DNA from: a virus
Taxonomy: Duplodnaviria > Caudoviricetes
DNA length: 64,000 nt
IMG/VR virus record: IMGVR_UViG_3300033475_000013
Coordinates: 13,944-77,943 of that record
Direction: 5' to 3' (one strand)
Part shown: piece by piece, positions 1-64,000 of the stretch
Position numbering within the stretch: position 1 is the stretch's first letter
Layout of the letters: each line of letters starts with the position of its first letter
Notes under the pieces: generated by a model
What the model was told of the DNA's origin: nothing
Databases searched by the model: none
The model's input: the letters and a program-made list of their open reading frames with translations, nothing else
Translations under genes and position numbers: made by a program

Positions 1-225
1 GATATTGTAAGACTGAAATACAATCCATCCGCCGTATTGCTTATTATGGAATTTGCGGCCTCCTATCTTCTTTGCACGGCTCAAAGCAAGTGCGTAACGT
101 GCGTCTAAAGAGGTAAATTCATCTTTATCAGTGAGTAGATTAAGAAAGTGGCACACGTAACGAGGGTTACCGTTCGTGTCGTTATTGATTCGAGTAAAAT
201 CTATTTTACTTTCAATTGTTTTCAT
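1..225 (-). CDS. Early hypothetical protein, runs off the left edge
   Basis: Manual translation from ATG at 225: MKTIESKIDFTRINNDTNGNPRYVCHF...GGRKFHNKQYGGWIVFQSYNI, open to position 1; starts 4 nt after the stop of the upstream gene. Confidence 0.75.
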   Translation of the reverse strand, partial: MKTIESKIDFTRINNDTNGNPRYVCHFLNLLTDKDEFTSLDARYALALSRAKKIGGRKFHNKQYGGWIVFQSYNI

Positions 226-229
226 GGCC

Positions 230-715
230 TTAATTGATTTCTTGTAGTTGTTCAATCTCTGATTGAGTAAAAAAATGTTTAACATCGTGCCATTGCTCAA
301 CACAAAGTTGCCATGTTGAATAAGCTTTTCGAGAATCTTCATCGTAACCATATTCACTGCAAAATTCCTCAAAGTTCCCCGGATCACTTTTAACTATGCA
401 ACATAGCACATCATAAGCGGTAGGTTTTTGTCCATTTGGATTATCAACAAAAGTACTCCATGACCTAATGTCATTTACTCTTTTAGAGTGTTGTAAGTCT
501 TTTAGTTGAATTCTGTAGGAATGTGCAGTTGATTGGCCAAAGGTTAGTGATAATGATTTGTTCCTTTGTTCAGGTTTTTTAAAGACAATAGCATATTTGT
601 CTCGTGATTCTTTCTCACCTTCAAAGTAAGGACCGAAAGAAACAAATCTAGCTTCAAAGGTAATTCCACAAGCTTGCATAAAGTCAATAGCTTGTTGTTC
701 GTATGTAGTTTTCAT
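230..715 (-). CDS. Early hypothetical protein (161 aa)
   Basis: ORF track; tightly packed in the leftward operon; PTAYDVL...FEEFCSEYGYDEDS segment looks like a conserved phage motif. Confidence 0.8.
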   Translation of the reverse strand: MKTTYEQQAIDFMQACGITFEARFVSFGPYFEGEKESRDKYAIVFKKPEQRNKSLSLTFGQSTAHSYRIQLKDLQHSKRVNDIRSWSTFVDNPNGQKPTAYDVLCCIVKSDPGNFEEFCSEYGYDEDSRKAYSTWQLCVEQWHDVKHFFTQSEIEQLQEIN

Positions 716-840
716 AATTTATAACCCGGTTTATGGTTACCGGAAACATTTTTTAGTTTCTCCAATTGTTTCTTTATGCGCGCACTCATCTTCGTTGTAG
801 ACATGACGGATAGGATGAGTTTGTCTTCTTTAGTCAGCAT
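712..840 (-). CDS. Possible small protein (42 aa)
   Basis: Manual translation MLTKEDKLILSVMSTTKMSARIKKQLEKLKNVSGNHKPGYKL; fills the gap, and its TGA overlaps the next ATG. Confidence 0.4.
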   Translation of the reverse strand: MLTKEDKLILSVMSTTKMSARIKKQLEKLKNVSGNHKPGYKL

Positions 841-1034
841 AGTTTTGATTCTTTAGGCAGAGATCCAATGAATACCATTTCGTATTCTTCCTCATCAACC
901 GGATATCCTTGTTCACCATCTTTAATAATGATATGTCCAGCTAATTCAAGATTATACCCTGCGTTGTATTCTGGATAGGTTTCATCAGGAACGGCAGTTT
1001 TTCTGTAAATCGCATATAAGCTATCGGTTTTCAT
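834..1034 (-). CDS. Early hypothetical protein (66 aa)
   Basis: ORF track; co-oriented and packed. Confidence 0.65.
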   Translation of the reverse strand: MKTDSLYAIYRKTAVPDETYPEYNAGYNLELAGHIIIKDGEQGYPVDEEEYEMVFIGSLPKESKLC

Positions 1035-1046
1035 AATGTCGCGCGT

Positions 1047-1943
1047 TTAGTGAGTATTGATTTGACCCCAACCCATTTTCTTAGCAAAGAGATTGATCTC
1101 TTTGCGCTCAATCTTATGACAACCAATAGTAAGAACACCATTCAAACCAAGCACGGTATAACCATCAATCACAAATCCTATAACATCTTTGCCGCTCTTT
1201 ATTCGCTCAAATAATATTTTGGCCTGCTTAACATTTACCCGCGCACCGTGCGAGGTCTCCACTACATTATCTGAAGCATTAAATCTCAAATAAACCTCAT
1301 CAACATGATAGTATAACCTAATGTTTGCACCGCGTTTCCATTTCGCTATCTCTTTCTTTGCTTTTTCACGCCTTTCATTTTCTTGTGCCAACTCCCTACG
1401 TTGTGCCTCTAATTTTTGAGCCTCAAACGTGCTTTGTAGCTTGCTTAAATCCTGATCTTTGGCAAAGGCATACAATGCCACAAACGTATCGAATGTGAAG
1501 ATTTTAATAGAAGTGTTGATAGCTGCCAGATATTTATCCACACGTTCAGCAATAGCCACAATTTCAAGCTTTGCTTTATCATGAGTAACTTTGCGGCGTT
1601 TAGTGTCTTGAATAATAAGATATTGCTCATGCATCTCTTTACCAAAAGCCAGTATATTACTATTAGCACCTTCAGACGGATCATTGCAGTAAACTAATTC
1701 TTTATGAGTTATAGCCCGCTGAACTTGGTACATATGCGAACTAGTCGTTACTGAATACCTGCGAGTGGTAAACAATACTCTATTGTTATCAATCATGCGC
1801 GCGATACAAAAATGATGGCCATAAGAATAAATTTTGTCACCATTAAAAAACAGGTTCTTACCTGCGTTTCTACCTTCAGTCTGTGATTGTTTAGACCAAA
1901 TATGCGCTACTTCATCGGTCGGAAATACTTTTTTCTGTCTCAT
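1047..1943 (-). CDS. Early hypothetical protein (298 aa)
   Basis: Long ORF with IYSYGHHFCIA N-terminal region, central coiled coil and C-terminal VETSHGA...IGCH region. Confidence 0.85.
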   Translation of the reverse strand: MRQKKVFPTDEVAHIWSKQSQTEGRNAGKNLFFNGDKIYSYGHHFCIARMIDNNRVLFTTRRYSVTTSSHMYQVQRAITHKELVYCNDPSEGANSNILAFGKEMHEQYLIIQDTKRRKVTHDKAKLEIVAIAERVDKYLAAINTSIKIFTFDTFVALYAFAKDQDLSKLQSTFEAQKLEAQRRELAQENERREKAKKEIAKWKRGANIRLYYHVDEVYLRFNASDNVVETSHGARVNVKQAKILFERIKSGKDVIGFVIDGYTVLGLNGVLTIGCHKIERKEINLFAKKMGWGQINTH

Positions 1944-1954
1944 CTCCTTAAACC

Positions 1955-2125
1955 TTATTTAGACCAAACACTCATTTTATTAGCAAATTCCATAGAGTCA
2001 ATCTGAGTCTCTAATCTCATTTGCTTTTCAAAGGATGAAAAAGGCTTACTTGCCACTGGTTTTGGAAACATGTAGATAGCAGTGATAACCGCCGCAATTC
2101 CGATAATGATCTTGATTGTCTTCAT
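1955..2125 (-). CDS. Small protein with N-terminal hydrophobic segment (56 aa)
   Basis: Manual translation MKTIKIIIGIAAVITAIYMFPKPVAS...MSVWSK; A-rich start context. Confidence 0.6.
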   Translation of the reverse strand: MKTIKIIIGIAAVITAIYMFPKPVASKPFSSFEKQMRLETQIDSMEFANKMSVWSK

Positions 2126-2178
2126 TTTTGTATCCCGTTTTGCGTGTCCCGGTAACGTTTTTGTCTGTGATTATGATG

Positions 2179-2215
2179 TAAAGATATTAACAGATATTAA
2201 GAAGTCAATACGTCA
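2179..2215 (-). promoter_or_regulatory. Bacteroidota sigma70-type promoter for the early operon
   Basis: Minus strand reads TTGACGTATTGAC...TTAATATCTGTTAATATCTTTA; TATCTTTA (2179-2186) is a one-mismatch TAnnTTTG -7 box. Confidence 0.55.
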
Positions 2216-2287
2216 AGCAAACTATTTTTTAAATATTGTGTAAGTTGTTGATTGTCAGAAAGAATAATTTTTTGTTAGGAATGGATT

Positions 2288-2848
2288 TTAGGCCGTTTGG
2301 CGTGCTTTATAAGTTGGTAAATCCTCACCAATCACAATAGATCTTATTGGACAGTCATCATCAGGATTGATATAACGCTGGAATAATTCAGCCTGTTCCT
2401 TGAAATATAAATCCATAACCTGAATACCAAAATCAGTAATGCCAATGGCCAACGAATCAGGCGAACTAACATACTCATAACTACCCAAACAACCTTTATC
2501 TAACAAGCCCTGAAGATAACCGCTAAACTTTGCCTTCGTCTTGAAACTACCAGTAACAATCTTAAGAAATACTGTTTTACTAATTACCTGCCTGCCTAAA
2601 TTCTCAAGCAATCCAGATAACAATAACAGACAATCAACCTCAAAGCGGTTAATACCATAAGCCTGATAAACCTTGTCACGGTAACGAACTAGTAATTGCG
2701 TTTTGTAACAACGTTGCATATGCCTCACACTTGTTTGCAAATATTCGGCCGGTGTTGGCTTAATCGTGCCAACCGTGGGTTGCGCGGTGCGCTGCGTTAC
2801 GGTGTAAGATGGAGAAATTTTAGTAGGCTTTTCTGATGATTTACCCAC
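2288..2848 (-). CDS. Hypothetical protein, possibly winged-helix DNA binding; start uncertain
   Basis: 186-aa ORF from GTG; helix-helix-wing pattern (INRFEVDCLLLL...FSGYLQGLLDKGCL...IGITDFG). Confidence 0.6.
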   Translation of the reverse strand: MGKSSEKPTKISPSYTVTQRTAQPTVGTIKPTPAEYLQTSVRHMQRCYKTQLLVRYRDKVYQAYGINRFEVDCLLLLSGLLENLGRQVISKTVFLKIVTGSFKTKAKFSGYLQGLLDKGCLGSYEYVSSPDSLAIGITDFGIQVMDLYFKEQAELFQRYINPDDDCPIRSIVIGEDLPTYKARQTA

Positions 2849-2981
2849 AAAATTATGTTTGGTTGCGAAGATTTGGTGTTAAACGTTCGATTATTACGAA
2901 CTATGATCCAAAAATAGTTTAATCCAGCTTCAGTGTCAAGCTTTTATATGCTCTTATTTTGAAAATATTGAAAACAGAGGC

Positions 2982-3028
2982 CCCCGGGTCTAGAAAAACC
3001 GATTGCCCAATCGGTCAGCGACCCGGGG
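2982..3028. other. GC-rich nested hairpin
   Basis: CCCCGGGTC (2982-2990) pairs with GACCCGGGG (3020-3028); inner CCGATT/AATCGG (2999-3004/3009-3014). Confidence 0.7.
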
Positions 3029-3061
3029 ATGGTCTACCGCCTGGCGCAGGGAGGTATCCTT

Positions 3062-3364
3062 TCAGAATGGGCACCAGTTTTGGCCGTGAATGGCGATCAT
3101 ATCTTTTATCCAGTCATCTTTGGAAGCGAACGGGCTCATTAGAGGCTCGTCACGCGAAATTATTCGTGGGTAGTGTGTTTGTACGTCTGCATGGTCGATC
3201 CAAGCGGAGACGCGGTTTGAGATGAGTCGTCTGGCTTCTTTTCCGGAATCATGGATGTCGAGGTCGAGGGCTTTGATGAGTTCCTGGACGTTTGGGAGGT
3301 TCAGGATTTTGGATTGTTGCTGGTTGAGTATCATGGATTCGAAGGTAAATGAAAATATTAACAT
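3062..3364 (-). CDS. Hypothetical protein; true start probably downstream of the listed one
   Basis: ORF track, 100 aa, plausible globular composition. Confidence 0.5.
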   Translation of the reverse strand: MLIFSFTFESMILNQQQSKILNLPNVQELIKALDLDIHDSGKEARRLISNRVSAWIDHADVQTHYPRIISRDEPLMSPFASKDDWIKDMIAIHGQNWCPF

Positions 3365-3376
3365 TTGTTAATCTAC

Positions 3377-3558
3377 TATCCCGGTCTAAAATTTTATTTA
3401 TTGTTTTTTTCACCTTCCCACTGGTCACAGATACTAACTCTCCCGCCCCTTTGATATATTTCTCTAAAAAGAAATATATCTACAGGGAGTGACCGGGAGA
3501 GTTGATCAGTTGTATTCGGTTGACTCTCCCGGGATAGTCCGGGATAGTCCGGGAGAGT
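3377..3558. repeat. Cluster of CCGGGA(T/G)AGT 10-mers and nested inverted repeats
   Basis: Forward copies at 3493, 3529, 3539, 3549; inverted copies at 3377, 3437 (9/10), 3523; GATATATTTC/GAAATATATC inverted repeat at 3453-3480. Confidence 0.85.
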
Positions 3559-3633
3559 CGGGGGACTCTATCAAAAATTTGGATATTATTTCAATTTTTT
3601 GCTACTTTGAATTTCTGATTGAAATTTTTCGAA

Positions 3634-3716
3634 GTAGGACTCGAAGGATTTTGGTCTGGTTTAAATCCACCTATAGAAGCCCGAGCAGACGTCCTACACT
3701 GCCGGGTTTTTTATTT
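3634..3716 (+). promoter_or_regulatory. Structured leader with terminator-like hairpin and competing stem
   Basis: GTAGGAC (3634-40) pairs with GTCCTAC (3691-97); inner GGATTT/AAATCC; AGCCCG...CGGGTT hairpin (3678-3708) followed by a T tract just before ATG 3719. Confidence 0.5.
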
Positions 3717-3718
3717 TC

Positions 3719-4189
3719 ATGAAGAGAATCCCAATTCACTTTAAAAAAATTACTCCTGAGGTTTTAAAGGAGGCCGCAATGATTGTTGATCAAGGATCAA
3801 GAGTTCGGTTTTACAAGATTAAAAACAGCACGGTGCACAAGGTTTATATCAAAATCTTCCGGATAGATGATGATATGGATACGGAATTTATGTACCACCA
3901 TTTTGGCGGATACTATTACGTGAAGGACAGTAAGTGCATTCGTGATCAGAAGAACTACTGGCTGAACATCCAGCAGCATCGGGCTGTTCGGCTGATGCAA
4001 TTACTTCTGCCGTACCTGACGCTCAGGAAAGAGGTTGTGGAGTCTATTTTGGCTTATTATGATTCGAAGAAAAAGAATAAGAAGCGGAGATTGACGGCTG
4101 AAATGAAGGCTGAGCGGGATCAGATTTATAAAAATTACAAGGAAGCACAAGCCAGGTTTATGGAATGTGTTAAAAAATCAAAATCTTAA
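3719..4189 (+). CDS. Degenerate single-motif LAGLIDADG-fold protein
   Basis: AAMIVDQGSRV occupies the LAGLIDADG helix position; LLLPYLTLRKEVVESILAYY resembles the I-CreI-type LxPFLKLKxKQA motif; canonical acidic residues altered. Confidence 0.55.
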   Translation: MKRIPIHFKKITPEVLKEAAMIVDQGSRVRFYKIKNSTVHKVYIKIFRIDDDMDTEFMYHHFGGYYYVKDSKCIRDQKNYWLNIQQHRAVRLMQLLLPYLTLRKEVVESILAYYDSKKKNKKRRLTAEMKAERDQIYKNYKEAQARFMECVKKSKS

Positions 4190-4191
4190 TT

Positions 4192-4593
4192 ATGAAGAAC
4201 AGACAAGAACTAGCCTATATCTATGACTATTTTGGATACGCTGTTATCCATTTGAAAGGGGCTAAAGACAAACGAACTAAAGTTGAATTGTATTTTGTGA
4301 AGGATGAGAATGGTCTTTGTAACAGACTCACCATGGAAGGCTATCAATGGCGATTTAAAAATGGTTATGCTTACATGAGTGGATTAGTTGCTATTTCGTT
4401 TTTAAAAGGCATTGTTGATTTGATTCGTATAAAGCGATGTCAGGTGAAAAAGATAATTGAGTTATATGGTATGGATCAAAATCCCAAAAATAAATCCAGA
4501 AAGATTGTTCTTCGAGATGCCATTCATAAGGATAACAAGAGAACAGATCCGGTTTTGGATTACTTAAAAAGGCATAATGCGGACTTTTTTTAA
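4192..4593 (+). CDS. Second degenerate LAGLIDADG-fold protein
   Basis: ELAYIYDYFGYAVIHL at the N-terminus; FLKGIVDLIRIKRCQVKKIIELY and RDAIHKDNKR resemble the C-terminal helices of this family. Confidence 0.5.
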   Translation: MKNRQELAYIYDYFGYAVIHLKGAKDKRTKVELYFVKDENGLCNRLTMEGYQWRFKNGYAYMSGLVAISFLKGIVDLIRIKRCQVKKIIELYGMDQNPKNKSRKIVLRDAIHKDNKRTDPVLDYLKRHNADFF

Positions 4594-4641
4594 CTATCCC
4601 AATACTCCCGAATTCAAAAAACCGGGATAGTCCGGGAGAGT
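4593..4641. repeat. Second CCGGGA(T/G)AGT cluster
   Basis: CCGGGATAGTCCGGGAGAGT at 4622-4641 is identical to 3539-3558; partial inverted copy ACTATCCC at 4593-4600. Confidence 0.85.
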
Positions 4642-4671
4642 GGGACACTTGGATTGAAAGGTTAATTTTTC

Positions 4672-4679
4672 TATGTTTG
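4672..4679 (+). promoter_or_regulatory. Bacteroidota -7 promoter box
   Basis: TATGTTTG matches TAnnTTTG exactly; lies upstream of the tRNA cluster. Confidence 0.6.
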
Positions 4680-4683
4680 AGCC

Positions 4684-4758
4684 ATGAACAATAATCAATT
4701 GCATCCGCAACGACTTTTACCAGAAATTCTGGAGGTCATCGCTATGCAGTTTGGATAA
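4684..4758 (+). CDS. Possible 24-aa leader peptide
   Basis: MNNNQLHPQRLLPEILEVIAMQFG starts 4 nt after the -7 box. Confidence 0.35.
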   Translation: MNNNQLHPQRLLPEILEVIAMQFG

Positions 4759-4788
4759 GGATATACTTTTTAAACGACGCAAATGCTC

Positions 4789-4820
4789 AAAGCCTCCCTG
4801 ATCAGGAGGCTTTTTGTTTT
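4789..4820 (+). terminator. Terminator-like hairpin before the tRNAs
   Basis: AAAGCCTCC-CTGATCA-GGAGGCTTT followed by TTGTTTT. Confidence 0.6.
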
Positions 4821-4823
4821 TAT

Positions 4824-4899
4824 CAGGTATTGGGGAAGTCCGGTCGTTCCCGCCACACTTGGAATGTGGAGCTCGTTGGTTCAAATCCAGCATGCCTGA
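4824..4899 (+). tRNA. tRNA-Pro(UGG)
   Basis: Acceptor CAGGTAT/ATGCCTG; anticodon arm CCACA-ctTGGaa-TGTGG; T loop TTCAAAT. Confidence 0.9.
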
Positions 4900-4906
4900 C
4901 TTTTAT

Positions 4907-4979
4907 TGCCGGATGGTGGAATTGGCAACACATCAGACTTTGATTCTGAAAATTACAGGTTCGAGACCTGTTCCGGCAA
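4907..4979 (+). tRNA. tRNA-Gln(UUG)
   Basis: Acceptor TGCCGGA/TCCGGCA; TCAGA-ctTTGat-TCTGA; T loop TTCGAGA. Confidence 0.9.
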
Positions 4980-4981
4980 CT

Positions 4982-5055
4982 GTGATCGTGGGCAAGTGGC
5001 TTAAGCCGCGAGATTGTGGTTCTCGTATTCGCCGGTTCGAATCCGGTCGATCACC
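4982..5055 (+). tRNA. tRNA-His(GUG)
   Basis: Acceptor GTGATCG/CGATCAC, discriminator C; CGAGA-ttGTGgt-TCTCG; T loop TTCGAAT. Confidence 0.9.
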
Positions 5056-5065
5056 AAAAATTAAT

Positions 5066-5145
5066 GCCCCTGTGACATATGCAAACTGGCACAGCTGACG
5101 GTTTTAGACACCGTGTTTTTGAGAGTTCGATTCTCTCCAGGGGTA
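5066..5145 (+). tRNA. Atypical tRNA-Leu(UAG)
   Basis: Acceptor GCCCCTG/CAGGGGT; ACGGT-ttTAGac-ACCGT; T arm GAGAG-TTCGATT-CTCTC; 25-nt D region and 6-nt variable loop. Confidence 0.7.
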
Positions 5146-5149
5146 CAAT

Positions 5150-5223
5150 GGCTGCATGGCGAAACTGGCAGACGCGTCAGACTTAAAATCTGAATTTTAC
5201 GAGTTCGAATCTCGTTGCGGCTA
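5150..5223 (+). tRNA. tRNA-Leu(UAA) with short variable loop
   Basis: Acceptor GGCTGCA/TGCGGCT; TCAGA-ctTAAaa-TCTGA; T arm ACGAG-TTCGAAT-CTCGT; 5-nt variable loop. Confidence 0.85.
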
Positions 5224-6267
5224 CAAAAATTTCTCGATCAATGTTCTGAAAGCGAGTTCGGCTTGCTGTTCAACGACGGCATTTCCTGCCATGCGAAGAA
5301 GGTCTTCTCTAAAGTTGTACCCATTAATTGCATAACCCAGGCTGGATTCAAGACGAGGCTCTTCGAATTCGAATTGATTTGGTCCTTGTCCTGCTGGAAA
5401 AAGACTTGTCTGGGCAATTGATCGCACCGATTCCTCCCATCGCTTCTTTGCATTTCCATGCCGGCCGTGTCCTTCCAGTCGAGACTGGAAGGAGTTGTCC
5501 ATTGTCTGACTTGAACTGGTAATGCTGTTCCTCCTTGTTGAAATTTTGTTTTTCTGTTGGTTGAACTTGATAACGATGTCGTCCACTTTCTCACTGTCTC
5601 CGCCAGATATAACGGAACGGTGTTCTGGTTGGCATTTGACTTCCGATAATCCAAGCACTTCTGCAAGGTCTCCTCGTCTCTTACTCTGTTCAGAGCAGTA
5701 AGTGTCGGCCACGGCAAGGATGAAGAGACGTTTTCTAAGATGTGGCGTGCCCACTTGCTCCGCAGCGAATATGTCCGCTTCAACTTTGTAACCAAGGCTT
5801 GATATTCGTTCTCTGACTTCCTGGTATCCGATATTGAGGTGGTTTGCGACGTTTTCGAAGAAACAGAGAACAGGTCTAACTGCGTCGATTCCATGTTCAA
5901 AGAAGGGGAAGAGATGTCGTGGATCGGCGACTCCGTTCTGTAGCCCGGCTTGTGAAAATGGTTGACAAGGATATCCTCCAGTGAGGATGTGTATTTTTCG
6001 GTAAAACTGTTCGTACGGGAATGTTTTAAGATCAGTCCAGATAGGCACTGGAGCCACCATACCTTGTTCCATTTTCGCTGCCACATTGTAGGCGGCAAAG
6101 GATTCGATTTCCACAATAGCGGCATATTGGAGAATTCTAGCTTGATACATTTTTTCTCCTTGATGTGGGTACCGTAGTGCTGCAATTCCTCGTTCCAGTC
6201 CTCGATCAAGTCCACCTTGTCCGTGGCAAAGGCTGAGTGTAGCGAGTGTTTTTTCGGGATTATCCAC
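5221..6267 (-). CDS. C5-cytosine DNA methyltransferase, catalytic (alpha-like) chain
   Basis: Motif I LSLCHGQGG, IV GGYPCQPFS, VI FFENV, VIII HLRKRLFI, X LRMAGNAVV; GTG start. Confidence 0.9.
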   Translation of the reverse strand: MDNPEKTLATLSLCHGQGGLDRGLERGIAALRYPHQGEKMYQARILQYAAIVEIESFAAYNVAAKMEQGMVAPVPIWTDLKTFPYEQFYRKIHILTGGYPCQPFSQAGLQNGVADPRHLFPFFEHGIDAVRPVLCFFENVANHLNIGYQEVRERISSLGYKVEADIFAAEQVGTPHLRKRLFILAVADTYCSEQSKRRGDLAEVLGLSEVKCQPEHRSVISGGDSEKVDDIVIKFNQQKNKISTRRNSITSSSQTMDNSFQSRLEGHGRHGNAKKRWEESVRSIAQTSLFPAGQGPNQFEFEEPRLESSLGYAINGYNFREDLLRMAGNAVVEQQAELAFRTLIEKFL

Positions 6268-6269
6268 AT
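5238..6269 (-). CDS. Overlapping alternative-frame protein, candidate MTase beta chain (TRD plus motif IX)
   Basis: 343 codons with no stop over the whole MTase gene; WPT/WTT(P) repeats, DWKD, DQLPRQV and LNPAWVMQLMG; ATG start 2 nt after the upstream stop. Confidence 0.75.
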   Translation of the reverse strand: MWIIPKKHSLHSAFATDKVDLIEDWNEELQHYGTHIKEKKCIKLEFSNMPLLWKSNPLPPTMWQRKWNKVWWLQCLSGLILKHSRTNSFTEKYTSSLEDILVNHFHKPGYRTESPIHDISSPSLNMESTQLDLFSVSSKTSQTTSISDTRKSENEYQALVTKLKRTYSLRSKWARHILENVSSSLPWPTLTALNRVRDEETLQKCLDYRKSNANQNTVPLYLAETVRKWTTSLSSSTNRKTKFQQGGTALPVQVRQWTTPSSLDWKDTAGMEMQRSDGRNRCDQLPRQVFFQQDKDQINSNSKSLVLNPAWVMQLMGTTLEKTFFAWQEMPSLNSKPNSLSEH

Positions 6270-6271
6270 CT

Positions 6272-6442
6272 TTAATTTTCTAATTTTTTTAAATTCTCCA
6301 ATTCAAATATTGCTTCTGTCAAAACATCAATGGCAACATCGATTGTTTTTGAACCAATAACAAAAACCATCACACCACGGACAGTGACATGATATGTCGG
6401 TATACTTTCCGGCTTCTCTGACTTTTCTTTCTCGTTACTCAT
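6272..6442 (-). CDS. Small hypothetical protein (56 aa)
   Basis: Manual translation MSNEKEKSEKPESIPTYHVTV...LKKLEN; fills the gap exactly. Confidence 0.55.
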   Translation of the reverse strand: MSNEKEKSEKPESIPTYHVTVRGVMVFVIGSKTIDVAIDVLTEAIFELENLKKLEN

Positions 6443-6708
6443 TTCTTTTCAACTTTAAACCACACATGCATCTCAAATCCAAAAAAACAAAACCGGATGG
6501 CGTATGAGTCCCAGCTACAATACCAGTGCTGGATTCCGATGTACACCGGATCAGATGCATCAAACAATAATCGCTTATGGATAATTTTCCACCTGTTAGT
6601 AAAATAGATACGATTAAATTTTGTCACATACTTTATTTTCTTTGGCTTCTCTTCCCAATACTCTTCAGGGTAAGGATGCGTTTCATCTACTATAATTTCT
6701 TGTGCCAT
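6439..6708 (-). CDS. Hypothetical protein (89 aa)
   Basis: ORF track; overlaps both neighbours in the operon. Confidence 0.6.
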   Translation of the reverse strand: MAQEIIVDETHPYPEEYWEEKPKKIKYVTKFNRIYFTNRWKIIHKRLLFDASDPVYIGIQHWYCSWDSYAIRFCFFGFEMHVWFKVEKK

Positions 6709-6977
6709 GGTAATTTTTTAAGTAACATTTTACCTACCGATTCAGATACAGCTAGGTTCCATGAAATTATAGCTGATGATATTCCTGGGTGAGGATCCTC
6801 CACCCTGTATCCATTTTCAACGAGCCAAACTTTTATTTCATAAGATGGACCAAGAAGCGAAACACTATACTTACCACGAACTGATGCTTCACGGATCATT
6901 TCGATCATTAATTTTTTTTGATTCTCTATGGATTTTGCATATCCATCAGAAATCTTTTTTGCTTCAATTGCTGTCAT
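6690..6977 (-). CDS. Hypothetical protein (95 aa)
   Basis: ORF track; packed operon. Confidence 0.6.
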   Translation of the reverse strand: MTAIEAKKISDGYAKSIENQKKLMIEMIREASVRGKYSVSLLGPSYEIKVWLVENGYRVEDPHPGISSAIISWNLAVSESVGKMLLKKLPWHKKL

Positions 6978-6980
6978 AAC

Positions 6981-7148
6981 TCATGCATTTTGTATATGAT
7001 CAATCAGAAGTTCAGTCGAAACCTTATCAGGATGAAGGCCATTACGATAAGTGATTATCCACTCATCATGCTCAGCGTCATACGTTACTGTTTTGATATT
7101 GCAGTCAGCGATCATGTCGATCAATTCTGAAATTGTTGTATTTTCCAT
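6981..7148 (-). CDS. Small hypothetical protein (55 aa)
   Basis: Manual translation MENTTISELIDMIADCNIK...IDHIQNA; fills the gap. Confidence 0.55.
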   Translation of the reverse strand: MENTTISELIDMIADCNIKTVTYDAEHDEWIITYRNGLHPDKVSTELLIDHIQNA

Positions 7149-7150
7149 AA

Positions 7151-7441
7151 TTATTCCTTTAAGGTTCCGACTTCTTTTGAGTACGCTAAAAATTTTTTCA
7201 CTTTTTCCTTCTTTAGTTCAAGTGCTGGCTGATTAATGATATGTGGAATAGCACCTTCTTTCTGTAACATCTGCATGATGGCATACAGATCATTGAATTC
7301 ATAAACTATTCTATCAGCATTCGTAAATTCTTGTCCAGGTTGAATCTCTTCCAAAGTAAACCGAAGAGCCTTTGATGCACGTTGTGATACCTCGTCACAC
7401 TCCTCCATGAGCATGATCAGCAGATGTTCTTTTCTTGTCAT
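7151..7441 (-). CDS. MazG-like NTP pyrophosphohydrolase-fold protein
   Basis: LMEECDEV...KALRF...EFNDL pattern (EExxE...ExxD). Confidence 0.65.
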   Translation of the reverse strand: MTRKEHLLIMLMEECDEVSQRASKALRFTLEEIQPGQEFTNADRIVYEFNDLYAIMQMLQKEGAIPHIINQPALELKKEKVKKFLAYSKEVGTLKE

Positions 7442-7655
7442 TTTGTTCAGCTTTATATTTTTTCAATTCTTCAAACCACTTGAGTCTTTCAGTGGCACTA
7501 TCACGCAATTCTAAATATCGTACCCACTTTTCACTTCGTGACCACAAATATTTAACTCTCAATTCTTCTAGGTAATCTTTCTGTTCTTGAATGCGCTTAT
7601 CAATGAAATCATCATCCATCAAAAGCTTCATTGCTGATTTTGATATTTCACTCAT
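7395..7655 (-). CDS. Hypothetical protein; likely start MSEISK at 7655
   Basis: ORF track 7395-7697; the internal ATG avoids a long overlap with the upstream gene. Confidence 0.55.
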   Translation of the reverse strand: MSEISKSAMKLLMDDDFIDKRIQEQKDYLEELRVKYLWSRSEKWVRYLELRDSATERLKWFEELKKYKAEQNDKKRTSADHAHGGV

Positions 7656-7830
7656 AACCAAGTATTCGTTTAGCTTCCTCCAAGGCCTCGCGGCCATCGA
7701 AAGAATTATGTTTTACTAATACACAATTTTCATCTTCAATATATTCTGTCTCCGGGTTACACTCGCACACATAGCCAACAAGGTTATGCTGCTTCTCTTC
7801 ATCAAGAGGATAAATATGAAAAATCTCCAT
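7648..7830 (-). CDS. Hypothetical protein (60 aa) with H/C residues
   Basis: ORF track; HxxxxxxxCxCxP...H pattern. Confidence 0.6.
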   Translation of the reverse strand: MEIFHIYPLDEEKQHNLVGYVCECNPETEYIEDENCVLVKHNSFDGREALEEAKRILGYE

Positions 7831-7833
7831 ACA

Positions 7834-9450
7834 TCAAAAAGGCAAATCTGGATTATCTTCACTCTGTTCTTCAGTATGATTCTCCATCACAATACTCTCG
7901 CTCGGATAGGCATCAAACAAGGATGTCTGCTGCACAGCTTCAGCCATCGGTATCAACCTGCCACCTTCATCATTAATCATCAACCGCCAGGTTGCACTCG
8001 GATCATTGATCTTACCATCCTTCACAATCCATCCTTTATTTCTAAACTCACGGATGAGTTCAGCCGTCTTATGCTTGGATGTTTTAAAATTCGATTTTAT
8101 TTCTGCTGTTAATTCTCCACCTTTCAATACGCCACCATCAAAAATCTTAATGAGGATATCACGCTTGGTATCAACCTCTGTTGCTTCAGGTGCAGGAACA
8201 CCAACAATAAGCGGAAGTGAATCAGGCTTCGGACCATGCTCCAGGTAGAACGGTTCAAACTCTTCATCACGGGCACTCTCGCATTTCACCTGGGTGATGC
8301 CAGTCTTATCATCTTTATTCAGTTCGTATGTCAGCTGAGCTTTGTTGAGTAACTCCGTTCCGATGTGTCCACGCGCATTACCATCTGTCTTATTCAAATG
8401 CAGCACTTCAATAATGTGTACATTGTATTCCAGAATTAATGATTCAAGCCACACAATCAATTCAGTCGTTTCAATCGGATCATTGATGTTGTTCATCAGA
8501 TCACGCACGCCATCAATGATGATAATCTTCGGTTTATTCTTCCAGTACTTGATGGTGTACTTGATAAAATCACGACGCTCTGCCGGCGACATACCACGCA
8601 TGAAGAAGATCGGAAGTTCAATACCAGTTAGTTTTTTTAATTTCTCGCGCATGTTCCATACGTGTGACTTTCCCTGCTCAGTATCAAAACATAGTACATC
8701 ATCAGCAGTGGCTGATTTGTTCTGAAGAAAATATTGATAGACAAGCCATACTAAAAATAAAGTCTTACGTGACTTTTTCTTTCCCAGGAGCAATGAATGG
8801 TTTCCGAGTGTAGCGACAATTATTCCGAAGATGGTGATGAGAGGAATTTCTGCTGGAGGTTGTTCGGTAAGCAGGCGCGTCTTCCAGAGTTCTTTTATTT
8901 TTGATTCATTATTTTCAACTTCAATTCCATCCTGAAGAGCTTTGATGGAGTTGAGCGATGTTTCAAGAATTTCAAAAGCATCCGTAGTATCTTCGTAAGA
9001 TTGATGATGCAGCGATGATGCAATTTCAATGATGCGCCGCTTGATGGCCATCTCCACAATGACCCTGGCGTGATATTCAATATTGGAAGCAGAAGAAACT
9101 TTAGATGTTAGCTCAGCGATGTAATAAAAGCCACCAACAATTTCGAGTTTACCTGTTTTTTTAAGATGATTACCAACTGAGCGCATATCAATTGGATCTT
9201 TCTGCTGGTGCAGATCAGAGATTGCAGTATAAATTTCTTTATGCTTCTCTGCATAGAAATGTTCGGCTAATAAAAATTTTTCTGTGATTAAAAATGCATC
9301 TTTCTCCAGCATTATGCTACCAAGAACGGCTTCCTCCATCTCGATTGCCTGTGGCGGAAGCTTACCCAATGATTCACTAATGTCTCTAGGAACCAATTTC
9401 TGATTTTTCCCTTGACTCAAGCGTAATGGTGTTTCTCTTTTACCCTCCAT
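7834..9450 (-). CDS. Replicative helicase-like protein: DnaB N-terminal domain + AAA_25/RepA-type ATPase + C-terminal helical domain
   Basis: LGKLPPQAIEMEEAVLGSIML (DnaB_N); Walker A GKKKSRKT; FDTEQ; Walker B IIIDG; HLNK...RGHIGTEL; acidic DLPF tail. Confidence 0.8.
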   Translation of the reverse strand: MEGKRETPLRLSQGKNQKLVPRDISESLGKLPPQAIEMEEAVLGSIMLEKDAFLITEKFLLAEHFYAEKHKEIYTAISDLHQQKDPIDMRSVGNHLKKTGKLEIVGGFYYIAELTSKVSSASNIEYHARVIVEMAIKRRIIEIASSLHHQSYEDTTDAFEILETSLNSIKALQDGIEVENNESKIKELWKTRLLTEQPPAEIPLITIFGIIVATLGNHSLLLGKKKSRKTLFLVWLVYQYFLQNKSATADDVLCFDTEQGKSHVWNMREKLKKLTGIELPIFFMRGMSPAERRDFIKYTIKYWKNKPKIIIIDGVRDLMNNINDPIETTELIVWLESLILEYNVHIIEVLHLNKTDGNARGHIGTELLNKAQLTYELNKDDKTGITQVKCESARDEEFEPFYLEHGPKPDSLPLIVGVPAPEATEVDTKRDILIKIFDGGVLKGGELTAEIKSNFKTSKHKTAELIREFRNKGWIVKDGKINDPSATWRLMINDEGGRLIPMAEAVQQTSLFDAYPSESIVMENHTEEQSEDNPDLPF

Positions 9451-9581
9451 AACAGATGTAAATCTTTAAAAGATGGAGATTTTGGCCTGAAAAAGAGGAA
9501 AAAGTTTTTATCATAAGCACAGTTGAGTTGAAGCCGGGGGAATGAAGGTAAAAAAGTTTCGTAACAGATGTTACTTTTGCA

Positions 9582-10091
9582 TTAATAATTTATTTTTTCA
9601 TGCCAGCACAATATCTGGCCTGAAAATGTCTTGGGATGTTTAAACCAATTTTTAAAATCTATAACTTCCAAACCATCATTATTAGCTATTTCATGGATGT
9701 AAAGATTCCTATCAGTTAATGATCGACCATCAATGTAAGTTTTACCTTCTTCACCAGAAATATCAAAATCCCAAACTTTTTTTAATTGAATATCTGGGGC
9801 AAGTATAATTTGTTTAGAATTATAAGGTCTTCCTGACCAGATGCGAGGACTAAACCAATCTCCTTCTTTCCAGCGATGACCAGCGCGAATAGTGTGATAC
9901 TTTGGTACAGCACTATAATACTCATGCCAATCCCAAAAATCATTAGCGTTATTTGGAATTTTAAAATCAGGAATGATGTCCGCTAATCCAGCATAAATTT
10001 TTTCGATAAAGAGAGTTGATTCACCTTTACGAGGATGGTATGATGGAAATTTTTGAGAGAATGTAATTACCTTACTCATCTTTATGCACAA
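9582..10091 (-). CDS. ASCH/PUA-like domain protein; start probably 10079
   Basis: KYHTIR...WKEGD...WSGRPY...IANNDG pattern resembles ASCH. Confidence 0.5.
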   Translation of the reverse strand: MCIKMSKVITFSQKFPSYHPRKGESTLFIEKIYAGLADIIPDFKIPNNANDFWDWHEYYSAVPKYHTIRAGHRWKEGDWFSPRIWSGRPYNSKQIILAPDIQLKKVWDFDISGEEGKTYIDGRSLTDRNLYIHEIANNDGLEVIDFKNWFKHPKTFSGQILCWHEKINY

Positions 10092-10260
10092 TTAATTCAT
10101 GTGGCATCAACTCATGTTCTTTCCCATCGGGATCAACAACAATAAACCTGGCGCCGAGACTTCCGTCAGCACCACGCTTATGACGCACGCGATCAATGAT
10201 ACCTTCAACCTCAGTTGATTTAATGGTGGCCTTCTTTCCTTTATAGTCTTCGAATGTCAT
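10072..10260 (-). CDS. Hypothetical protein (62 aa)
   Basis: ORF track; packed. Confidence 0.6.
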   Translation of the reverse strand: MTFEDYKGKKATIKSTEVEGIIDRVRHKRGADGSLGARFIVVDPDGKEHELMPHELIVHKDE

Positions 10261-10703
10261 TTCAGTAATGCTTTATAGTTTGTTTGTTTTAATGATTCAA
10301 AGAACGTTTGATCTTTTTCAATCTGATAGACGTATGGTAAAAATACTTCAATGAATTCAGCTTGCTCAAGACGAATTAAAGTAGCCTGTATTTCTACCCA
10401 ATCACAACAAATTTTCCATGCCGTACGCGCAGACTGTTCTGTTAGATTTTTAAGTGCCGGTGTTGATAATCGCTTGTATGACTTTTTCAACGCCTGATAC
10501 ACGTTATCAACTTTAGCAGGAAGTTTAAAAGGAACAGATGAACCGTTAACTAAAACCATGAAAGAGATAGATACTAACTGTCCATCTTTGTAATTTTTGT
10601 TAATATGATCTGCACCAATAGAGACGAGTATTTCTTCAATTCGAGCAACTGACTTTGATGCCGCAACGGTAGAAGTATAATTCTTGATATTTATTTTAGT
10701 CAT
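10257..10703 (-). CDS. Conserved-type phage hypothetical protein (148 aa)
   Basis: NYTSTV...IEEIL...FKLP...RTAW...DW...EVFLPY pattern; 4-nt overlaps. Confidence 0.75.
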   Translation of the reverse strand: MTKINIKNYTSTVAASKSVARIEEILVSIGADHINKNYKDGQLVSISFMVLVNGSSVPFKLPAKVDNVYQALKKSYKRLSTPALKNLTEQSARTAWKICCDWVEIQATLIRLEQAEFIEVFLPYVYQIEKDQTFFESLKQTNYKALLK

Positions 10704-10930
10704 ACAAAAAACATTTCAGTGATTACATATTTACTTCCTTCAACTTTATTATTCTCTATCCACATGAGACAGGCATCAAACGCAGTAGCATTATCTTCCA
10801 GGATCGGATCAAATGGTGCCTCATACAAAATATTAAAACATGACTTTGATGGAGCGGGCGTATTACCTAGCAAAATTATTTCTGACTTCTTCTGCTGATA
10901 TTCGATGACACAATATTTCCACTCCATCAA
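10700..10930 (-). CDS. Hypothetical protein (76 aa)
   Basis: ORF track; ATGA overlaps. Confidence 0.6.
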   Translation of the reverse strand: MMEWKYCVIEYQQKKSEIILLGNTPAPSKSCFNILYEAPFDPILEDNATAFDACLMWIENNKVEGSKYVITEMFFV

Positions 10931-11289
10931 TTATCGCGTTCATCGTTATACTCCTCCTCCTCTTTGTCCTCCTCTGATTCAACAGGAACGTGAGCAGCTA
11001 ATTTTTTATTAGCCTTCTCCATAAAATCCTTAACATCCCAGGAAGTGATCGGTGCGAGTGCTAATCGTTTCGCATAATTACGCGCAGTCTCTTCATCGAT
11101 TGGATTGAGTGCGTAGATAGCAGATGGATTCAATAACCGTGTGAATGCTGGATTGGTATCATTCTCTGGTACATCAACCTGAAGGAATGCAGCGCCACCA
11201 AGATTACGTTCCGTTACACGTCCTGCTATTTTTTGATGTCCAAATAATTCAACCAGACACCAAACGTCAAATTTTTGTTCGTCTTGCAT
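10927..11289 (-). CDS. Conserved-type phage hypothetical protein (120 aa)
   Basis: WCLVELFGHQKIAGRVTE...VDVPE...SAIYALNP; acidic tail. Confidence 0.7.
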   Translation of the reverse strand: MQDEQKFDVWCLVELFGHQKIAGRVTERNLGGAAFLQVDVPENDTNPAFTRLLNPSAIYALNPIDEETARNYAKRLALAPITSWDVKDFMEKANKKLAAHVPVESEEDKEEEEYNDERDN

Positions 11290-11302
11290 ATTGATTTAAA
11301 GT

Positions 11303-11791
11303 TTAGTCATTACTGGATGATCCACAATCTGATGATGATGAATCGGAAGATGAAAAGTCGGAACTACCGGAATTGTCACTCCATGAATCACTGCTGCCTC
11401 CGCCACCGAAAGAACCACCACCTCCATGGTCCGAGTGATGTTCGATATGATGATGTGGAGGTATGTCTTCATTCATCATACTATTGATGATGATTGATTG
11501 CTCTGGAAGACTTATAATTGGCACATCATCTTCCTTTCGAATAGGAACAGAACGAATATCGTCTTTATTTTTCTTACGCTCTTGTTCTTTGTTAGCCGGA
11601 TGAAAGTGGATTTGTTTAGCTTGTGCTATCTTTATCCTATATTCTGAATCTGCAAAATGCATAGCCTCATCAACATCAGACTGACGGTACTGTTTGAAAA
11701 CTTTGATTTCATTGTCTACTTTTTTTGAAGACTTAATGATGAAATAAACAATAACTGCGACAAGCAATAAAAATAGAATGACGTATACCAT
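11303..11791 (-). CDS. Membrane-anchored protein with Gly/Ser/Asp-rich tail
   Basis: N-terminal TM segment VYVILFLLLVAVIVYFII; C-terminal GGGGSFGGGGSSDSW...SSDSSSSD. Confidence 0.75.
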   Translation of the reverse strand: MVYVILFLLLVAVIVYFIIKSSKKVDNEIKVFKQYRQSDVDEAMHFADSEYRIKIAQAKQIHFHPANKEQERKKNKDDIRSVPIRKEDDVPIISLPEQSIIINSMMNEDIPPHHHIEHHSDHGGGGSFGGGGSSDSWSDNSGSSDFSSSDSSSSDCGSSSND

Positions 11792-11825
11792 AAAAGTTAC
11801 ATTTGTTAATATTATGACATTTAAT

Positions 11826-11833
11826 TAAATTTG
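11826..11833 (+). promoter_or_regulatory. Bacteroidota -7 promoter box
   Basis: TAAATTTG 5 nt upstream of ATG 11839. Confidence 0.55.
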
Positions 11834-11838
11834 CGCTT

Positions 11839-12084
11839 ATGGCTAAGAAAGACAAAATTTCATCAATCATATCCCTTCGCGCATTATGTGAGAAAGCTGA
11901 GATCATCCATCACCGTGTGTACCATGCTCTGAAAGGAACGCACAAATCATCTTACAAACCTCTGGAGCACATTGAGAAAACAAAACTGGCTAACACTATT
12001 TATAATGAGATAACACCAATGCTTAAAGCGTTAGGCTTTGGCATTACCATTCACCGGATTAAAGATCCAACTCTGGAGCCGTAG
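11839..12084 (+). CDS. Small possible HTH regulator (81 aa)
   Basis: Lone plus-strand gene with its own -7 box; SLRALCEKAEIIHHRVYHALKG resembles an HTH. Confidence 0.55.
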   Translation: MAKKDKISSIISLRALCEKAEIIHHRVYHALKGTHKSSYKPLEHIEKTKLANTIYNEITPMLKALGFGITIHRIKDPTLEP

Positions 12085-12619
12085 CCTTGTCCTCTTCATC
12101 CATAAAGGATGTTGATGTCTTCTTTTTCTTCTCTCCCTTTTCAACACGAAGAATTGGCTTGTGTTGGTTGATCTGATCAATCGACATCTCTTTAGTGTAC
12201 TGCGGCCACTCAGCACCGACAATATCGACACCAACCATTAATGAATATTCAGGATATGGAATAATGTACACTGGAATACCTTCTTCTTTAAAGCCTTGAT
12301 CAAGCTGTTTGTCAGCAAAGGCACGATTTGCTTTTAGTGCTTTCAAACCTTTAGTTGGATGAATAGTAATTCCAACAGGCTGAAGTTCGCCATCAATGCC
12401 AGGCGTACCTTCTTTGATGTAGTCCATGAATTCTTTCTTCAGTTCTTCCAGTTTGTCAATAGCACGGGATGCCATCGATGACTGGCGCTCAAGTTCATGA
12501 GTCTCTTCTTCTCCGAGATTTATTTTCTCTACATGCTGAATCACTTCAGCGGCATTTGATTTGATCCATTCAGCCAGGGCCTCATAGGTTGATGTTTGTG
12601 ATACGCAGCGGTGTCGCAT
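12059..12619 (-). CDS. Hypothetical protein (186 aa)
   Basis: ORF track; starts 2 nt after the upstream stop. Confidence 0.75.
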   Translation of the reverse strand: MRHRCVSQTSTYEALAEWIKSNAAEVIQHVEKINLGEEETHELERQSSMASRAIDKLEELKKEFMDYIKEGTPGIDGELQPVGITIHPTKGLKALKANRAFADKQLDQGFKEEGIPVYIIPYPEYSLMVGVDIVGAEWPQYTKEMSIDQINQHKPILRVEKGEKKKKTSTSFMDEEDKATAPELDL

Positions 12620-12621
12620 AG

Positions 12622-12831
12622 TTAATTTTGTTTAGTTTGAATGTTCTTAATGTTGTCACGTATTTTCTTAAGGTGCTCATCAAGCAGCGTGAGCAATTGT
12701 TTTTTCTCGGATGCATCAATAACGTCTGACTTACCATCTAATGCAGCACATACTTTAACATAAGTCCATCGTTTACCATGCAGGCGGATCAAATCCTTGT
12801 AAAAAGCGTTTCGGTTGATGTAATTATCCAT
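12622..12831 (-). CDS. Small hypothetical protein, possibly DNA binding (69 aa)
   Basis: First gene of the leftward unit; helical and basic. Confidence 0.6.
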   Translation of the reverse strand: MDNYINRNAFYKDLIRLHGKRWTYVKVCAALDGKSDVIDASEKKQLLTLLDEHLKKIRDNIKNIQTKQN

Positions 12832-12836
12832 GGCGA

Positions 12837-12844
12837 CAAATCTA
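12837..12844 (-). promoter_or_regulatory. Bacteroidota -7 promoter box
   Basis: Minus strand TAGATTTG 5 nt before the ATG at 12831. Confidence 0.55.
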
Positions 12845-12960
12845 AATTTAAAATTTGAAATAAAAAATTTGAAATTTATTTTTTATTAAGATTCTTTTTA
12901 TTTGATTTGTACCACGCAATCAGAAACTAACAAGAGAACATCACTCTTAAATACTTTATT

Positions 12961-13818
12961 ATGAGCCAACTCCAGAAATTTGAACAAGCCATTAAAGAGG
13001 CTAAATCTGTTAAAGAACTTTTTACACTTCCTGATGTAAGAGATCGTTTTATTAAAAATTATCAAAGTGTCACCAATCGAGATGATGGTGAGAACAGATT
13101 GGAACAGGAGCGATTCGCTTACCTACAGATCATTGCCGATAAGCCAGACCTGCAAAAAGTTGATAATTTTTTTCATGTCGCAGCTTTGATCTATGCTGGT
13201 ACAACTGGGCTGAGCTTCCGCGACAATAAGCTTTATGTGCGCTCAAATGGTAAGGGAGGACTGAAAGTTGATTCAAGTCCTGCTGGTAAACGTGAAATGT
13301 TCCACATGATGCCAACTGTAAAGGATGTTCCTGAAGGTGTTATTGTGTATATGGGTGATCATTTCGTTCATGATAAACGGAACCATTGTGTGAAAGAACA
13401 CTGGAGCACAGATAAGACAAAAGAACTCAATAACATCGATAACATCAGGGCCACGTATCAAACTATTACTTATAAAGATGGTACAGCAAAAGATGTGGTC
13501 GTTTATAATGATGAGATCAGGAAGGCTATGGCGAAGAGCCCGATGCAGGGAGATAAGTCTACCTGGGCAACCTGGACGGCAGAGATGGCGAAGAAGACAG
13601 CAATGAACAGAGCATTCCGCTTGTACCATCACTATCCTGACAATGTGGTACTGTATGGTCCATCTGTTGAAGCTGAAGATATTTCGCATGAAGATGTTAC
13701 TATCATGCCAGATGCACCGGTTTACTCTACTGATGGAGAAGAGGTTGACACTACTACAGGTGAGGTAATAAATCCTCTTCCTGATGCGAAAGAGTCATCG
13801 CCAAAAAGTTTCATGTAA
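12961..13818 (+). CDS. recT: RecT/Red-beta family single-strand annealing protein
   Basis: AALIYAGTTGLS region and W..W..EMAKKTAMNRAF motif; acidic C-terminal tail with VDTTTGEV. Confidence 0.8.
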   Translation: MSQLQKFEQAIKEAKSVKELFTLPDVRDRFIKNYQSVTNRDDGENRLEQERFAYLQIIADKPDLQKVDNFFHVAALIYAGTTGLSFRDNKLYVRSNGKGGLKVDSSPAGKREMFHMMPTVKDVPEGVIVYMGDHFVHDKRNHCVKEHWSTDKTKELNNIDNIRATYQTITYKDGTAKDVVVYNDEIRKAMAKSPMQGDKSTWATWTAEMAKKTAMNRAFRLYHHYPDNVVLYGPSVEAEDISHEDVTIMPDAPVYSTDGEEVDTTTGEVINPLPDAKESSPKSFM

Positions 13819-13824
13819 AGATAT

Positions 13825-13901
13825 TGGGCATTTGAATAAAATAAAGTTCGCGTAGAGTGATAAAAGCTTTATGAGTGTCGGTGAGAACCCGGCATGCCCT
13901 G
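13825..13901 (+). ncRNA. tRNA-like cloverleaf, non-canonical
   Basis: GGGCAT/ATGCCC acceptor; GAAT/GTTC D stem; 8-bp anticodon-like stem with GATAAAA loop; GTCGG-TGAGAAC-CCGGC T arm. Confidence 0.55.
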
Positions 13902-13905
13902 AAAT

Positions 13906-14171
13906 AAAGTATCCTGCTTGAAGATAAACAACGAGTGCAGATTACAAACTCACTATAGCCAAGGCTAGTAAACTGTTCTAGCAGTTAATGTTTATTGTAG
14001 AGGTAGTTTTATGAATAGATTCATGTAACAGTGTCCAGCGGCAAAGGGATTGGGGCGGCGATGCTCATGAACGTGATACCGTATATAATCTAGGATAGCC
14101 ATTGTTGAGACCTAGATGTAAATGGGCTTGAGATTAAGATTATTCCACTAGAAAATTGGACAGGATATTTT
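13906..14171 (+). ncRNA. Candidate structured non-coding RNA
   Basis: Closing stem AAGTATCCTG/CAGGATATTT; ATAAACA/TGTTTAT junction with three hairpins; ATCTAGG/CCTAGAT hairpin with a possible pseudoknot; no ORF. Confidence 0.5.
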
Positions 14172-14184
14172 TAATTAAAAAATT

Positions 14185-14370
14185 ATGGATGAATTCATCA
14201 AATTAGCTGAAGAGATGCGTGATGCGCAGAAGAATTACTTCAAAGCCAGACGCAATCATGATGACGAAAAATCTCAATACTATCTGGCCTTATCAAAAAG
14301 ACTGGAAGGTGAGTTTGATGCTTTCATTTTGAAGTATAAGAAGGATAAAGAGCAACCTAAATTGTTTTGA
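14185..14370 (+). CDS. Hypothetical protein (61 aa)
   Basis: ORF track; A-rich start context. Confidence 0.7.
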   Translation: MDEFIKLAEEMRDAQKNYFKARRNHDDEKSQYYLALSKRLEGEFDAFILKYKKDKEQPKLF

Positions 14371-14373
14371 TGT

Positions 14374-14613
14374 ATGGAATTAATTGAAGGAATGGGCAAT
14401 GAAACGATGCCGAGTGTTATAAAAGATCCATTCAATAAAAACAAAATTGAAATGGTTGCCATTTACCTAATGAAAAGTATGTTTGATGACAAGTATAATG
14501 CTTCCGGTAAAATAAAGTTTAAAAATGGAAATACCGTTGGAGAGCAGGAATTTACAGGAAAATCAATTGATGACATTATCATTCAAATGAAAGCAGTTCT
14601 TAAAGATTTGTAA
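14374..14613 (+). CDS. Hypothetical protein (79 aa)
   Basis: ORF track; packed. Confidence 0.7.
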   Translation: MELIEGMGNETMPSVIKDPFNKNKIEMVAIYLMKSMFDDKYNASGKIKFKNGNTVGEQEFTGKSIDDIIIQMKAVLKDL

Positions 14614-14625
14614 ACCAAAAATAAT

Positions 14626-15102
14626 ATGGAATTAAACGAGAACATTCTAAAAGAAATCAATAAGCAGTTGCCTCAATTGGCCGCTACTGAATTAGTGACA
14701 TTTATTGAAGATGCAAAAGGAACAAAAAAACTCCTTGAAGTAACTCAGCAAAATGTAAAAACAATGCAGGCGGAACTTAGTGCACTTCGCGAAAAGGAAT
14801 CTAAGTTTAATAATGCGACTAAAATGATGGAAGATGCTGAAAAACTTTCTAAAACAGCAGACGCACGGCAGGCTGATATGGAGTTGACACTAACAAAAGA
14901 AAAGCTTTCACAGCGTGATTTTGTGATTCAGAAATTCGAAGGTTTCCTGTCACTGCTTGTTAAAAATCCAAGAGCCATTGAAATGATTTCCGGAAGTGAG
15001 AACTTCTCTAATTCAACTTATTATGACGGATCAAGAAATGTTAGAGAACACCTCCATTCTTCAACTTCATCACAATCAGAAAAGATTGAAACAAAAGACT
15101 AA
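14626..15102 (+). CDS. Coiled-coil hypothetical protein (158 aa)
   Basis: ORF track; heptad-rich. Confidence 0.7.
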   Translation: MELNENILKEINKQLPQLAATELVTFIEDAKGTKKLLEVTQQNVKTMQAELSALREKESKFNNATKMMEDAEKLSKTADARQADMELTLTKEKLSQRDFVIQKFEGFLSLLVKNPRAIEMISGSENFSNSTYYDGSRNVREHLHSSTSSQSEKIETKD

Positions 15103-15320
15103 TGCAACTCGAAAAAACTTTCACCGACAGCAAAACAGTATCTGGTATCCGCTACAATCCAGAAACCAAAGTTTTATCCATCACCTACGTAACGGGCAAG
15201 ACTTACGACTATGCAGATGTGCCTGAACGTGTTGTTGATCATGCTATGAACGCTGAGTCTATCGGAAAATTCGTCAACACCTACATCAAAGAAGAATATA
15301 AATACAAACTTGTTAATTAA
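15102..15320 (+). CDS. KTSC domain protein
   Basis: SKTVSGIRYNPETKVLSITYVTGKTYDYADVP...AESIGKFVNTYIK matches the KTSC pattern. Confidence 0.85.
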   Translation: MQLEKTFTDSKTVSGIRYNPETKVLSITYVTGKTYDYADVPERVVDHAMNAESIGKFVNTYIKEEYKYKLVN

Positions 15321-15326
15321 TTTGTT

Positions 15327-16553
15327 ATGGCAGAAGAAACAACATCACTCATAAAGCTTGAACCTATCTTAAAACAAATGCAGGAGGTAGTGCCTCGCAT
15401 GCAAAAAGGAAGTGCTAATAGTGTTGCTGCCATGCGGCAGATCACCGAAATCACTTCGGATGAAGATCTTCAAAATGCTACTGGCGTACTTGTCGCTGTC
15501 AGAAATACATTCGATGCCATACAGAAATTACGCAAGCCTATCACGGAGGAATTTGATAAGTTAAAATCTGAATTGATGGAGTTTGAGAAACTGGTTAGCC
15601 AGGACTCAAAAGACAATGAAGTAGCACGTATCCGAAATCTTATTGGCGCCTATAACCAGGCTAAGCTGGACAAGAAACGTGAAGAAGAACTCAAGGCCCA
15701 AAAACAAAAGGACAAAGAGAATCATAAAGTTGATATTTCATCTCGACTGAAAAAGAAATTGGCCGATCTGTTAATTGAACGTGTGCGCCAAGTTCATGAA
15801 GGAAGTAAAAAACATTTTGATGTTCCGCTTGAGCAATTTGATGAACGTGCCGCTCAGTTTAAAAAGTTCAAGCCCGTTCTTAAAAAAGAGCAGTATGATT
15901 CATGCTTCATCACCGACTACAATAAAAGCATAGTATCAGAAGAAGAGTACATTCAACTTGTTGCCGATCTTCAGGTAGAAGAAACGTATGCCAAATGGAG
16001 CGAACTTGTGCTGGAGCAAATTGTACCGAAGGTTAATGAGTGGATTGGACGTATTCCTGAGTTAAAACAAAAACTTGTTGATCTGAAAAACGCTACAGAT
16101 GAAGAAAGCAGGCTAAAGATTGAGAAAGAACAGAAAGAAAAGGCTGAGCAGGAAGAGCGCGAGAGTAAGGCAGAGATTGAGAACATGCAGAAAGCCTCTG
16201 ATGAAAATATTCAGCGTGAAGCTGCCGTTGATAAATTACAGAATGAATTCCGGGAGCAGGCTATTACGCAGCAACTGGAAGATGCAGGTCCGACTAAATT
16301 GATTTTGAAGTTCAAGGATGATAAGCCTGTGAAAGCTATCTGTGAGATCATCTATCATAATTTCAAACATGATAAATTCCCTAGCATCATAAAACTAGAT
16401 AAGGACAAGAAGCCTAAGGTTGATGAGTATGGTTTCCCGGTATACGTGGATTGGTTGGACTTACTGGTTAGCTTCTTTGTTAAGTATGGCGACGTTAACA
16501 TAAATGGTGTAGAATTGAAAGAGGTCACCAAAACTATTGTGAGAGCAAAATAA
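15327..16553 (+). CDS. Long coiled-coil protein in the recombination module (408 aa)
   Basis: RKPITEEFD...LMEFEK N-terminal region; extended E/K/Q coiled coil. Confidence 0.8.
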   Translation: MAEETTSLIKLEPILKQMQEVVPRMQKGSANSVAAMRQITEITSDEDLQNATGVLVAVRNTFDAIQKLRKPITEEFDKLKSELMEFEKLVSQDSKDNEVARIRNLIGAYNQAKLDKKREEELKAQKQKDKENHKVDISSRLKKKLADLLIERVRQVHEGSKKHFDVPLEQFDERAAQFKKFKPVLKKEQYDSCFITDYNKSIVSEEEYIQLVADLQVEETYAKWSELVLEQIVPKVNEWIGRIPELKQKLVDLKNATDEESRLKIEKEQKEKAEQEERESKAEIENMQKASDENIQREAAVDKLQNEFREQAITQQLEDAGPTKLILKFKDDKPVKAICEIIYHNFKHDKFPSIIKLDKDKKPKVDEYGFPVYVDWLDLLVSFFVKYGDVNINGVELKEVTKTIVRAK

Positions 16554-16596
16554 TCATGTACTTATTCTTCGACACCGTTAAAGAAGTGATTTTAAA

Positions 16597-17190
16597 ATGA
16601 GTTACTTCGATCATCATTACGTCTCGAATTCTGATCTAAAGAAACTACATCATAAGCTGGCAGGAAGAGTTGATCAACCGAATCTTCAGGAGATTTATGA
16701 TGCTGGTACACTCAACCATAATGCGCTACTGGAGCCATATAAATGTGACAAAACTCATCCTGGTTATCCACTGGCAAAGACAATGGCCGAAACTGTACTA
16801 AGAGATGAATTGTGTAGAAAGATAATTATGCATCATGACTTCAGACGCGAGCATGAGTGGTATAGAAGCAACAGATGGGGACTTAAAGGCGTTCGGTGTA
16901 AGACTGATGGAGATAGTAAGGAATTATCAACGATCTTTGAATACAAGGGGCTGGCGATTACTACTGAGAAAGCATTTGATGCCGCTATTCTTCATCACGA
17001 TTATGATGCTTCGTGTTACTATTATTTAAATGTTGTTGGCTATAAATACTATTTGATTGCTGGCGTATCGAAAGAGAAACCGAAGATGCTTTTCAAACGG
17101 CTATACACTAGAGACCATGATGTTTATTCCAGCGGAGGCATTAAGATTGAGACAGAAATTAGTGAGTGGAAAAATTTTGGATTTGTATAA
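16597..17190 (+). CDS. PD-(D/E)xK exonuclease (RecE/ExoVIII-like, probable RecT partner)
   Basis: VSNSDL...GTLNH...RCKTD...EYKG...YDASCYYY pattern; near recT. Confidence 0.65.
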   Translation: MSYFDHHYVSNSDLKKLHHKLAGRVDQPNLQEIYDAGTLNHNALLEPYKCDKTHPGYPLAKTMAETVLRDELCRKIIMHHDFRREHEWYRSNRWGLKGVRCKTDGDSKELSTIFEYKGLAITTEKAFDAAILHHDYDASCYYYLNVVGYKYYLIAGVSKEKPKMLFKRLYTRDHDVYSSGGIKIETEISEWKNFGFV

Positions 17191-17202
17191 AAATTAAAAA
17201 CT

Positions 17203-17493
17203 ATGTTGACCGGAAAAATTGATTGTTCTAAGATTGAAAAAGCCAGATTGTTTAATGGTAAAGATGGCGCGAAGTATCTTGATATTATTTTGATTCCTAC
17301 GCCTAATGACAAGCATGGTAATGACTACATGATTGTACAGTCCATTACAAAAGAGGAACGTGCTGCCGGGCAGAAAGGTAAAATACTTGGCAATGCTAAA
17401 GAATTAGGACAGCGAAGTAATGCTCCTCAGCAAGGAAATGATGGATGGGGAAGTGCTCCATCTAATAGTGATATTGACGGACTTCCTTTTTAA
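17203..17493 (+). CDS. Single-stranded DNA-binding protein (Bacteroidota phage type)
   Basis: IDCSKIEKARLF...KYLDI...ILGNAK, flexible linker and acidic-aromatic DGLPF tail. Confidence 0.7.
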   Translation: MLTGKIDCSKIEKARLFNGKDGAKYLDIILIPTPNDKHGNDYMIVQSITKEERAAGQKGKILGNAKELGQRSNAPQQGNDGWGSAPSNSDIDGLPF

Positions 17494-17496
17494 GAT

Positions 17497-17913
17497 ATGA
17501 TAGTTGTAGTCGGAGGCTGTTTTGATGTTTTGCACGTCGGGCATATAAACATGCTTATGTTTTGTCGCCAGATAGTAGGACAAAATGGAACTGTTATTGT
17601 CAGCATTGATAGTGATGATAAAATCGCTAAAGATAAAGGTGCGGACAGACCTATCTTCAATGTCTTTGAACGCGAAGATGCACTTATGGCACTTACAGCT
17701 TACGGAAATAAAGTAGTTAATGAAGTGCTTCGTCATCATGATAATGAAGAGTTACTTCAAATCATTGAGAAAATAAGGCCTGACTACATCGTGTCTTGTG
17801 ATGAATATCGAGGACGTGTGGTCGGTGCTGAGTATGCTGAAGTTATTTACTTCAAGAAAGATGCACGATTTTCTTCTACTAAAATAATTGAGGCATGTCG
17901 AAGAAAAGAATAA
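17497..17913 (+). CDS. rfaE2: Heptose-1-phosphate adenylyltransferase (HldE C-terminal domain / RfaE2-like)
   Basis: GGCFDVLHVGH (HxGH), DSD..IAKDKG..RPI, FSSTKII. Confidence 0.85.
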   Translation: MIVVVGGCFDVLHVGHINMLMFCRQIVGQNGTVIVSIDSDDKIAKDKGADRPIFNVFEREDALMALTAYGNKVVNEVLRHHDNEELLQIIEKIRPDYIVSCDEYRGRVVGAEYAEVIYFKKDARFSSTKIIEACRRKE

Positions 17914-18056
17914 GATGCACAATTATTAATAATGAATTTGCTTGTGATCTTGGTAATGGTTGGATTTATTGGTTTGTGATGAATGGAAATCATTATTACG
18001 CAAAACCACTTTTTGGCATATTCGATCCTTTACCTAAAGACTGGAATAATTTATGA
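17895..18056 (+). CDS. Small aromatic-rich protein (53 aa)
   Basis: Manual translation MSKKRIRCTIINNEFACDLGNGWIYWFVMNGNHYYAKPLFGIFDPLPKDWNNL; TGA overlaps the next ATG. Confidence 0.55.
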   Translation: MSKKRIRCTIINNEFACDLGNGWIYWFVMNGNHYYAKPLFGIFDPLPKDWNNL

Positions 18057-18931
18057 CTAACGAAGAAATACTACAGCGTGCAAAAACTTTGAAGATCGCC
18101 ATCATCGGTGATCTGATCGAAGACCGATACATCATTGGTGACGTGCATCGAGTGTCACCTGAAGCTCCAGTAGTAGTAGTTTCAAAAACATCAGAGACTA
18201 CATATGCGGGCGGTGCAGGTAATGTGTTTATGAACCTGGTTAATCTTGGAGTTGATGCATACCTTTTCACCCGAGGTAATCCACGTGCTGATATTCTTTG
18301 TGATAGCATCTTCATTCACCCTGGTAGAACTCCAATTAAGACACGGATCATGTCTAACAATCATCATCTGCTTAGAGTGGATGATGAAGAGAGTAATCCG
18401 GATATAGTAGAGTATGATGATCTGACGTGGAAGGAAGATTTTGAAAAATTATTTCCTTCACTTGATGCCATTATATTCTCTGATTATCATAAAGGAACTA
18501 TCAGTCCATCAATATCGAACACCATTATTTCACTGTGTAATGAATTTAACATACCGGTGTTTGTGGATGCGAAGCGTGATTTTGATAAGTACAAGCATGC
18601 ATTGATGATTAAATGTAACAAGCATGAGGCCAAAGATATTGATGTTGAGAAACTAAGGAGTGATTTGAAGGCCACATATTTTGTGGTGACTACTGGAGAA
18701 ACAGGTATGACTGCTTTTTATTATGGCAATATATGGCTTACACTAGCTGTTGATGTCGGTGTAGTAGATGTGTGTGGTGCTGGAGACATTGTAATTGCTA
18801 TAGCAGCGATGGCTTTCGCTGCCGGAATGAACATGATACCAGCACTTGATCTATCGAATAAAGCAGCAGGTGAGAGTTGTAAGCATGCTGGTGTGTATGC
18901 GTTGACGAAAGAAGACTTTTTAAAATTATGA
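18053..18931 (+). CDS. rfaE1: Heptose-7-phosphate kinase (HldE N-terminal PfkB domain / RfaE1-like)
   Basis: IGDLIEDRY..G.V.RVSPEAPV, GGAGNV..NL..LG, KTRI...LLRVD, FSDYHKG, DVCGAGD. Confidence 0.9.
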   Translation: MTNEEILQRAKTLKIAIIGDLIEDRYIIGDVHRVSPEAPVVVVSKTSETTYAGGAGNVFMNLVNLGVDAYLFTRGNPRADILCDSIFIHPGRTPIKTRIMSNNHHLLRVDDEESNPDIVEYDDLTWKEDFEKLFPSLDAIIFSDYHKGTISPSISNTIISLCNEFNIPVFVDAKRDFDKYKHALMIKCNKHEAKDIDVEKLRSDLKATYFVVTTGETGMTAFYYGNIWLTLAVDVGVVDVCGAGDIVIAIAAMAFAAGMNMIPALDLSNKAAGESCKHAGVYALTKEDFLKL

Positions 18932-19173
18932 GTTTGTATTCAGTTGTGCAGGATATGTCATCAGGCGAGACAATTGAAATATCTGATTATGTCTATTCTG
19001 ATGTCTTTATTTCAAAAGATCCTTACGAATGGTTTAAAAATTCTTTACTTGTTTTTGCTGGTCATAGACCAAACTTAACAACAAAAGAAAAAGAAGAATT
19101 ATTCTGCCGTCAGACTAATTGCATAATAAAGCATGATATAGTGACAATGAAAATTTTCATTACAAAAAAATAA
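18928..19173 (+). CDS. Hypothetical protein (81 aa)
   Basis: ORF track; packed. Confidence 0.6.
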   Translation: MSLYSVVQDMSSGETIEISDYVYSDVFISKDPYEWFKNSLLVFAGHRPNLTTKEKEELFCRQTNCIIKHDIVTMKIFITKK

Positions 19174-19175
19174 TT

Positions 19176-19709
19176 ATGGAAACAGTTACAAACTTATCAC
19201 CATCTCATAAATTAAGACCTGCATTATGTCTTGATTTTGATGGCACTATTAGAAGAAGTCCTAATGGTAATACGTTTATTAAAAACTATCAGGATATTGA
19301 ATTGATTCCTGGGATGGAAGAAAAAATATGGAGTTTCAGAAATAAAGGATATTTAATTCTTGGCATCTCCAATCAAGCAGGCGTTGCTCATGGTTTTAAA
19401 TTACCAATGGAGATTGAATTAGAACTTCAAACAACTCTTAATTTATTTAAAGAAAATCCATTCCACATAGTGAAGCATTGTTACCATGATGGTAAAGGTA
19501 AAATTGAACCATACAATCATCGTTCATTATTACGGAAGCCAGATATAGGCATGTTAGCCGTAATGGAGCATGATGCGTGGAATGAAGGGTTTGTAATTGA
19601 TTGGGACAATTCTCTTTTTGTTGGAGATCGTCCAGAAGATCAAGAATGTGCTCGTAGAGCAGGAATGCCATTTTATCATGTTGATGATTTCAAAGGATTA
19701 GATGATTAA
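19176..19709 (+). CDS. gmhB: GmhB-like D,D-heptose 1,7-bisphosphate phosphatase (HAD IIIA)
   Basis: LDFDGTI, ISNQAGVA, RKPDIGML, FVGDRPED...ARRAG. Confidence 0.8.
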   Translation: METVTNLSPSHKLRPALCLDFDGTIRRSPNGNTFIKNYQDIELIPGMEEKIWSFRNKGYLILGISNQAGVAHGFKLPMEIELELQTTLNLFKENPFHIVKHCYHDGKGKIEPYNHRSLLRKPDIGMLAVMEHDAWNEGFVIDWDNSLFVGDRPEDQECARRAGMPFYHVDDFKGLDD

Positions 19710-19914
19710 GTTCACTCCAATCAATCACCAATTCTCTCTCTTCAACTTCAATGACACGAAGCCAAAGACGAAGATACCTATTAAGCGTATCTCGAAAGAA
19801 CGATATGAGCAGGCGGTGAAAGAATTGAAAGAAGGAAAAGAAAAGAGCATGTTGAATATGCTTAGAGATTTGAATGATTCATTGGATAGATACGAAAAAA
19901 GACATGGCATATAA
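19702..19914 (+). CDS. Hypothetical protein (70 aa)
   Basis: ORF track; packed. Confidence 0.55.
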   Translation: MIKFTPINHQFSLFNFNDTKPKTKIPIKRISKERYEQAVKELKEGKEKSMLNMLRDLNDSLDRYEKRHGI

Positions 19915-20491
19915 AACTGAAAATAAAACAATGTGTATCTGCATAAAATGCGGAAAGCCAATTCAATATGATCAGGAAGATGGATATTGGGACAGCAAAG
20001 AGACAGATGAAAATTCCACGTTATGGACACCTATGTGTGAGGATAAAAAATTTCATGAACCAACATTGCATGTAAGAGGCGATAAAGGGTATTACTATAT
20101 GAAAAAAGAAATTATACCGAGAACAATTTCTATTGATTTTGATTCTACCTGCGTGCTAAACGAATGGCCACAGGTTGGCGAAAGTATTGAACATTGTGTT
20201 GATGTATTGAAGCGATTGAATAAGGCAGGCCATACTCTTATTCTCGTGACTATGAGAGCAAACAATCTGCTTGATGATGCTGAAGAATGGTTTCGAAATA
20301 ATGACATTGAAATAAAATACTCTAACTGCAATCCTGAGTACGAAACTGGATCTCGAAAAATTTATTCTCATTTAATTTTGGATGATAAATCGATTGGTGT
20401 ACCACTGATTAACAATCCGGAGATACACAAAAAGCCATTCGTTGATTGGGTTAAGGTTGAAAAAATATTGGAAGAAAAGGGATACTTATGA
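19874..20491 (+). CDS. HAD-superfamily phosphatase-like protein with N-terminal Cys-rich segment
   Basis: ISIDFDSTC, LILVTMR, KIYSHLILDDK; CICIKC...C...H at the N-terminus. Confidence 0.7.
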   Translation: MIHWIDTKKDMAYKTENKTMCICIKCGKPIQYDQEDGYWDSKETDENSTLWTPMCEDKKFHEPTLHVRGDKGYYYMKKEIIPRTISIDFDSTCVLNEWPQVGESIEHCVDVLKRLNKAGHTLILVTMRANNLLDDAEEWFRNNDIEIKYSNCNPEYETGSRKIYSHLILDDKSIGVPLINNPEIHKKPFVDWVKVEKILEEKGYL

Positions 20492-20745
20492 AATACACAA
20501 ACTTTCCAAAAGCAAAAGAACTTGTAAGTAAAATTGACAAGTACTATGAAAAATTGAATGAAATCAATGCAACTCCTATAGTTGTCATTCAAACATTTGG
20601 TGCTAGATACAATATTTTCACTATCGGAACTGATGGCAATTGTGAACATGAATACACACAATTAACAAAAGAATTTATTGAAAGAATAAAGGCTGATCTT
20701 ACAGACAGAATCAATGAACTGATAGCAGAACTTGAATTGCTATGA
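20488..20745 (+). CDS. Hypothetical protein (85 aa)
   Basis: ORF track; ATGA overlaps. Confidence 0.65.
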   Translation: MKYTNFPKAKELVSKIDKYYEKLNEINATPIVVIQTFGARYNIFTIGTDGNCEHEYTQLTKEFIERIKADLTDRINELIAELELL

Positions 20746-20987
20746 TCCGCCCAGAGATTATCTATCTCGAAGAACCCATTCTTATAGCTGGCATTAAAAT
20801 TTTACATTCCAGAGAAGGATTGGTTTATCTGATTGATCATTATAAGTGCTTGCTGAAACAAGATGTAAAAAGATTACCAGAGATCACGCAGCACATGGAG
20901 TTGCTTATTAAAAATTGGGAGATTCATTTAGAACTTTATAAAAAACAGCATGATCACATTACGACCGGAACAGAGAGCAACAGTTGA
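20742..20987 (+). CDS. Hypothetical protein (81 aa)
   Basis: ORF track; ATGA overlap. Confidence 0.6.
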   Translation: MIRPEIIYLEEPILIAGIKILHSREGLVYLIDHYKCLLKQDVKRLPEITQHMELLIKNWEIHLELYKKQHDHITTGTESNS

Positions 20988-22185
20988 TAAAAGTCTTGTT
21001 ATCTTAAAAAGATATAATCTCCTGTATCTGGCGGCTCAGGTAAGAACTGGAAAAACTTTTATGTCATTGACTATTGCCAAAGAAATAGGATGGCGAAGAG
21101 TATGTTTCATAACCAAAAAAATGGCCATCTCCAGCATTAAGGAAGACTATCAAAAATTTGGTCATTTATTCGATTACATCAATATCACAAACTTTGAACA
21201 AGCAGAAAAACTTCATCCCGAGTATGATGGTTATATCGTAGATGAATCAGTTTCCATTTCTGCTTTTCCCAAACCTGGCGTATACTGCAAGGCACTTAAA
21301 AAAGTAATTCAAAAGAAGCCAGTAATACTTATGTGCGGCACGCCTTGCCCAGAAAGCTATTCTCAGATTTTCCATCAATTCTGGATTTCTTATTTCTCTC
21401 CATTCTCTCCATACGCCAATTTTTACCGATGGGCCGATGATTATGTCATCAAAAAGATTGTATACCGAAATGGATTTCCGATCACAGAGTATAAAAATGC
21501 CAAGCAAAAAGAAATCATGGAAGTGGTCAATCACTACATGGTCACACTCAGTCAGGAAGAGGCTGGCTTTGTTAGTCACGTTGAAGAGGAAGTAGTGTGG
21601 GTAGATATTGATAAGCGTGTATATCAACTGATGGATGTGCTAAAGAAAGATAAGGTGTATAAAATGAAAAATGGCAATCATATCGTATGTGATACACCAG
21701 TTAAAATGCAGAGTGTCTTCCATCAGTTATCATCAGGTACAGTTATTACAGAAGAAGATAAACGGGAACTGATTGATGAAAGCAAGGCTTGGTTTATCAA
21801 ATCAAAGTTCGCCGGACAGAAGATTGCTATTTATTATCAGTTCGTAAGTGAGGGTGATTTACTTCGAAAGGTGTTCCCGTTGAACACGAATGTGCCGGAA
21901 GTATTCAATGAACATGAAAATATTACGTTTATCTGCCAATTATCAAGCGGCAGGATGGGCGTTAACCTGAGCACAGCGGATGCACTTGTGCTCTATAATA
22001 TTGCATTCTCTGCCATTACGTACTGGCAAGTAAGAGCCAGGATGCAGTCACACAGCCGGACCAAGGCGAGTAAGTTGTTTTGGATATTTAGTAAGAATGG
22101 TATTGAGAAGTATATCCATGCCGCGGTGACGAAGAAAAAAGATTATACGCTTAATATTTTCAAAAAAGATTTTGGAATAAAATGA
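20950..22185 (+). CDS. Superfamily 2 (SNF2-like) phage helicase
   Basis: Walker A VRTGKT, YIVDES, MCGTP, GRMGVNL...Q.RAR. Confidence 0.85.
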   Translation: MITLRPEQRATVDKSLVILKRYNLLYLAAQVRTGKTFMSLTIAKEIGWRRVCFITKKMAISSIKEDYQKFGHLFDYINITNFEQAEKLHPEYDGYIVDESVSISAFPKPGVYCKALKKVIQKKPVILMCGTPCPESYSQIFHQFWISYFSPFSPYANFYRWADDYVIKKIVYRNGFPITEYKNAKQKEIMEVVNHYMVTLSQEEAGFVSHVEEEVVWVDIDKRVYQLMDVLKKDKVYKMKNGNHIVCDTPVKMQSVFHQLSSGTVITEEDKRELIDESKAWFIKSKFAGQKIAIYYQFVSEGDLLRKVFPLNTNVPEVFNEHENITFICQLSSGRMGVNLSTADALVLYNIAFSAITYWQVRARMQSHSRTKASKLFWIFSKNGIEKYIHAAVTKKKDYTLNIFKKDFGIK

Positions 22186-22685
22186 TTAAGGAAGCCTTCT
22201 TTTCCCCATGTAGACAATATCGATATCGCCTAGACAGGACATGGAACCGTAATTTACCCACAGCAATGTGTATAGGACTCAATCCGTCTACAGCAGATGA
22301 GCACGAAGATGATGCTACCATTGAATCCATCATCCGTATTTTAACCCACAATGGATATGGAGCACTGAGAATGTGTAATGTATTTGCTATTATATCACCA
22401 AATCCTGAAGATATTCGTTCATGCCCAGATCCAGTGAAGGAAAATGATAAATGGCTTATTGAAACTATAGAGTACTCCCACATTCAAATACTGTGCTACG
22501 GCAACTTTAAACAAGTAACCTATCGTCTACCGTTCATCAAATCAATTATCACAGAACCAATGTGTTTCGGACACAACAAGAACGGATCACCAGTCCATCC
22601 ATTATATAAGAAGGCAACAACACAAATTATTAAATTTAATGGCCCAAGAGTCCAAACTTCAGATACGAATCACCAAAAAGCTTAA
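22182..22685 (+). CDS. DUF1643 family protein
   Basis: CRQYRYRLDRTW, CIGLNPSTAD...DATI, HPLY. Confidence 0.85.
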   Translation: MIKEAFFSPCRQYRYRLDRTWNRNLPTAMCIGLNPSTADEHEDDATIESIIRILTHNGYGALRMCNVFAIISPNPEDIRSCPDPVKENDKWLIETIEYSHIQILCYGNFKQVTYRLPFIKSIITEPMCFGHNKNGSPVHPLYKKATTQIIKFNGPRVQTSDTNHQKA

Positions 22686-22908
22686 AAAATCAGGCTGGCT
22701 GGTGACTAAAATCATGTTGTGCTCTACACCTGGATGGCCTGATATTTACGCCATCCGAAATAAAAGATCTATCCACCTGGAAATAAAATCTAAGGGCAAA
22801 AAAGCCGAACCATTGCAGGAATACGTACATTATCAGATAAAAAAGCAGTCCGGAGAGGTATACCTGATTGACACATGGGAAAAATTTCTTGCCTTAAAGT
22901 TGGATTGA
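22639..22908 (+). CDS. VRR-NUC domain nuclease (Holliday junction resolvase-like)
   Basis: ESKLQ...GWPDI...LEIK..G..AEPLQ. Confidence 0.85.
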   Translation: MAQESKLQIRITKKLKKSGWLVTKIMLCSTPGWPDIYAIRNKRSIHLEIKSKGKKAEPLQEYVHYQIKKQSGEVYLIDTWEKFLALKLD

Positions 22909-22986
22909 ATATTAATATCTGTTAATATTGTGCTCAGCAATGCGTCAAGAAAGAGAGGGCTTGATTCATTTTTAGGAATGGTTAAT

Positions 22987-23020
22987 ACCCGCCAGATTCG
23001 CATCCTGGCGGGTTATTTTT
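22987..23020 (+). terminator. Terminator-like hairpin
   Basis: ACCCGCCAG-9 nt-CTGGCGGGT followed by TATTTTT. Confidence 0.55.
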
Positions 23021-23033
23021 AAACAGAAAGACT

Positions 23034-23243
23034 ATGAAAAAAGACAGTTTCTTAAAGTACTTATGGGACGGCCCACTTAAATTATTCCTTGCCGCCACAA
23101 TCGTATCATGTGTTATTTTTCCTTTATACTGGAAAACAACGGCATTAGGTATCAGTGTTGATGGTCCAATCACATGGAGTATCTTCGGTGGAATCTGGAC
23201 ATTGATTATCGTGATCAACTATTTTAACTGGAAGAAATTATGA
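23034..23243 (+). CDS. Small membrane protein with two TM segments
   Basis: Two hydrophobic stretches. Confidence 0.65.
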   Translation: MKKDSFLKYLWDGPLKLFLAATIVSCVIFPLYWKTTALGISVDGPITWSIFGGIWTLIIVINYFNWKKL

Positions 23244-23716
23244 AAATAATCATCTCCTTCGTCATCCTGCTATTTCCAACATGGTTTGAAGTTTACCGAG
23301 ATCGCAATGGTGATGTACATCCAAACTACGACTGGAAATTCAGAGGACTTACCTGCATCATTTCCGGATTTTTAGCGCCATACGGAGTTCATGATTACAT
23401 TAGTTGGGAGTCTTACGTATTGACTTCATTTAAATACACGCTGATCTCAGTGATGATGTTCACATCAATCTTTCCTTACTGGATTAATTTCATTCATCTG
23501 AAAAACAATGTTACTCGGTTCTCAGGTGTTACGAAGTCACATCGATATGATTTTAAATTTCTTACTTACTCTGAAATACTAAAGCATGTGCTCACTCACC
23601 TTTCTGATACCGCATGGCCAGATAGTAAAAAATGGTATCGGTCTTTAAGATGGGTAGGAAGGCTTGTTATTTATATTTTAATTTTGTGTGTCTCAATTTA
23701 TCTGTTATTTGTATGA
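23240..23716 (+). CDS. Membrane protein (158 aa)
   Basis: Several hydrophobic stretches; ATGA overlap. Confidence 0.7.
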   Translation: MKIIISFVILLFPTWFEVYRDRNGDVHPNYDWKFRGLTCIISGFLAPYGVHDYISWESYVLTSFKYTLISVMMFTSIFPYWINFIHLKNNVTRFSGVTKSHRYDFKFLTYSEILKHVLTHLSDTAWPDSKKWYRSLRWVGRLVIYILILCVSIYLLFV

Positions 23717-24054
23717 ACTTACTGTTAGTTTTTTTCTTATCGTTATCAAGCCTGCTTGACCAAGCTAAGGCAGTCGCCAACAAGCCAAATATTCAAGATG
23801 AACGGGTGGTTAAACTGGAGCAGCGTATCGCTGATGAATATGAAAAGTGTGGCGATATCTGTGTTGATCGTTTACTGGATGGACTACCAACTGATTGGTA
23901 TAGAGGCATTGATCTGTATATCAATCATTCCGATGCAGAGGTTATTCACATGATGACTACTGATCTGACAGCTTTTTATAAAAATGCTAAATCAGTGTCT
24001 GTGTCGGCAGAAAGTTTTGATGGGTATTCGATTATTGTTGTTGTGTCTTATTAA
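23713..24054 (+). CDS. Secreted/periplasmic hypothetical protein
   Basis: ATG at 23713 gives signal-like MNLLLVFFLSLSSLLDQAKA. Confidence 0.6.
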   Translation: MNLLLVFFLSLSSLLDQAKAVANKPNIQDERVVKLEQRIADEYEKCGDICVDRLLDGLPTDWYRGIDLYINHSDAEVIHMMTTDLTAFYKNAKSVSVSAESFDGYSIIVVVSY

Positions 24055-24060
24055 AAAATT

Positions 24061-24351
24061 ATGACTGGAATTGAATTAATCGCCCAAGAGCGAAATGAAC
24101 AAATCGAAAAGCATGGATATTCCATCGAAGGAGATGTCGAAAAATATCCAGATAGTGATTTAATAAGAGCAGCATGCGCAATTGCTTTCGTAGCTAAAGA
24201 TGGAATGCCGTGTCAATTACCTGCGCCTGATTGGGCATGGGCTATTCGTGACAGGATAGAAAAAGATAGAATTCATTGTCTAAAAGTTGCAGGAGCATTT
24301 ATTGCCGCTGAGATTGATCGGCTTAATAAAGTTTCCGAGCCGACCTCTTAG
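24061..24351 (+). CDS. Conserved-type phage hypothetical protein (96 aa)
   Basis: TGIELIAQERNEQIEKHG...LKVAGAFIAAEIDRL pattern. Confidence 0.75.
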   Translation: MTGIELIAQERNEQIEKHGYSIEGDVEKYPDSDLIRAACAIAFVAKDGMPCQLPAPDWAWAIRDRIEKDRIHCLKVAGAFIAAEIDRLNKVSEPTS

Positions 24352-24712
24352 CCTGCGGTGATGCAGCGCTCTTATTCACATTTCTTTTCGACTGTCTCAT
24401 CTGCTTTTTAGAAGCATTACCCATAAGCCCAACAGCACCAGCCAGCGAAGAGTATTTACCATCGCCACCAACACGTGGAGCAACACCAGAATTATATTGT
24501 TTGTTGCCTTTCATTCTTGAGGCATCTTCCTTAACTCTGCTTGCAGATTGGCCTTGGTAGTTCTCACCTTCAGTCCGTTCCAAATCGCCTTTCTTATTAC
24601 GTTTCACAACAGCACCAGTTTCAACGCGCTCTTCATCACTTTTCTGATTATGCTTCATGATGGCTGATTTACTTTTCTTGCTGGGATCAGTTACATTTGT
24701 GAATATCTTCAT
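24323..24712 (-). CDS. Basic low-complexity protein (129 aa)
   Basis: K/R/S/G-rich ORF in a region with no plus-strand ORF; A-rich start context. Confidence 0.65.
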   Translation of the reverse strand: MKIFTNVTDPSKKSKSAIMKHNQKSDEERVETGAVVKRNKKGDLERTEGENYQGQSASRVKEDASRMKGNKQYNSGVAPRVGGDGKYSSLAGAVGLMGNASKKQMRQSKRNVNKSAASPQAKRSARKLY

Positions 24713-24718
24713 GATTTT

Positions 24719-25261
24719 ATGTTAAAGTTTTCTGAGTTTGACGTTTGCAAACAATTCGTCCATAAAGATAAGGCAAAATTATTTTTATACCTCGAAAAGA
24801 TGTATTCGAAGGATTCGCCACTCAACAACATACAGAACCTATCCGAACGAAAACGTGCTGCATGCCTTCAAGCAAAGCTCAGCGATAAAGATCCAGAGAT
24901 GATTAAAATCATGGATTTACAGCATGAAGAGGTGAATAAATTGATTTTTGCTTACCTAGCTGAATTTCAGAATCACAACAAATACTTGAAATTATGCAGT
25001 GATCAGCAGCTTTTCTGGGACATCCAGAAGATTCTTCTGAGCCCAATCGGTGTGGAGGATGAGGATAAAATCATGGAGAAATACAAAAAAAGGGGAGATT
25101 TATCAAAGACTGCTGATGAGGTGCTGACCAGAATTAACAAATTATTCTCCGACATCTTCGCCCACGAGGACACACAAGAGATGGCACAGACAGTAATCGC
25201 CACGCAGATGTTAAGACCAGAAGATCGGGCCAGACTTAAAGAGAATGTTTCAGCAAACTAA
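24719..25261 (+). CDS. Hypothetical protein, possible terminase small subunit
   Basis: Helical 180-aa protein overlapping the TerL start; positional inference only. Confidence 0.5.
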   Translation: MLKFSEFDVCKQFVHKDKAKLFLYLEKMYSKDSPLNNIQNLSERKRAACLQAKLSDKDPEMIKIMDLQHEEVNKLIFAYLAEFQNHNKYLKLCSDQQLFWDIQKILLSPIGVEDEDKIMEKYKKRGDLSKTADEVLTRINKLFSDIFAHEDTQEMAQTVIATQMLRPEDRARLKENVSAN

Positions 25262-27386
25262 AAATGAATATCGATTTAAGTATTTAGTCACTGCGATAAC
25301 AGGTGAAGGAATTCCTTGTGTCTATCTTCCAGAAGTACCTGAAGATAAAAAAATCTTATTTACCCAGGAACAAAAATGGACACGGCCTACTGCGCCAGAT
25401 TTTATAAAGAAAGGAATCAGAGAATACGCAAAACGCGTTCAGGCTGATCCGAATTATATCCATCCACTTCAAACAGAGATAAACAGATGGGCTGATCAGG
25501 AATGGGAGCGATCAGAAAACGGAATTTGGTTTTGGAATAATGGAGTTCCAACGTACATCACTGGGTTTTATTATTGGTATCTGACGGCATGGCAGACAAC
25601 ATTCGGATTTCCTACTTACAGAGAAACGGATAAAGAATTAAGTTATTTTATAAAATATTGTGAAGAAGATCCAGATAGCTATGGAGCACTTCTAAATACT
25701 ATACGTCGTTATGGTAAGTCATCGTTTATGGGCGGATGGGCTACCTATAGAACGACACGCAATAGAAATCATTATTGTGGAATGCAGGGTGAGAACGATA
25801 AGAAGATTGGTCAGTTCTACACACAAATGATTAAATCTCCATTCAAGAAGTTGCCATATTATTACACACCAACGTATGACACTACGTCAGCTTTAACTTC
25901 AGACATAAGATTTGAGCAACCGGCAAACAGAAGTAAGACATTAATCATTGGAGATTATGATGAATCTCAGGATTTAGAATCTGTTATTGATTATAGACCA
26001 TCAGGTGTTGGTGAATATGATGGATCCATGCTTAATACTTATCTGATGGAAGAGGCAGGTAAGATTTTAAATTGTAATGTGAATGATCGATGGGCTATTG
26101 TTAAACCATGTTTACGAAAAGGTAAGGACTTACGAGGTAAGGTTTTCTTCGGCACAACGGTCGAATTTATGGATTCTTCCGGTAAGGGTGGAAAGGCATA
26201 CAAAAAATTATTCTACGAAAGTGATTTCAATCAGCGCCAACCTGACGGTAGAACCAAATCAGGACTTTATGTTTGCTTCCTTCCAGGAGATTGTGCTCAC
26301 GAAAGTTTCTTAGATAAGTGGGGACACCCGTTACGAGAAGAAGCTAAGAAATGGATATTACTTGAACGCGAATCTTATAAAGATAATCCAAAAGAACTAT
26401 CTGGATTGATCAGAAGATTCCCACTTTACATAAAAGAAATTTTCTACATCAATACTGATCGATGTGAATTCAATGCTACTATTCTTCAGGATAGAAAATC
26501 AGAATTAGAATCGATGTCAACTCCTATTCTTACCAAGGGAGAATTTTACTGGCTTGATAATAAACGATTCACTGAAGTCCGCTTCAGACATAATCCACAT
26601 ACAGGTTGGTGTTGGGTACACTCACTCATTAATGACATCAAAGAAACTAATCTTGTTCAGCGAAACATATCTTCATCTATGCCAACATTCGGCCCGATGA
26701 ATAATATGAAATTTATTTCAGGTGTCGATCCGGTGGACCATGGTGTAGTGATAGAAGGTAAAGGTGGTGATGAAGAATTTGTGAGCACACGTAGATCACG
26801 ACCTGTACTTTTTGTGAAAAGAAAATATGACTCAGCTATTGATGGAATTGTAACGCAAGAGATACTGGAGCAACGGGCAAAAGAAAAATATCAGTACAAA
26901 ACCAATCGCTACATAGCCATGATGGATGTTCGCCCAAACGATCCAAATGTTTTCTACGAGCGCGCCTTGATGATGATGTGGTATTTTGGATGTAGCCTTC
27001 ACCCTGAAAGCCAGAAGCCAGGCATTATAAATTATTTTTATGAGCAGGGATGTGGTGAATTCATCCTTAATAAATATGTGGCTGAGTCTGGTTATAAGAG
27101 AAACACCACGATGGATGGTACACCAGCAAGTCAGCCAATCATTCAGGAGTATACCGGCGCACTGGCTACTTACGTTGAATATTTTGGGCATACTATTCCT
27201 TTCATTGATCTGGTTATTGATCTTTTGGAATTTACCCCGAAGAAGACCACTGAGTATGACTACTCGGTAGCAGCAGGATTCACCGAACTTGGTGGTAAAA
27301 TACAGCCCAAGACGTACACGCAGCCTATGGTTGATATCCATGATTTCATGCCCGGATTCGATGAATATGGCAACGTTGTTAATTAA
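25245..27386 (+). CDS. terL: Terminase large subunit
   Basis: Walker A RRYGKS, Walker B LMEEAGK, GTT coupling motif, nuclease GVDPVD; precedes the portal. Confidence 0.9.
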   Translation: MFQQTKNEYRFKYLVTAITGEGIPCVYLPEVPEDKKILFTQEQKWTRPTAPDFIKKGIREYAKRVQADPNYIHPLQTEINRWADQEWERSENGIWFWNNGVPTYITGFYYWYLTAWQTTFGFPTYRETDKELSYFIKYCEEDPDSYGALLNTIRRYGKSSFMGGWATYRTTRNRNHYCGMQGENDKKIGQFYTQMIKSPFKKLPYYYTPTYDTTSALTSDIRFEQPANRSKTLIIGDYDESQDLESVIDYRPSGVGEYDGSMLNTYLMEEAGKILNCNVNDRWAIVKPCLRKGKDLRGKVFFGTTVEFMDSSGKGGKAYKKLFYESDFNQRQPDGRTKSGLYVCFLPGDCAHESFLDKWGHPLREEAKKWILLERESYKDNPKELSGLIRRFPLYIKEIFYINTDRCEFNATILQDRKSELESMSTPILTKGEFYWLDNKRFTEVRFRHNPHTGWCWVHSLINDIKETNLVQRNISSSMPTFGPMNNMKFISGVDPVDHGVVIEGKGGDEEFVSTRRSRPVLFVKRKYDSAIDGIVTQEILEQRAKEKYQYKTNRYIAMMDVRPNDPNVFYERALMMMWYFGCSLHPESQKPGIINYFYEQGCGEFILNKYVAESGYKRNTTMDGTPASQPIIQEYTGALATYVEYFGHTIPFIDLVIDLLEFTPKKTTEYDYSVAAGFTELGGKIQPKTYTQPMVDIHDFMPGFDEYGNVVN

Positions 27387-27421
27387 TCACTATTTTTGAT
27401 TAACATTTCCAACTCTACAGT

Positions 27422-27736
27422 ATGGCTAAAGAGAATCTCAGAAAGACAATGGAACAGGTTTTAGAAAATGCTCCAGAGCCAGAAATCAATCAAGAACATG
27501 TCAATGACTGGCATACTGCAAAATCAGCAGAAGCATTTAAGACCATTCACCGGGATTTAAGCGCAGAAAGGATTGGTACTTTTAATATACGAGCCGCCAT
27601 CTCCGCACCAAAGTCTATCAAATATCGTCAGATGGCAATTGATTGGGAAGGTGGTAATCGTGGAGATTACATCTTTATGGATGCCAGTGGAAATAAAATG
27701 ATACTTCCATACAAACTTTTTAAACGATTATTTTGA
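27422..27736 (+). CDS. Hypothetical protein (104 aa)
   Basis: ORF track; between TerL and portal. Confidence 0.7.
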   Translation: MAKENLRKTMEQVLENAPEPEINQEHVNDWHTAKSAEAFKTIHRDLSAERIGTFNIRAAISAPKSIKYRQMAIDWEGGNRGDYIFMDASGNKMILPYKLFKRLF

Positions 27737-30132
27737 TGGATCCACTGACCAATCTTAGTAATACCAGACTTGTAGATTCTTCCTTCGCCACGAAGGGGTC
27801 AACATTTCCAAACGAATTTGTATCGCCATTAATAAAAGAACTTCCGGAGTATGGCGCCATGTATGCCAAAAGCATCTATGCTGCCAGCGGAAGATTTGGA
27901 GGATATGTGTTTTGGAATGATACTGAATATCAAGCTTTACTTGAGGTATCACAAGGTCGGCAGAGTATTGATAAGCTCAGGAACATGTTCGGCTTCTTCC
28001 GGGAGAATAAAACTGATCCTTTAGATGATGGTTCTTCAAGTCTTGCCTATCTGGATATCCAGGTTTTAAATCTGGCACCAAAATACGTTAATCGGGCAGT
28101 GGCGAAGATAATGAACCTAGAATATGATGTCCAGCTTGAGGCTGTAGACTCTGTTTCGGTACATGAAAAGAAACAATATGAAGCCAATCTTCAGGCTTTT
28201 TATGAATTCAGAGGTTGGCTTGATGATCTTAAGATAAGCCCAAAAGAACTATTTCCTGATCTGGATATTGATATTTTACCAGAATATCCAGATGAATTGA
28301 TGTATGAGATGCTCACCAATCCAAAGATGCAGAAGGCCATCGATGGTGAAGAGGCGCTTACATTGATGCAGCAGATCAATGACTTTAATCAGAAAATGCG
28401 CATGATGGTGCATGATAAAGTCGTTTATGGTCGTGGGCACATCCATTGTTACCGGGATGAGAATGGGATACCGAGAATTGATCACATCAATCCAAAATAT
28501 TATGTCGGTAGCTATGTGGAGGATGAGAACTTTGAGGGACAGGAGTATGCCGGATTCTTTGATTTCCCAACCGTAAGCCAGTTTCGGAAAGAAGCATCGG
28601 GTTATTTAACCGATGAAGAGATTGAAGAAATTGTTCAGAAGTATGCGTACATGAACAATATTCAGACAACCTATAGCCCACTCCGGGCCAATCAAAAATT
28701 CGATGGACTGAATTATATTCCTGTTTTACGCTTTTATTTCCTAAGCCAGGATGACCGGGTATTTGTAAAGCGAAATAACAAAAATGGCAATCCAACCATT
28801 TTTGAGCGTAGTTTAGGATGGAAGCCAAGTGAAGATGATCCAAGATTTGGTCAAGATGGAGATTCAGACATAATCCGCAATTCATATACCAGTGTCTATG
28901 GCGGCACCTGGATATTGGATAGTGATCTGGTGTATAACTATGGTAAAAAGGAATATCCACGTTCTAATCTTGTTGATCTTACCTTGCCAATAAAAACTTT
29001 CGCTCCACTTTACAAAGAAGGAAGAACGGTGAGTTTCTGCGCACAGATGATTGAGCCATTGTTTATGATCAATGTGGCATGGAATAAAATCAAGCAGATT
29101 TTAGCGCAAGGATTCATGGGCGTGCAGGAAATTGATTTTACTCAGTTGGAGAAAGTAGCGTTAGGTAAAGGTGGTCAAGCATGGACACCACGTGAAGTTT
29201 ACAAGCATTTCCTGCAAACCGGCAGATTAATCAAGAGATCGCCAGTTAATAAATATGATCAACAGTACTCTGGTAGTGCTGTTGAGGCTGGACAGACCGG
29301 ATTACAAATGAGTGATTATTTGAGTGTCCTAACTACTGGCATCAATATGCTTGAGCAGTTGACAGGAACTACAGTGGCTGAATCTACCCAGATGCCAGAT
29401 AGACTTCCTGTTCGTGTAATGGAGCAATCCCAGGCAACAGGTGATCTTGATATGGAATATCTTTTTAATTCATACACCTACATGTATCGCGCTGTTTGCA
29501 CACAATTACTCGGGATGGTGCAGCAGGCTAAGCGTGATGGAATTGGAATTGCGGGATTTATTCCTTCTCTGGGTAAACACGTTACTGTTTCCGATCGGAT
29601 TGCGCTTTGTGATTATGGATTGTTTTTGGTTAAGTCACCTAGCGGAGCTGAATGGCAATCGCTTTGGGATGATCTACAGATTGGTCTTCAAAATGGAACA
29701 CTTACTCATCTTGATGTGGCGTACATTAAGGATATAAAGAATCTGAAGAAAGCTCGTCAGATACTTGGAATCAGGGTTAAGGTTAATGAGCGTAAGGCTG
29801 CGCAAATTAATGCGATGAATCAGAAAGCGGCCATGGATGCCAATCGTGCGGCAGCTGCTGATAAGGCTCAGGGAGAACTTTATAGCCTTCAGGCGAAGGG
29901 ACATATTGATGAGGATTTGATCAAACTTAAGGGGCAGATCGATGAGCACATTATGGTTTGTGATAATGAACTGAAAGCTGCGATGAATGATAAAACCAAT
30001 CTGGTTAAACAGCAGATCGCCAAACAAACCAGTGTGGATGAGATTATTAAGAAGTCAGTTGAGAATAAAGCTAAATATGCTCAGGTTGCCGCAAAGGAAC
30101 GTAGTGATAAAGAAAAATCAGATTCTAAATGA
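27733..30132 (+). CDS. Portal protein (crAss-like)
   Basis: 799 aa after TerL; ILNLAPKYVN...helical core; long C-terminal coiled-coil barrel. Confidence 0.8.
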   Translation: MMDPLTNLSNTRLVDSSFATKGSTFPNEFVSPLIKELPEYGAMYAKSIYAASGRFGGYVFWNDTEYQALLEVSQGRQSIDKLRNMFGFFRENKTDPLDDGSSSLAYLDIQVLNLAPKYVNRAVAKIMNLEYDVQLEAVDSVSVHEKKQYEANLQAFYEFRGWLDDLKISPKELFPDLDIDILPEYPDELMYEMLTNPKMQKAIDGEEALTLMQQINDFNQKMRMMVHDKVVYGRGHIHCYRDENGIPRIDHINPKYYVGSYVEDENFEGQEYAGFFDFPTVSQFRKEASGYLTDEEIEEIVQKYAYMNNIQTTYSPLRANQKFDGLNYIPVLRFYFLSQDDRVFVKRNNKNGNPTIFERSLGWKPSEDDPRFGQDGDSDIIRNSYTSVYGGTWILDSDLVYNYGKKEYPRSNLVDLTLPIKTFAPLYKEGRTVSFCAQMIEPLFMINVAWNKIKQILAQGFMGVQEIDFTQLEKVALGKGGQAWTPREVYKHFLQTGRLIKRSPVNKYDQQYSGSAVEAGQTGLQMSDYLSVLTTGINMLEQLTGTTVAESTQMPDRLPVRVMEQSQATGDLDMEYLFNSYTYMYRAVCTQLLGMVQQAKRDGIGIAGFIPSLGKHVTVSDRIALCDYGLFLVKSPSGAEWQSLWDDLQIGLQNGTLTHLDVAYIKDIKNLKKARQILGIRVKVNERKAAQINAMNQKAAMDANRAAAADKAQGELYSLQAKGHIDEDLIKLKGQIDEHIMVCDNELKAAMNDKTNLVKQQIAKQTSVDEIIKKSVENKAKYAQVAAKERSDKEKSDSK

Positions 30133-30497
30133 AGCCAACACACGTAAAGCCTCAATTGTACACTTACTATTTTTTAGCACTAAAGGATATTGCGAAAGAC
30201 TTTGGTTATAATCTAGTTGTGCATGGATCAATGGCTAGAGACTTAGATTTAATTGCCATACCATGGATTAATGATCCTAAACCAGAACTTGATTTGATCA
30301 ATGCTTTAAGTAAGGAACTTACTGGAAATATTGCGCACGAAGATCATTGGAGAGATGTTTATATGTACAGTGAATTGCCAGCAGGTAGACATTCGTATGT
30401 TATTAATCTGAATCGAAGACAATCTAACAAAGATGGAAATTATCAAGATGATCCTCAGTACTATATTGATATTTCGGTTACACCATTATCCACCTAA
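30129..30497 (+). CDS. Minimal nucleotidyltransferase-like protein
   Basis: VHGSMARDLDLIAIPW matches the Pol-beta superfamily GS...DxD pattern. Confidence 0.55.
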   Translation: MKPTHVKPQLYTYYFLALKDIAKDFGYNLVVHGSMARDLDLIAIPWINDPKPELDLINALSKELTGNIAHEDHWRDVYMYSELPAGRHSYVINLNRRQSNKDGNYQDDPQYYIDISVTPLST

Positions 30498-30554
30498 AAA
30501 GTGGCTTTTTGCTTTTGATTAAAACTATTCTGAACTTTATGTAAAGATTACGTT

Positions 30555-31832
30555 ATGGCAAAACAAATTTATGACTTGGATAAAGATGACATGGTGGATG
30601 TTGTAGAGCCGCCAGCATCAGAAAAAAAGGTTGAGGATAAAACCAAAACTGAACCCGATCCTGCTGAGGAAGAAGAGGAGGAGGAAGAAGAAGTAAAGAC
30701 TACCGCCGAGAAGGAGAAGGAAAAAACTGATCCCGAAGAAGAGGAGGAAGAGGAAGAAACTGAAGAAGAAAAAGCCGCTCGTATTGAGGCTGAAAAAAAA
30801 GAGAAGGAACAAGAAGAGGAAGAAACTGAAGAATCTGTAGATAAAATTCTTGAATCCAAATTCGGCGAAAAGTATGGGATTAAGAGCGAAGAAGATTTAA
30901 GCACCATCCTTTCTGAATCAGAAGAATTGCTGGATGAAGTAGCCAGCCTCCGCGAAGAAAATAAGGCTTTAAAAGAAAAGCCAAATACGCCTAGCTTTAA
31001 AAGCAAGACCAATGAGGCTGTTTATAATGCCCTGAAAGATTACGATATTGATAAGTTGTCTGATGGTATTCACATGATTGCCGGCCTTATCAGTATGGAT
31101 TTGGATAAAACAGACCCTAAACTTATCCTTGAGCAGGCATTCATTATGGAGCACCCAGAACTGAGTCTGGATAAAGCACGTAAGAAATTCCAGCGTCGGT
31201 TTGATGAAAAATATACCATCCAAAATGCGGATGATTTAGATCCAGCCGATCTTAAGGAAAAAAAGGAAGACCTTGAAAGTGACCTTGAAATAGATGCCGC
31301 AAAGGCCAAAAAGTTCATCAAGGAAAAACAAGCAGACTTTAAAACTAAAAGTGAAGATAAAGTAGAAACCGAAGAAGTGCCTAAAGAAATCCAGGAAGGT
31401 ATCGCAAGTCATACCAAGGAATTCCAAGAGCACATGACCGGAATCGACGAATTGATCTTTGCCGATGATGACAACGATAAGCATCCATTCCGATACAAAT
31501 TCAGCAAAGAAGAGTTGGGACAGATTAAAAAAATCGTTGGTGACCACCTATCCAATCCAAATGCCTACGATGGCAAGGGTAAACTGGTTGGTGGTTTTGA
31601 TCCGGAAGAGAAATTTCAACAAGCAGCGTTCCTGGTAGCAGGTCCTAAAATGGTAGAAGAAGCGCGAAAATCAGCAGCGAGAATTGCGCAGATTATCAAA
31701 GTAGAGGATGTAGCTCAAAAAAAACCAAAACGCAAAGCAGTAGGCAGTGGCGATATTCAGGATGACAGCATTGATGCTCAGGCTGAACGCATGGCTAAAA
31801 AGAAAGAGGCAGAAAGAAAGGCACGAAGATAG
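30555..31832 (+). CDS. Capsid scaffolding-like acidic protein
   Basis: Poly-Glu runs and coiled coils; immediately upstream of the MCP. Confidence 0.65.
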   Translation: MAKQIYDLDKDDMVDVVEPPASEKKVEDKTKTEPDPAEEEEEEEEEVKTTAEKEKEKTDPEEEEEEEETEEEKAARIEAEKKEKEQEEEETEESVDKILESKFGEKYGIKSEEDLSTILSESEELLDEVASLREENKALKEKPNTPSFKSKTNEAVYNALKDYDIDKLSDGIHMIAGLISMDLDKTDPKLILEQAFIMEHPELSLDKARKKFQRRFDEKYTIQNADDLDPADLKEKKEDLESDLEIDAAKAKKFIKEKQADFKTKSEDKVETEEVPKEIQEGIASHTKEFQEHMTGIDELIFADDDNDKHPFRYKFSKEELGQIKKIVGDHLSNPNAYDGKGKLVGGFDPEEKFQQAAFLVAGPKMVEEARKSAARIAQIIKVEDVAQKKPKRKAVGSGDIQDDSIDAQAERMAKKKEAERKARR

Positions 31833-31914
31833 AATCTTCGTCCAATCAAAAAGTGTGCAAGTGAGTTCGGGGTTAAGATATGAACTATGTTTTATCTAAA
31901 ACCCAAGAAATAAA

Positions 31915-33369
31915 ATGGCATTATTCACGGAAGTAAATACCTGGCAGGATTTCGCAGTTGCCGCCCGCGAAGAAAATCCGCTTATCTCCCAAATGAGCTT
32001 TATCCATAAGCCTCAGGTAGGATCGGTAATGTTTGACGTCAATCCACTGGAAACAGATATCGGTGAGATGTTCAAAATGGGCCTCATGGAAGAGGTTAAA
32101 GGAGAAGAAATCATTCACCATGAAGCAGCAAAAAGATTTGATGCTCCTTATGTGAATTCGGACGCCACACAGTCAAATGTGTATGGAACAGCTGCTGTTA
32201 TTAATGGCGATGATGCACTTTATGTCGGGCTTGATTATATCCAGCTTGAAGACATTAGCCATAGCCCACAAACTGGTCCTAATGCACTGAAGTACTCATA
32301 CCCACGTACTGGTCAATTGATTCAGTTCAAAAATAAAGGCGTATGGAGAATTTCAGGTAAAAGAGAGTCTATCCCTGGCGCTCACCGTCTTTACCTTGTA
32401 AAGATTTCAGGTCCATCGCTTGCCAACACAATCACCAGTGCTGGTGGTCTTTATGGTGGTGATCAGTTTGGTGTTATCGGTTCAGCTTTCGAGGAAGCAA
32501 CCTATGGCATGCAAAAAGGTATTGTACCGACCTCTAAAACGTACACCAATTATCTGCAAACATTCTCTGATTACTATGATCAGACAGATATTGAAGCCAC
32601 GAATGAGACTTATCCATTCATGTACCAAGGCAAGGAAATCAATTTCGTGTATCCAAGAGGTATCTCTGATACTGAAATGCGTTTCGCTTTCATGGAGCAG
32701 TCTGGTCTATTCCTGACTCCTTACGGTGCATCAATTGCCGGTTTCGATAAGAACGGCGTTGGTGTTACTATGAACACGACTCAGGGTTATATGCCAAACT
32801 TGGAGTTGAATGCTCCTAAGTTGTATTATGACAATAACCCGACAGTGGCATTGTTTGAGCAGATTATCCGTCTTCGTAGAAAATTGAACCAAGGCCGCGA
32901 ATGCTTGATGCAGTGCGGTTATGAATTCCTTCTGAAGGCTAAGGATATCATCACTCAATTCGGTGTTAACGGTAGCATGGTGTATAACCGTAGCACTGTT
33001 GATTTGAATATCGATCAGATTAAGATCGGCGGATTCGTATTCAACATGAAGGAATTGATGATTTTGAATCACCCTGATGTGACAGCAATACCTGGATTTA
33101 ACTATCCATGGTACTTCATCATCGCGCCAATGGATAAAACCAAGGATGCGAAGACTGGTATTATGAAGGATGCCTTCACAATCATGTGGAAAAAAGCAAT
33201 TGGTGGTGGAGCACGTGGTCACTACAAAATGTGGATGACTGGTGCCATGGCCGATACTCCTACTGATGATCAACAAGTAAGACGTATCCATTTGTATTCA
33301 AGAAAGGGCACCCGGGTGGTAGCAGCATCTAAGTTTATCTTAGGTCAGCGCTTACAACCTGCTGCTTAA
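31915..33369 (+). CDS. Major capsid protein
   Basis: 484 aa; position portal-scaffold-MCP; biased codon use; followed by a strong terminator. Confidence 0.75.
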   Translation: MALFTEVNTWQDFAVAAREENPLISQMSFIHKPQVGSVMFDVNPLETDIGEMFKMGLMEEVKGEEIIHHEAAKRFDAPYVNSDATQSNVYGTAAVINGDDALYVGLDYIQLEDISHSPQTGPNALKYSYPRTGQLIQFKNKGVWRISGKRESIPGAHRLYLVKISGPSLANTITSAGGLYGGDQFGVIGSAFEEATYGMQKGIVPTSKTYTNYLQTFSDYYDQTDIEATNETYPFMYQGKEINFVYPRGISDTEMRFAFMEQSGLFLTPYGASIAGFDKNGVGVTMNTTQGYMPNLELNAPKLYYDNNPTVALFEQIIRLRRKLNQGRECLMQCGYEFLLKAKDIITQFGVNGSMVYNRSTVDLNIDQIKIGGFVFNMKELMILNHPDVTAIPGFNYPWYFIIAPMDKTKDAKTGIMKDAFTIMWKKAIGGGARGHYKMWMTGAMADTPTDDQQVRRIHLYSRKGTRVVAASKFILGQRLQPAA

Positions 33370-33391
33370 GTTGCCATAACGTCGCAGCTAT

Positions 33392-33426
33392 AAAGGTTCA
33401 GGGACTTGTTCCCTGGCCTTTTATTT
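33392..33426 (+). terminator. Rho-independent terminator after the MCP
   Basis: AAAGGTTCAGGGA-CTTGT-TCCCTGGCCTTT then TATTT. Confidence 0.7.
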
Positions 33427-33472
33427 ATAGATAAAATATTAAAATTTGTAAACAATCTAAACAAATTAACAC

Positions 33473-34612
33473 ATGTCAAAGAAAGCTAAAACACCAGCAG
33501 CACCATTACCTACAATGGATGAGATGCAAAAAAACTTCATGGAAGAAGAAAGCGGCAAAGATTCTACTGGAGATTTAAATACAGAGGAAGAGGAAGAGGA
33601 GGAAGAGGAAACTGAGCGAGAACCTGAACCTGAAAAAAAAGGACCACATTTAACTCGTGAAGCCAGACCCGGGAAAGCCAGAGGAGGAAAAGAAATTGAG
33701 GGTTCTTCAGTCCGTGTTTATCGGGAAGATAATAAATTCATGAAGCGCAGGCCAACACAACTTCAGGGGCTAAGTTCTCAGATGCTTCCTCCAATTACCA
33801 AAAAGAAATTGGCGATGTATGAAGTTATTGGTAAAAATGAAGTCGATCCTCTAACAAGAGAGCGAATTGTTTCTCCTACTTTAATTCTTCCGGGTAAATA
33901 CATCATCTATGATCCGTTTGGAGAAGATGTTTTAAAAAGACACATTTTACTTCGAAATGTTACCCGAACAGAAACGGTGGTAAGGGATGGAAGAGAAGTA
34001 CCTGAGGAAACAACGGAAGATTTAATTTTCCCTGATGGTTTCAAATCAGTGGCTATAGAGCGAAATTATCTTGAATATGTGCTGTTAGAACTCCATCCGC
34101 TTAATGAATCCAATAAATTCCGTGATCGATCTCAGGCACCTGCATTTAAGCGCATTGATCTTGGATATCGCAAGGATTGGGCAGAAACTACTGCTGGAAT
34201 GGATTTAGCTTTTGAGGCTGAAAAAATTGTTGTTGGTATGCGGAATGGAGATGAAATTATCACGTATGCTACGGCGGCAGGAATTCCAACCGCAGGAAGA
34301 ATGATTGATAGTGGGGACACTTCTGTTAAAATGGATCTTCGCAGATTCGCCAGACAGAGCCCAAGAGATTTTTTCAAACTCAATAAACACAATACCATGG
34401 CCATTAAAATGGCGGTTTTGGAAGCTATTGATCTTGGATTGATTGAATATTTTGTGGATCGAAGAGACTGGTTATTCTCAACGGATGGCGGATCACTTGG
34501 TCAACATTTACCTGGGCAAGATCCGACAGAAACACTTATTAAACTTCTTCAAAGAGAAGAATACCAAGAAGTCTATGCAAAACTTCAAAATCAACTCAAT
34601 TATTGGGAATAA
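33473..34612 (+). CDS. Virion-module protein downstream of the MCP (379 aa)
   Basis: Acidic N-terminus; LELHPLN and C-terminal helical region; syntenic with crAss-like head modules (inference). Confidence 0.7.
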   Translation: MSKKAKTPAAPLPTMDEMQKNFMEEESGKDSTGDLNTEEEEEEEEETEREPEPEKKGPHLTREARPGKARGGKEIEGSSVRVYREDNKFMKRRPTQLQGLSSQMLPPITKKKLAMYEVIGKNEVDPLTRERIVSPTLILPGKYIIYDPFGEDVLKRHILLRNVTRTETVVRDGREVPEETTEDLIFPDGFKSVAIERNYLEYVLLELHPLNESNKFRDRSQAPAFKRIDLGYRKDWAETTAGMDLAFEAEKIVVGMRNGDEIITYATAAGIPTAGRMIDSGDTSVKMDLRRFARQSPRDFFKLNKHNTMAIKMAVLEAIDLGLIEYFVDRRDWLFSTDGGSLGQHLPGQDPTETLIKLLQREEYQEVYAKLQNQLNYWE

Positions 34613-34639
34613 TAATTGAAACAAAATAGTTTGTAACTT

Positions 34640-34664
34640 AGGGGTCGTAATTGACCCCTTTTTT
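34640..34664 (+). terminator. Terminator-like hairpin abutting the next ATG
   Basis: AGGGGTC-GTAATT-GACCCCT TTTTT ATG. Confidence 0.6.
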
Positions 34665-35330
34665 ATGAGCTTAGTACCTTCCTTTACAATAACTCAGCAA
34701 GATGGTGGTGCCACCGCGCTGGCAGTCAATACTACTCCGTACGGGTCGCCAAATCAAGATCGAAATCAAGCGGCAGAGTATGTACTATGGTCAAAAACAG
34801 ACCAAAACGGATTACGATCATTCAATAACCCGGACCAAGGAAACGTACTTACTAATCTTCAATACAGTGTCCAAACACCAGTTGATGGATGGTATGAATT
34901 GATCCGGTTAAGAATTCAATTTTATAATGCTGGTGCTAATTATGTAGAAGAGCAATCCAGCGGAGGAGTTATCACACAATATGCAAGTATTTTTTATTAC
35001 GGAACTACTGGTAAAGTTTATCAGGCAATTACACCGTCTATTGGTCAATCACCAACAGATACTAATTACTTTGTTGAAGTTCCTGACCTAAGTGTCATTC
35101 TAGCCAATACCAACATTGAAGTTTATTATCAGAATTTTTATGGTGAATACAATACCAATGTGTGTATCCGAGATAAAGATTTAGAGAATTGTAATTGTGG
35201 TGGAGGAGATGAAGCACTTGATCTATTGTATGCACAAAAACAATCAGCTGATACAAATTTTGCTAATGGCTATCCTGACCGGATGGAGAAAATAATTCGT
35301 GAACTTGAACAAACTTGTACACAATGTTAA
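34665..35330 (+). CDS. Structural protein, tail hub/fibre-attachment-like
   Basis: Beta-rich N-terminus, Cys-containing C-terminal helices; precedes the fibre gene. Confidence 0.55.
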   Translation: MSLVPSFTITQQDGGATALAVNTTPYGSPNQDRNQAAEYVLWSKTDQNGLRSFNNPDQGNVLTNLQYSVQTPVDGWYELIRLRIQFYNAGANYVEEQSSGGVITQYASIFYYGTTGKVYQAITPSIGQSPTDTNYFVEVPDLSVILANTNIEVYYQNFYGEYNTNVCIRDKDLENCNCGGGDEALDLLYAQKQSADTNFANGYPDRMEKIIRELEQTCTQC

Positions 35331-38300
35331 TAGCAGATGCATTTAACATACTCTCAGAAGCTAATGCAAAAATTGCTTCATTAGGGATAGACATTATTGA
35401 TCAGGCAGGAACTCCTAAGCAGCCAAAAACAGAACGGCAACTTATAAGAGCACGCCAGTTATATAATCTTCTTAATAAGTTTATTTTTTTAAATGCTGGC
35501 GGTACAGCTATTACAGGAACATTTGGTCAGAATGACGCAGCACTAAACAGGCTTTTACTGCAATTAAAAAAAGTAGCAGAGATATTTACTTTTCCTGCTA
35601 TTCCAAATCCCATAAATTCATTTGTTACATCAGGGCAATCTGGTGGATCACAACTTCCTGTTGGTGCTTCTGAAGGTGATCTATTATATTTTCATAATGG
35701 TGGCTGGACTAATTTTGCAAAAGGCGCTGATGGTACAGTGCTCACATCTTCTCCGTCAGGACTTGTGTGGAGTTCTGCTGTTGGAAATGGTATTCCATCA
35801 GGAGGATTAACTGGACAGTATTTAGCAAAGACATCAAATGCTTCTTATGCAGTTGCCTGGCAAACACTGACTTTAAATAAAATTACAGATGTTACAGCAT
35901 CTGCGGCAGAGGTTAATATTCTTGATGGTGCTTTAGTATCCTTTCAGGAAATTAATACTTTAATCGGAATTAATACCGGAACAACAATTCAATCTCAACT
36001 TGATGGTAAGTTGGGAGGATCACTTGCTAATGGTAAATTCCTAGTAGGAAATGGTTCTGGTATAGCCACTGCGGTTACACCAACTGGAGATGTTACCTTT
36101 AATAACACTGGAGTTTTTGCTATTACTTCAGCATCAATAGTTGATGCTGACATCAATGGATCAGCAGCAATAACCAGATCAAAAATAGCTTCTGGAAATA
36201 TTAATAGAGTTGTAGTTAATAATGGTTCTGGAGTTCTATCAGATGCTGCTGCCATCACTGCTAACCGTGTGTTATTATCAGATGCTAATGGCATTCCAAC
36301 AGCAAGCGGAGTAACAACTACAGCATTTGCATTTTTTGATCCAACATCTTCAATACAAAATCAATTAGATAGTAAACTCACTGTTAGTTTAACTTCTCCC
36401 GCTCAAGGTGATACTATTTATTTTAATGGTACTAATTGGACTAATCTTCCTGTAGGCACAGCAGGTCAAGTATTAACAACTGATGGAGTAACTGTATCGT
36501 GGGGATCTCCAACAGCTAATGGTATTCCAACTGGAGGAACTACACATCAATATCTTCGCAAGATTGATGCAACAAATTATAATACAGAGTGGCACACTTT
36601 TGTGCTCACTGATGTGTCGGATGTAACAACTACATCAACTGAACTTAATTTATTATCAGGGTTAACAACGCCTGCTTCAAAACTTAATTTTTCAAGTTCA
36701 GTAACGAGTGACATTCAGACCCAACTGAATTTAAAACTCAGCACTTCACTTGCTTATAATGCACTATTTGTTGGTAATGTATCTAACACAGCGGGACAAT
36801 TATCACCAGGTGCAGATAATCAAGTCTTGATGATTATTAGTGGCTCTCCAACATGGCAGACATTCACTCCTGGTACCGGCTCAGTAACATCAATTGATGT
36901 ATCAGGAGGAACAACCGGATTATCTTTTACAGGCGGTCCGGTGACAACCACAGGAACCATCACTGCTTCAGGAACATTGATCGCTGCTAATGGAGGAACT
37001 GGATCATCATCGTATACAAAAGGTGATATTTTAATTGCTTCAGCAAGCACAACTTTGACCAAACTTGCAGTTGGTACTAATACTTTTGTATTAACTGCTG
37101 ACTCAACTCAACCAACTGGTGTTAAGTGGGCAGCAGCACCTGGTGCGGGAACTGGAACTGTTACATCTGTAGATGTAACAACAGCAAATGGAGTTAGTGC
37201 AACTGGCGGACCAATAACTTCTTCAGGTAGCTTTACATTTTCTTTAGGAGCGATAACGCCAACAAGTGTTAATGGAATTGTATTCTCAGGTAGTTCAACA
37301 CCAACATTATCTGTAACTGGAACCTCATCTATATCAGGCTCAAACACTGGAGATCAAACAATCACCCTTACTGGTAATGTTACTGGTTCTGGAACAGGAT
37401 CATTTGCAACAACTATTGCGGCTGGTGTTGTAACCAACTCAATGCTAGCTGGCGGGATTGATTTAACGACTAAAGTTACTGGAGTATTACCAGTATCTAA
37501 CGGTGGTCAAGGAAACGCATCTCTTACAGCTTACGCTCCTTTATTCGGGGGAACAACATCCACAGCACCAGTTCAAAGTGGAACCACCGGAACTGCTGGT
37601 CAAGTCCTTACTTCTAATGGTGCAGGAAGTTTACCTACATGGGCAGCAGCATTAAGTTATGGTTTAGCAACACAGATACCATTTACAAACGGAAGTGCTA
37701 ATGGATTCAGCTATTCATCAGCATTTGCATTTGATACTACATATCAGAATTTATTTGTTGGTGGATCAAATACTTATACAATATCCACACCCGGATATAT
37801 AAATAACACTTACGTATTTGCTGAACAGACAACATTAACAACAGGTAATACAGCCCCATCAATTATCACAGATGCTGTTGTCTTTGGATTTCAAAACTTT
37901 ATTGGTGATGGAACTAATTATTATTCTGGTTCATCATCACTTACTTATGGTGCTCATAACAAAAATTATACTGGCGGCGGATTAGTTGGTGGGTTATATG
38001 CAAGATTATTACACTCAGGAGAAGGCAGTGGAGTACATTATCATTTTGGTGGAATTGCAATTGGTGTTGGAGGTTCATCAGCGACAGGAAGTGAACTGGT
38101 AACAGCAGTAGCTACATCAATAAACATTAGCTATAATTCATCTTCACAAACAGCGGGACATGGTGCTTATGGTTATAATTCAGTTATTATAGCTGGTCAA
38201 GACCATAATATTCCAAGCACATCCCCACGCTCAGCTGTTATTGCTGGTAATGCTATCAAAGCTAGAGCATCAGATCCTGATCAAGTTTATGTTCCTAATT

Positions 38301-40729
38301 TTAATATCGTAACTACACCAGCAAATGATGATGCATTAACTCAAATTTTAGCTAGGGATGCAACAACAGGATTAATAAAATACAGAACAGCATCTTCTAT
38401 TATAGGAAGTGCATTCTGGCCATTAACAGGATCGGCACTATTAACTGGAGCAGTTACTATTGATGGAGACATTGGTAGTTATGGAGTAACCTTAGATGCA
38501 TTAGAGCATTTCACTGTCAATGTACAAGGTGGCAATAGCTTTAATGTCAATGTTGCTGACACTGGAGATATAAACTTGAGTCCAAACTCAGGAAATATCA
38601 ATCTAACAACATTTGGAAGCAACGTCACTCAATTAGAAGCATCTGGAACTGGGTATGTATTTGCCGTATCCGGTGCTGGTATAATGCTGAATGTAAACAG
38701 TGATGCAACTGGCGATATTCCTTATCGTAATTCTTCTGGATATTTAGCACGAAGAGGTATAGGAACATCAGGGCAAGTCCTTACGGTATCCGGTGGATTA
38801 CCAGTATGGGCAACACCATCTGCTGGATTCGCTAATCCTATGACTACACTGGGTGATCTTATTTACGAGGACGCCACTCCAACAGCAGTTAGGTTAGCAG
38901 GTAATACAACAACGACAAGAAAATTTTTAAGTCAAACAGGTAATGGAACGATAAGTGCTGCTCCTGTATGGAATGCATTAGTTAGTGGCGATATTCCAAA
39001 CAATGCTGCAAATACTACTGGTAGTGCAGCAACTTTAACAACATCAAGATCTATCTCCATGACTGGCGATGCAACATGGACTGTTAATTTTGATGGAAGT
39101 GCAAATGTAACGGCAGCAGGAACTTTAGCTACTGTAAATAGCAATGTTGGCACATTTGGTTCAGCTACTACATCATTGACTGTTACTGTTAATGGAAAGG
39201 GTTTGGTGACCGCAATGAGTTCACAAACGGTTACTCCGGCAGTTGGGTCTATAACTGGATTAGGAACTGGAGTTGGTACTTGGTTAGCTACCCCTTCATG
39301 GACTAATTTTACTTCAGCAATTACAGGTACAGCACCATTTTGGAATACTTCAGGGAGCACTACGATTACCACACCAACGATTACAGGGAAACCAACCTGG
39401 ACACAAGCTTCTGAATCAGCAACAAATACATTTCAAACATTTACCCAGGCAGCACATACTGGCGGTAGCCCAGTCGGGATATTGTATACTGGCGGTGCTC
39501 ACACAACAATAGCTGTTTCTGAATTCACAGACTTCAATTTGAACGCATCAAGGACTGTAAATTTTGCATCCGGTGGTGGTACGATAGCAAACGAACGCAT
39601 AGTACGAATTCAAGCTCCAACACTAACCGCAACAACAAACGGTATTACAATCACAAAGGCCGCTACTTTAGCTATAAGTGATGCCCCTACAGCATTCACA
39701 AACGTAACTATTACACAAGGCTATGCTTTGGATATTGAAGCCGGTAAAATGAAAGTTGGAAGCTTTACGCCCCCGGGCACAACCTTAACAGCAGCAATCC
39801 AAACCAGCGGTGAGGTCCGGGCTACAGGAGGTTTTAATCTTCGAAACGTTACGACAAATGATAACGCAAAAATAGGATTTTTCATCAATGGTACTGCTGA
39901 TGTTGATATTTTTGCTAATGCTGCCGCAACATTATTAATAAAAAATATAGGATCAACATCAACAGGTGGTGCTTATGTAAGAGCGTCTGGTACATTATCA
40001 CCAACTACAGGAACGGCAAATGCAACCAGTGCTTTTCTATCTTCTGTTGCTTGGCAGGCCAGCGGCGGAACTAATAATTTTTCAGGTATTGAAATTAGTG
40101 GTGTAATAAGCACATCTGGTACATGGGCTGGTGATATTCGAGGATTTTATTATAATCCACAATTAAGTGGAACCACAGGACTTGCAAATAATTATGCTAT
40201 TCTGGCAACAAGTGGAAAAGTTTTAATTAATGGATCTACAATCACTGCCTCTACTGAAATGGACATTAGAGGAACAGGTACAACTTCTAGCACAATAAAT
40301 ACTAGGTGGGCAGATAGCGGCAACACATTATTAATGTCATTATTAGATAATGGATTTTTAGGAATAGGTAATATCACTGCTGCGGTAGGTCTTGATATTA
40401 ATGTAGGAATAGCAAGTAGACAACAATCACCTGCACAAATAACATCTAATCAAAATAATTATGCCATTGGTGCTCAGACCTCATTTAGATTAAATACCGA
40501 TGCTTCCAGAAATATTACAGGATTAACAGGAGGTGTTGATGGTAAATTTTTATTCATAAGAAACGTTGGAAGTTTTAATATTGTGTTTACGCATGAAGAT
40601 GGAGCTTCTACTGCGGCAAATAGAATTACAAGTTCAACAGCGGGAAATTTAACAATTGCTCCAAATGGAGTATTAGTATTACAATATGACTCCAGCGCAA
40701 GCCGATGGTTTGATGTTGCAGTTAGATAA
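35315..40729 (+). CDS. Long tail fibre / receptor-binding protein (1804 aa)
   Basis: G/S/T/A-rich with internal repeats (GDxxY..G.WTNL..G..GQVLT; GTVTSVDV; NGIPxGG). Confidence 0.85.
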   Translation: MYTMLIADAFNILSEANAKIASLGIDIIDQAGTPKQPKTERQLIRARQLYNLLNKFIFLNAGGTAITGTFGQNDAALNRLLLQLKKVAEIFTFPAIPNPINSFVTSGQSGGSQLPVGASEGDLLYFHNGGWTNFAKGADGTVLTSSPSGLVWSSAVGNGIPSGGLTGQYLAKTSNASYAVAWQTLTLNKITDVTASAAEVNILDGALVSFQEINTLIGINTGTTIQSQLDGKLGGSLANGKFLVGNGSGIATAVTPTGDVTFNNTGVFAITSASIVDADINGSAAITRSKIASGNINRVVVNNGSGVLSDAAAITANRVLLSDANGIPTASGVTTTAFAFFDPTSSIQNQLDSKLTVSLTSPAQGDTIYFNGTNWTNLPVGTAGQVLTTDGVTVSWGSPTANGIPTGGTTHQYLRKIDATNYNTEWHTFVLTDVSDVTTTSTELNLLSGLTTPASKLNFSSSVTSDIQTQLNLKLSTSLAYNALFVGNVSNTAGQLSPGADNQVLMIISGSPTWQTFTPGTGSVTSIDVSGGTTGLSFTGGPVTTTGTITASGTLIAANGGTGSSSYTKGDILIASASTTLTKLAVGTNTFVLTADSTQPTGVKWAAAPGAGTGTVTSVDVTTANGVSATGGPITSSGSFTFSLGAITPTSVNGIVFSGSSTPTLSVTGTSSISGSNTGDQTITLTGNVTGSGTGSFATTIAAGVVTNSMLAGGIDLTTKVTGVLPVSNGGQGNASLTAYAPLFGGTTSTAPVQSGTTGTAGQVLTSNGAGSLPTWAAALSYGLATQIPFTNGSANGFSYSSAFAFDTTYQNLFVGGSNTYTISTPGYINNTYVFAEQTTLTTGNTAPSIITDAVVFGFQNFIGDGTNYYSGSSSLTYGAHNKNYTGGGLVGGLYARLLHSGEGSGVHYHFGGIAIGVGGSSATGSELVTAVATSINISYNSSSQTAGHGAYGYNSVIIAGQDHNIPSTSPRSAVIAGNAIKARASDPDQVYVPNFNIVTTPANDDALTQILARDATTGLIKYRTASSIIGSAFWPLTGSALLTGAVTIDGDIGSYGVTLDALEHFTVNVQGGNSFNVNVADTGDINLSPNSGNINLTTFGSNVTQLEASGTGYVFAVSGAGIMLNVNSDATGDIPYRNSSGYLARRGIGTSGQVLTVSGGLPVWATPSAGFANPMTTLGDLIYEDATPTAVRLAGNTTTTRKFLSQTGNGTISAAPVWNALVSGDIPNNAANTTGSAATLTTSRSISMTGDATWTVNFDGSANVTAAGTLATVNSNVGTFGSATTSLTVTVNGKGLVTAMSSQTVTPAVGSITGLGTGVGTWLATPSWTNFTSAITGTAPFWNTSGSTTITTPTITGKPTWTQASESATNTFQTFTQAAHTGGSPVGILYTGGAHTTIAVSEFTDFNLNASRTVNFASGGGTIANERIVRIQAPTLTATTNGITITKAATLAISDAPTAFTNVTITQGYALDIEAGKMKVGSFTPPGTTLTAAIQTSGEVRATGGFNLRNVTTNDNAKIGFFINGTADVDIFANAAATLLIKNIGSTSTGGAYVRASGTLSPTTGTANATSAFLSSVAWQASGGTNNFSGIEISGVISTSGTWAGDIRGFYYNPQLSGTTGLANNYAILATSGKVLINGSTITASTEMDIRGTGTTSSTINTRWADSGNTLLMSLLDNGFLGIGNITAAVGLDINVGIASRQQSPAQITSNQNNYAIGAQTSFRLNTDASRNITGLTGGVDGKFLFIRNVGSFNIVFTHEDGASTAANRITSSTAGNLTIAPNGVLVLQYDSSASRWFDVAVR

Positions 40730-40750
40730 AAAAAATAAACTCTCTCAAAT

Positions 40751-41149
40751 ATGGGAATACATAGGAAATTTTCAGGAACCATAACTCGTGCTGCCGCAAC
40801 AGCAAGTGGATCAGAATCAATAACAGGAATAGGAGGAAAACCAATTATGGTTATTTTTTATGCAATGTCAGATTCAAATTCATCAATAAATTCAAAAGGT
40901 TTTGATGATGGATCAATTGCCACATGTATATTTTGTAATGTAATAACTGGTCTCATAAATTTACTTGGAGGTACATCAAATTTTGCTAATGTAGCAGAAA
41001 GTCAAACAAAATCTATTGACGTGGAAAATACTACACCAAACGGACATAATGCAAATATATCAAGCATGGATAATGATGGATTTACATTAAACTGGACAAA
41101 AATTGGAAGTGGGTTAGCTTTAACAGTAAAATATATCGCAATCTTATAA
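40751..41149 (+). CDS. Small tail-fibre-associated structural protein
   Basis: Beta-rich G/S/T composition; DNDGFTLNW. Confidence 0.6.
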   Translation: MGIHRKFSGTITRAAATASGSESITGIGGKPIMVIFYAMSDSNSSINSKGFDDGSIATCIFCNVITGLINLLGGTSNFANVAESQTKSIDVENTTPNGHNANISSMDNDGFTLNWTKIGSGLALTVKYIAIL

Positions 41150-41161
41150 AAAACAGAAATC

Positions 41162-41512
41162 ATGGCCTCATTAACATTAAGTGAAAAAGCAACATTATCT
41201 GCCTCTCAATCTTTTAGAGATAGATTTATACAAGGTCTATTCTCAAAAGCTAATGTGTACATTCAGCAAACTCCACTGAATTTAGCATGGCAGAAGCAAG
41301 TTAATTTTGGAAAAAGTTTTACCAAAGGAGCGGTTACATATGATGCAGTTGCTTTAACTAGATTTTGGTTAGCAAATTATAATGGAAATGCTATTTTAGA
41401 TGGCAACAATCAACCTATTGATACAGAAATATTAAATAGTGCCGGATTAGACGTTGTATACAATGCTATGGCAAATGTGATTACTGGAGATGATGCTTTA
41501 CCAATACAATAG
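41162..41512 (+). CDS. Hypothetical protein in the tail module (116 aa)
   Basis: ORF track. Confidence 0.7.
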   Translation: MASLTLSEKATLSASQSFRDRFIQGLFSKANVYIQQTPLNLAWQKQVNFGKSFTKGAVTYDAVALTRFWLANYNGNAILDGNNQPIDTEILNSAGLDVVYNAMANVITGDDALPIQ

Positions 41513-41572
41513 AGGAAATATGACATCAACAGCCGCAATTATTGTAGTTATTAAAAAATAAACTTTAATATC

Positions 41573-41580
41573 TATCTTTG
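41573..41580 (+). promoter_or_regulatory. Bacteroidota -7 promoter box
   Basis: TATCTTTG 23 nt upstream of ATG 41604. Confidence 0.6.
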
Positions 41581-41603
41581 GTCTACATTAAAAACAAAAA
41601 GTT

Positions 41604-42068
41604 ATGGCAAAAATATCAATAACAAACGATGAATTGGTTCAATTTAGAACGGCTGCTCAAGCTTACATTAATCGTTATCCAGATCGGACAAAGCTTCATT
41701 ATGCTCTTGAAAGAACGCTCAAAAAAACACTCACGCTATTTGAGGATTACGCCGATAAAGAAAATGATTACAGGGTGGATGCCGCGATCATCGACGAAAA
41801 AACAAAAACATTCACATACCTCGAAGATGTTGTAGGTGGTCAAACAAGACGACAATTAGCTGTTGATCCTGCAAAAGCAAAAACTCTTCAGGCAAACATG
41901 AGAAAACTCGGAAGAGAAAAAGTTGAGATTGAAACTTATTTTACAACTGAGCAACCAAAAGACTTGGAAGCTATGTGGCATCAAGTTTTTAGTGGTATAG
42001 TTATTCCTGAAGAAAGAGAAGATTCAGCAAAAGATGCTCTTACTGAATCGGAAGCATTATCAAAATAA
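41604..42068 (+). CDS. Hypothetical protein, possible tail assembly chaperone
   Basis: Helical 154-aa protein in the tail module. Confidence 0.55.
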   Translation: MAKISITNDELVQFRTAAQAYINRYPDRTKLHYALERTLKKTLTLFEDYADKENDYRVDAAIIDEKTKTFTYLEDVVGGQTRRQLAVDPAKAKTLQANMRKLGREKVEIETYFTTEQPKDLEAMWHQVFSGIVIPEEREDSAKDALTESEALSK

Positions 42069-42071
42069 GAT

Positions 42072-42716
42072 ATGATTGACGAGGTTTATTCGCTAGTAAA
42101 TTACATCTCAGATAAAAATGGCCGGGGATATATACCTCCGGCCAAATTTAATTTATTGGCTAAAACCTGTCAGTTAGAATTTATTTCAACACGGCTTGGT
42201 AACATTCGTAATCCAGTACCTGGCTACAAGTCAAACAGACGTATTGATACTGATCTTCGCCCATTTCTTTATGGTCCTATTCAAGTGCCAATAGACTCTA
42301 ACGGAAACTTTAATTATCCACCAGGGTTTATGTGGCAGGACTCTTGGCAGAAACTTGACTATACTCCAATCACTGATATCCAAAGTGATCAGTATCCTGC
42401 GATTAAAAAGAATGCCATCATTCCACCAACGGTAGATTATCCGTACATCATTTTTAATAATCCGTACGGATTCATTGATCCTTATTCTATTGGTTCTTTT
42501 TTGCTCTCTTACATAAAGTATCCAGATGACCCTGTATGGGCCTACACAACGGTAAATGATGAGCCAGTTTATAATCCATCAGCAGCAGTTGATTTTAAGT
42601 TAGGATCAATAAGTATGATGGATATCACGGCTCTTATTTTAGAGAAGGTTGGTATGAACCTTAATAAAGATCAGATTTTACAATATTCTGTTCAAAAACA
42701 ACTTCAAGGAACATGA
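42072..42716 (+). CDS. Tail ring/adaptor-like protein 1
   Basis: MIDEVYSLVNYISDKNGRGYIPPAKFNLLA..Q; YIKYP..P.W.Y; one of three ~215-255-aa genes before the muzzle-like gene. Confidence 0.65.
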   Translation: MIDEVYSLVNYISDKNGRGYIPPAKFNLLAKTCQLEFISTRLGNIRNPVPGYKSNRRIDTDLRPFLYGPIQVPIDSNGNFNYPPGFMWQDSWQKLDYTPITDIQSDQYPAIKKNAIIPPTVDYPYIIFNNPYGFIDPYSIGSFLLSYIKYPDDPVWAYTTVNDEPVYNPSAAVDFKLGSISMMDITALILEKVGMNLNKDQILQYSVQKQLQGT

Positions 42717-43372
42717 GTCAGAAGACACGGTTATATTATGCTCATCGCGTTATCCTTGCATTACAGGATGATTATCCTTCTCTTGAATTTAAGATACAAG
42801 AGCGCGAAGTATTTCCTGTCATTGATGATATCGTTAACCGGATGGCTGAGCAGGATTATTTTGATAACTGGAAATTTACGGGTCAAGGAATAGATGAAGC
42901 TTTTATTACAACCTTTGATGAGATAACAGTAGTTGATCAGGATAATGAATTGCCTTCTTATTTTGAGTTCCCATCTAATTATGCTGCATTACCAAACAAT
43001 CGAGGCATAGATGAAATCTGGCCATTGAAATTCAGAATGAAAGGCGATGATCACTCTGTAGTTATTATGACACATGCTGATTATCGTCGTTATAAAAGCA
43101 TGAGGGCTGGTAAACTTGAAGGAAGACTCGGTGGATATCCACAAGGAACAAAATTTTATTTTACTTCTTGTGGAGTTAAGAAGAAATATGGCAATATGGG
43201 ATTGCGTCTTGTTATCAGAAGTTCTAAGGATATTTCTGATACTGCGCCATATCCAATACCAGCGAACAGAGAAGGTGATGTTGTACTTATGGCTATCAAA
43301 TATTTTGTTGATAAACGTAATGGACAGACTGATGTTGTTAGGGATTCCAAGGATAAAATAGCCGCATCATGA
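42713..43372 (+). CDS. Tail ring/adaptor-like protein 2
   Basis: Synteny and size. Confidence 0.6.
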   Translation: MSQKTRLYYAHRVILALQDDYPSLEFKIQEREVFPVIDDIVNRMAEQDYFDNWKFTGQGIDEAFITTFDEITVVDQDNELPSYFEFPSNYAALPNNRGIDEIWPLKFRMKGDDHSVVIMTHADYRRYKSMRAGKLEGRLGGYPQGTKFYFTSCGVKKKYGNMGLRLVIRSSKDISDTAPYPIPANREGDVVLMAIKYFVDKRNGQTDVVRDSKDKIAAS

Positions 43373-44139
43373 GTGTAGATAATAGCAGATACTATAAAAT
43401 TTCAACGATTGTTGATGACTTTTTATCCGATAATGATCTGCACAATAGCTGGTATCAGAAGGCTTTAAAATGGGGACATAAGGCATTACGTGATATTCGA
43501 CTTGATATCTACCAGGAAGTCAAGACAGAGTTGTTAAATGTTACTGAGCGCAAGACAGTAGTTCTTCCTGATGGCTTTGTAGACTGGACAAAGATTGCTG
43601 TTAAGAATGGTCAGTATGCAGTTACCCTGGCACTGAATGCTGATTTAACCATTCAGGAAAGATCAACTTCAGATCAAACCATTTCCAGTATTATGAGTCA
43701 GCGCCTGCCTAATGGCACAGACTTTGGGCAGTATGGTGGTTATTATTTTAACAACTTTAACGGATCTAATTTCCTAGCCGTCGGAGGAGGATTGCCTAGT
43801 AAGGGATTTTTCAAAGTAGTACAACATGATAATTGTAAGGAAATATTATTAGACTACGATTATAATCTTAATCAGGTTTATCTGGAATACATCACAGATG
43901 GTCTTGATGCTTGCGATGAAACAGTTGTTCACCCATACGAATACAATTACATTTTCGCTTACATGGAAATGCGTTATGAGATGAAGAACAATCCGAAAGC
44001 AACTAATTATACTAAAGATGAAGCGCAGAAGGATGTATACTTCGAGGGATTAAAATTAAGAGGCCGTTATAATGAACTTGATCCGAGAACATTTATTACC
44101 ATGAGTCGAGCGGAATCCAGAATGACAACTAAACTTTAA
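43369..44139 (+). CDS. Tail ring/adaptor-like protein 3
   Basis: VVLPDGFVDWTKI; LEYITDG...VVHPY. Confidence 0.6.
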   Translation: MSVDNSRYYKISTIVDDFLSDNDLHNSWYQKALKWGHKALRDIRLDIYQEVKTELLNVTERKTVVLPDGFVDWTKIAVKNGQYAVTLALNADLTIQERSTSDQTISSIMSQRLPNGTDFGQYGGYYFNNFNGSNFLAVGGGLPSKGFFKVVQHDNCKEILLDYDYNLNQVYLEYITDGLDACDETVVHPYEYNYIFAYMEMRYEMKNNPKATNYTKDEAQKDVYFEGLKLRGRYNELDPRTFITMSRAESRMTTKL

Positions 44140-44143
44140 GGTT

Positions 44144-44365
44144 ATGAAAATATCCAGCAACAAAAAGAAAGGCAATTCTGTAAAATCATCAGGAATTGTA
44201 GAGAAGAAAATATCTGAAGCTAACGATGAGCGATACAGTGTTCAGAAGATTAGTAACGGATATATCACTGAAAAGTCATGGACAGATAAGAATGGTGCTT
44301 ATCAATGCGTTAAAACTTATTCTGAAAAGAATCCGATTGACAATGAAGCTTCTGAAAAAGAATAA
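44144..44365 (+). CDS. Small hypothetical protein (73 aa)
   Basis: ORF track; SVQKISNGYI. Confidence 0.65.
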   Translation: MKISSNKKKGNSVKSSGIVEKKISEANDERYSVQKISNGYITEKSWTDKNGAYQCVKTYSEKNPIDNEASEKE

Positions 44366-47300
44366 ATGAATAAGAATCCTAATTCTAAATTCACTCCTTT
44401 AGGTGGCGCAAATCAAGATGATAGTTTAATAACTCCTTCTCCAGATGCCGCTGGACGTTCGCTTTTTGAGAATGGAGATTATCGCTATGCCCTTAATTTA
44501 AGAATAGGATCAAGCAGAGGAAGTAATTTTGGAGATGGTGAGAATATAAAAAGCACATTAGCACTTGAAAATTATATTGGTTATGACAGACAAACCTGGG
44601 AGAATTCACCAACCAACTTCCCAGGATCATTAAGCGGATGGAGTGTTTATAATTCAGGAACAGATTTAGCATTTACTTACGGATCGACTCCGCCAAATAT
44701 TTTTCCTGGCGCAAAAGTCAGCATTAATTTAAGCACTATAAAACAAACAGTTACTCTTTATCAGGTTCATCCTATATCAGTGGGTGATTATTTAACACTG
44801 AGTTATGCTTTCACTAGAAATCTTGTTAATCCAAGTTCATTACTAATTGTCGGATTGTATTTAGTCTATCTGGATGGCTCTGGTACTGAGATAGCATCAA
44901 CGCTAATCGATAATTTAAATTCATACTCATCATCCATTGGACATCCGTCCAATGTTATTTCATTGTATGCTACGCAAAATTGTGCAGCTATCGGTTTTAA
45001 AATAAAGAATACAACTACAGCAGGTTCGACAATAGAGTATGTTGTTGATCAATTTAAAATTGATCAGGTATTCAACACCATTGTAACTACTCCACCAGTA
45101 GGAAATAATAAAGTAATCGGCAGGTATGAGGACGTAGAATTTCAACGTATTTACAAATTTGTTTATAACAGCAATAGCAACCATACGATTTCATACTTTG
45201 ATCCCAACACATCAACGACGTATGAGATACTGAGATGGTCAGGACTTTCTTTTCAAAGCAATTATTTTGTAAAGGCTGCAAAGCTTGATAATTGGCTTGC
45301 GTTTACAGATCGAAATAATGCTCCGAGATTGATAGATACTGATTCAATACAGAGTCTTTTCCTTCAATTAGGTTCTACAAATTTTAGAGAATTTCATATC
45401 TCATTTCATAAATGGGCACCTACCGTTCCGCCTATACCAAGAAATTTTTTCGATACGACTACGAATGTTAATAATTTCGAAAAGCTTAAAAACAAACTGC
45501 TACAATTTTCTTATAGATACATTTATTTCGGAAATCTTAAATCGCGCTGGAGCCCGATAAGCAAAGGATGTATCACTAATATTTGTGGATCATATTATTC
45601 AACGGCTCCTGTGGGTCAGCCTATTCAAACACAGAAGATAACTTCTATTGAGGTTGATATACCTGGTTGCATTTATGATGATCCAACATCTTCTGCGCAG
45701 TATAATTATTTTGATCACACTGATCTGAAGTTTAAAGTTGCTGTGCAGTATATAGAATTAGCATTCCGTGAAAGTGAACTTGATTTATGGAAGCAATGGA
45801 AGACAGTTGATGTCAATAATGGATATAATCGCTATCAATATTTTGATGGTTCAGCCACATTAACACCACTCGCGCAAGATGATTTTAATCAGCCATTTGA
45901 TACTGTGCCATTTAAAGCAGGTACAGTAGAAGCTGTTGATAATAGATTTGTGTTCGCTGACATTCTCGATGAACAACCAGCCGCAACAGGATTATCTGTC
46001 GGCAATATTTCTATTGCTAAAAATGGTGATTGGGCAACTTCTGTGAATACAGAGTTTCCTTCATTAACACCACCACAACGCGCTGATATTTTAAGAAAGA
46101 ATAGTCTGAGTAATTTCAATTTTAAAGATCGTGCGATATACAAAATTGGCATACAGTGGCTTCATAAAACTGGATGGAGAAGTGCTATCTATACTACTGA
46201 TCAATTTATTTACAATGTCGATGATAACAATGTAGGTTCAATAAATGCACAAGTTGCTTTTAATTTCTTATTGAGTGTGACTCCTCCTGATTGGGCTGTT
46301 GGTTACCAGTTATTCAGAACGAATGCATTGAATATAGATGCGTTCATTTATGGAATTGCAAATAAGTTTGTGCCACTTGTTGATGATGTTTCTACCATTC
46401 TTGATCAGACAACTCTACCTGACAACATCAAGGATAGAATTCGTCAGCATTTTGAGAACTCAAGAATTATCGATGGTAATGATGTCATAAAGCAGGCTGA
46501 GATTGAAGTTAACGCTGCCATTCAGGCTGATAAGAATAAAAATAAGAATCGAAATAATTTCCTGAAACTTCAGGAAAATATTGGTAAAGGAAGTGGTGTA
46601 CTGGAGTTGTATGGAACAAATCGAGCACTTAACAAATATTTACGTAGCAATCCTATTGCTGTAAAACTTATTCCTGAATTACGCAAAACAAAAGCAATCA
46701 ATGTACTCGCTGATTCTAGTAGGATTTATATTGATATCAACAACTGGTACTCAGGTTCTAAGAAAGGATTGAATAAAGAAAATCCGCTAAATAAACTTTA
46801 TTACAATTATCGTGAAGGTGATCGTGTACGGTTTGTAGGAAGCGATGTTGCTTCGCCATCAAATGCTTCACAATTGAAGGAGTATGATGTTCCTATCATT
46901 GAATTTACCGGTAAAGGAATAATTATTGAAAAGCCTGCAACAATGCTGTGGATGCAGGCTGAAGGAGCTCTTGGAGGTTTCTATTATTATAACATAGAAA
47001 TTTATACTCAGAAGACACCAGATTTAGCCGATCATTTATTGTATGAAGTTGGTGAGTGGTATCCTGTACTTTATCCAGGTGCAAGTAATAGAGCACTTTC
47101 TAAATCAGATTTTGTCTATACAAATAATGCAGCGGTAACATCTGTTACTTATGGTCCATTCAATATCTTCAATAAGATACCTTTCTTTTACGCGGACTGT
47201 TACATTGTTCCTAAGACTGTTTATCGGGACACATACGCCATTTCTCCAGATGTTGCACAGAGTACAGGTAATCCAAGTTCTGGTGTTAATCTAAGCATGA

Positions 47301-48496
47301 GTCCTGATCCTGATAAAACTTTTGATTATTGGGATAAGTGCGATGGTAGAGTGTCTACTACGTATCAAAATTTACCGATTTCAAAATTCAAGACTACGCT
47401 GGCTCGATTCGGAGGCAAGATAGTGGAGCAGTCTTATGTGAATAATCTCAACAATTTTGTTGACGAAAATCAGTTTTTATATCCTTCAGAGTATGGACGA
47501 ATCAGAAATCTGATCAATACTTCTAATGCCCAAGTTGAATCTGTAGGAAGTATTCTTCTGGCCATTGGTGAGCGAGAAGCATGGAGCATCTATGTTAATC
47601 GCACAACACTTGAAGATCTTAGTGGTAATACCCAGGTTGGGTTAAGTGATCAGATACTTGGTAGTTATAATACATTACTTGGTAGCCATGGCACATTAAA
47701 TCCTGAGTCTGTATCAAAATATCGTGGTAATGTTTACTGGTGGGATCAGATCAATGGATCATGGGTACGCTACGGTCGTGATGGGCTTACGCCAATTTCT
47801 GATTATAAAAAGAGAAACTGGTTTAAGGAATTAGGAACCTTACTAATGCCTTATTATTTCTCTGGTGAAATTCCTGTTGTGATGAGTGAGTTTGATCCAT
47901 TCAATATGGAACTTGTTACATTTATGAGTCATAGTTTATTACCTGCTACATTCAGAGGATATGATGATTATAAGGGTGATACCTTCAGTGAGAACGATAA
48001 GCGATGGAAACATTGCCATTCTTATAAGCCTGAGATGTTTGCCAAAATGAATAATCAATTGTATTATTTTGATGGTGGCACTATTTATCAATTAGAAGCT
48101 GGTCCGGATTATAATACTTTTTCAGGAATCAAGTATGATTCAATGATTGAGCCAGTGTTTAATACTGATGTTACTGATGTTAAACACTGGAGAAATATTG
48201 CTTACATTACTACTGATCGGTGGTCAGTTGAACGAATTTTAAGTGAATATCGTGGCAATAAGGCTTTGCAGCAATCAAGAATACAGCTTGAGGCTTTTGA
48301 ATTGAAGGAAGATACGTATTGGGCAGCTATTAAAAATGACATAAATACTCCAAATGTTTTAAATCCTATTGTAGAAGGAGCGCCGATGAGAAGCAAAGCT
48401 ATCCAGGTTTTAATGAAGCTTGATCCAGCAGTTGATTACCTGAGCTTATTCCATTTTGCATTTGGCTTGTACGATGAATCACCAATAAATACGTAA
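44366..48496 (+). CDS. Tail stabilisation / muzzle-like protein (1376 aa)
   Basis: N-terminal GDYRYALNLRI...GDGENIKST; propeller-like repeats; HGTLNPESV and YSEN...W..CHSY.P near the C-terminus. Confidence 0.7.
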   Translation: MNKNPNSKFTPLGGANQDDSLITPSPDAAGRSLFENGDYRYALNLRIGSSRGSNFGDGENIKSTLALENYIGYDRQTWENSPTNFPGSLSGWSVYNSGTDLAFTYGSTPPNIFPGAKVSINLSTIKQTVTLYQVHPISVGDYLTLSYAFTRNLVNPSSLLIVGLYLVYLDGSGTEIASTLIDNLNSYSSSIGHPSNVISLYATQNCAAIGFKIKNTTTAGSTIEYVVDQFKIDQVFNTIVTTPPVGNNKVIGRYEDVEFQRIYKFVYNSNSNHTISYFDPNTSTTYEILRWSGLSFQSNYFVKAAKLDNWLAFTDRNNAPRLIDTDSIQSLFLQLGSTNFREFHISFHKWAPTVPPIPRNFFDTTTNVNNFEKLKNKLLQFSYRYIYFGNLKSRWSPISKGCITNICGSYYSTAPVGQPIQTQKITSIEVDIPGCIYDDPTSSAQYNYFDHTDLKFKVAVQYIELAFRESELDLWKQWKTVDVNNGYNRYQYFDGSATLTPLAQDDFNQPFDTVPFKAGTVEAVDNRFVFADILDEQPAATGLSVGNISIAKNGDWATSVNTEFPSLTPPQRADILRKNSLSNFNFKDRAIYKIGIQWLHKTGWRSAIYTTDQFIYNVDDNNVGSINAQVAFNFLLSVTPPDWAVGYQLFRTNALNIDAFIYGIANKFVPLVDDVSTILDQTTLPDNIKDRIRQHFENSRIIDGNDVIKQAEIEVNAAIQADKNKNKNRNNFLKLQENIGKGSGVLELYGTNRALNKYLRSNPIAVKLIPELRKTKAINVLADSSRIYIDINNWYSGSKKGLNKENPLNKLYYNYREGDRVRFVGSDVASPSNASQLKEYDVPIIEFTGKGIIIEKPATMLWMQAEGALGGFYYYNIEIYTQKTPDLADHLLYEVGEWYPVLYPGASNRALSKSDFVYTNNAAVTSVTYGPFNIFNKIPFFYADCYIVPKTVYRDTYAISPDVAQSTGNPSSGVNLSMSPDPDKTFDYWDKCDGRVSTTYQNLPISKFKTTLARFGGKIVEQSYVNNLNNFVDENQFLYPSEYGRIRNLINTSNAQVESVGSILLAIGEREAWSIYVNRTTLEDLSGNTQVGLSDQILGSYNTLLGSHGTLNPESVSKYRGNVYWWDQINGSWVRYGRDGLTPISDYKKRNWFKELGTLLMPYYFSGEIPVVMSEFDPFNMELVTFMSHSLLPATFRGYDDYKGDTFSENDKRWKHCHSYKPEMFAKMNNQLYYFDGGTIYQLEAGPDYNTFSGIKYDSMIEPVFNTDVTDVKHWRNIAYITTDRWSVERILSEYRGNKALQQSRIQLEAFELKEDTYWAAIKNDINTPNVLNPIVEGAPMRSKAIQVLMKLDPAVDYLSLFHFAFGLYDESPINT

Positions 48497-48527
48497 GGAA
48501 TCACTAAATTGTATCAAAATTACGATT

Positions 48528-49082
48528 ATGGGACTAGGAACAGCAGTATCGCTCATATCCGAAATATCCAAGGATAAAAATAGCAAGGCTTTAAAGCGCC
48601 AGATTGCCCGTGCTCCTAAATATACTATCAATGATGAGGCTTATCAGAACAAGGCGGTAGCGGAGGGACAAGCTTTTGGACGCGACCGATCGATGATGAT
48701 GGCGCAGCAAAATTTAGAGCAAGATGCCGCTAATGCTGCAAATCAAGCCAAACAAGTTACAGGGAGCACATCTGGATTATTGAGTACCATCGCAGCTATC
48801 AATGCTAATAAAAACACCAACATACGTGGTATCGCCCAGGATGAAGCTTCTCTTCAGAATCAAAAAATTCAGCAATTATACAATGTCAATAATCAGATGA
48901 TTGATGAGAAGGATAAGGCATGGAATTATAATGTTAATATGCCATATCAGATGAAGATTGCTGCATTACGTGATAAAATTCAATCGAACACTGAGATGTC
49001 TGCTAAAGGACTTGATTACGAAACTTCAACATCAACTGCCTTCATGGGCTCTATGGGCTCAATGATGGGAGGAGGAGCATAA
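48528..49082 (+). CDS. Ejection/cargo-like protein 1
   Basis: A/Q/N-rich helical protein with Gly-rich ends; first of three genes of increasing size. Confidence 0.6.
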   Translation: MGLGTAVSLISEISKDKNSKALKRQIARAPKYTINDEAYQNKAVAEGQAFGRDRSMMMAQQNLEQDAANAANQAKQVTGSTSGLLSTIAAINANKNTNIRGIAQDEASLQNQKIQQLYNVNNQMIDEKDKAWNYNVNMPYQMKIAALRDKIQSNTEMSAKGLDYETSTSTAFMGSMGSMMGGGA

Positions 49083-49085
49083 ACT

Positions 49086-51002
49086 ATGGCATATAGGGAA
49101 TTCCATCACGAGAAAACTTACGCCAAGCCAGACTTGAGCCATTTTTTGGATGCCTCTACTCAGGCTGTGTCCAATCTATTTCAATCCCTTGCACAACAAC
49201 ATAGGCAGAAGCAAAAGAATGTTGATCAGTTTAATTATGATCTCACTAATGGGAAGTTTGAAAATGATCAAAAAATACTCAGTGAATATGCTACTAATGT
49301 AGTTAACCGGGGAAAGCAGGAAATCTTAAATAATGGTAAGACTTCCAGTGAGACTGCTGGTATGATGAATCAAGGCAAGACATGGCAGCAAATGAGCCAG
49401 ATTCAATTTGAAAAAGCAAAGAATCTACAGGCTGAAGTCTTGGCCCGAGACTCTAAAGATCCTTATTATGATGCCCAGGTTGATTTAGCGAAAGTTAAAG
49501 AGGCTACCAACGGTAAAGATAATGAGGTTAATTTCTTAGATCGTGGTAATAGACTAGCTGAAGCAGAGAAAAATCTTGGCGGAGTTGATGCTTTCAAATA
49601 TGCTAATTACCGCGCTGATTATGTTAAAAATTTAGGGAATGCCTACAAAGAAAAAACAGTAGGTAATCCTAACGCTACAAAAACTCAATATGATCAGAGT
49701 ACTTTCTGGCTTCCAAATGGAAAGCCTGGTGTTTCTGATGATCACGCTATTGAGTACATAAAAAGTGATCCGCAAGGCCGGGTTGATGCTTATTTCAATA
49801 AACGTGTTAATGACCAACTTGACTCTGAGATCAGTAAGATGAAGGCTAGTGGCGACACGCGTGTATCTTGGATGAAGGGAATGAAGGATGAGGATATCAA
49901 AAACGAACTAATCAATGATCCATCAAAAAATATCATCAATAAACAGGATTTTGGTATTCGTAAAAGAGAATTAGCAAAGGCTGATTTATCTGAAGCGAAC
50001 AGAATTAACAGTAAAATATCTGTTGATTATAAAGCCGCAAAGAATGATTCTCAAGGACTTTATAAGAATGAAAATATTGTTCATAGCTATTCATTCAACA
50101 ATGATAAAATGATGGCGCAATTTCGGACTGGTGAAAATAAAATCATCCTTCCGAATGCCAATGGCGAAAACTCAACCAATACTTATAATCCAGGACCGGG
50201 TGGTGTACTCTTCCAAAAGAATGGGAAACCTTTGCAGTTCACCTCCAATAATCCTGTTAGCACAGATTTGAATACCGGCACAACCAGCAAATCAAAAATT
50301 GGGAGCAGACCTTTTAATCTTACTTCGTATCAGTTGCAGGCATTCAATAAAAATGGATATCCGGTAACTATTCAGGGTAATTCACCTGATGAAATGATAG
50401 AGAGTATCAAAAAGTTACCTAATGAACATTTTGATCCAAACGGTTCTTACAAACTTAATCCTGAGATGAGTATAGCTCTTCAGGGATACTCTGTGAATCC
50501 AGCAAATATTTTGAATGCAGCCAATAACCAGGAGCAATCCATAAACTCAAAAATTGCTGCCGCTCAAAATGATAACGATGATAATGAGGTTAGCGTACAG
50601 GAAAAAAATCTGGAGAAAATTCAGATTTTAAAATCTATGATTCAGGCTGGTGTTGATGATCAGGAGTTATCGCTTGCTGCAAGCCGTGCTGGAATTAAAG
50701 GTGTTCAGACTAATGAAATTGTACAGGCTACTGATACTGATCTTGGGTCTGTGAAAGCCATCACACAAGGTCTTGATTTGAAGAATCCTGATTATTGGAA
50801 TGATGGCATGCGCCGGGTACATGAAGCTTACAAAGCAAAAGCACAGGATGCCGCTGCGTCTGGATATAAATCAGAGAAACCAAAGACTGTTCGGAAACAA
50901 AAAGTGAATGTTTCCGCTGAAGATTTTGATACAAAATGGAAATCATTGAAATCAGGAGAAAGTTTAGTTGGTCCTGATGGCAAAACTTATACTAAAAAAT
51001 AA
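49086..51002 (+). CDS. Ejection/cargo-like protein 2 (638 aa)
   Basis: Helical, hydrophilic; synteny. Confidence 0.6.
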   Translation: MAYREFHHEKTYAKPDLSHFLDASTQAVSNLFQSLAQQHRQKQKNVDQFNYDLTNGKFENDQKILSEYATNVVNRGKQEILNNGKTSSETAGMMNQGKTWQQMSQIQFEKAKNLQAEVLARDSKDPYYDAQVDLAKVKEATNGKDNEVNFLDRGNRLAEAEKNLGGVDAFKYANYRADYVKNLGNAYKEKTVGNPNATKTQYDQSTFWLPNGKPGVSDDHAIEYIKSDPQGRVDAYFNKRVNDQLDSEISKMKASGDTRVSWMKGMKDEDIKNELINDPSKNIINKQDFGIRKRELAKADLSEANRINSKISVDYKAAKNDSQGLYKNENIVHSYSFNNDKMMAQFRTGENKIILPNANGENSTNTYNPGPGGVLFQKNGKPLQFTSNNPVSTDLNTGTTSKSKIGSRPFNLTSYQLQAFNKNGYPVTIQGNSPDEMIESIKKLPNEHFDPNGSYKLNPEMSIALQGYSVNPANILNAANNQEQSINSKIAAAQNDNDDNEVSVQEKNLEKIQILKSMIQAGVDDQELSLAASRAGIKGVQTNEIVQATDTDLGSVKAITQGLDLKNPDYWNDGMRRVHEAYKAKAQDAAASGYKSEKPKTVRKQKVNVSAEDFDTKWKSLKSGESLVGPDGKTYTKK

Positions 51003-54000
51003 TGGGAAAGCAGGTTAAAGGATGGGTGCCGCCAGAAGATGCTGTTGAATCAACAGTAATAGAAGAATCTGGTTCATCTGAAGGCACTCCATCATGGACT
51101 CCTCCGGCAGACGCTATTGTATCTGAACCTGTAAAAAAAAAAGATCAATCAGTTTCTTCGAGCGACTCAAGCGTTCCTGGCGAGCCTTCTGGAAAGAGTA
51201 CAACAAATATTCAATTAAGCGATCAGCAAAAACAAACTCTGCTAAAAAACACCGCTCCAAAAACAGAGCAGCAAAAACTATTTGAGAGCACTCAGAAGAC
51301 CGCTGATGAACGTAGCGCACGAGAGTTTGTCACTGGTGAAAAAGAATCTAAAGATTTCATCTCTTCCTTAACAAGCACCATTCATAGTGGTATTGTTGAT
51401 CAATTGCCAAAAGAATATTATACGCAACGCCTGCGGATGAGTAAAGGTGACTTTACTGATCTGTATGATAAGCGTAGTGATCTGAATGCTTTTGGCGCAG
51501 ACTCATTCACCAATAAATTACCGAAAGGAACTTCACTTAATGATTTTACTGAATGGAATTTAAAGCAGCCAAGTGCCATTTCTAAAAAGTCAATCAATGA
51601 GCGTGCTAAAATATTTTTAACTGAAAAGTTAGGAGCAAAAGGATTTGAAGATTTAAAATCACAGTTCGCTGTAAAAAATGTAGAACAGCGTTTAGGTTTT
51701 GAGAAAAACATCGAAGAACAAAATATTGAAGCTGGTTCTAAATTAAAAGGTGTCATTCAGGATTTGAAAGAAGTTAATGGCGCTGGTGACTTTCTGAGTT
51801 TTGCCGGTAATATGATTGGGCAAGCTGTATACCGTGCGCCAACATCTATTGTAGGTGGTCCTACTGGATCAATCATATCAGAGTCGGCCGCTATCTATGA
51901 TCGCCAGCTTGATCTTATTGCTGAGAATGAAAGCCAGAAGGAAGGAAGACCAGTTACCCGGGCAGAAGTAGTTGAGCGTGGATTAGATAAGCCCGCTGAA
52001 GGACAAGCCTTGGCGGTACTTGCTGGATCACTTGATGCTTTGAGTGAATTTAATCTGATCGGTATGTTTAAAAAAGCAGCTGGTAAACAGTTGACTCAAA
52101 GCATGGCAAAGCAATTTGCGAAAGGATTTGTTCGGGGTGCCGCGCCGGAAGTAGCAACTGAAGTTGCCCAGGGAGAACTTGAAGAATTTGCTGCCTCTAA
52201 AGGTGCTGGCGTTGAATATCATCCTGATGGCTGGAGAATGGCTACCTCTGCCGTTGGTGCATTAATAGGCGGAGGTGCCATTGGTGGATTGTCAACTGTT
52301 AAGTTATCAGAACATCAACAAGAACAATCAGCACCGGAATTAGTTAAAGAACAGACAGAGAATTTATCATCAACAGATACTCATTTCATTGAGCAAGCTG
52401 CTGATGTGATTGATAAAAAAGTTCAGGGTAGTCCTGATGATGCTACCGTTGCACTGGAGAAACCAAAAGAGGAAGAACCAGTGAGTAATGTAACAATAGA
52501 ACATACTTTACCAACAACAAAACCAGAAGACAATGCCATTCAAGAGCAACGCACAGAGGAAATACTTCAACGTCAACCGGAAGAAACTGGAAGCTCAGGG
52601 AGTGAACGTGGACGAGTGGAACGAAGCCAGCAAGGGGAAAGTACTACCGGAGAAAGTGGGCAAGAAGAAAAGCCTGCTACACAGAATGAAGGAACGGAAG
52701 AAAACCAAATAAACGATGAAAGTCTACAGCAACAAAAAGAAACCGAAGCTGGGATCGGGGGAACGGTTCAAGGAACTGAAGAACAAACTCAGCCATCAGA
52801 AGGGAGTGAAGAATCCAGCAGCAATCGCGGCAGCGGCGGGAATGAAAAAATACGGCAAGGAGAAGATGGAGGAAATGGCACAGAAGGGCAAAAAGAAGTA
52901 AATAAAAAGTCACTTCTTAATCGAGCTTATAAAGGAGCTACTGATGAACAAGTAAAAGCATCAATTGAAAAGCATGGATTAAACTATGAAGTGGAAAGCC
53001 ATGTTGCTGCTGAAAAATCTGCTGCCAATTTTATTAAAGATGTTGGTATTGATAATGCTATTGAAGCCGTTCGAAAGAATGAAGTAGATGATGGTGCCGC
53101 TGCATTTGTATGGTCAAAAGCTATTGATGATGTTGGTGAAAAATTATCTAAGACATCTTCTCCAGAAGAAATAAAAACATTGACAGATCAGCAGACAGCA
53201 CTTATTGATGAGTTCGATAAAAAGGCACGATCTGGCGGACGCTTCATATCTGCTCTCCAAGAAGTTTACCGCTCGTCTGATTTTGGGTACAGTAAAGACT
53301 ATCAAGTCAAAAAATATAAAGAGGTTAATAATGGTAAAATATCTTCTGAGATAGAGGCTAAATTCACTGAACTTGAAAAGCAATTAAAAGAAGTCAATGC
53401 TAAACTGAAGGCATATGAGGAATCGCAAGCTAAATCTAAGTCGAAAGAGTCAGTTCAGAATCTTCGCGTGGATTTGCAGGCTCAAAAAGAAAAGAGGATT
53501 AAACTGGCTGCCGAAAAGAAAGCTAAGATTGATGAATTTTTCAATTCTCTTAAAGTAAAGAATGAACCCGGTAAGCTAAACTCCATCACCCAGGTAATTG
53601 GTGAGGCTGTATGGAATGGATCAATCGAAGTAATGCGTAAGGCTGTGATGGCCGGTGCTGATGTAGCCATGGCAATACAATCTGGTATTGACTATATCAA
53701 TGAGCATTATCGTGGTGATGATTTTAAAGAAGAGGACTTCAGGACCATGATGCAGCCAGGCATCGAGCAATTAATTCCTTCCTCTGAAGAATCAAAGATC
53801 AGTAAGCCAAAAATGAAAGATGGTAAACTGATTATTCCATCCGCCATGGTCCGCCAATTGGTTGAAGAGGGTGTTGATAATATTGAAGACCTAACACAAT
53901 CCATCCATGATCTGATTAAAGATGAGATGCCTGATGTATCGCTTCGTGAAGTGCGTGATGCCATCACGAAGTATGGTGAGACGAGATCATTATCCCAGGA

Positions 54001-55996
54001 TGAGATTAATACCAAAATACGTGAGTTAAAACGTGTAGGTAAACTGGTGTCTGCATTGGAGGATGTTCAGAATAAATTACGTCCGCTTCGTAGTGGAGTT
54101 CAGCGTGATAAACTCACTGACCAGGAGCGCCGCATGCAGCGTGAGATTAAAGAGGCAATGAAAGATTTGCCGGTTGATGAAGCAGAGCAGGCTGAAGCAT
54201 GGAAAAATGCACTTGATGCTGTAAAGTCAAGACTTAAAAATAGTATTACTGATCTTGAGGAACAGATTAAAACCGGGGCTAAAACGCCAAAGAAAAAAGG
54301 TATTGAGTATGATCAGGAGGCTAAAGATTTAAAACAACAGCGCGATGATCTGAAAAAAATATTGGAAGCCACTGAGGGCAAGCAGACTTTATCCGATGAG
54401 CAGAAAACCAGAAATGCTGTAAATGCTACTCAAAAGGCTATTGATGAGTATGAACGCCGTATATCAGAAAAGGATTTTTCAGTTAAGCAGAAGTCAACCA
54501 CTAAAGAAACTCAGGAGTTAAAAGATCTTCGCGATGCCAGAGATAAACTGAAATTCACTTACAAGCAACTTGAAAAAGATTTAGGCGTGGCTGATAAGAA
54601 GCGTCTTGAGAATTATAAAAAAGCTATCAAAAAATCAGTCTCTTCTTACGAAGATCGAATTAAAAAGAAAGATTTTACAAAACCTGTAAAAGCAAAGCCA
54701 TTAGCATTAGACAAAGAAGCCTCTGACTTAAAATTGGAGCGCGATAAAATAAAAGCTCAGTTTGATGTTGAGCAAGAAAAGGTAAGGTTGGCTAATAGGC
54801 CAATGAGTGAAAAGATATGGGATACAGCGGTAGACGTATGGAATTTACCAAAATCATTTCTTGCGTCTATTGATATGTCTGCTCCATTCCGCCAGGGTGC
54901 CTTATTATCGGCTGCTAATCCAAAAGCTGGTGGCAGATCATTTGTCGAAATGTTTAAGCAGGCATTCTCTCAAAAGAAAGCTGATGAATGGCTATTGAAG
55001 TTAAAGGATAGTCCAGAGTATCAGTTGATGAAACAGAGCAAACTTTATATTGCTGAGTCAAATACAAAATTAACTGCGAAAGAAGAACAATTCTTATCCA
55101 ATCTTGCCAGTAAAATACCTGTTATTGGAAGACTGGTAAAAGGTAGTGAACGTGCTTACTCAGGATATCTAAACAAACTTCGTGTAGATGTTTTTGCTAA
55201 TGGTGTTGATCGATTAATGGAGCAAGGTATCACGCCAGAATCAAATCCTGAAGCATATAAGGCATGGGCAAGCTTTATTAATAACGCCACCGGACGTGGA
55301 AATCTTGGAGCCCTCGAAACTTCTGCTACAGTGCTTAATGGATTCTTCTTCTCTCCAAGATATTTAGCCTCAAGAGTTAATTTATTGAATCCGGTTACAT
55401 ACGCAAAGATGCCAGCGCCAGTAAGGAAAATGGCAATAAAAAATATTTTGGCTTATGCTGCTTTTGGAACATTAGTTATAACCCTGGCGGCAGCTGCTGG
55501 AGCAGATGTTGAACATGATCCTCGCTCTTCTGATTTTGGAAAAATTAAAATAGGGAATACTCGATATGATTTATGGGCTGGCTTTCAGCAAATCATTAGG
55601 CTTATTGCTCAATTGGCTACCGGAGAACGAAAAAGCACTACTACTGGAGAAATTATTAAAATTGATGGTAAGAAGTTTCCATTTGAGGATAGAAGCGATG
55701 TGATTAAACGCTTCTTCCGCTCTAAATTAGCACCAACAGCCAGCACAGCGGTTAATTTATTGACAGGAAAAGATGTTGTCGGTAATGAGGTAACTATCCA
55801 AGGAGAAGCTATTAAAAATGTTATTCCATTATATCTTCAGGATATTGCTTCTATCTATAAAACAGAAGGACCAACAGTGCTTATTGAATCAATGATCCCT
55901 GCATTCTTTGGCATCGGAGTGCAGAATTATGAAGCTAAAAAAGCTGGCAAAAAGAAGAAAAAGCAACGTGAGGATAGCTTAGGATTCACGTATTAA
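51002..55996 (+). CDS. Large ejection/cargo-like protein 3 (1664 aa)
   Basis: Gly/Ala-rich hydrophobic segment, coiled coils, C-terminal INNATGRG...FFSPRY...DPRSSDFGKIKIG region. Confidence 0.75.
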   Translation: MGKQVKGWVPPEDAVESTVIEESGSSEGTPSWTPPADAIVSEPVKKKDQSVSSSDSSVPGEPSGKSTTNIQLSDQQKQTLLKNTAPKTEQQKLFESTQKTADERSAREFVTGEKESKDFISSLTSTIHSGIVDQLPKEYYTQRLRMSKGDFTDLYDKRSDLNAFGADSFTNKLPKGTSLNDFTEWNLKQPSAISKKSINERAKIFLTEKLGAKGFEDLKSQFAVKNVEQRLGFEKNIEEQNIEAGSKLKGVIQDLKEVNGAGDFLSFAGNMIGQAVYRAPTSIVGGPTGSIISESAAIYDRQLDLIAENESQKEGRPVTRAEVVERGLDKPAEGQALAVLAGSLDALSEFNLIGMFKKAAGKQLTQSMAKQFAKGFVRGAAPEVATEVAQGELEEFAASKGAGVEYHPDGWRMATSAVGALIGGGAIGGLSTVKLSEHQQEQSAPELVKEQTENLSSTDTHFIEQAADVIDKKVQGSPDDATVALEKPKEEEPVSNVTIEHTLPTTKPEDNAIQEQRTEEILQRQPEETGSSGSERGRVERSQQGESTTGESGQEEKPATQNEGTEENQINDESLQQQKETEAGIGGTVQGTEEQTQPSEGSEESSSNRGSGGNEKIRQGEDGGNGTEGQKEVNKKSLLNRAYKGATDEQVKASIEKHGLNYEVESHVAAEKSAANFIKDVGIDNAIEAVRKNEVDDGAAAFVWSKAIDDVGEKLSKTSSPEEIKTLTDQQTALIDEFDKKARSGGRFISALQEVYRSSDFGYSKDYQVKKYKEVNNGKISSEIEAKFTELEKQLKEVNAKLKAYEESQAKSKSKESVQNLRVDLQAQKEKRIKLAAEKKAKIDEFFNSLKVKNEPGKLNSITQVIGEAVWNGSIEVMRKAVMAGADVAMAIQSGIDYINEHYRGDDFKEEDFRTMMQPGIEQLIPSSEESKISKPKMKDGKLIIPSAMVRQLVEEGVDNIEDLTQSIHDLIKDEMPDVSLREVRDAITKYGETRSLSQDEINTKIRELKRVGKLVSALEDVQNKLRPLRSGVQRDKLTDQERRMQREIKEAMKDLPVDEAEQAEAWKNALDAVKSRLKNSITDLEEQIKTGAKTPKKKGIEYDQEAKDLKQQRDDLKKILEATEGKQTLSDEQKTRNAVNATQKAIDEYERRISEKDFSVKQKSTTKETQELKDLRDARDKLKFTYKQLEKDLGVADKKRLENYKKAIKKSVSSYEDRIKKKDFTKPVKAKPLALDKEASDLKLERDKIKAQFDVEQEKVRLANRPMSEKIWDTAVDVWNLPKSFLASIDMSAPFRQGALLSAANPKAGGRSFVEMFKQAFSQKKADEWLLKLKDSPEYQLMKQSKLYIAESNTKLTAKEEQFLSNLASKIPVIGRLVKGSERAYSGYLNKLRVDVFANGVDRLMEQGITPESNPEAYKAWASFINNATGRGNLGALETSATVLNGFFFSPRYLASRVNLLNPVTYAKMPAPVRKMAIKNILAYAAFGTLVITLAAAAGADVEHDPRSSDFGKIKIGNTRYDLWAGFQQIIRLIAQLATGERKSTTTGEIIKIDGKKFPFEDRSDVIKRFFRSKLAPTASTAVNLLTGKDVVGNEVTIQGEAIKNVIPLYLQDIASIYKTEGPTVLIESMIPAFFGIGVQNYEAKKAGKKKKKQREDSLGFTY
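52533..52712 (+). CDS. Nested +1-frame small basic protein, MPFKS-type (59 aa)
   Basis: Manual translation MPFKSNAQRKYFNVNRKKLEAQGVNVDEWNEASKGKVLPEKVGKKKSLLHRMKERKKTK; A-rich upstream region with A at -3. Confidence 0.7.
   Translation: MPFKSNAQRKYFNVNRKKLEAQGVNVDEWNEASKGKVLPEKVGKKKSLLHRMKERKKTK
52716..52901 (+). CDS. Nested +1-frame small basic protein (61 aa)
   Basis: MKVYSNKKKPKLGSGERFKELKNKL...NPAAIAAAAGMKKYGKEKM; starts 3 nt after the first nested stop, same frame. Confidence 0.7.
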   Translation: MKVYSNKKKPKLGSGERFKELKNKLSHQKGVKNPAAIAAAAGMKKYGKEKMEEMAQKGKKK

Positions 55997-56036
55997 AAAT
56001 TATGACTAAATTTACTCATCCTTAATAATATTCACT

Positions 56037-56540
56037 ATGGTTAACGAGACACTATTTCACAATGAAAGCGCGGTCTTCAGGGCTGTTACCGGCGGAGCCT
56101 ACAACATTCCAAACTCATACGGGGATATTATGGCCGGAACATCTTTCCCAAAGAAAGGCACTATTCCAATCGCAGTAACGTCTCTTGGCACAATCACATC
56201 AGGAGGTAAATGCGTTCGTGGAGTTGGCACTCAGTTCACAAGATTATTAATAGGAAGTTATTTGTATGACGGTAATGTACTTCGTCAGATTGATTATATC
56301 GTGAGTGATACCATGCTTTTCTTAAAGCAGGCATTTCCTACTGATATTTCTGTGGGAATAGCATTGAAATTTGTGGAGCGTCAATATTATAAAATGATTA
56401 TTGCCACCAGTACCGATTCAGCCAATCCTGCTATTTTACAAGAAGCACCATTCAGGCCTAACGATAAAGTGTTTGATGGCGGCGCACCTTACAGCTACGA
56501 TGCAACAACTGGAGAAATTTCTTTCCAGGTTAGTCAATAA
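56037..56540 (+). CDS. Hypothetical protein, probably structural (167 aa)
   Basis: Beta-rich; GVGTQFT motif like fibre domains. Confidence 0.65.
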   Translation: MVNETLFHNESAVFRAVTGGAYNIPNSYGDIMAGTSFPKKGTIPIAVTSLGTITSGGKCVRGVGTQFTRLLIGSYLYDGNVLRQIDYIVSDTMLFLKQAFPTDISVGIALKFVERQYYKMIIATSTDSANPAILQEAPFRPNDKVFDGGAPYSYDATTGEISFQVSQ

Positions 56541-56591
56541 TACCGGATAAATAAGGTATTCTTGAACTATAGTTAAAGGTTAGGTAAATTT

Positions 56592-56807
56592 ATGGGGAAG
56601 AAGTTACCCATAAAGATGATGAACGGGATATATGCACTATTCTTACTTGGTTTAGCCTTGATGTACACTTCGAATAGGAGGATGCAAAAGAAAAATATAA
56701 ACCAGGATTCGATCATCAAAAATCTTAATGAACGGCTTTCAATAAGCAATCAAAAAGTTAATGACCTTGAAGAAAAAATTGCTAAACTGATTCAGAGATA
56801 TGAGTAA
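56592..56807 (+). CDS. Small TM plus coiled-coil protein
   Basis: IYALFLLGLALMY followed by a heptad region. Confidence 0.55.
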   Translation: MGKKLPIKMMNGIYALFLLGLALMYTSNRRMQKKNINQDSIIKNLNERLSISNQKVNDLEEKIAKLIQRYE

Positions 56808-56931
56808 CAAGAAAAAATCACCAAAAAAAGTTGCTAAGAAGAAACCAATCGTGAAATCTTCTAAGTCTAAAACAGCAACCACGTTGGACTCAACGCCAGA
56901 AAACCCATCACCAATTCCTCCACATAAATAA
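56800..56931 (+). CDS. Lys/Pro-rich small protein (43 aa)
   Basis: Manual translation MSNKKKSPKKVAKKKPIVKSSKSKTATTLDSTPENPSPIPPHK; fills the gap. Confidence 0.5.
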   Translation: MSNKKKSPKKVAKKKPIVKSSKSKTATTLDSTPENPSPIPPHK

Positions 56932-56937
56932 CGGAGG

Positions 56938-57384
56938 ATGAATTTTATTAATAAAGTTTATAAATGGCTTTCTGCTCAGGATGCCATTCTTATCATTGTC
57001 ATAGCTATTGTAATGAATCGTTTTACAAGCTGGCTACCAGAATATTATTACATTAAACCCTTTCCTTTTCATAAAATCCTTGATAAAGATGGTCATGAAA
57101 CAGGGCTTACGATTCAAACTTATTACTACATTTTTTGCTATCACCTCCAGTGGTTAGCCTTCTGGCAATACTGTAAAACTAAAAATAAAGCCATTCCACA
57201 GGCAAATAAGATGTTTTATGCTTTCAGAGCGATAGAGATTGTATCTTTACTTGACTTCTTTCTTATCTATGAACAATCCTGGGGAACAGTTTTTGGATGG
57301 GGAGTAGAGTTCACAGACTTTAAAATACTTTTATACTTAATCTTCTTCGTAAAATGGACAAATTTCAGACGATCTTCTTTATAG
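56938..57384 (+). CDS. Multi-pass membrane protein
   Basis: Several hydrophobic segments. Confidence 0.65.
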   Translation: MNFINKVYKWLSAQDAILIIVIAIVMNRFTSWLPEYYYIKPFPFHKILDKDGHETGLTIQTYYYIFCYHLQWLAFWQYCKTKNKAIPQANKMFYAFRAIEIVSLLDFFLIYEQSWGTVFGWGVEFTDFKILLYLIFFVKWTNFRRSSL

Positions 57385-57599
57385 TTTATGGTTCTGTACT
57401 CGGGTGGCTTTCACTATCCAGCATCAGGCAGGGTAAACAAATTGTCGTACAGCAGGCAACAAGCGGTAACATTGACCGGACTTTAACAGCCATGGATAAA
57501 AAAATTGATGCATTAGGTGTCAGAATTGATTTGTTCATGAAGAATGAAATTGACGTTCTAAAAGACATTTCAAAATCATTTGTTAAAAATGGAAACTAA
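57354..57599 (+). CDS. Holin-like / TM-coiled-coil protein
   Basis: One TM segment then coiled coil; directly upstream of the putative lysin. Confidence 0.5.
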   Translation: MDKFQTIFFIVYGSVLGWLSLSSIRQGKQIVVQQATSGNIDRTLTAMDKKIDALGVRIDLFMKNEIDVLKDISKSFVKNGN

Positions 57600-58071
57600 T
57601 TTAAAACACTTCATTCTTGAACGGGTCTATTTACCTACTGAAACACTAGGTAGTTGGTATGATGGGGCTACATTGATTTGTAAGACGATGGAATTAAGGT
57701 GGCTAAACAACCAACGTGATAATCCTAACACTGTTGAGAATGATGCAAGCTGTATTCCTGAAGGTGTTTATATTATCGAGAAGCAGGCACCAAAGGAAGA
57801 TCGTCCTTACGGATATTTTAGATTTCGGGCTATTCCTGGGCGATCATTAAATAAATACATCAAAGACAAGCTTGGAAATTATATGAGTTCTATTCTTGTT
57901 CATCGTATCTCATATGTTAAAGACTTACTCGGATGCCTTGGTGTGGGGGGTAGATTTGCTGATTTGAATAAAGATGGTGTATTGGATATGGCAGATAGTT
58001 CTTCAAAACTTGAATGGATGTATCGTAATTTACCAGATGTTTTTATTTTAGAAATAAAGAAAAAGCCATGA
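57580..58071 (+). CDS. DUF5675-family putative endolysin
   Basis: LER...TLG...CKTMEL...SCIPEGVY...ILVH...GCLGVG. Confidence 0.75.
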   Translation: MLKMETNLKHFILERVYLPTETLGSWYDGATLICKTMELRWLNNQRDNPNTVENDASCIPEGVYIIEKQAPKEDRPYGYFRFRAIPGRSLNKYIKDKLGNYMSSILVHRISYVKDLLGCLGVGGRFADLNKDGVLDMADSSSKLEWMYRNLPDVFILEIKKKP

Positions 58072-58733
58072 AAGAATCAACAGTAATCGGAGATGTATTT
58101 AAGATCGGTAAGTCTACCTGGAAGCTTAATTACAAACTTTGGTTAGCCAAAGTACCTTCAAAAAACTTTCTTATTTGCTTACACGGTTCAGGTGAAGTTG
58201 GCCCTGCTGATGGATCAAGAATCAGCTTAGTTCAGAAGTATGGTATTCCTAATCTGGCTGCTAATGGCTTTGAATTTGATTACAACATCATTGCTTTTCA
58301 GGTTGAGACTAATTATACGCAGTTGGTGAAATGTGCTCCACAATTTGTTATGGCAAAATTTGGTGCTGAAAAAATTGGTTGTACCGGACTCAGTCTAGGA
58401 GGTATTGCCACAGACGCATTACTACTTAAGCCAGGTGCTAGTCTGCTGAATTTCGTCGCTCCTGTATGTGGAAAGGTATCACCACCATGGTACATGAGTA
58501 TTTCCGCTTATGCTGCTACATTCCCTGAGATTCCGATTCAGGCATGGCATGGAGACAAAGACAAGACAGTATCATTTACTACGGATAAGAAATTCATTGA
58601 GGCTTATAATGCATCACACATTCATCAGGTAGATTTTCGCGTGCTACCTGGAATGGGCCATAATATTTGGGATGTTGCTTATGCGACGAATAGTGACTTA
58701 TTGAAATGGATTAATCTTCAGTTTTCACTATAA
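58068..58733 (+). CDS. Alpha/beta-hydrolase (esterase/phospholipase-like)
   Basis: CLHGSGE oxyanion motif, GLSLGG nucleophile elbow, WHGDKD, GHNIW. Confidence 0.85.
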   Translation: MKESTVIGDVFKIGKSTWKLNYKLWLAKVPSKNFLICLHGSGEVGPADGSRISLVQKYGIPNLAANGFEFDYNIIAFQVETNYTQLVKCAPQFVMAKFGAEKIGCTGLSLGGIATDALLLKPGASLLNFVAPVCGKVSPPWYMSISAYAATFPEIPIQAWHGDKDKTVSFTTDKKFIEAYNASHIHQVDFRVLPGMGHNIWDVAYATNSDLLKWINLQFSL

Positions 58734-59026
58734 TGAAATTTGTAGACAATCTCGTAAATGCATTACACAATAAACCTGAAGGATTCAGTGCCCGAAAACT
58801 CGCTTCTTTCACTGGTGTTTGTGTCTCTGTGTTTATCACAATAAAATACACTGATGATAAAGTGCTCGTTAGTGTGTTAACCGTTTGGTTGCTCTTTGCT
58901 TTATTATGTCTCGGGATTATAACTTTTCAGCAGATCATGGATTTTAAATCTGGAAGAACTACGACTACTACTTCCAATATGAAAGTAGAGACTACAGATA
59001 CCAAAACTGAGCAGAAAAATACTTAA
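58733..59026 (+). CDS. Holin-like protein with two TM segments
   Basis: FSARKL followed by two hydrophobic helices and a polar T/K-rich tail. Confidence 0.6.
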   Translation: MKFVDNLVNALHNKPEGFSARKLASFTGVCVSVFITIKYTDDKVLVSVLTVWLLFALLCLGIITFQQIMDFKSGRTTTTTSNMKVETTDTKTEQKNT

Positions 59027-59080
59027 TATTACAATTGAATCTATCTCCGAGCAGCACACTTGAAGATCTGGATGCCTCCG

Positions 59081-59114
59081 ACCCTGGGACTTGATCTCGG
59101 GGTTTTCTTTTTTT
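59081..59114 (+). terminator. Terminator of the lysis/late operon
   Basis: ACCCTGGGA-CTTGA-TCTCGGGGT then TTTCTTTTTTT. Confidence 0.7.
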
Positions 59115-59119
59115 AAAGA

Positions 59120-59157
59120 AACTCCACTAACTACGAAACTTTAAAATTAGTGGAGTT
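59120..59157. terminator. Inverted repeat, probable terminator for the minus-strand unit
   Basis: AACTCCACTAA/TTAGTGGAGTT, 11 bp. Confidence 0.5.
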
Positions 59158-59166
59158 CTATTTTAT

Positions 59167-59484
59167 TTATTTACAGCCTGCCGGTTTCGGATGACCATTA
59201 TTAATACAATAACTATTAGCTACAAGAACAGCACAAAAAGCGGTGCCACATCCATAAAGATTATAGCATTTACAATTCTGCCAGCCGTAATCAATGCTAC
59301 TTGATGCCAGATTAATTGGAATCATCTTGGGCGAAAATGTTAAATTGGAAAAGTCATGAACAAGATAAAGCTTCTCAGCACTTATCGAAGTTTCACTTTT
59401 CTTTTTTACGGTGTTTGCCTCCGTTAGGCCTGTGAGTACAGCCACTATGGCTATAGTCAACAGTATGGTAAATAGTTTACGCAT
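59167..59484 (-). CDS. Secreted protein with Cys-rich C-terminus
   Basis: Signal peptide MRKLFTILLTIAIVAVLTG; six Cys in the last ~35 aa. Confidence 0.7.
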   Translation of the reverse strand: MRKLFTILLTIAIVAVLTGLTEANTVKKKSETSISAEKLYLVHDFSNLTFSPKMIPINLASSSIDYGWQNCKCYNLYGCGTAFCAVLVANSYCINNGHPKPAGCK

Positions 59485-59487
59485 AAA

Positions 59488-60300
59488 TTATTTTAGTTCT
59501 CCAATTACATCCTGCGCAGGCATCACAAAATATTCCTCATCCTCTACCTTAACCGAACAATCAGCATTCGGCAAATACACAATCTTTGTTCCTGGAATCA
59601 AATGATCATGTCCACTATGAGCGACAATACCTTGTAACCATTTCTTATCCGGTTGCGTCTTTAAAATTATTCCTGAAGGTGAAGTAATTTCATCCCATGT
59701 CTCCATGTCTGGTTTAATGAGCACCCACTCACCTTGCATGATTATTCTGTTGAATTCTTTTTTTTGAAAGAATGAATCATCTTGATCTAAAGTAATACTC
59801 CCTATTTTATTATCACGAACAACACAAATGATCTCCGCTACATTGATCTGATATACCTCACGCTCTTTTGTCTTCTCCAGCATGTTCTCATCTTCAGTAC
59901 ACTGAGGTAAGAAGTAAACCTTATCACCAACTTTAACATCAACTCGCTCAGCAATGTCTGCCATAGTCACCACATCATACTTCTCATACGTGCTTGGGTA
60001 ATAAGCCTTATCAGAATGATTGCGATAGCCTCTGTTTATTCGATCTACAATATCATCATGGCCAACATATTTATGATAAGCAGGCATGCCATCGTCAATG
60101 GCACGGTAACCATTTTCAGAGAACATTTTTGGAACAGATAGTACTGTGCCGTAAATGCGCTTGTGTTCGTTACGATCCATATCCTTGTCATCAATCCATG
60201 CAGTATTGATCAGGATGATGCCAGCCTTTGTTTTAGTCTCTGGATAACGGCTGTCAATAGCGACGGTGAAGTAGTCTTGGATGGGTTCAATCATGGTCAC
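59488..60300 (-). CDS. Tandem GroES-like co-chaperonin with two domains
   Basis: Domain 1 EPIQDYF...TKAGII...GTVLSVP...VKVGDKVYF; domain 2 EWVLIKP...SPSGII...GIVAH...EYFVM. Confidence 0.75.
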   Translation of the reverse strand: MTMIEPIQDYFTVAIDSRYPETKTKAGIILINTAWIDDKDMDRNEHKRIYGTVLSVPKMFSENGYRAIDDGMPAYHKYVGHDDIVDRINRGYRNHSDKAYYPSTYEKYDVVTMADIAERVDVKVGDKVYFLPQCTEDENMLEKTKEREVYQINVAEIICVVRDNKIGSITLDQDDSFFQKKEFNRIIMQGEWVLIKPDMETWDEITSPSGIILKTQPDKKWLQGIVAHSGHDHLIPGTKIVYLPNADCSVKVEDEEYFVMPAQDVIGELK

Positions 60301-60381
60301 AAATATATTTTAAATAAATTAACATCTTAATATCTGTTAAGAATTAATTTCTTCGTAAACTTGTGAACTTTATGGGCATAG

Positions 60382-60414
60382 AAAAGCCCATCGACTAGCA
60401 ATCGAAGGGCTTTT
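60382..60414. terminator. Bidirectional terminator-like hairpin
   Basis: AAAAGCCC...TCGA...TCGA...GGGCTTTT. Confidence 0.6.
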
Positions 60415-60416
60415 AA

Positions 60417-60659
60417 TTAGGCATCAATCAAGGTTTTGATCTGCGATACTGTCTGAGCTACATAGTAGTCTTTCAGTACGCCACCCCAACTGGCCGTGAT
60501 TTTAGACCTTACGCCTGGGAAGTAGACGTTCTTGAAATTGTAAATGCTCGCAGGCTGATAGCTTTGGATATCAACTACAACGAAAGGTTGAGTGTATTTC
60601 TGGGCCAGATCCATGCCGGTGCTGAACTCATACACGTCAATTAAAATGTTCGTAGCCAT
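60417..60659 (-). CDS. Hypothetical protein (80 aa)
   Basis: ORF track; biased codons; upstream TATCTTTA box on the minus strand. Confidence 0.65.
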   Translation of the reverse strand: MATNILIDVYEFSTGMDLAQKYTQPFVVVDIQSYQPASIYNFKNVYFPGVRSKITASWGGVLKDYYVAQTVSQIKTLIDA

Positions 60660-60707
60660 GGTATAATTTTTTAGTTTAAATGTTAATTAACACCTAAAGA
60701 TAAAGAA

Positions 60708-61496
60708 TTGGAGAACAAATTACTATTCAAGCACGGTTGCTTCGCTGGTGACCTGATCTATGCCCTGGCAGGCATTAAAACCATCTGTGAGTCATCCGAT
60801 CACAAAGCAGTCATCTACCAATGGCTAAATCAACAAGGCAGGCTATACGAAGGTGCAGAGCACCCGTACGGATCATCCATGATGAATAAATATGCCTTTG
60901 ATATGTTGAAGCCCCTGATCGAGTCCCAGGATTATGTAGAGTCATTCAATGAATGGAAAGGAGAGAAAGTAATGGTAGATATGGATATGATCCGGCAGGT
61001 AAAGAACCACATGCCGTATGGTAATATTGTCACCTGGCTGGCGATGGTGTTCGCTGAGATGCGTCCGAAGTATTGGGAGCCATGGATTACACTCAATCAT
61101 CCTGCGATGTATAATAAGGCCTTGGAGGGAATGATTTTAATTAACCGGACATCTAGGTATCACGGGCAGTGGATTGATTATTTTTTCCTGAAGGAATATC
61201 AGGAACGGTTAATGTTTATCGGGATGCCGGAAGAGCATAAACAATTCTGCATGGAATGGGGCTTTACTATTCCTCACTATGTCGTTAATGATTTTCTGGA
61301 ATTAGCTATTGCGCTTAAATCGTGTAAGCTATTCATTGGCAATCAGTCGATGTGCTTTGCGATAGCGGAGGCGATGAAGGTTCCGAGGATACTGGAGATA
61401 TGTGACTTTGCCCCGAACGTTCATCCTTGTGGTGAGGGTGGTTATTATTTTAGAGTGCCTGAGATTTTTCAACATCTTGTAAAGCAATTGGCATGA
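60708..61496 (+). CDS. GT9-like (heptosyltransferase-type, GT-B) glycosyltransferase
   Basis: FKHG..AGDLIYAL N-terminus; LELAIALKSCKLFIGNQS...AIAEAMKVP C-terminal motif. Confidence 0.75.
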   Translation: MENKLLFKHGCFAGDLIYALAGIKTICESSDHKAVIYQWLNQQGRLYEGAEHPYGSSMMNKYAFDMLKPLIESQDYVESFNEWKGEKVMVDMDMIRQVKNHMPYGNIVTWLAMVFAEMRPKYWEPWITLNHPAMYNKALEGMILINRTSRYHGQWIDYFFLKEYQERLMFIGMPEEHKQFCMEWGFTIPHYVVNDFLELAIALKSCKLFIGNQSMCFAIAEAMKVPRILEICDFAPNVHPCGEGGYYFRVPEIFQHLVKQLA

Positions 61497-61936
61497 AAAA
61501 AGAAGAATTAAGGATTGGTAATAAAATATGGTTTGATAATCGATATGATGAAGTAGAGGTTATTACTGTAACATCTGAATTTTTTGATAAGATCGATTTA
61601 AAATTATCAAGTCACAAGCCTATTCCATTAACTGAAGAGATACTGATAAAGGCAGGATTCGAAATAGTGAATTCTTATTATTCAGATGGATATACAAATC
61701 CTTACGTTAAATTTGATAAATTAGAATATAAAAAATCTGGATTTGCTTTAGAGATATCTGAAGGAAAGATTGTAACGCTTTACTTGGCCTATCAGCAAGA
61801 TGCTCGTAATCTTTCGCAAGCATATTCAGATGAATTTACTAATTACGAAGAACGAGAAGTTGTATGTGAATACGTTCACCAACTCCAAAATATTTACTAT
61901 GCACTTCTAAATACAGAACTAACAATCAATTTATAA
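61493..61936 (+). CDS. Conserved-type phage hypothetical protein (147 aa)
   Basis: ELRIGN...PIPLTEEIL.K.GFE...YVHQLQNIYYAL. Confidence 0.75.
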   Translation: MKKEELRIGNKIWFDNRYDEVEVITVTSEFFDKIDLKLSSHKPIPLTEEILIKAGFEIVNSYYSDGYTNPYVKFDKLEYKKSGFALEISEGKIVTLYLAYQQDARNLSQAYSDEFTNYEEREVVCEYVHQLQNIYYALLNTELTINL

Positions 61937-61939
61937 TTT

Positions 61940-62431
61940 ATGGCAAAAGGAAAAGCTTACTATATGCCTGTGGAGCCACAGACAGAAGAAGAAAAAAAAG
62001 TTGCGCAGGAATCTTATGATGCCTCTGTTCAAGAGAAGGCGGAACGATTGAAGCAACTCTCGGAAGATAAAGAAGAGAAGCAGAAAGCTATCAACTTTAT
62101 GACTGAAAAGTTCGCACCATTCGAAGATCGTATTCTGGTTTATCCTGATCCAGTAGAAGAAAAGACTGCTGGCGGACTTTACAAGCCGGATGCTGCCATT
62201 GATAAAGTGAAGCCGATGATTGGCACTGTGGTTGCTGTTGGCCCAGGCAAGGCTAACTCAACTTATATGAGAACACAAAATAATAAGTATGATTCTGTAA
62301 CCACTTCAGAATTTCCGGTTCATAAAGGTATGCGAATATCGTATGGAAATTACGCTGGCACTGAGTTCATCATTGATGATGTGAAGTATTTGATTATGCG
62401 ATTCGCGGACTGTTTTGGGGAAGTGAAATGA
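61940..62431 (+). CDS. groES: Co-chaperonin GroES with N-terminal extension
   Basis: PFEDRILV.P...EEKTAGGLYKP...GTVVAVGPGK...YAGTE...YLIM. Confidence 0.9.
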   Translation: MAKGKAYYMPVEPQTEEEKKVAQESYDASVQEKAERLKQLSEDKEEKQKAINFMTEKFAPFEDRILVYPDPVEEKTAGGLYKPDAAIDKVKPMIGTVVAVGPGKANSTYMRTQNNKYDSVTTSEFPVHKGMRISYGNYAGTEFIIDDVKYLIMRFADCFGEVK

Positions 62432-63000
62432 AAACAATAAAGTTTCGCGCGTGGGATGAGCAATTTAAAATCATGCGATATGATTTTGTAGTTGGATTTA
62501 ATCCCGATCAAAAAATTACCACAGGAGTATTTGGTGGTACTCCGGGAAAAGGATTTGAACCTTTTATTGGCCGATCTATAAATGACAAGGAATTCGATTA
62601 TTTCGATATTATGCCATTCACTGGCTTCTTAGATAAGAATGGCAAAGAAATTTATGAAGGTGATATTTTTCGGGTCGAGAAAGTGGATGAAGAAATTTGT
62701 GATCAATGCGATGGCTGTGGATGGCATGAAGGCGGCGAGTCATTAAAAACATCATGTGAACATTGTAATGGGACTGGTTCTTTCATTGGCGATAAGATTT
62801 ATTACTTAGTCATAGTCTGGGTTAAAGAATGGGGTATGTTTTGTACTCTTACAGTAGAGCGTGAGTATTTTAATTACATCAATGGCGGAATTAAAGCACT
62901 TGATGAACCTATGTTTTGGACATATACATTAGAAGATACTAATAGCAAGAAATTTTTCCTTTGTGGGAATATTCACGAAACACCAGAATTACTAAAATGA
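62428..63000 (+). CDS. YopX-family protein with CxxCxGxG insertion
   Basis: IKFRAWD; MPFTGFLDKNGKEIYEGDI; CDQCDGCG and CEHCNGTG; GNIHETPELL. Confidence 0.8.
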   Translation: MKTIKFRAWDEQFKIMRYDFVVGFNPDQKITTGVFGGTPGKGFEPFIGRSINDKEFDYFDIMPFTGFLDKNGKEIYEGDIFRVEKVDEEICDQCDGCGWHEGGESLKTSCEHCNGTGSFIGDKIYYLVIVWVKEWGMFCTLTVEREYFNYINGGIKALDEPMFWTYTLEDTNSKKFFLCGNIHETPELLK

Positions 63001-64000
63001 AAGAACTTCCTAACGTAACACTTGTCATTGTTGACTGCCTTAACTACGGTGAGGCCATCATGGCACTCAAAAAAAGCTTGGAACAAATCAAGCCCCATAG
63101 CGCCATATTCTTCACCGACAAAACATTCAATGATCCTGACTTCGAGCAGATCATGATCGCGCCGATCAAATCGAAAGAAGATTACTCTAAATTCATCATA
63201 AAAGAACTCTGGCACTACATCACAACTACTCACGTGCTGATCATCCAGAACGATGGTTACGTGCTTGACGGTAGTGTGTGGACAGATGAGTTTCTTAATT
63301 ACGATTACATTGGTGCTCCTTGGTTTTACAAGGATGGACGCAATGTTGGGAATGGTGGATTCTCATTACGATCTCAACGCTTAATGTTTTTGATTGGTAA
63401 TGACACATCTGTTGTTAATACTATACATCCTGAAGATGAAGTAATCTGTCGTTTATACAGAACATTTTTGGAATCAAAAAAATGTTTATTCGCTCCCGAA
63501 GAACTTGCTCACCAGTTCGCCTACGAATGTCACGAACCATTACAGCCCACGTTCGGCTTCCATGGTAACTTCCATCCACCATTTCAAGAAAGTGTAGTCC
63601 TGAAGCGCTCAGCGGCCATGGGAGACATTATCATGATGGAACCCGTAATGGAGTATTACCACAAGGCTGGCTATCGTGTAGTGCTTGATATTCCTCCTCA
63701 ATTCTATTGGGTCTTCCAGCACCATTATTTTCCTGTTTATCATCTCAGCCAAGTAAAGCTCATTAATCCAATGGTCATCAACCTGGACATGGCTTACGAG
63801 ATCAATCCAAAACAATTGGTACTCAAATCTTACTACGATGTGTGTGGGATAAAAGATGGACCAATCAGAAATTCAAAACTCAATCATTGGGTAGATGATT
63901 CCAGTAAGTTATTTCAGAAATATATCGTGATGCACATTGATGACACAGCGATGGAGCATCGGAATGTGCATGGTGTTAACTGGAATATTGTGGCAATCTT
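62997..64000 (+). CDS. DUF5672 (GT-A-like) fused to a GT9-like domain; runs off the right edge
   Basis: Manual translation: LIIQNDGYV...YDYIGAPW...VGNGGFSLRS...PED..IC...FGFHG, then VVLKRSAAMGDIIMMEPV. Confidence 0.8.
   Translation, partial: MKELPNVTLVIVDCLNYGEAIMALKKSLEQIKPHSAIFFTDKTFNDPDFEQIMIAPIKSKEDYSKFIIKELWHYITTTHVLIIQNDGYVLDGSVWTDEFLNYDYIGAPWFYKDGRNVGNGGFSLRSQRLMFLIGNDTSVVNTIHPEDEVICRLYRTFLESKKCLFAPEELAHQFAYECHEPLQPTFGFHGNFHPPFQESVVLKRSAAMGDIIMMEPVMEYYHKAGYRVVLDIPPQFYWVFQHHYFPVYHLSQVKLINPMVINLDMAYEINPKQLVLKSYYDVCGIKDGPIRNSKLNHWVDDSSKLFQKYIVMHIDDTAMEHRNVHGVNWNIVAI

Follow-up and report, generated by a model that had tools for sequence, protein, structure and literature searches.

The phage genome described here encodes both a putative complete pathway to an activated heptose and a set of heptosyltransferase-like enzymes of its own, and we think it somewhat probable that the two work together as a self-contained system of heptose glycosylation, one part supplying the donor and the other using it. 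Phage heptose genes are already known, having been annotated since 2005. For twenty years such genes have been filed as "LPS" auxiliary genes, their purpose never demonstrated. In the clade examined here a full donor pathway goes with one particular phage module of transferases that is highly conserved, and the presence or absence of the pathway appears to follow the donor capacity of the host, which makes the clade a concrete and testable system for phage heptose use. The stretch of 64,000 nucleotides that was analysed (the window) lies within a circularly closed 77.8-kb phage contig (C497, 141-bp terminal overlap) whose host is probably a member of the Bacteroidota; compared by blastn with 50,697 records of cultured phages, the locus DNA gave no match. 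The features discussed below are collected in Table 1.

Table 1. Features of the phage genome, with positions counted from the first nucleotide of the window unless contig C497 is named.
Feature	Position	Strand	Basis
Cytosine-C5 DNA methyltransferase	5221..6269	-	PF00145 87.8 bits, frame 5221-6267
96-aa protein directly upstream of the HldC-like gene	17203..17493	+	phrog_24909
HldC-like (HldE domain II-like) putative sugar-1-phosphate nucleotidyltransferase, 138 aa	17497..17913	+	PF01467, rfaE_dom_II, phrog_7878
HldA-like putative D-beta-D-heptose-7-phosphate 1-kinase (PfkB), 292 aa	18053..18931	+	rfaE_dom_I, PDB, motifs
GmhB-like HAD-IIIA phosphatase, 177 aa; candidate heptose-1,7-bisphosphate 7-phosphatase	19176..19709	+	NF006506, HAD-SF-IIIA, PDB, motifs
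205-aa protein (orf205) with C-terminal small HAD-like domain (DFDST)	19874..20491	+	phrog_1238, PDB 2obb
Ser/Thr/Gly-rich repeat fibre protein, 1804 aa	35315..40729	+	composition, repeats
Compact GT9-fold glycosyltransferase P0122, 262 aa	60708..61496	+	predicted structure
Bifunctional glycosyltransferase P0121, 475 aa (L088:2931-4358)	62961..64000	+	PF18922, predicted structure
GmhA	C497:77305-77883	minus	same contig, 13 kb beyond window end

An earlier note on the window had named a nucleotidyltransferase, a PfkB kinase and a GmhB-type phosphatase, and all three genes are borne out, positions included, by Pfam and NCBIfam profiles, PDB matches and motifs. Each of the three scores below its NCBIfam equivalog cut-offs, which marks them as divergent members of their families, and their substrate and nucleotide specificities are thus best treated as putative. 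For the kinase, rfaE_dom_I reaches 211 bits (E 1.8e-62, equivalog cut-off of 345) and other NCBIfam kinase families at most 31 bits; its sole PDB sequence match is HldA 4e84 (E 4.8e-28), and of its motifs HRVSPEAPV and GAGD, the core RVSPEAPV and GAGD are unchanged in 28 homologues. The nucleotidyltransferase is cytidylyltransferase-like in Pfam (PF01467, 46.5 bits), has rfaE_dom_II as its top NCBIfam match (62.7 bits, E 3e-17, cut-off 181.5; the glycerol-3-P cytidylyltransferase model gives 38.9 bits), matches phrog_7878 at 95.7 bits and contains HVGH and SSTKI motifs. Its proposed product is an NDP-heptose. The phosphatase carries the HAD motifs DFDGT, SNQAG, RKP and GDR and passes the cut-off of HAD-SF-IIIA (51.9 bits); it stays below every GmhB cut-off (NF006506 GmhB, 53.6 bits), and its top PDB matches are GmhB 2gmw and 3l8e (E about 1e-8), followed by polynucleotide 3'-phosphatases.

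The step assigned to this phosphatase has a second candidate. In a close and complete relative (G001) the GmhB-like protein found no match, and the gene after the kinase is a small HAD-like one. The next gene of the present phage, orf205 (phrog_1238, 90.9 bits; PDB 2obb, E 9e-15; 64% identity to L006:11366-11758), ends in a domain of this kind, which makes it the phosphatase candidate that is kept next to the kinase in G001. The label of phrog_1238 would make orf205 a phosphoheptose isomerase, a reading that we rejected on its DxDxT HAD signature and its match to 2obb, which is not a SIS fold.

The isomerase itself lies elsewhere. The earlier note had seen neither GmhA nor HldD in the window; GmhA is present on the contig past the window's end (NF001628 253.4 bits, cut-off 265; TIGR00441 202.6 bits, cut-off 209.45; PF13580 (SIS_2) 86 bits; best non-isomerase family DiaA, 141 bits), and an HldD-type SDR epimerase is absent from C497, which has no PF01370 match (all 21 matches fall on other contigs). 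We infer the identity of the kinase and of GmhA from scores that lie far above those of other families and come close to the equivalog cut-offs without reaching them. In the pathway that we propose, GmhA would convert sedoheptulose-7-P to D-glycero-D-manno-heptose-7-P and the HldA-like kinase would then form the beta-1,7-bisphosphate; the 7-phosphate would be taken off by the GmhB-like protein, the small HAD domain of the next gene, or both, and the HldC-like transferase would act last to give NDP-heptose. As judged from sequence, the earlier proposal of a phage-made activated heptose thus stands, all four steps being encoded on one closed genome. The heptose genes are located amid replication and recombination genes, and the 96-aa protein directly upstream, previously called ssb, does have an acidic C-terminal tail (...DIDGLPF) resembling the SSB tip; it gave no Pfam match.

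The enzymes that could use this donor were recognised by structure prediction. P0122 (AF2 model, pLDDT 90.2) aligns best with WaaC (VIA-align Z 16.7), WaaF (16.6), the GT9 protein 3tov (16.6) and TibC (14.6), the next glycosyltransferase-type fold outside GT9 reaching Z 10.8; its N-terminal G14-D15 pair, the catalytic GD motif, is invariant, and the DSG donor motif is replaced by N-Q213-S214 (NQS). P0121 (pLDDT 93.4), whose gene runs beyond the window to contig position 71357, consists of an N-terminal DUF5672 domain (PF18922, 70.9 bits) fused to a TibC-like GT9 domain. Residues 14-210 match GT-A folds (Z 11-13), so that the model shows a GT-A fold for DUF5672, and residues 209-475 match TibC (Z 21.1), WaaF (19.7), 3tov (19.7) and WaaC (18.7). 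A profile of the P0121 family searched against PDB sequences also placed TibC first (E 1.5e-5; WaaF 0.02), and the sole NCBIfam match of P0121 is TIGR04414 (Aah/TibC). All 16 sequences compared retain D222, the catalytic Asp of the GD motif, and the donor-binding motif D390-S391-G392. Where TibC carries its four-Cys iron finger in the C-lobe, before the last helix, P0121 has a cluster of C430, C437, H439, C449 and C458; none of C437, C449 and C458 varies, H439 is kept in 15 of 16 sequences and C430 in 13.

In their predicted structures, then, P0122 and the C-terminal domain of P0121 belong to the GT9 fold and are closest to WaaC, WaaF and TibC, which supports both the two GT9-like genes claimed for the window (the second starting at 62961, not at 62997) and the availability of GT9-type enzymes to use heptose. 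Pfam GT9 (PF01075) matched neither transferase nor anything else on the phage contig; since the structures, and a precomputed PF01075 match in many P0121 relatives (48-62% identical), indicate GT9, we do not count this as a refutation. PDB searches with single sequences of the three transferase candidates returned no matches; by hhalign against the P0121-fusion profile, P0122 matched over 33 columns only, at the donor motif, and the GT2-like protein introduced below did not match.

Together with this GT2-like gene, the compact GT9 and the DUF5672-GT9 fusion make up a three-gene module at the end of a long rightward gene block, downstream of the structural genes. In the present phage it is interspersed with two methyltransferase genes of the sugar/small-molecule O-methyltransferase type (Methyltransf_24/CmcI), and PHROGs hold no family for its transferases or methyltransferases. 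The module enzymes may jointly build a short heptose-containing glycan, probably O-methylated, on a macromolecule; with all four ADP-heptose enzymes and transferases of its own, the phage could probably build such a glycan without the host. Gene content, folds, motifs and co-occurrence are observed here, and the substrates, the product, the timing and the acceptor are inferred from them.

To place the module among other phages, we searched IMG/VR, where a scan with one protein found no relatives but an alignment query did (alignment A3; the wide alignment A2 held no conserved stretch for locus scanning). The compact GT9 adjoins the fusion in 17 of 19 related loci, and the trio is co-located in distant phages with a TerL identity of just 23-33%; the fusion itself keeps an identity of about 47% between phages that share only about 20-30% in terminase and portal. 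Exact agreement in length between the kinase and transferase homologue lists, an indirect criterion, pairs kinase and fusion on 14 or more further contigs of 67-84 kb. G001 carries kinase, GmhA and the fusion, and another relative (L097) has HldA- and HldC-like genes 1.5-4 kb away from the module; on the map of the present phage this distance is about 43 kb. The co-occurrence anticipated in the earlier note thus holds in the near clade and fails as a two-way rule: kinase and GmhA accompany the fusion in one of seven complete relatives, and the other six have neither. Around the module of one pathway-less relative (L094) there were no other nucleotide-sugar genes. HldA-like kinases, for their part, were located in 590 or more IMG/VR loci from many unrelated phage types, mostly without the fusion. 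Among the fusion-bearing relatives the module is far commoner than the pathway, and their co-occurrence is one-way.

The hosts offer a possible reason. Two MAGs that contain pathway-less phage contigs encode a chromosomal HldE (346-356 bits), and no HldE was found in the MAG of the present phage (87% complete; binning of the phage contig is weak evidence of host) nor in a genome of the same genus, HldE being present in 21 of 30 related genomes. MAGs of Chitinophagaceae and Sphingobacteriaceae are the bins into which related contigs of about 78 kb fell. The pathway therefore looks like an accessory donor supply that would free the phage from hosts without ADP-heptose, the transferase module being the widely shared element and the pathway an add-on.

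As to the acceptor, we weakly favour a virion protein over the host envelope or DNA, and propose tentatively, at rather less than an even chance, that one or more virion proteins are O-heptosylated in the manner of TibC/AAH. TibC is both the best sequence-profile match and the best structural match of the fusion's GT9 domain, which we count in favour of a protein acceptor, and its donor is ADP-D,D-heptose (PMC4358343), which fits the missing HldD. Like the fusion, TibC (BAHT, GT9; PDB 4rap, 4rb4) has a four-stranded N-lobe, the Asp of the GD motif and a Cys-rich insertion before the last helix. It differs in its N-terminal flattened beta-barrel (PMC4358343), which is missing from P0121 and replaced there by the GT-A domain, and in its Cys spacing (C-x2-C-x15-C-x11-C, vs. 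C-x6-C-x-H-x9-C-x8-C in the fusion); the two GT9 domains share about 16% sequence identity, and the phage lacks an autotransporter substrate. Against a protein acceptor, TibC leads the LPS heptosyltransferases by little (Z 21.1 vs. 19.7, within about 1.5 units), the compact GT9 is closer to WaaC/WaaF than to TibC, and the conservation of the fusion across divergent phages is easier to reconcile with a universal acceptor, such as a lipid of the host envelope or DNA, than with a virion protein, which evolves fast. The Ser/Thr-rich fibre suggested earlier as a target is real (Ser+Thr 25.5%, peak 41 per 100 aa, GxxGQVLT...W repeat units); only partial homologues were found, in two of ten transferase-bearing relatives, and we discarded it as a general conserved acceptor. 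It is tempting to speculate that a large uncultured phage clade, probably on Bacteroidota, O-heptosylates its own virion proteins through a TibC-like GT9-GT-A fusion, with extension and methylation by partner enzymes and a complete ADP-D,D-heptose pathway where the host has no donor, although taken as a whole this chain of proposals is doubtful.

Rather unlikely, in our estimate, is that the module instead decorates the infected cell, on its LPS/LOS core, its capsule or a different lipid-linked glycan, with methylated side chains that contain heptose, masking the receptor so that superinfection is excluded and fewer progeny are lost on debris, with the pathway supplying a donor that the host is missing. 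The LPS inner core is where all characterised GT9 enzymes outside the TibC/AAH group work, and it is such enzymes that the compact GT9 best matches; several relatives carry the JGI name "ADP-heptose:LPS heptosyltransferase", and DUF5672 alone is frequent on bacterial chromosomes; the retention of the module in very divergent phages also suggests a conserved host acceptor, and the "LPS genes" of P-SSM2 were originally read in this way (PMC1079782). However, the fusion is closest to TibC rather than to the LPS enzymes, and the N-lobe, which binds Kdo2-lipid A in WaaC/WaaF, is shortened in both GT9 domains. The module has no visible membrane anchor, flippase or lipid-carrier enzyme; it follows the structural genes rather than lying among the early genes; and the genome looks lytic, with no integrase and just a small resolvase-type recombinase.

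Modification of the phage DNA, also raised in the earlier note, would put heptose on a hydroxylated pyrimidine as a protection against restriction and other nucleases, and we regard it as very unlikely. There are precedents: 5hmC bearing heptose and di-heptose has been obtained from a metavirome phage cluster that encodes a cytidylyltransferase and a GT-B transferase next to a HAD-APH enzyme (bioRxiv 10.1101/2023.12.21.572611), and the arabinosyl-5hoC pathway follows the same logic of isomerase, kinase, HAD phosphatase and nucleotidyltransferase (PMC13326640). The setting of the heptose genes among replication and recombination genes, a C5 cytosine methyltransferase, and a universal acceptor as an explanation for the conservation of the module would agree with it. 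What is missing is the prerequisite, a base-hydroxylating enzyme: no PF00303 match (thymidylate-synthase/hydroxymethylase homologues) occurs on C497, no PF12851 match (Tet/JBP dioxygenases) in the whole assembly, a weak search as the control genomes also gave none, and Pfam scans of the larger ORFs among the early and replication genes gave no oxygenase. The DNA glycosyltransferases that are known resemble T4 beta-GT or JGT rather than GT9 and are encoded in a cluster with such an enzyme; the module methyltransferases are of a type that acts on sugars or small molecules; and the C5 methyltransferase, the only DNA-modifying element of this reading that was present, sits in a separate block on the opposite strand, far from the module.

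That pathway and module are unrelated, the heptose genes being a general auxiliary cassette that boosts or diverts the sedoheptulose-7-P/LPS metabolism of the host or makes a different NDP-sugar, and the GT9-fold enzymes using another, host-derived donor, is likewise improbable: the six pathway-less relatives, the many kinases without the fusion, the 43-kb distance, the scores below equivalog cut-offs and the NQS motif of the compact GT9 speak for it, but GT9 is essentially a heptosyltransferase family, the MAGs of pathway-less phages make their own ADP-heptose, heptose genes adjoin the module in L097, and kinase and fusion occur jointly on 14 or more other long contigs.

Compared with known systems, the donor genes resemble most directly the bacterial ADP-heptose pathway (split HldA/HldC in Burkholderia and Neisseria, fused HldE in E. 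coli, with GmhA and GmhB), sharing its four families, motifs and order, and B. cenocepacia HldA is the sole PDB relative of the phage kinase. In contrast to the bacterial genes, those of the phage are divergent, lie in two loci on opposite strands without HldD, and are followed by an extra unrelated small HAD domain, which in the nearest relative stands in the place of the GmhB-like gene. Among phages, the "LPS gene" clusters of cyanomyophages (P-SSM2, S-SSM7, S-CAM1/3) likewise combine a PfkB heptose kinase, a nucleotidyltransferase and a phosphoheptose isomerase. With heptose-pathway genes annotated there and holding their own PHROG families, it was an overstatement to call the present system unusual among phages. 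Those clusters belong to T4-like jumbo genomes of cyanobacteria, however; their kinases are about 30% identical to the one described here, and the DUF5672-GT9 fusion was not found in them, where the only DUF5672 matches lie next to deoxysugar genes. The NDP-arabinose pathway (RB69, DLP3, HY126 AfhE/AfhF) shares the chemical logic (SIS isomerase, anomeric kinase, distal-phosphate HAD phosphatase, nucleotidyltransferase and several glycosyltransferases) and differs in its KdsD-type isomerase, its APH-type kinase fused to an NTP-transferase and its GT4-like transferases; it is always tied to a thymidylate-synthase-like 5hoC synthase, of which the present phage has none.

If the target is the virion, the system would extend phage protein glycosylation by a sugar and an enzyme family that are new to it, with a bearing on stability and on host and immune recognition; the particle would be the first heptosylated one among viruses, and the enzyme the first relative of protein heptosyltransferases outside autotransporter systems. 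With DNA or the host envelope as the target, the chemistry would be a novel one of anti-restriction or exclusion. A function would follow for DUF5672, a widespread uncharacterised domain. Multi-enzyme decoration of virions has parallels. Mycobacteriophages have virion glycosylation modules, in which sets of several glycosyltransferases with methyltransferases act on capsid proteins; these use other sugars and other families, and no heptose or GT9 is known among them. Chloroviruses similarly encode sets of several glycosyltransferases and methyltransferases that decorate capsid proteins, again with other sugars and families and no heptose or GT9 known there, and one of their enzymes, PBCV-1 A64R, is among the structure matches of the P0121 DUF5672 domain (Z 11.9).

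An earlier note had read three adjacent genes as a nucleotidyltransferase, an RfaE-type kinase and a GmhB-type HAD phosphatase, and all three were recovered by profile, motif and PDB matches (see table). The cytidylyltransferase-like product carries HVGH and SSTKI motifs; the kinase carries HRVSPEAPV and GAGD, residues invariant across 28 homologues, and in the PDB it matches Burkholderia HldA alone (E 4.8e-28). None of the three products reaches an NCBIfam equivalog cut-off, and they are divergent family members whose exact substrates we infer. The note had also asked for gmhA and hldD beyond the window. A GmhA gene is indeed present on the same contig (C497, 77,957 bp, of which the window is positions 6970-70969), and no SDR epimerase occurs on C497, so that the pathway is predicted to yield ADP-heptose in its D,D form. 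A 141-bp stretch at the start of C497 recurs at the contig end, which makes it a circularly closed phage genome some 77.8 kb long.

Downstream of the GmhB-like gene, a small HAD-like gene encodes a protein matching PDB 2obb (E 9e-15) and phrog_1238. The ‘phosphoheptose isomerase’ label of phrog_1238 looks wrong for this protein given its C-terminal domain, and has probably been carried over from an erroneous annotation. In G001, the closest complete relative (77,300 bp, with terminal repeats), nothing matches the GmhB-like protein, and a stand-alone homologue of the small HAD gene follows the kinase in its place; a phosphatase thus seems to be maintained at this position, with the gene supplying it differing between phages.

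Features of the phage genome (window positions unless C497 is named)
Feature	Position	Strand	Observation
C5 cytosine DNA methyltransferase	5221-6269	-	frame 5221-6267: PF00145, 87.8 bits, N-terminal two thirds of model; overlapping frame 5238-6269: no Pfam match
Cytidylyltransferase-like protein	17497-17913		best curated match HldE domain II, 62.7 bits, E 3e-17; phrog_7878
PfkB kinase	18053-18931		heptose-7-P kinase model 211 bits; all other kinase models ≤31 bits
HAD-IIIA phosphatase	19176-19709		best solved relatives GmhB enzymes, above polynucleotide 3'-phosphatases
Small HAD-like gene	19874-20491		205 aa; C-terminal 120 aa HAD-like domain, DFDST
DUF1643 protein	22182-22685		116.7 bits
Muzzle-domain protein	44366-48496		1376 aa; PF25729, 30.5 bits
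GroES/Cpn10-domain protein	59488-60300	-	
Compact GT9 (P0122)	from 60708		262 aa; model pLDDT 90.2
GroES/Cpn10-domain protein	61940-62431	+	
Fusion glycosyltransferase (P0121)	from 62961, past window end		475 aa
Two class-I methyltransferases	3' of fusion gene		one of CmcI/rhamnosyl O-methyltransferase type
GT2-like protein	after the two methyltransferases		310 aa; Atlas model resembles GT2 enzymes, TM 0.71-0.76
GmhA	C497:77305-77883 (L088:10306-10884)	-	253 bits vs. cut-off 265
Small serine recombinase	C497:4677-5258 (L004:4677-5258)	-	PF00239, 157 bits
DUF7666 + pentapeptide repeats	C497:5901-6890 (L004:5901-6890)	-	329 aa

Two further genes, which had been called GT9-like with starts at 60708 and 62997, gave no match to Pfam GT9, but their predicted structures do have GT9 folds; the second starts upstream of the position first proposed. 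For the compact enzyme P0122, the closest structures are WaaC, WaaF and 3tov (Z 16.6-16.7), then TibC (14.6), with the next non-GT9-type fold at 10.8; it also scores 16.0 against an Arabidopsis NDH subunit (7wff_a), which presumably has a GT9-like fold. The fusion enzyme P0121 yielded a confident AlphaFold model from 40 homologues (pLDDT 93.4), in which residues 14-210 (DUF5672) adopt a GT-A fold (GfsA Z 13.3, PBCV-1 A64R Z 11.9, also glycogenin and GT6 enzymes) and residues 209-475 a GT9-type GT-B fold closest to TibC (Z 21.1 over 257 residues, 2.9 Å), followed by WaaF and 3tov (both 19.7) and WaaC (18.7). Its family profile likewise matches TibC (E 1.5e-5) and WaaF (0.02), and the Aah/TibC model is its only, weak, NCBIfam match (E 0.0027). 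Invariant residues include D222 (GD motif) and D390-S391-G392. P0121 shares the four-stranded N-lobe reported for TibC, and where TibC has a four-Cys iron finger, P0121 has a conserved Cys/His cluster (C430, C437, H439, C449, C458) before the last helix. Stand-alone DUF5672 domains (~200 aa; loci L170-L248) are very common on chromosomes of Betaproteobacteria and other bacteria, and those of cyanophages adjoin deoxysugar genes (DegT, CDP-4-dehydro-6-deoxyglucose 3-dehydratase).

Among 19 IMG/VR loci bearing the fusion gene (L089-L107), a compact GT9 homologue lies within 10 kb of it in 17 and a GT2-like gene in 16, even though their terminases are only 23-33% identical to that of this phage, so that the three genes behave like a conserved, probably mobile, module. 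The two GroES/Cpn10-domain proteins flanking it, with the domain C-terminal to long N-terminal extensions, have counterparts beside the module in distant relatives (L094:13495-14418, L092); they may help to fold the capsid or be connected with the module.

The pathway is much less common than the module: an HldA-like kinase occurs in 3/19 GT-bearing records and GmhA in 1/19. Kinase homologues number >2,600, many of the closest on 67-85 kb contigs, and fusion homologues >2,100 (48-75% identity), many with precomputed PF18922 and PF01075 matches; the two lists share 14 exact contig sizes besides that of C497, an indirect kind of match, which suggests that the two genes co-occur in an uncultured clade of some size. 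The co-occurrence proposed in the earlier note as a check thus holds in part: kinase and glycosyltransferase probably occur together in these contigs, and do so in G001 (with GmhA) and in L097, where 1.5-4 kb separate the module from HldA- and HldC-like genes, but kinase and GmhA accompany the glycosyltransferase in only one of seven complete records.

Host supply may explain this. (Near-)full-length glycosyltransferase homologues occur on ~78-kb contigs binned with a Chitinophagaceae and a Mucilaginibacter MAG, both of which have chromosomal HldE-class kinases (346-356 bits) and none on phage-sized contigs. In the MAG holding C497 (623 contigs, 6.85 Mb), the only strong kinase and GmhA matches are the phage's own; an HldE-class kinase (≥268 bits) is found in 21 of 30 related genomes, and none is found in a 95%-complete genome of the same genus. 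The simplest reading of this comparison, drawn from a small sample in which binning is a weak host indicator and the C497 MAG is 87% complete, is that the module requires ADP-heptose, and that the pathway is dispensable with supplying hosts and carried where hosts lack a supply.

The pathway alone is not new, and the earlier description of an unusual phage system goes too far: P-SSM2 and other cyanomyophages have annotated genes for a heptose kinase, a nucleotidyltransferase and an isomerase (treated as ‘LPS genes’ in 2005), PHROGs gives these genes families of their own, and at least 590 IMG/VR loci contain an HldA-like gene. The DUF5672-GT9 fusion, the module of three genes and the distribution of the pathway relative to host supply do appear undescribed; full-text searches turned up no publication on phage GT9 enzymes or on what DUF5672 does.

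As acceptor, we tentatively put forward a virion protein, given the TibC-like features of P0121 and the use of ADP-D,D-heptose as donor by TibC (PMC4358343). The Ser/Thr-rich tail fibre singled out earlier is real (1804 aa, 25.5% Ser+Thr), but has homologues, all partial, in just 2 of 10 GT-bearing relatives, and the module is much better conserved than the structural genes, both of which argue against a specific virion acceptor. The host envelope is a rather unlikely target: it is the classical one for GT9 enzymes, and P0122 resembles WaaC and WaaF, but the N-lobes of the GT9 domains are shortened, the module comes late in the gene order and nothing with a lipid-carrier function was found with it. 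DNA modification, also raised earlier, is improbable; heptosyl-5hmC and an analogous arabinose pathway are published precedents and the phage encodes a C5 methyltransferase, but neither a thymidylate-synthase-like enzyme (on the contig) nor a Tet/JBP enzyme was found, and the DNA glycosyltransferases known so far, which cluster with enzymes of these kinds, fall outside GT9. That pathway and module are not linked at all seems just as improbable.

The remaining gene content includes replication and recombination genes (DnaB helicase, RecT, PDDEXK nuclease, SNF2-like helicase, the last immediately followed by the DUF1643 gene in the replication block) and structural genes (P22-like portal, large fibre proteins). 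No integrase was found among the contig's genes, and a DNA-level comparison with cultured phages gave no match. The small serine recombinase belongs to the resolvase/invertase type, and inverting DNA or resolving dimers are conceivable functions for it. Pentapeptide-repeat proteins often mimic DNA, and the DUF7666 protein may therefore be an anti-defence candidate. Finally, the C-terminal crAss-virus muzzle-protein domain suggests that a podovirus tail of crAss-like type is encoded in this genome of 78 kb without other crAss hallmarks.

Follow-up and report, generated by a model that had tools for sequence, protein, structure and literature searches.

The window analyzed here, a stretch of 64,000 nucleotides from a virus record in IMG/VR, carries a giant gene of 1664 aa (P0003) on the + strand at 51002-55996. 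TerL (25245-27386), portal (27733-30132), and virion structural genes lie upstream of it on the same strand, as does a gene at 44366-48496 (+) whose 1376-aa product matches the C-terminal domain of the crAss muzzle protein (PF25729, crAss_MUZ_C; 30.5 bits at a cut-off of 27, E = 5e-7), the sole Crassvirales marker that was looked at. This match would assign the giant gene to a putative tail/cargo module of crAss-like type. The genes on either side of the giant gene are syntenic. The upstream neighbor (638 aa; 49086-51002, +) has a counterpart of 619-630 aa before the giant gene in most of the fetched relatives with a complete upstream gene, and the downstream neighbor (167 aa; 56037-56540, +) has one of 167-172 aa in all fetched relatives. 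Homologues of the upstream gene (25-28% identity) also precede the giant gene in distant loci that share the nested gene described below (L023 and L084).

The giant protein is composed of an N-terminal conserved part (aa 1-505; 51002-52516, +), which is 59-77% identical in relatives L001, L010, L011, and L013-L015; an acidic linker (aa 511-634; 52532-52903, +); and a C-terminal conserved part (aa 640-1664; 52919-55996, +), which is 70-81% identical in close relatives. We found 200 homologues of 1100-2900 aa, some of which carry ART-PolyVal, Kinase-PolyVal, LPD23, or Zeta_toxin domains at approximately aa 700-1000. A Pfam search of the window's own protein returned no domain at E < 0.008, and this protein does not combine several unrelated effector domains in one polypeptide, as polyvalent proteins do. 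Since PolyVal-type domains are present in its homologues while the protein itself has no Pfam domain, its sequence places it as a relative of polyvalent proteins and not as a demonstrated polyvalent protein. The other hallmark of such proteins, a setting among virion genes, is present at this locus, and from that setting the giant protein is predicted to be packaged and injected. A search of GenBank phages with the giant protein gave one weak match and no close relative, and a scan of metagenome contigs with a giant-protein alignment matched a single contig, already found in IMG/VR. The sequencing runs listed for the locus include no RNA run and are small-share DNA runs labeled soil and rhizosphere.

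Inside the giant gene, ORF listing and translation recovered two ORFs in tandem in its +1 frame, each complete with start and stop, on the same strand, and wholly within 51002-55996: A (P0001; 52533-52712, +), which runs for 59 aa from ATG to TAA and begins MPFKSNAQRKYF, and B (P0002; 52716-52901, +), which runs for 61 aa from ATG to TAA and begins MKVYSNKKKPKLGSGERF. The stop of A and the start of B are separated by 3 nt (TAA ACG ATG; 52710-52718, +), and the corresponding spacers in relatives L001, L011, and L012 measure 6, 9, and 12 nt. The initial annotation had described these ORFs as small, basic, and preceded by A-rich sequence, and each of these properties was reproduced, with pI values of 10.4 for A and 10.3 for B and 56% A in the 25 nt 5' of both nested ATGs. 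The stretch that is read twice (52533-52901; 369 bases) consists of 42% A and 10% T. Gene callers at these loci list the giant gene only, and A and B are absent from annotation. The nested copy of A is the only member of its family in the assembly, and the nested copy of B is the only member of its family on this contig; another B homologue in the same assembly has replication-type genes, not virion genes, as its neighbors. The length of the ORFs alone is not beyond chance. When the amino acids of the host frame (that of the giant gene) were kept fixed and synonymous codons were redrawn, two ATG-initiated ORFs of at least 59 aa arose in 9.7% of 20,000 shuffles, with a mean of 1.33 stops in the +1 frame compared with the 2 observed, a comparison that is circular because the host sequence would itself be a by-product of the nested genes.

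It is homology that decides the matter. Database searches returned 93 matches to A and 46 to B, with identities of 60-85% and E values as low as 1e-17. Every match had been called as a small gene on a metagenome contig, and the contexts are those of free-standing genes. The likeness to stand-alone small basic phage proteins, which the initial annotation had proposed, is thereby borne out, and homologues, whose absence would have counted against the proposal, exist for both peptides. Family HMMs matched both ORFs over their full length, A at profile positions 1-57 (E = 3.2e-33) and B at profile positions 2-55 (E = 6.8e-32). A has the Met-Pro N-terminus and the invariant S5, E28, and N30 of family A (MP[YF]KSxAQxxYFNxNRKxLExxGVNVxEWNxxSKGxxLP), and B has the invariant KLGSG.RF of family B (KLGSGxRFxxL...NPxAxAAxxGxKKYGKxKM). 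Family A comprises 1579 representatives at 50% clustering and 273 loci in IMG/VR, and family B occupies at least 412 viral loci; outside the nested loci, members stand alone as genes or form modules within larger proteins. Among the top 146 family A representatives, 66 are at least 200 aa long, most of them with A at the extreme N-terminus (residues 1 to ~48), and A-led proteins in other phages reach ~1000 aa. Fusions include A-NUDIX-DUF6321 and A-Gly-zipper-DUF6321, while a 949-aa protein combines B with DUF6496 and has a weak match to the XkdF protease. In six loci, a stand-alone A gene begins 3-10 nt past a giant-family ORF.

Neither the two peptides nor their family alignments matched any model in Pfam or PHROGs. 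A tblastn search of GenBank phages with A and B also gave no match, for which the low-complexity filter is possibly responsible. The AF2 model of A shows three short helices (pLDDT 82) and had no Foldseek match in the PDB; no meaningful match emerged when PDB sequences were searched with profiles. The ESM Atlas returned unnamed viral clusters only, the nearest named families being DUF3008 (score 0.85) and DUF6496, which are leads only. In full-text searches of the literature, neither families A and B nor any gene nested within a polyvalent or cargo gene was found to have been described.

The nesting itself recurs in other phages. Full-length HMM matches located A in the same +1 frame in 10 of 10 related giant genes and B in 5 of 10, counts that are no estimate of prevalence, as these ten genes were picked by a motif that is a by-product of A. 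A scan of IMG/VR gave 36 matches (30 unique) of A nested in ORFs of more than 1000 aa, and across all 36 the host frame was -1 relative to nested A and never the other frame. All 30 nested copies preserve the start, the stop, and the full-length family profile, and in each of them the ATG falls at the conserved N-terminus of the family. Both ORFs are intact in L001 and in relatives with a giant protein that is only ~71% identical, and nested A is found in giant proteins with a C-terminal part just 24-31% identical to that of the window. Stops in the +1 frame of close relatives had been named as evidence that would weigh against the proposal; none occur inside the ORFs. The N- and C-terminal parts always share one frame, whether the spacer contains A alone, both A and B, or A and B separated by an insert of ~860 nt. 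The arrangement is retained in dozens of uncultured phages. On a tree of 39-aa A cores, the nested label required 7 changes compared with 23 in shuffles, and the nesting may have had a single origin, with the reservation that this tree is poorly resolved.

Purifying selection changes frame exactly at the linker. Pairwise pN/pS estimates, which are biased where frames overlap, were 0.34, 1.14, and 0.20 in the host frame for the N-terminal part, linker, and C-terminal part, respectively, and 1.16, 0.50, and 1.19 in the +1 frame. Nested A had a pN/pS of 0.32 compared with 1.62 in the host frame (283 pairs), nested B had 0.37 compared with 2.6, and stand-alone A had 0.15 compared with 1.96 in the frame corresponding to that of the host. 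The embedded frame is thus under purifying selection. The constraint on nested A is weaker than that on free A (0.32 vs 0.15), as expected under dual coding and also under partial decay. The latter would apply if A and B were relics, absorbed into the giant gene, no longer translated, and kept by inertia or by constraint on the host gene or RNA, and the loss of B from several lineages, where only an MKV/IRSNK remnant is left, would be in keeping with such a fate. However, nesting has been kept across hosts at 24-31% protein identity with start, stop, and profile intact in 30 of 30 copies, the host frame is without constraint able to hold the sequence, the nested copy is the sole A gene in the assembly, and a full AAGGAG(G) lies 5-8 nt before the nested ATG in four relatives. 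We consider it improbable that these genes are relics.

The host-frame reading of the linker (NAIQEQRTEE...GQKEVN; 52532-52903) has a pI of 4.2, with 28 D+E against 11 K+R, and is only 53% identical to L001, whereas the +1 frame of the same DNA is 73-77% identical; its GC content is 0.47 compared with ~0.39 around it. The initial annotation had regarded this linker as a by-product of the nested genes, a view that agrees with host-frame pN/pS values of 1.14-1.62 in the overlap as opposed to 0.20-0.34 in the flanks and with values of 0.32-0.50 in the nested frame. Because A and B have many non-nested homologues, the small genes are the older partner, with the embedded genes ancestral and the acidic linker the derived by-product. 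The same homologues fit absorption of what had been called a mini-operon, be it through insertion or through fusion of flanking genes; absorption in frame does not hold, as the genes lie out of frame (+1).

What selection upholds in the enclosing frame is its openness alone, not its amino-acid sequence. The host frame is free of stops in 30 of 30 nested copies, whereas stand-alone A cores have a mean of 4.0 stops in the equivalent frame and are open in 0 of 26; given the protein sequence and the codon usage of stand-alone genes, the probability that this frame would be open is 0.03 per gene. Codons at risk of a host-frame stop end in T in 0 of 537 cases in nested copies compared with 101 of 435 (23%) in stand-alone ones. 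These figures bear on the alternative that the N- and C-terminal parts are two separate genes flanking ordinary small genes, with the host frame open by accident or not read through. Such an arrangement would explain why there is no amino-acid constraint on the host frame in the overlap (pN/pS of 1 or higher), and free A and B do occur beside large genes in other phages. Nevertheless, a ribosome that starts at 51002 must read through a frame that contains no stop, 30 unique copies are all open with no T at any of the 537 risky positions, and the two parts share one frame regardless of spacer content. We regard two separate genes as very improbable.

An SD-like 5-mer precedes nested A in 4 of 30 copies, not above the 9% background, and the window's genes are generally without SD sequences; AAGGAG(G) is found 5-8 nt before nested A in L013, L023, L059, and L061. 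MFE values of -3.4 and -5.4 kcal/mol were obtained around the nested ATGs, compared with -12.3 kcal/mol at the start of the giant gene itself, and promoters or terminators inside the giant gene are no more numerous than in shuffles. A stop in the +1 frame lies 1-13 codons before the nested ATG in 28 of 30 copies and only 1-2 codons away in L001, L011, L014, L045, and L052. Programmed ribosomal or transcriptional slippage could in principle give access to the +1 ORFs, yielding a fusion of the N-terminal part with A or of A with the C-terminal part, and the region is rich in potentially slippery A runs, while the A module forms the N-terminus of proteins of up to ~1000 aa in other phages. Yet the upstream stop leaves no room for a fusion of the N-terminal part with A, the nested ATG corresponds to the invariant Met-Pro N-terminus of the family, and the giant protein has no homologue among the 66 long A-led proteins; frameshifting is accordingly given an even slimmer chance. 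Finally, a T-poor, purine-rich acidic linker would leave the +1 frame open and Lys-rich with nothing encoded there, as GAA/GAG-rich DNA reads one base on as AAG/AGA-type codons, but chance ORFs of this kind are a practically negligible prospect and are excluded by homology, given that HMMs from free-standing genes match at E values of 1e-32 to 1e-33, that pN/pS is 0.3-0.5 in the +1 frame with no such constraint on the host frame, that every one of the 30 nested A copies retains its ATG and stop, and that the contexts of the stand-alone homologues exclude their being mis-called frames.

We propose, with a probability of approximately 0.85, that 52533-52901 is a genuine dual-coding segment, where a giant virion-cargo gene encloses, in its +1 frame, two ancestral genes for small basic proteins. 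A and B occupy the inter-domain zone of this gene, which is a polyvalent-family relative in a probable crAss-like podophage. In the proposed model, the giant protein would be translated through the spacer as a single chain, A would arise by internal initiation at the ATG at 52533, where the leader is A-rich, T-poor, and nearly unstructured in a phage that does not use SD sequences, and B would follow by coupled re-initiation 3 nt past the stop of A. The host frame is kept free of stops by purging T at third positions that carry a stop risk, and the outcome is an acidic, fast-evolving spacer between the N-terminal part (~505 aa) and the C-terminal part (~1025 aa).

The domain fusions suggest a role for A and B as modules joined to virion cargo. 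Because A leads hundreds of larger modular proteins and directly follows giant-family genes, we read A and B as putative small basic partners, adaptors, or DNA-tethering proteins that would be produced with the giant cargo protein. They are probably cargo-associated basic modules, which is the weakest step of the interpretation; a DNA-condensing role would be a guess. We also entertain, as a doubtful idea, that the nesting is functional: the basic peptides (pI ~10.4) might bind the acidic spacer or tether the cargo to DNA, in which case their synthesis would keep pace with that of the giant protein, and they would enter the capsid and the host with it and be inseparable from it by recombination. 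In a wider sense, A and B would serve as general leaders or adaptors by which phage proteins are marked as virion cargo.

Several known systems resemble this locus in part. Like A and B, the Pfam families DUF3008, DUF6496, DUF6321, and DUF5872 are short modules, free or fused, in head-proximal clusters of phages, and A and B neighbor or fuse with DUF6496, DUF6321, and DUF5872; unlike them, A and B match no Pfam or PHROG model. This link to DUF6321 and DUF6496 modules, and to cargo enzymes, offers a lead on how proteins may be loaded into the virions of uncultured phages. In phage lambda, the whole of Rz1 lies within Rz, on the same strand but in the +1 frame, and has a start and stop of its own; the two products form one complex and are both required, and Rz1 escaped early annotation. 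The present locus is similar in that a complete +1-frame gene on the same strand inside a phage gene was overlooked in annotation. To our knowledge, Rz1 has no life outside Rz-type loci, whereas A and B come from mostly free-standing families, lie two in tandem, and share DNA that the host reads as an unconstrained spacer.

For the polyvalent proteins of phages and conjugative elements (Iyer et al. 2017, PMC5512222), packaging and injection are likewise predicted, and homologues of the giant protein carry PolyVal-type effector domains in the same central variable zone and among virion genes. In the window's protein, however, this zone consists of out-of-frame genes and not of in-frame domains, and the text of Iyer et al. 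2017 (PMC5512222) does not mention "overlap". A conserved protein pair has been invisible in annotations, and similar genes may be hidden in the variable zones of polyvalent or cargo genes elsewhere.

Overprinted genes are well known in small viruses, such as gene B within gene A and gene E within gene D of phiX174 and p19 within p22 of tombusviruses (PMC8227390). As in those cases, one DNA is read in two frames, with an old and a derived partner, and the derived frame is of low complexity and probably disordered. The present case differs in that it occurs in a dsDNA genome of ~78 kb with no obvious size pressure. At least 30 distinct sequences share it, which makes it an unusually well replicated natural example of dual coding in a large dsDNA phage. 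It also gives frame sharing a concrete form, in which one frame is informative and the other merely open, marked by a recoding signature and a GC island. Furthermore, the direction of origin can be read: classic overprinting creates a gene de novo within one that is already old, whereas here old free-standing genes became enclosed by a giant gene, such that the embedded partner is old and the enclosing frame derived, the reverse of the textbook case.

The 1664-aa gene at 51002-55996 on the + strand encloses two small ORFs in its +1 frame, ORF A (52533-52712; ATG start, TAA stop, 59 aa) and ORF B (52716-52901; ATG start, 61 aa), with three bases between the TAA of A and the ATG of B. Both had been proposed in the initial annotation and were reproduced at these positions, as was the acidic linker it described in the host frame: the pI is 10.4 for A, 10.3 for B, and 4.2 for the spacer read from the shared DNA in the host frame. 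The dual-read stretch is rich in purine (A 42%, T 10%), and within window positions 52500-52900 the nested genes form an island with a GC content of 0.47, against about 0.39 around it. Across relatives, nested A has a GC content of 0.44 to 0.57 regardless of that of the locus (0.31 to 0.66; e.g., L045, L052, L056, and L059), as expected if drift is limited by dual coding. The length of the two ORFs has no significance by itself, since 9.7% of 20,000 trials in which host amino acids were held constant and synonymous codons redrawn yielded a pair of ATG-initiated ORFs of ≥59 aa. Such a test becomes circular if the host sequence arose as a by-product of the nested genes, and homology and comparative data were therefore used as evidence.

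Searches of Pfam and PHROGs with A and B gave no match for either. In a collection of 5.8 billion proteins, however, A had 93 matches (E values to 1.6e-17, 60-85% identity, 41-104 aa) and B had 46 (E values to 1.3e-15, 58-75% identity), and the homologs on other contigs were free-standing genes. The previously suggested resemblance to stand-alone small basic phage proteins is thus correct, as A and B fall in real families of such genes. Alignments gave a conserved core of MP[YF]KSxAQxxYFNxNRKKLEAQGVNVDEWNxASKGKKLP for A and KLGSGxRFKxL...G(A/V)xNPAAVAAAxGxKKYGKEKM for B. A HMMER scan of 1.84 billion representatives placed 1579 clusters in family A at an E value of ≤1e-3, and IMG/VR contained 273 loci for A and at least 412 for B. 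Some free copies lie within runs of 40- to 100-aa genes between head and tail genes, adjoining DUF6496 and DUF6321, and others lie immediately 3' of a 625-aa gene.

Nesting is conserved well beyond the window. In the single close relative in IMG/VR (L001, 77.3 kb), whose giant protein is 71-73% identical to that of the window, the +1 frame at the homologous place carries both A and B with ATG and stop (73% and 77% identical), and the host-frame spacer over this DNA is 53% identical. Homologs of the giant protein number 200 (1100-2900 aa), and DNA was fetched for eight of them bearing ERG[GR]VE, the host-frame by-product of GVNV[DE]EW in A. Together with the window and L001, this makes ten genes, each of which contains A at full length in the +1 frame (E values of 3e-22 to 3e-33), a proportion that gives no estimate of prevalence because the set was picked by this motif; B is also present in five. 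A less biased scan of IMG/VR with the A alignment found 36 nested matches (30 unique) in ORFs of >1000 aa, and in each of them the host frame lies one base 5' of the frame of the small gene, never in the other frame. Some of these hosts are only 24-31% identical to the C-terminal part of the window's protein (52919-55996, aa 640-1664), and others resemble the window only through the upstream 638-aa gene (25-28% identical). The start of A usually lies about 465-660 codons inside the host gene; in all nested copies an ATG marks the family N terminus and a stop follows the basic tail. In 28 of 30 copies a +1-frame stop 1-13 codons 5' of the ATG, often just 1-2 codons away, leaves no room for a frameshift fusion of A with the N-terminal part of the giant protein. 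In a 1928-aa relative (P0150; L013:1993-2849), about 860 nt of host-frame sequence part nested A from B, i.e., an in-frame insert between two out-of-frame genes. Gene calls in public records at the fetched nested loci contain the giant gene alone.

Selection also distinguishes the two frames. Among nested A cores (283 pairs at 70-98% nucleotide identity), pN/pS was 0.32 in the +1 frame and 1.62 in the host frame, with amino acid identities of 71% and 52%, respectively; free-standing copies of A gave 0.15 in the small-gene frame and 1.96 in the equivalent non-coding frame, and nested B gave 0.37 (+1) and 2.6 (host). When the window was compared with six relatives by region, the +1 and host frames gave 1.16 and 0.34 in the N-terminal part (51002-52516, aa 1-505), 0.50 and 1.14 in the linker (52532-52903, aa 511-634), and 1.19 and 0.20 in the C-terminal part. 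The constrained frame therefore switches exactly at the overlap, despite an alignment steered by the host protein and thus biased toward the host frame. The C-terminal part contains a further open stretch in the +1 frame, at 53184-53354; it spans about 50-70 aa (117 aa in L013) and is present at the corresponding position in every close relative. The host protein is strongly conserved there (DEFDKKARSGGRFISALQEVY), the +1-frame pN/pS of 1.19 applies to the C-terminal part as a whole, and this stretch is probably a by-product.

The host frame, in turn, is held open by selection. Free A cores contain a mean of 4.0 stops in the frame used by the giant gene and are open in 0 of 26 cases, and the chance of an open host frame for a given A protein sequence under free-copy codon usage is 0.03. 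T-ending codons before a codon starting with AA, AG, or GA occur at 0 of 537 positions in nested copies versus 101 of 435 in free copies. Moreover, the N- and C-terminal parts share one frame whether A alone, A and B, or A, the ~860-nt insert, and B intervene. The frame-wise pN/pS values and the purging of stop-risk codons indicate that both frames are functional in terms of selection, which preserves sequence information in the small frame and continuity alone in the host frame. The other alternative frame would be easier to open by chance (7 of 26 free copies) yet is never used, suggesting either common descent or that the spacer needs to be acidic and not basic. Overall, dual coding at 52533-52901 is well supported, with a probability of roughly 85%.

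Genes of this phage mostly lack a Shine-Dalgarno site and have A-rich leaders, and both nested ATGs have a leader of the same kind (56% A). Among approximately 40 + strand ORF starts at window positions 3719-63000, almost none had a Shine-Dalgarno motif and leaders were A/T-rich, a pattern consistent with a Bacteroidota-like host initiating without this motif; AGGAGG before 49086 was the single clear exception. Predicted folding around the nested ATGs was -3.4 and -5.4 kcal/mol per 80 nt, versus -12.3 at the giant gene's own start, the near-unstructured RNA being due to base composition (z of about 0). A full AAGGAG(G) precedes the nested ATG by 5-8 nt at L013, L023, L059, and L061, and Shine-Dalgarno-like 5-mers before nested A were not enriched across 30 copies. 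We infer that A and B are translated independently of the giant gene, and the gap of 3-12 nt from the stop of A to the ATG of B suggests that B may be translationally coupled to A.

Upstream of the giant gene, on the same strand, lie genes for TerL, portal, virion structural proteins, and a 1376-aa protein with a crAss muzzle C-terminal domain. A Pfam search of the window's giant protein found no domain; in its homologs, ART-PolyVal, Kinase-PolyVal, LPD23, or Zeta_toxin lies at about aa 700-1000, the variable zone between the N- and C-terminal parts. Given this setting and these effector domains, the giant protein may be read as related to the polyvalent proteins described by Iyer et al., which are predicted to be packaged in the virion and injected (PMC5512222).

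AF2 models predict three short helices for A (pLDDT 82) and a helix-loop-long helix for B (pLDDT 73), and fold and PDB searches found no match. Of the best 146 of the 1579 family A representatives, 66 are at least 200 aa long, and in most of these A occupies residues 1 to about 48; fusions include A-NUDIX-DUF6321 and A-Gly-zipper-DUF6321. The A module forms the extreme N terminus of many 200- to 1000-aa modular proteins (e.g., P0290, P0332, P0307, L032:2468-3853, and L067:1074-2978; also A-DUF5872), with K-x-A type junctions directly after it, and looks like a shared leader of modular phage proteins. One 949-aa protein combines B with DUF6496 and a weak match to an XkdF-type protease, and B is also fused behind an A-like module. 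Even without nesting, A is tied to giant-family genes, as a free A gene (at about 2501-2656) begins 3-10 nt past the stop of a ≥830-aa ORF at L051, L053, L069, L073, L076, and L078, the ORF at L051 being homologous to the giant C-terminal part (23% identity). These fusions and placements suggest that A and B may act in association with virion cargo as basic leader or adaptor modules, with DNA tethering or condensation a possible role. A search of the assembly for a second A gene found none beyond the nested copy. Its other B gene (55 aa, free-standing) is on a different contig (L180:1492-1659; G000:C617:28257-28412) beside ORFs that by eye are ParB-like (165 aa) and RusA-like (208 aa), a replication-type rather than virion neighbourhood that cautions against a purely structural reading.

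In terms of age, the embedded genes are the older component and the host frame, which gives the acidic spacer, is derived, enclosure having come about by either read-through fusion of flanking genes or insertion of the small genes. In a 39-column tree, from which the number of origins is not readable, nested copies cluster (7 changes versus 23 in shuffles). Giants with A only (L014, L015, and L017) keep MKV/IRSNK, the N terminus of B, at the end of A, which suggests that B was lost secondarily; L001 likewise has a duplicate of MKV(R/H)SNK where A ends (L001:4700-4770), and the motif in this position was probably left behind by deletion of B.

Genes embedded completely in the +1 frame of another gene have precedents in phages (Rz/Rz1) and small viruses. 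Compared with these, what is new here is that two ancestral free-living genes are enclosed in tandem and that the enclosing frame has become no more than a spacer; also new are the location within giant cargo genes and the replication across dozens of uncultured phages. A full-text literature search for genes nested in polyvalent or cargo genes, or for families A and B, found no description. Classic overprinting has the opposite polarity (PMC8227390), whereas here the embedded genes are old and the enclosing frame is derived. Finally, where the variable zone of the giant protein's homologs holds in-frame effectors, the window's giant gene instead holds out-of-frame genes.
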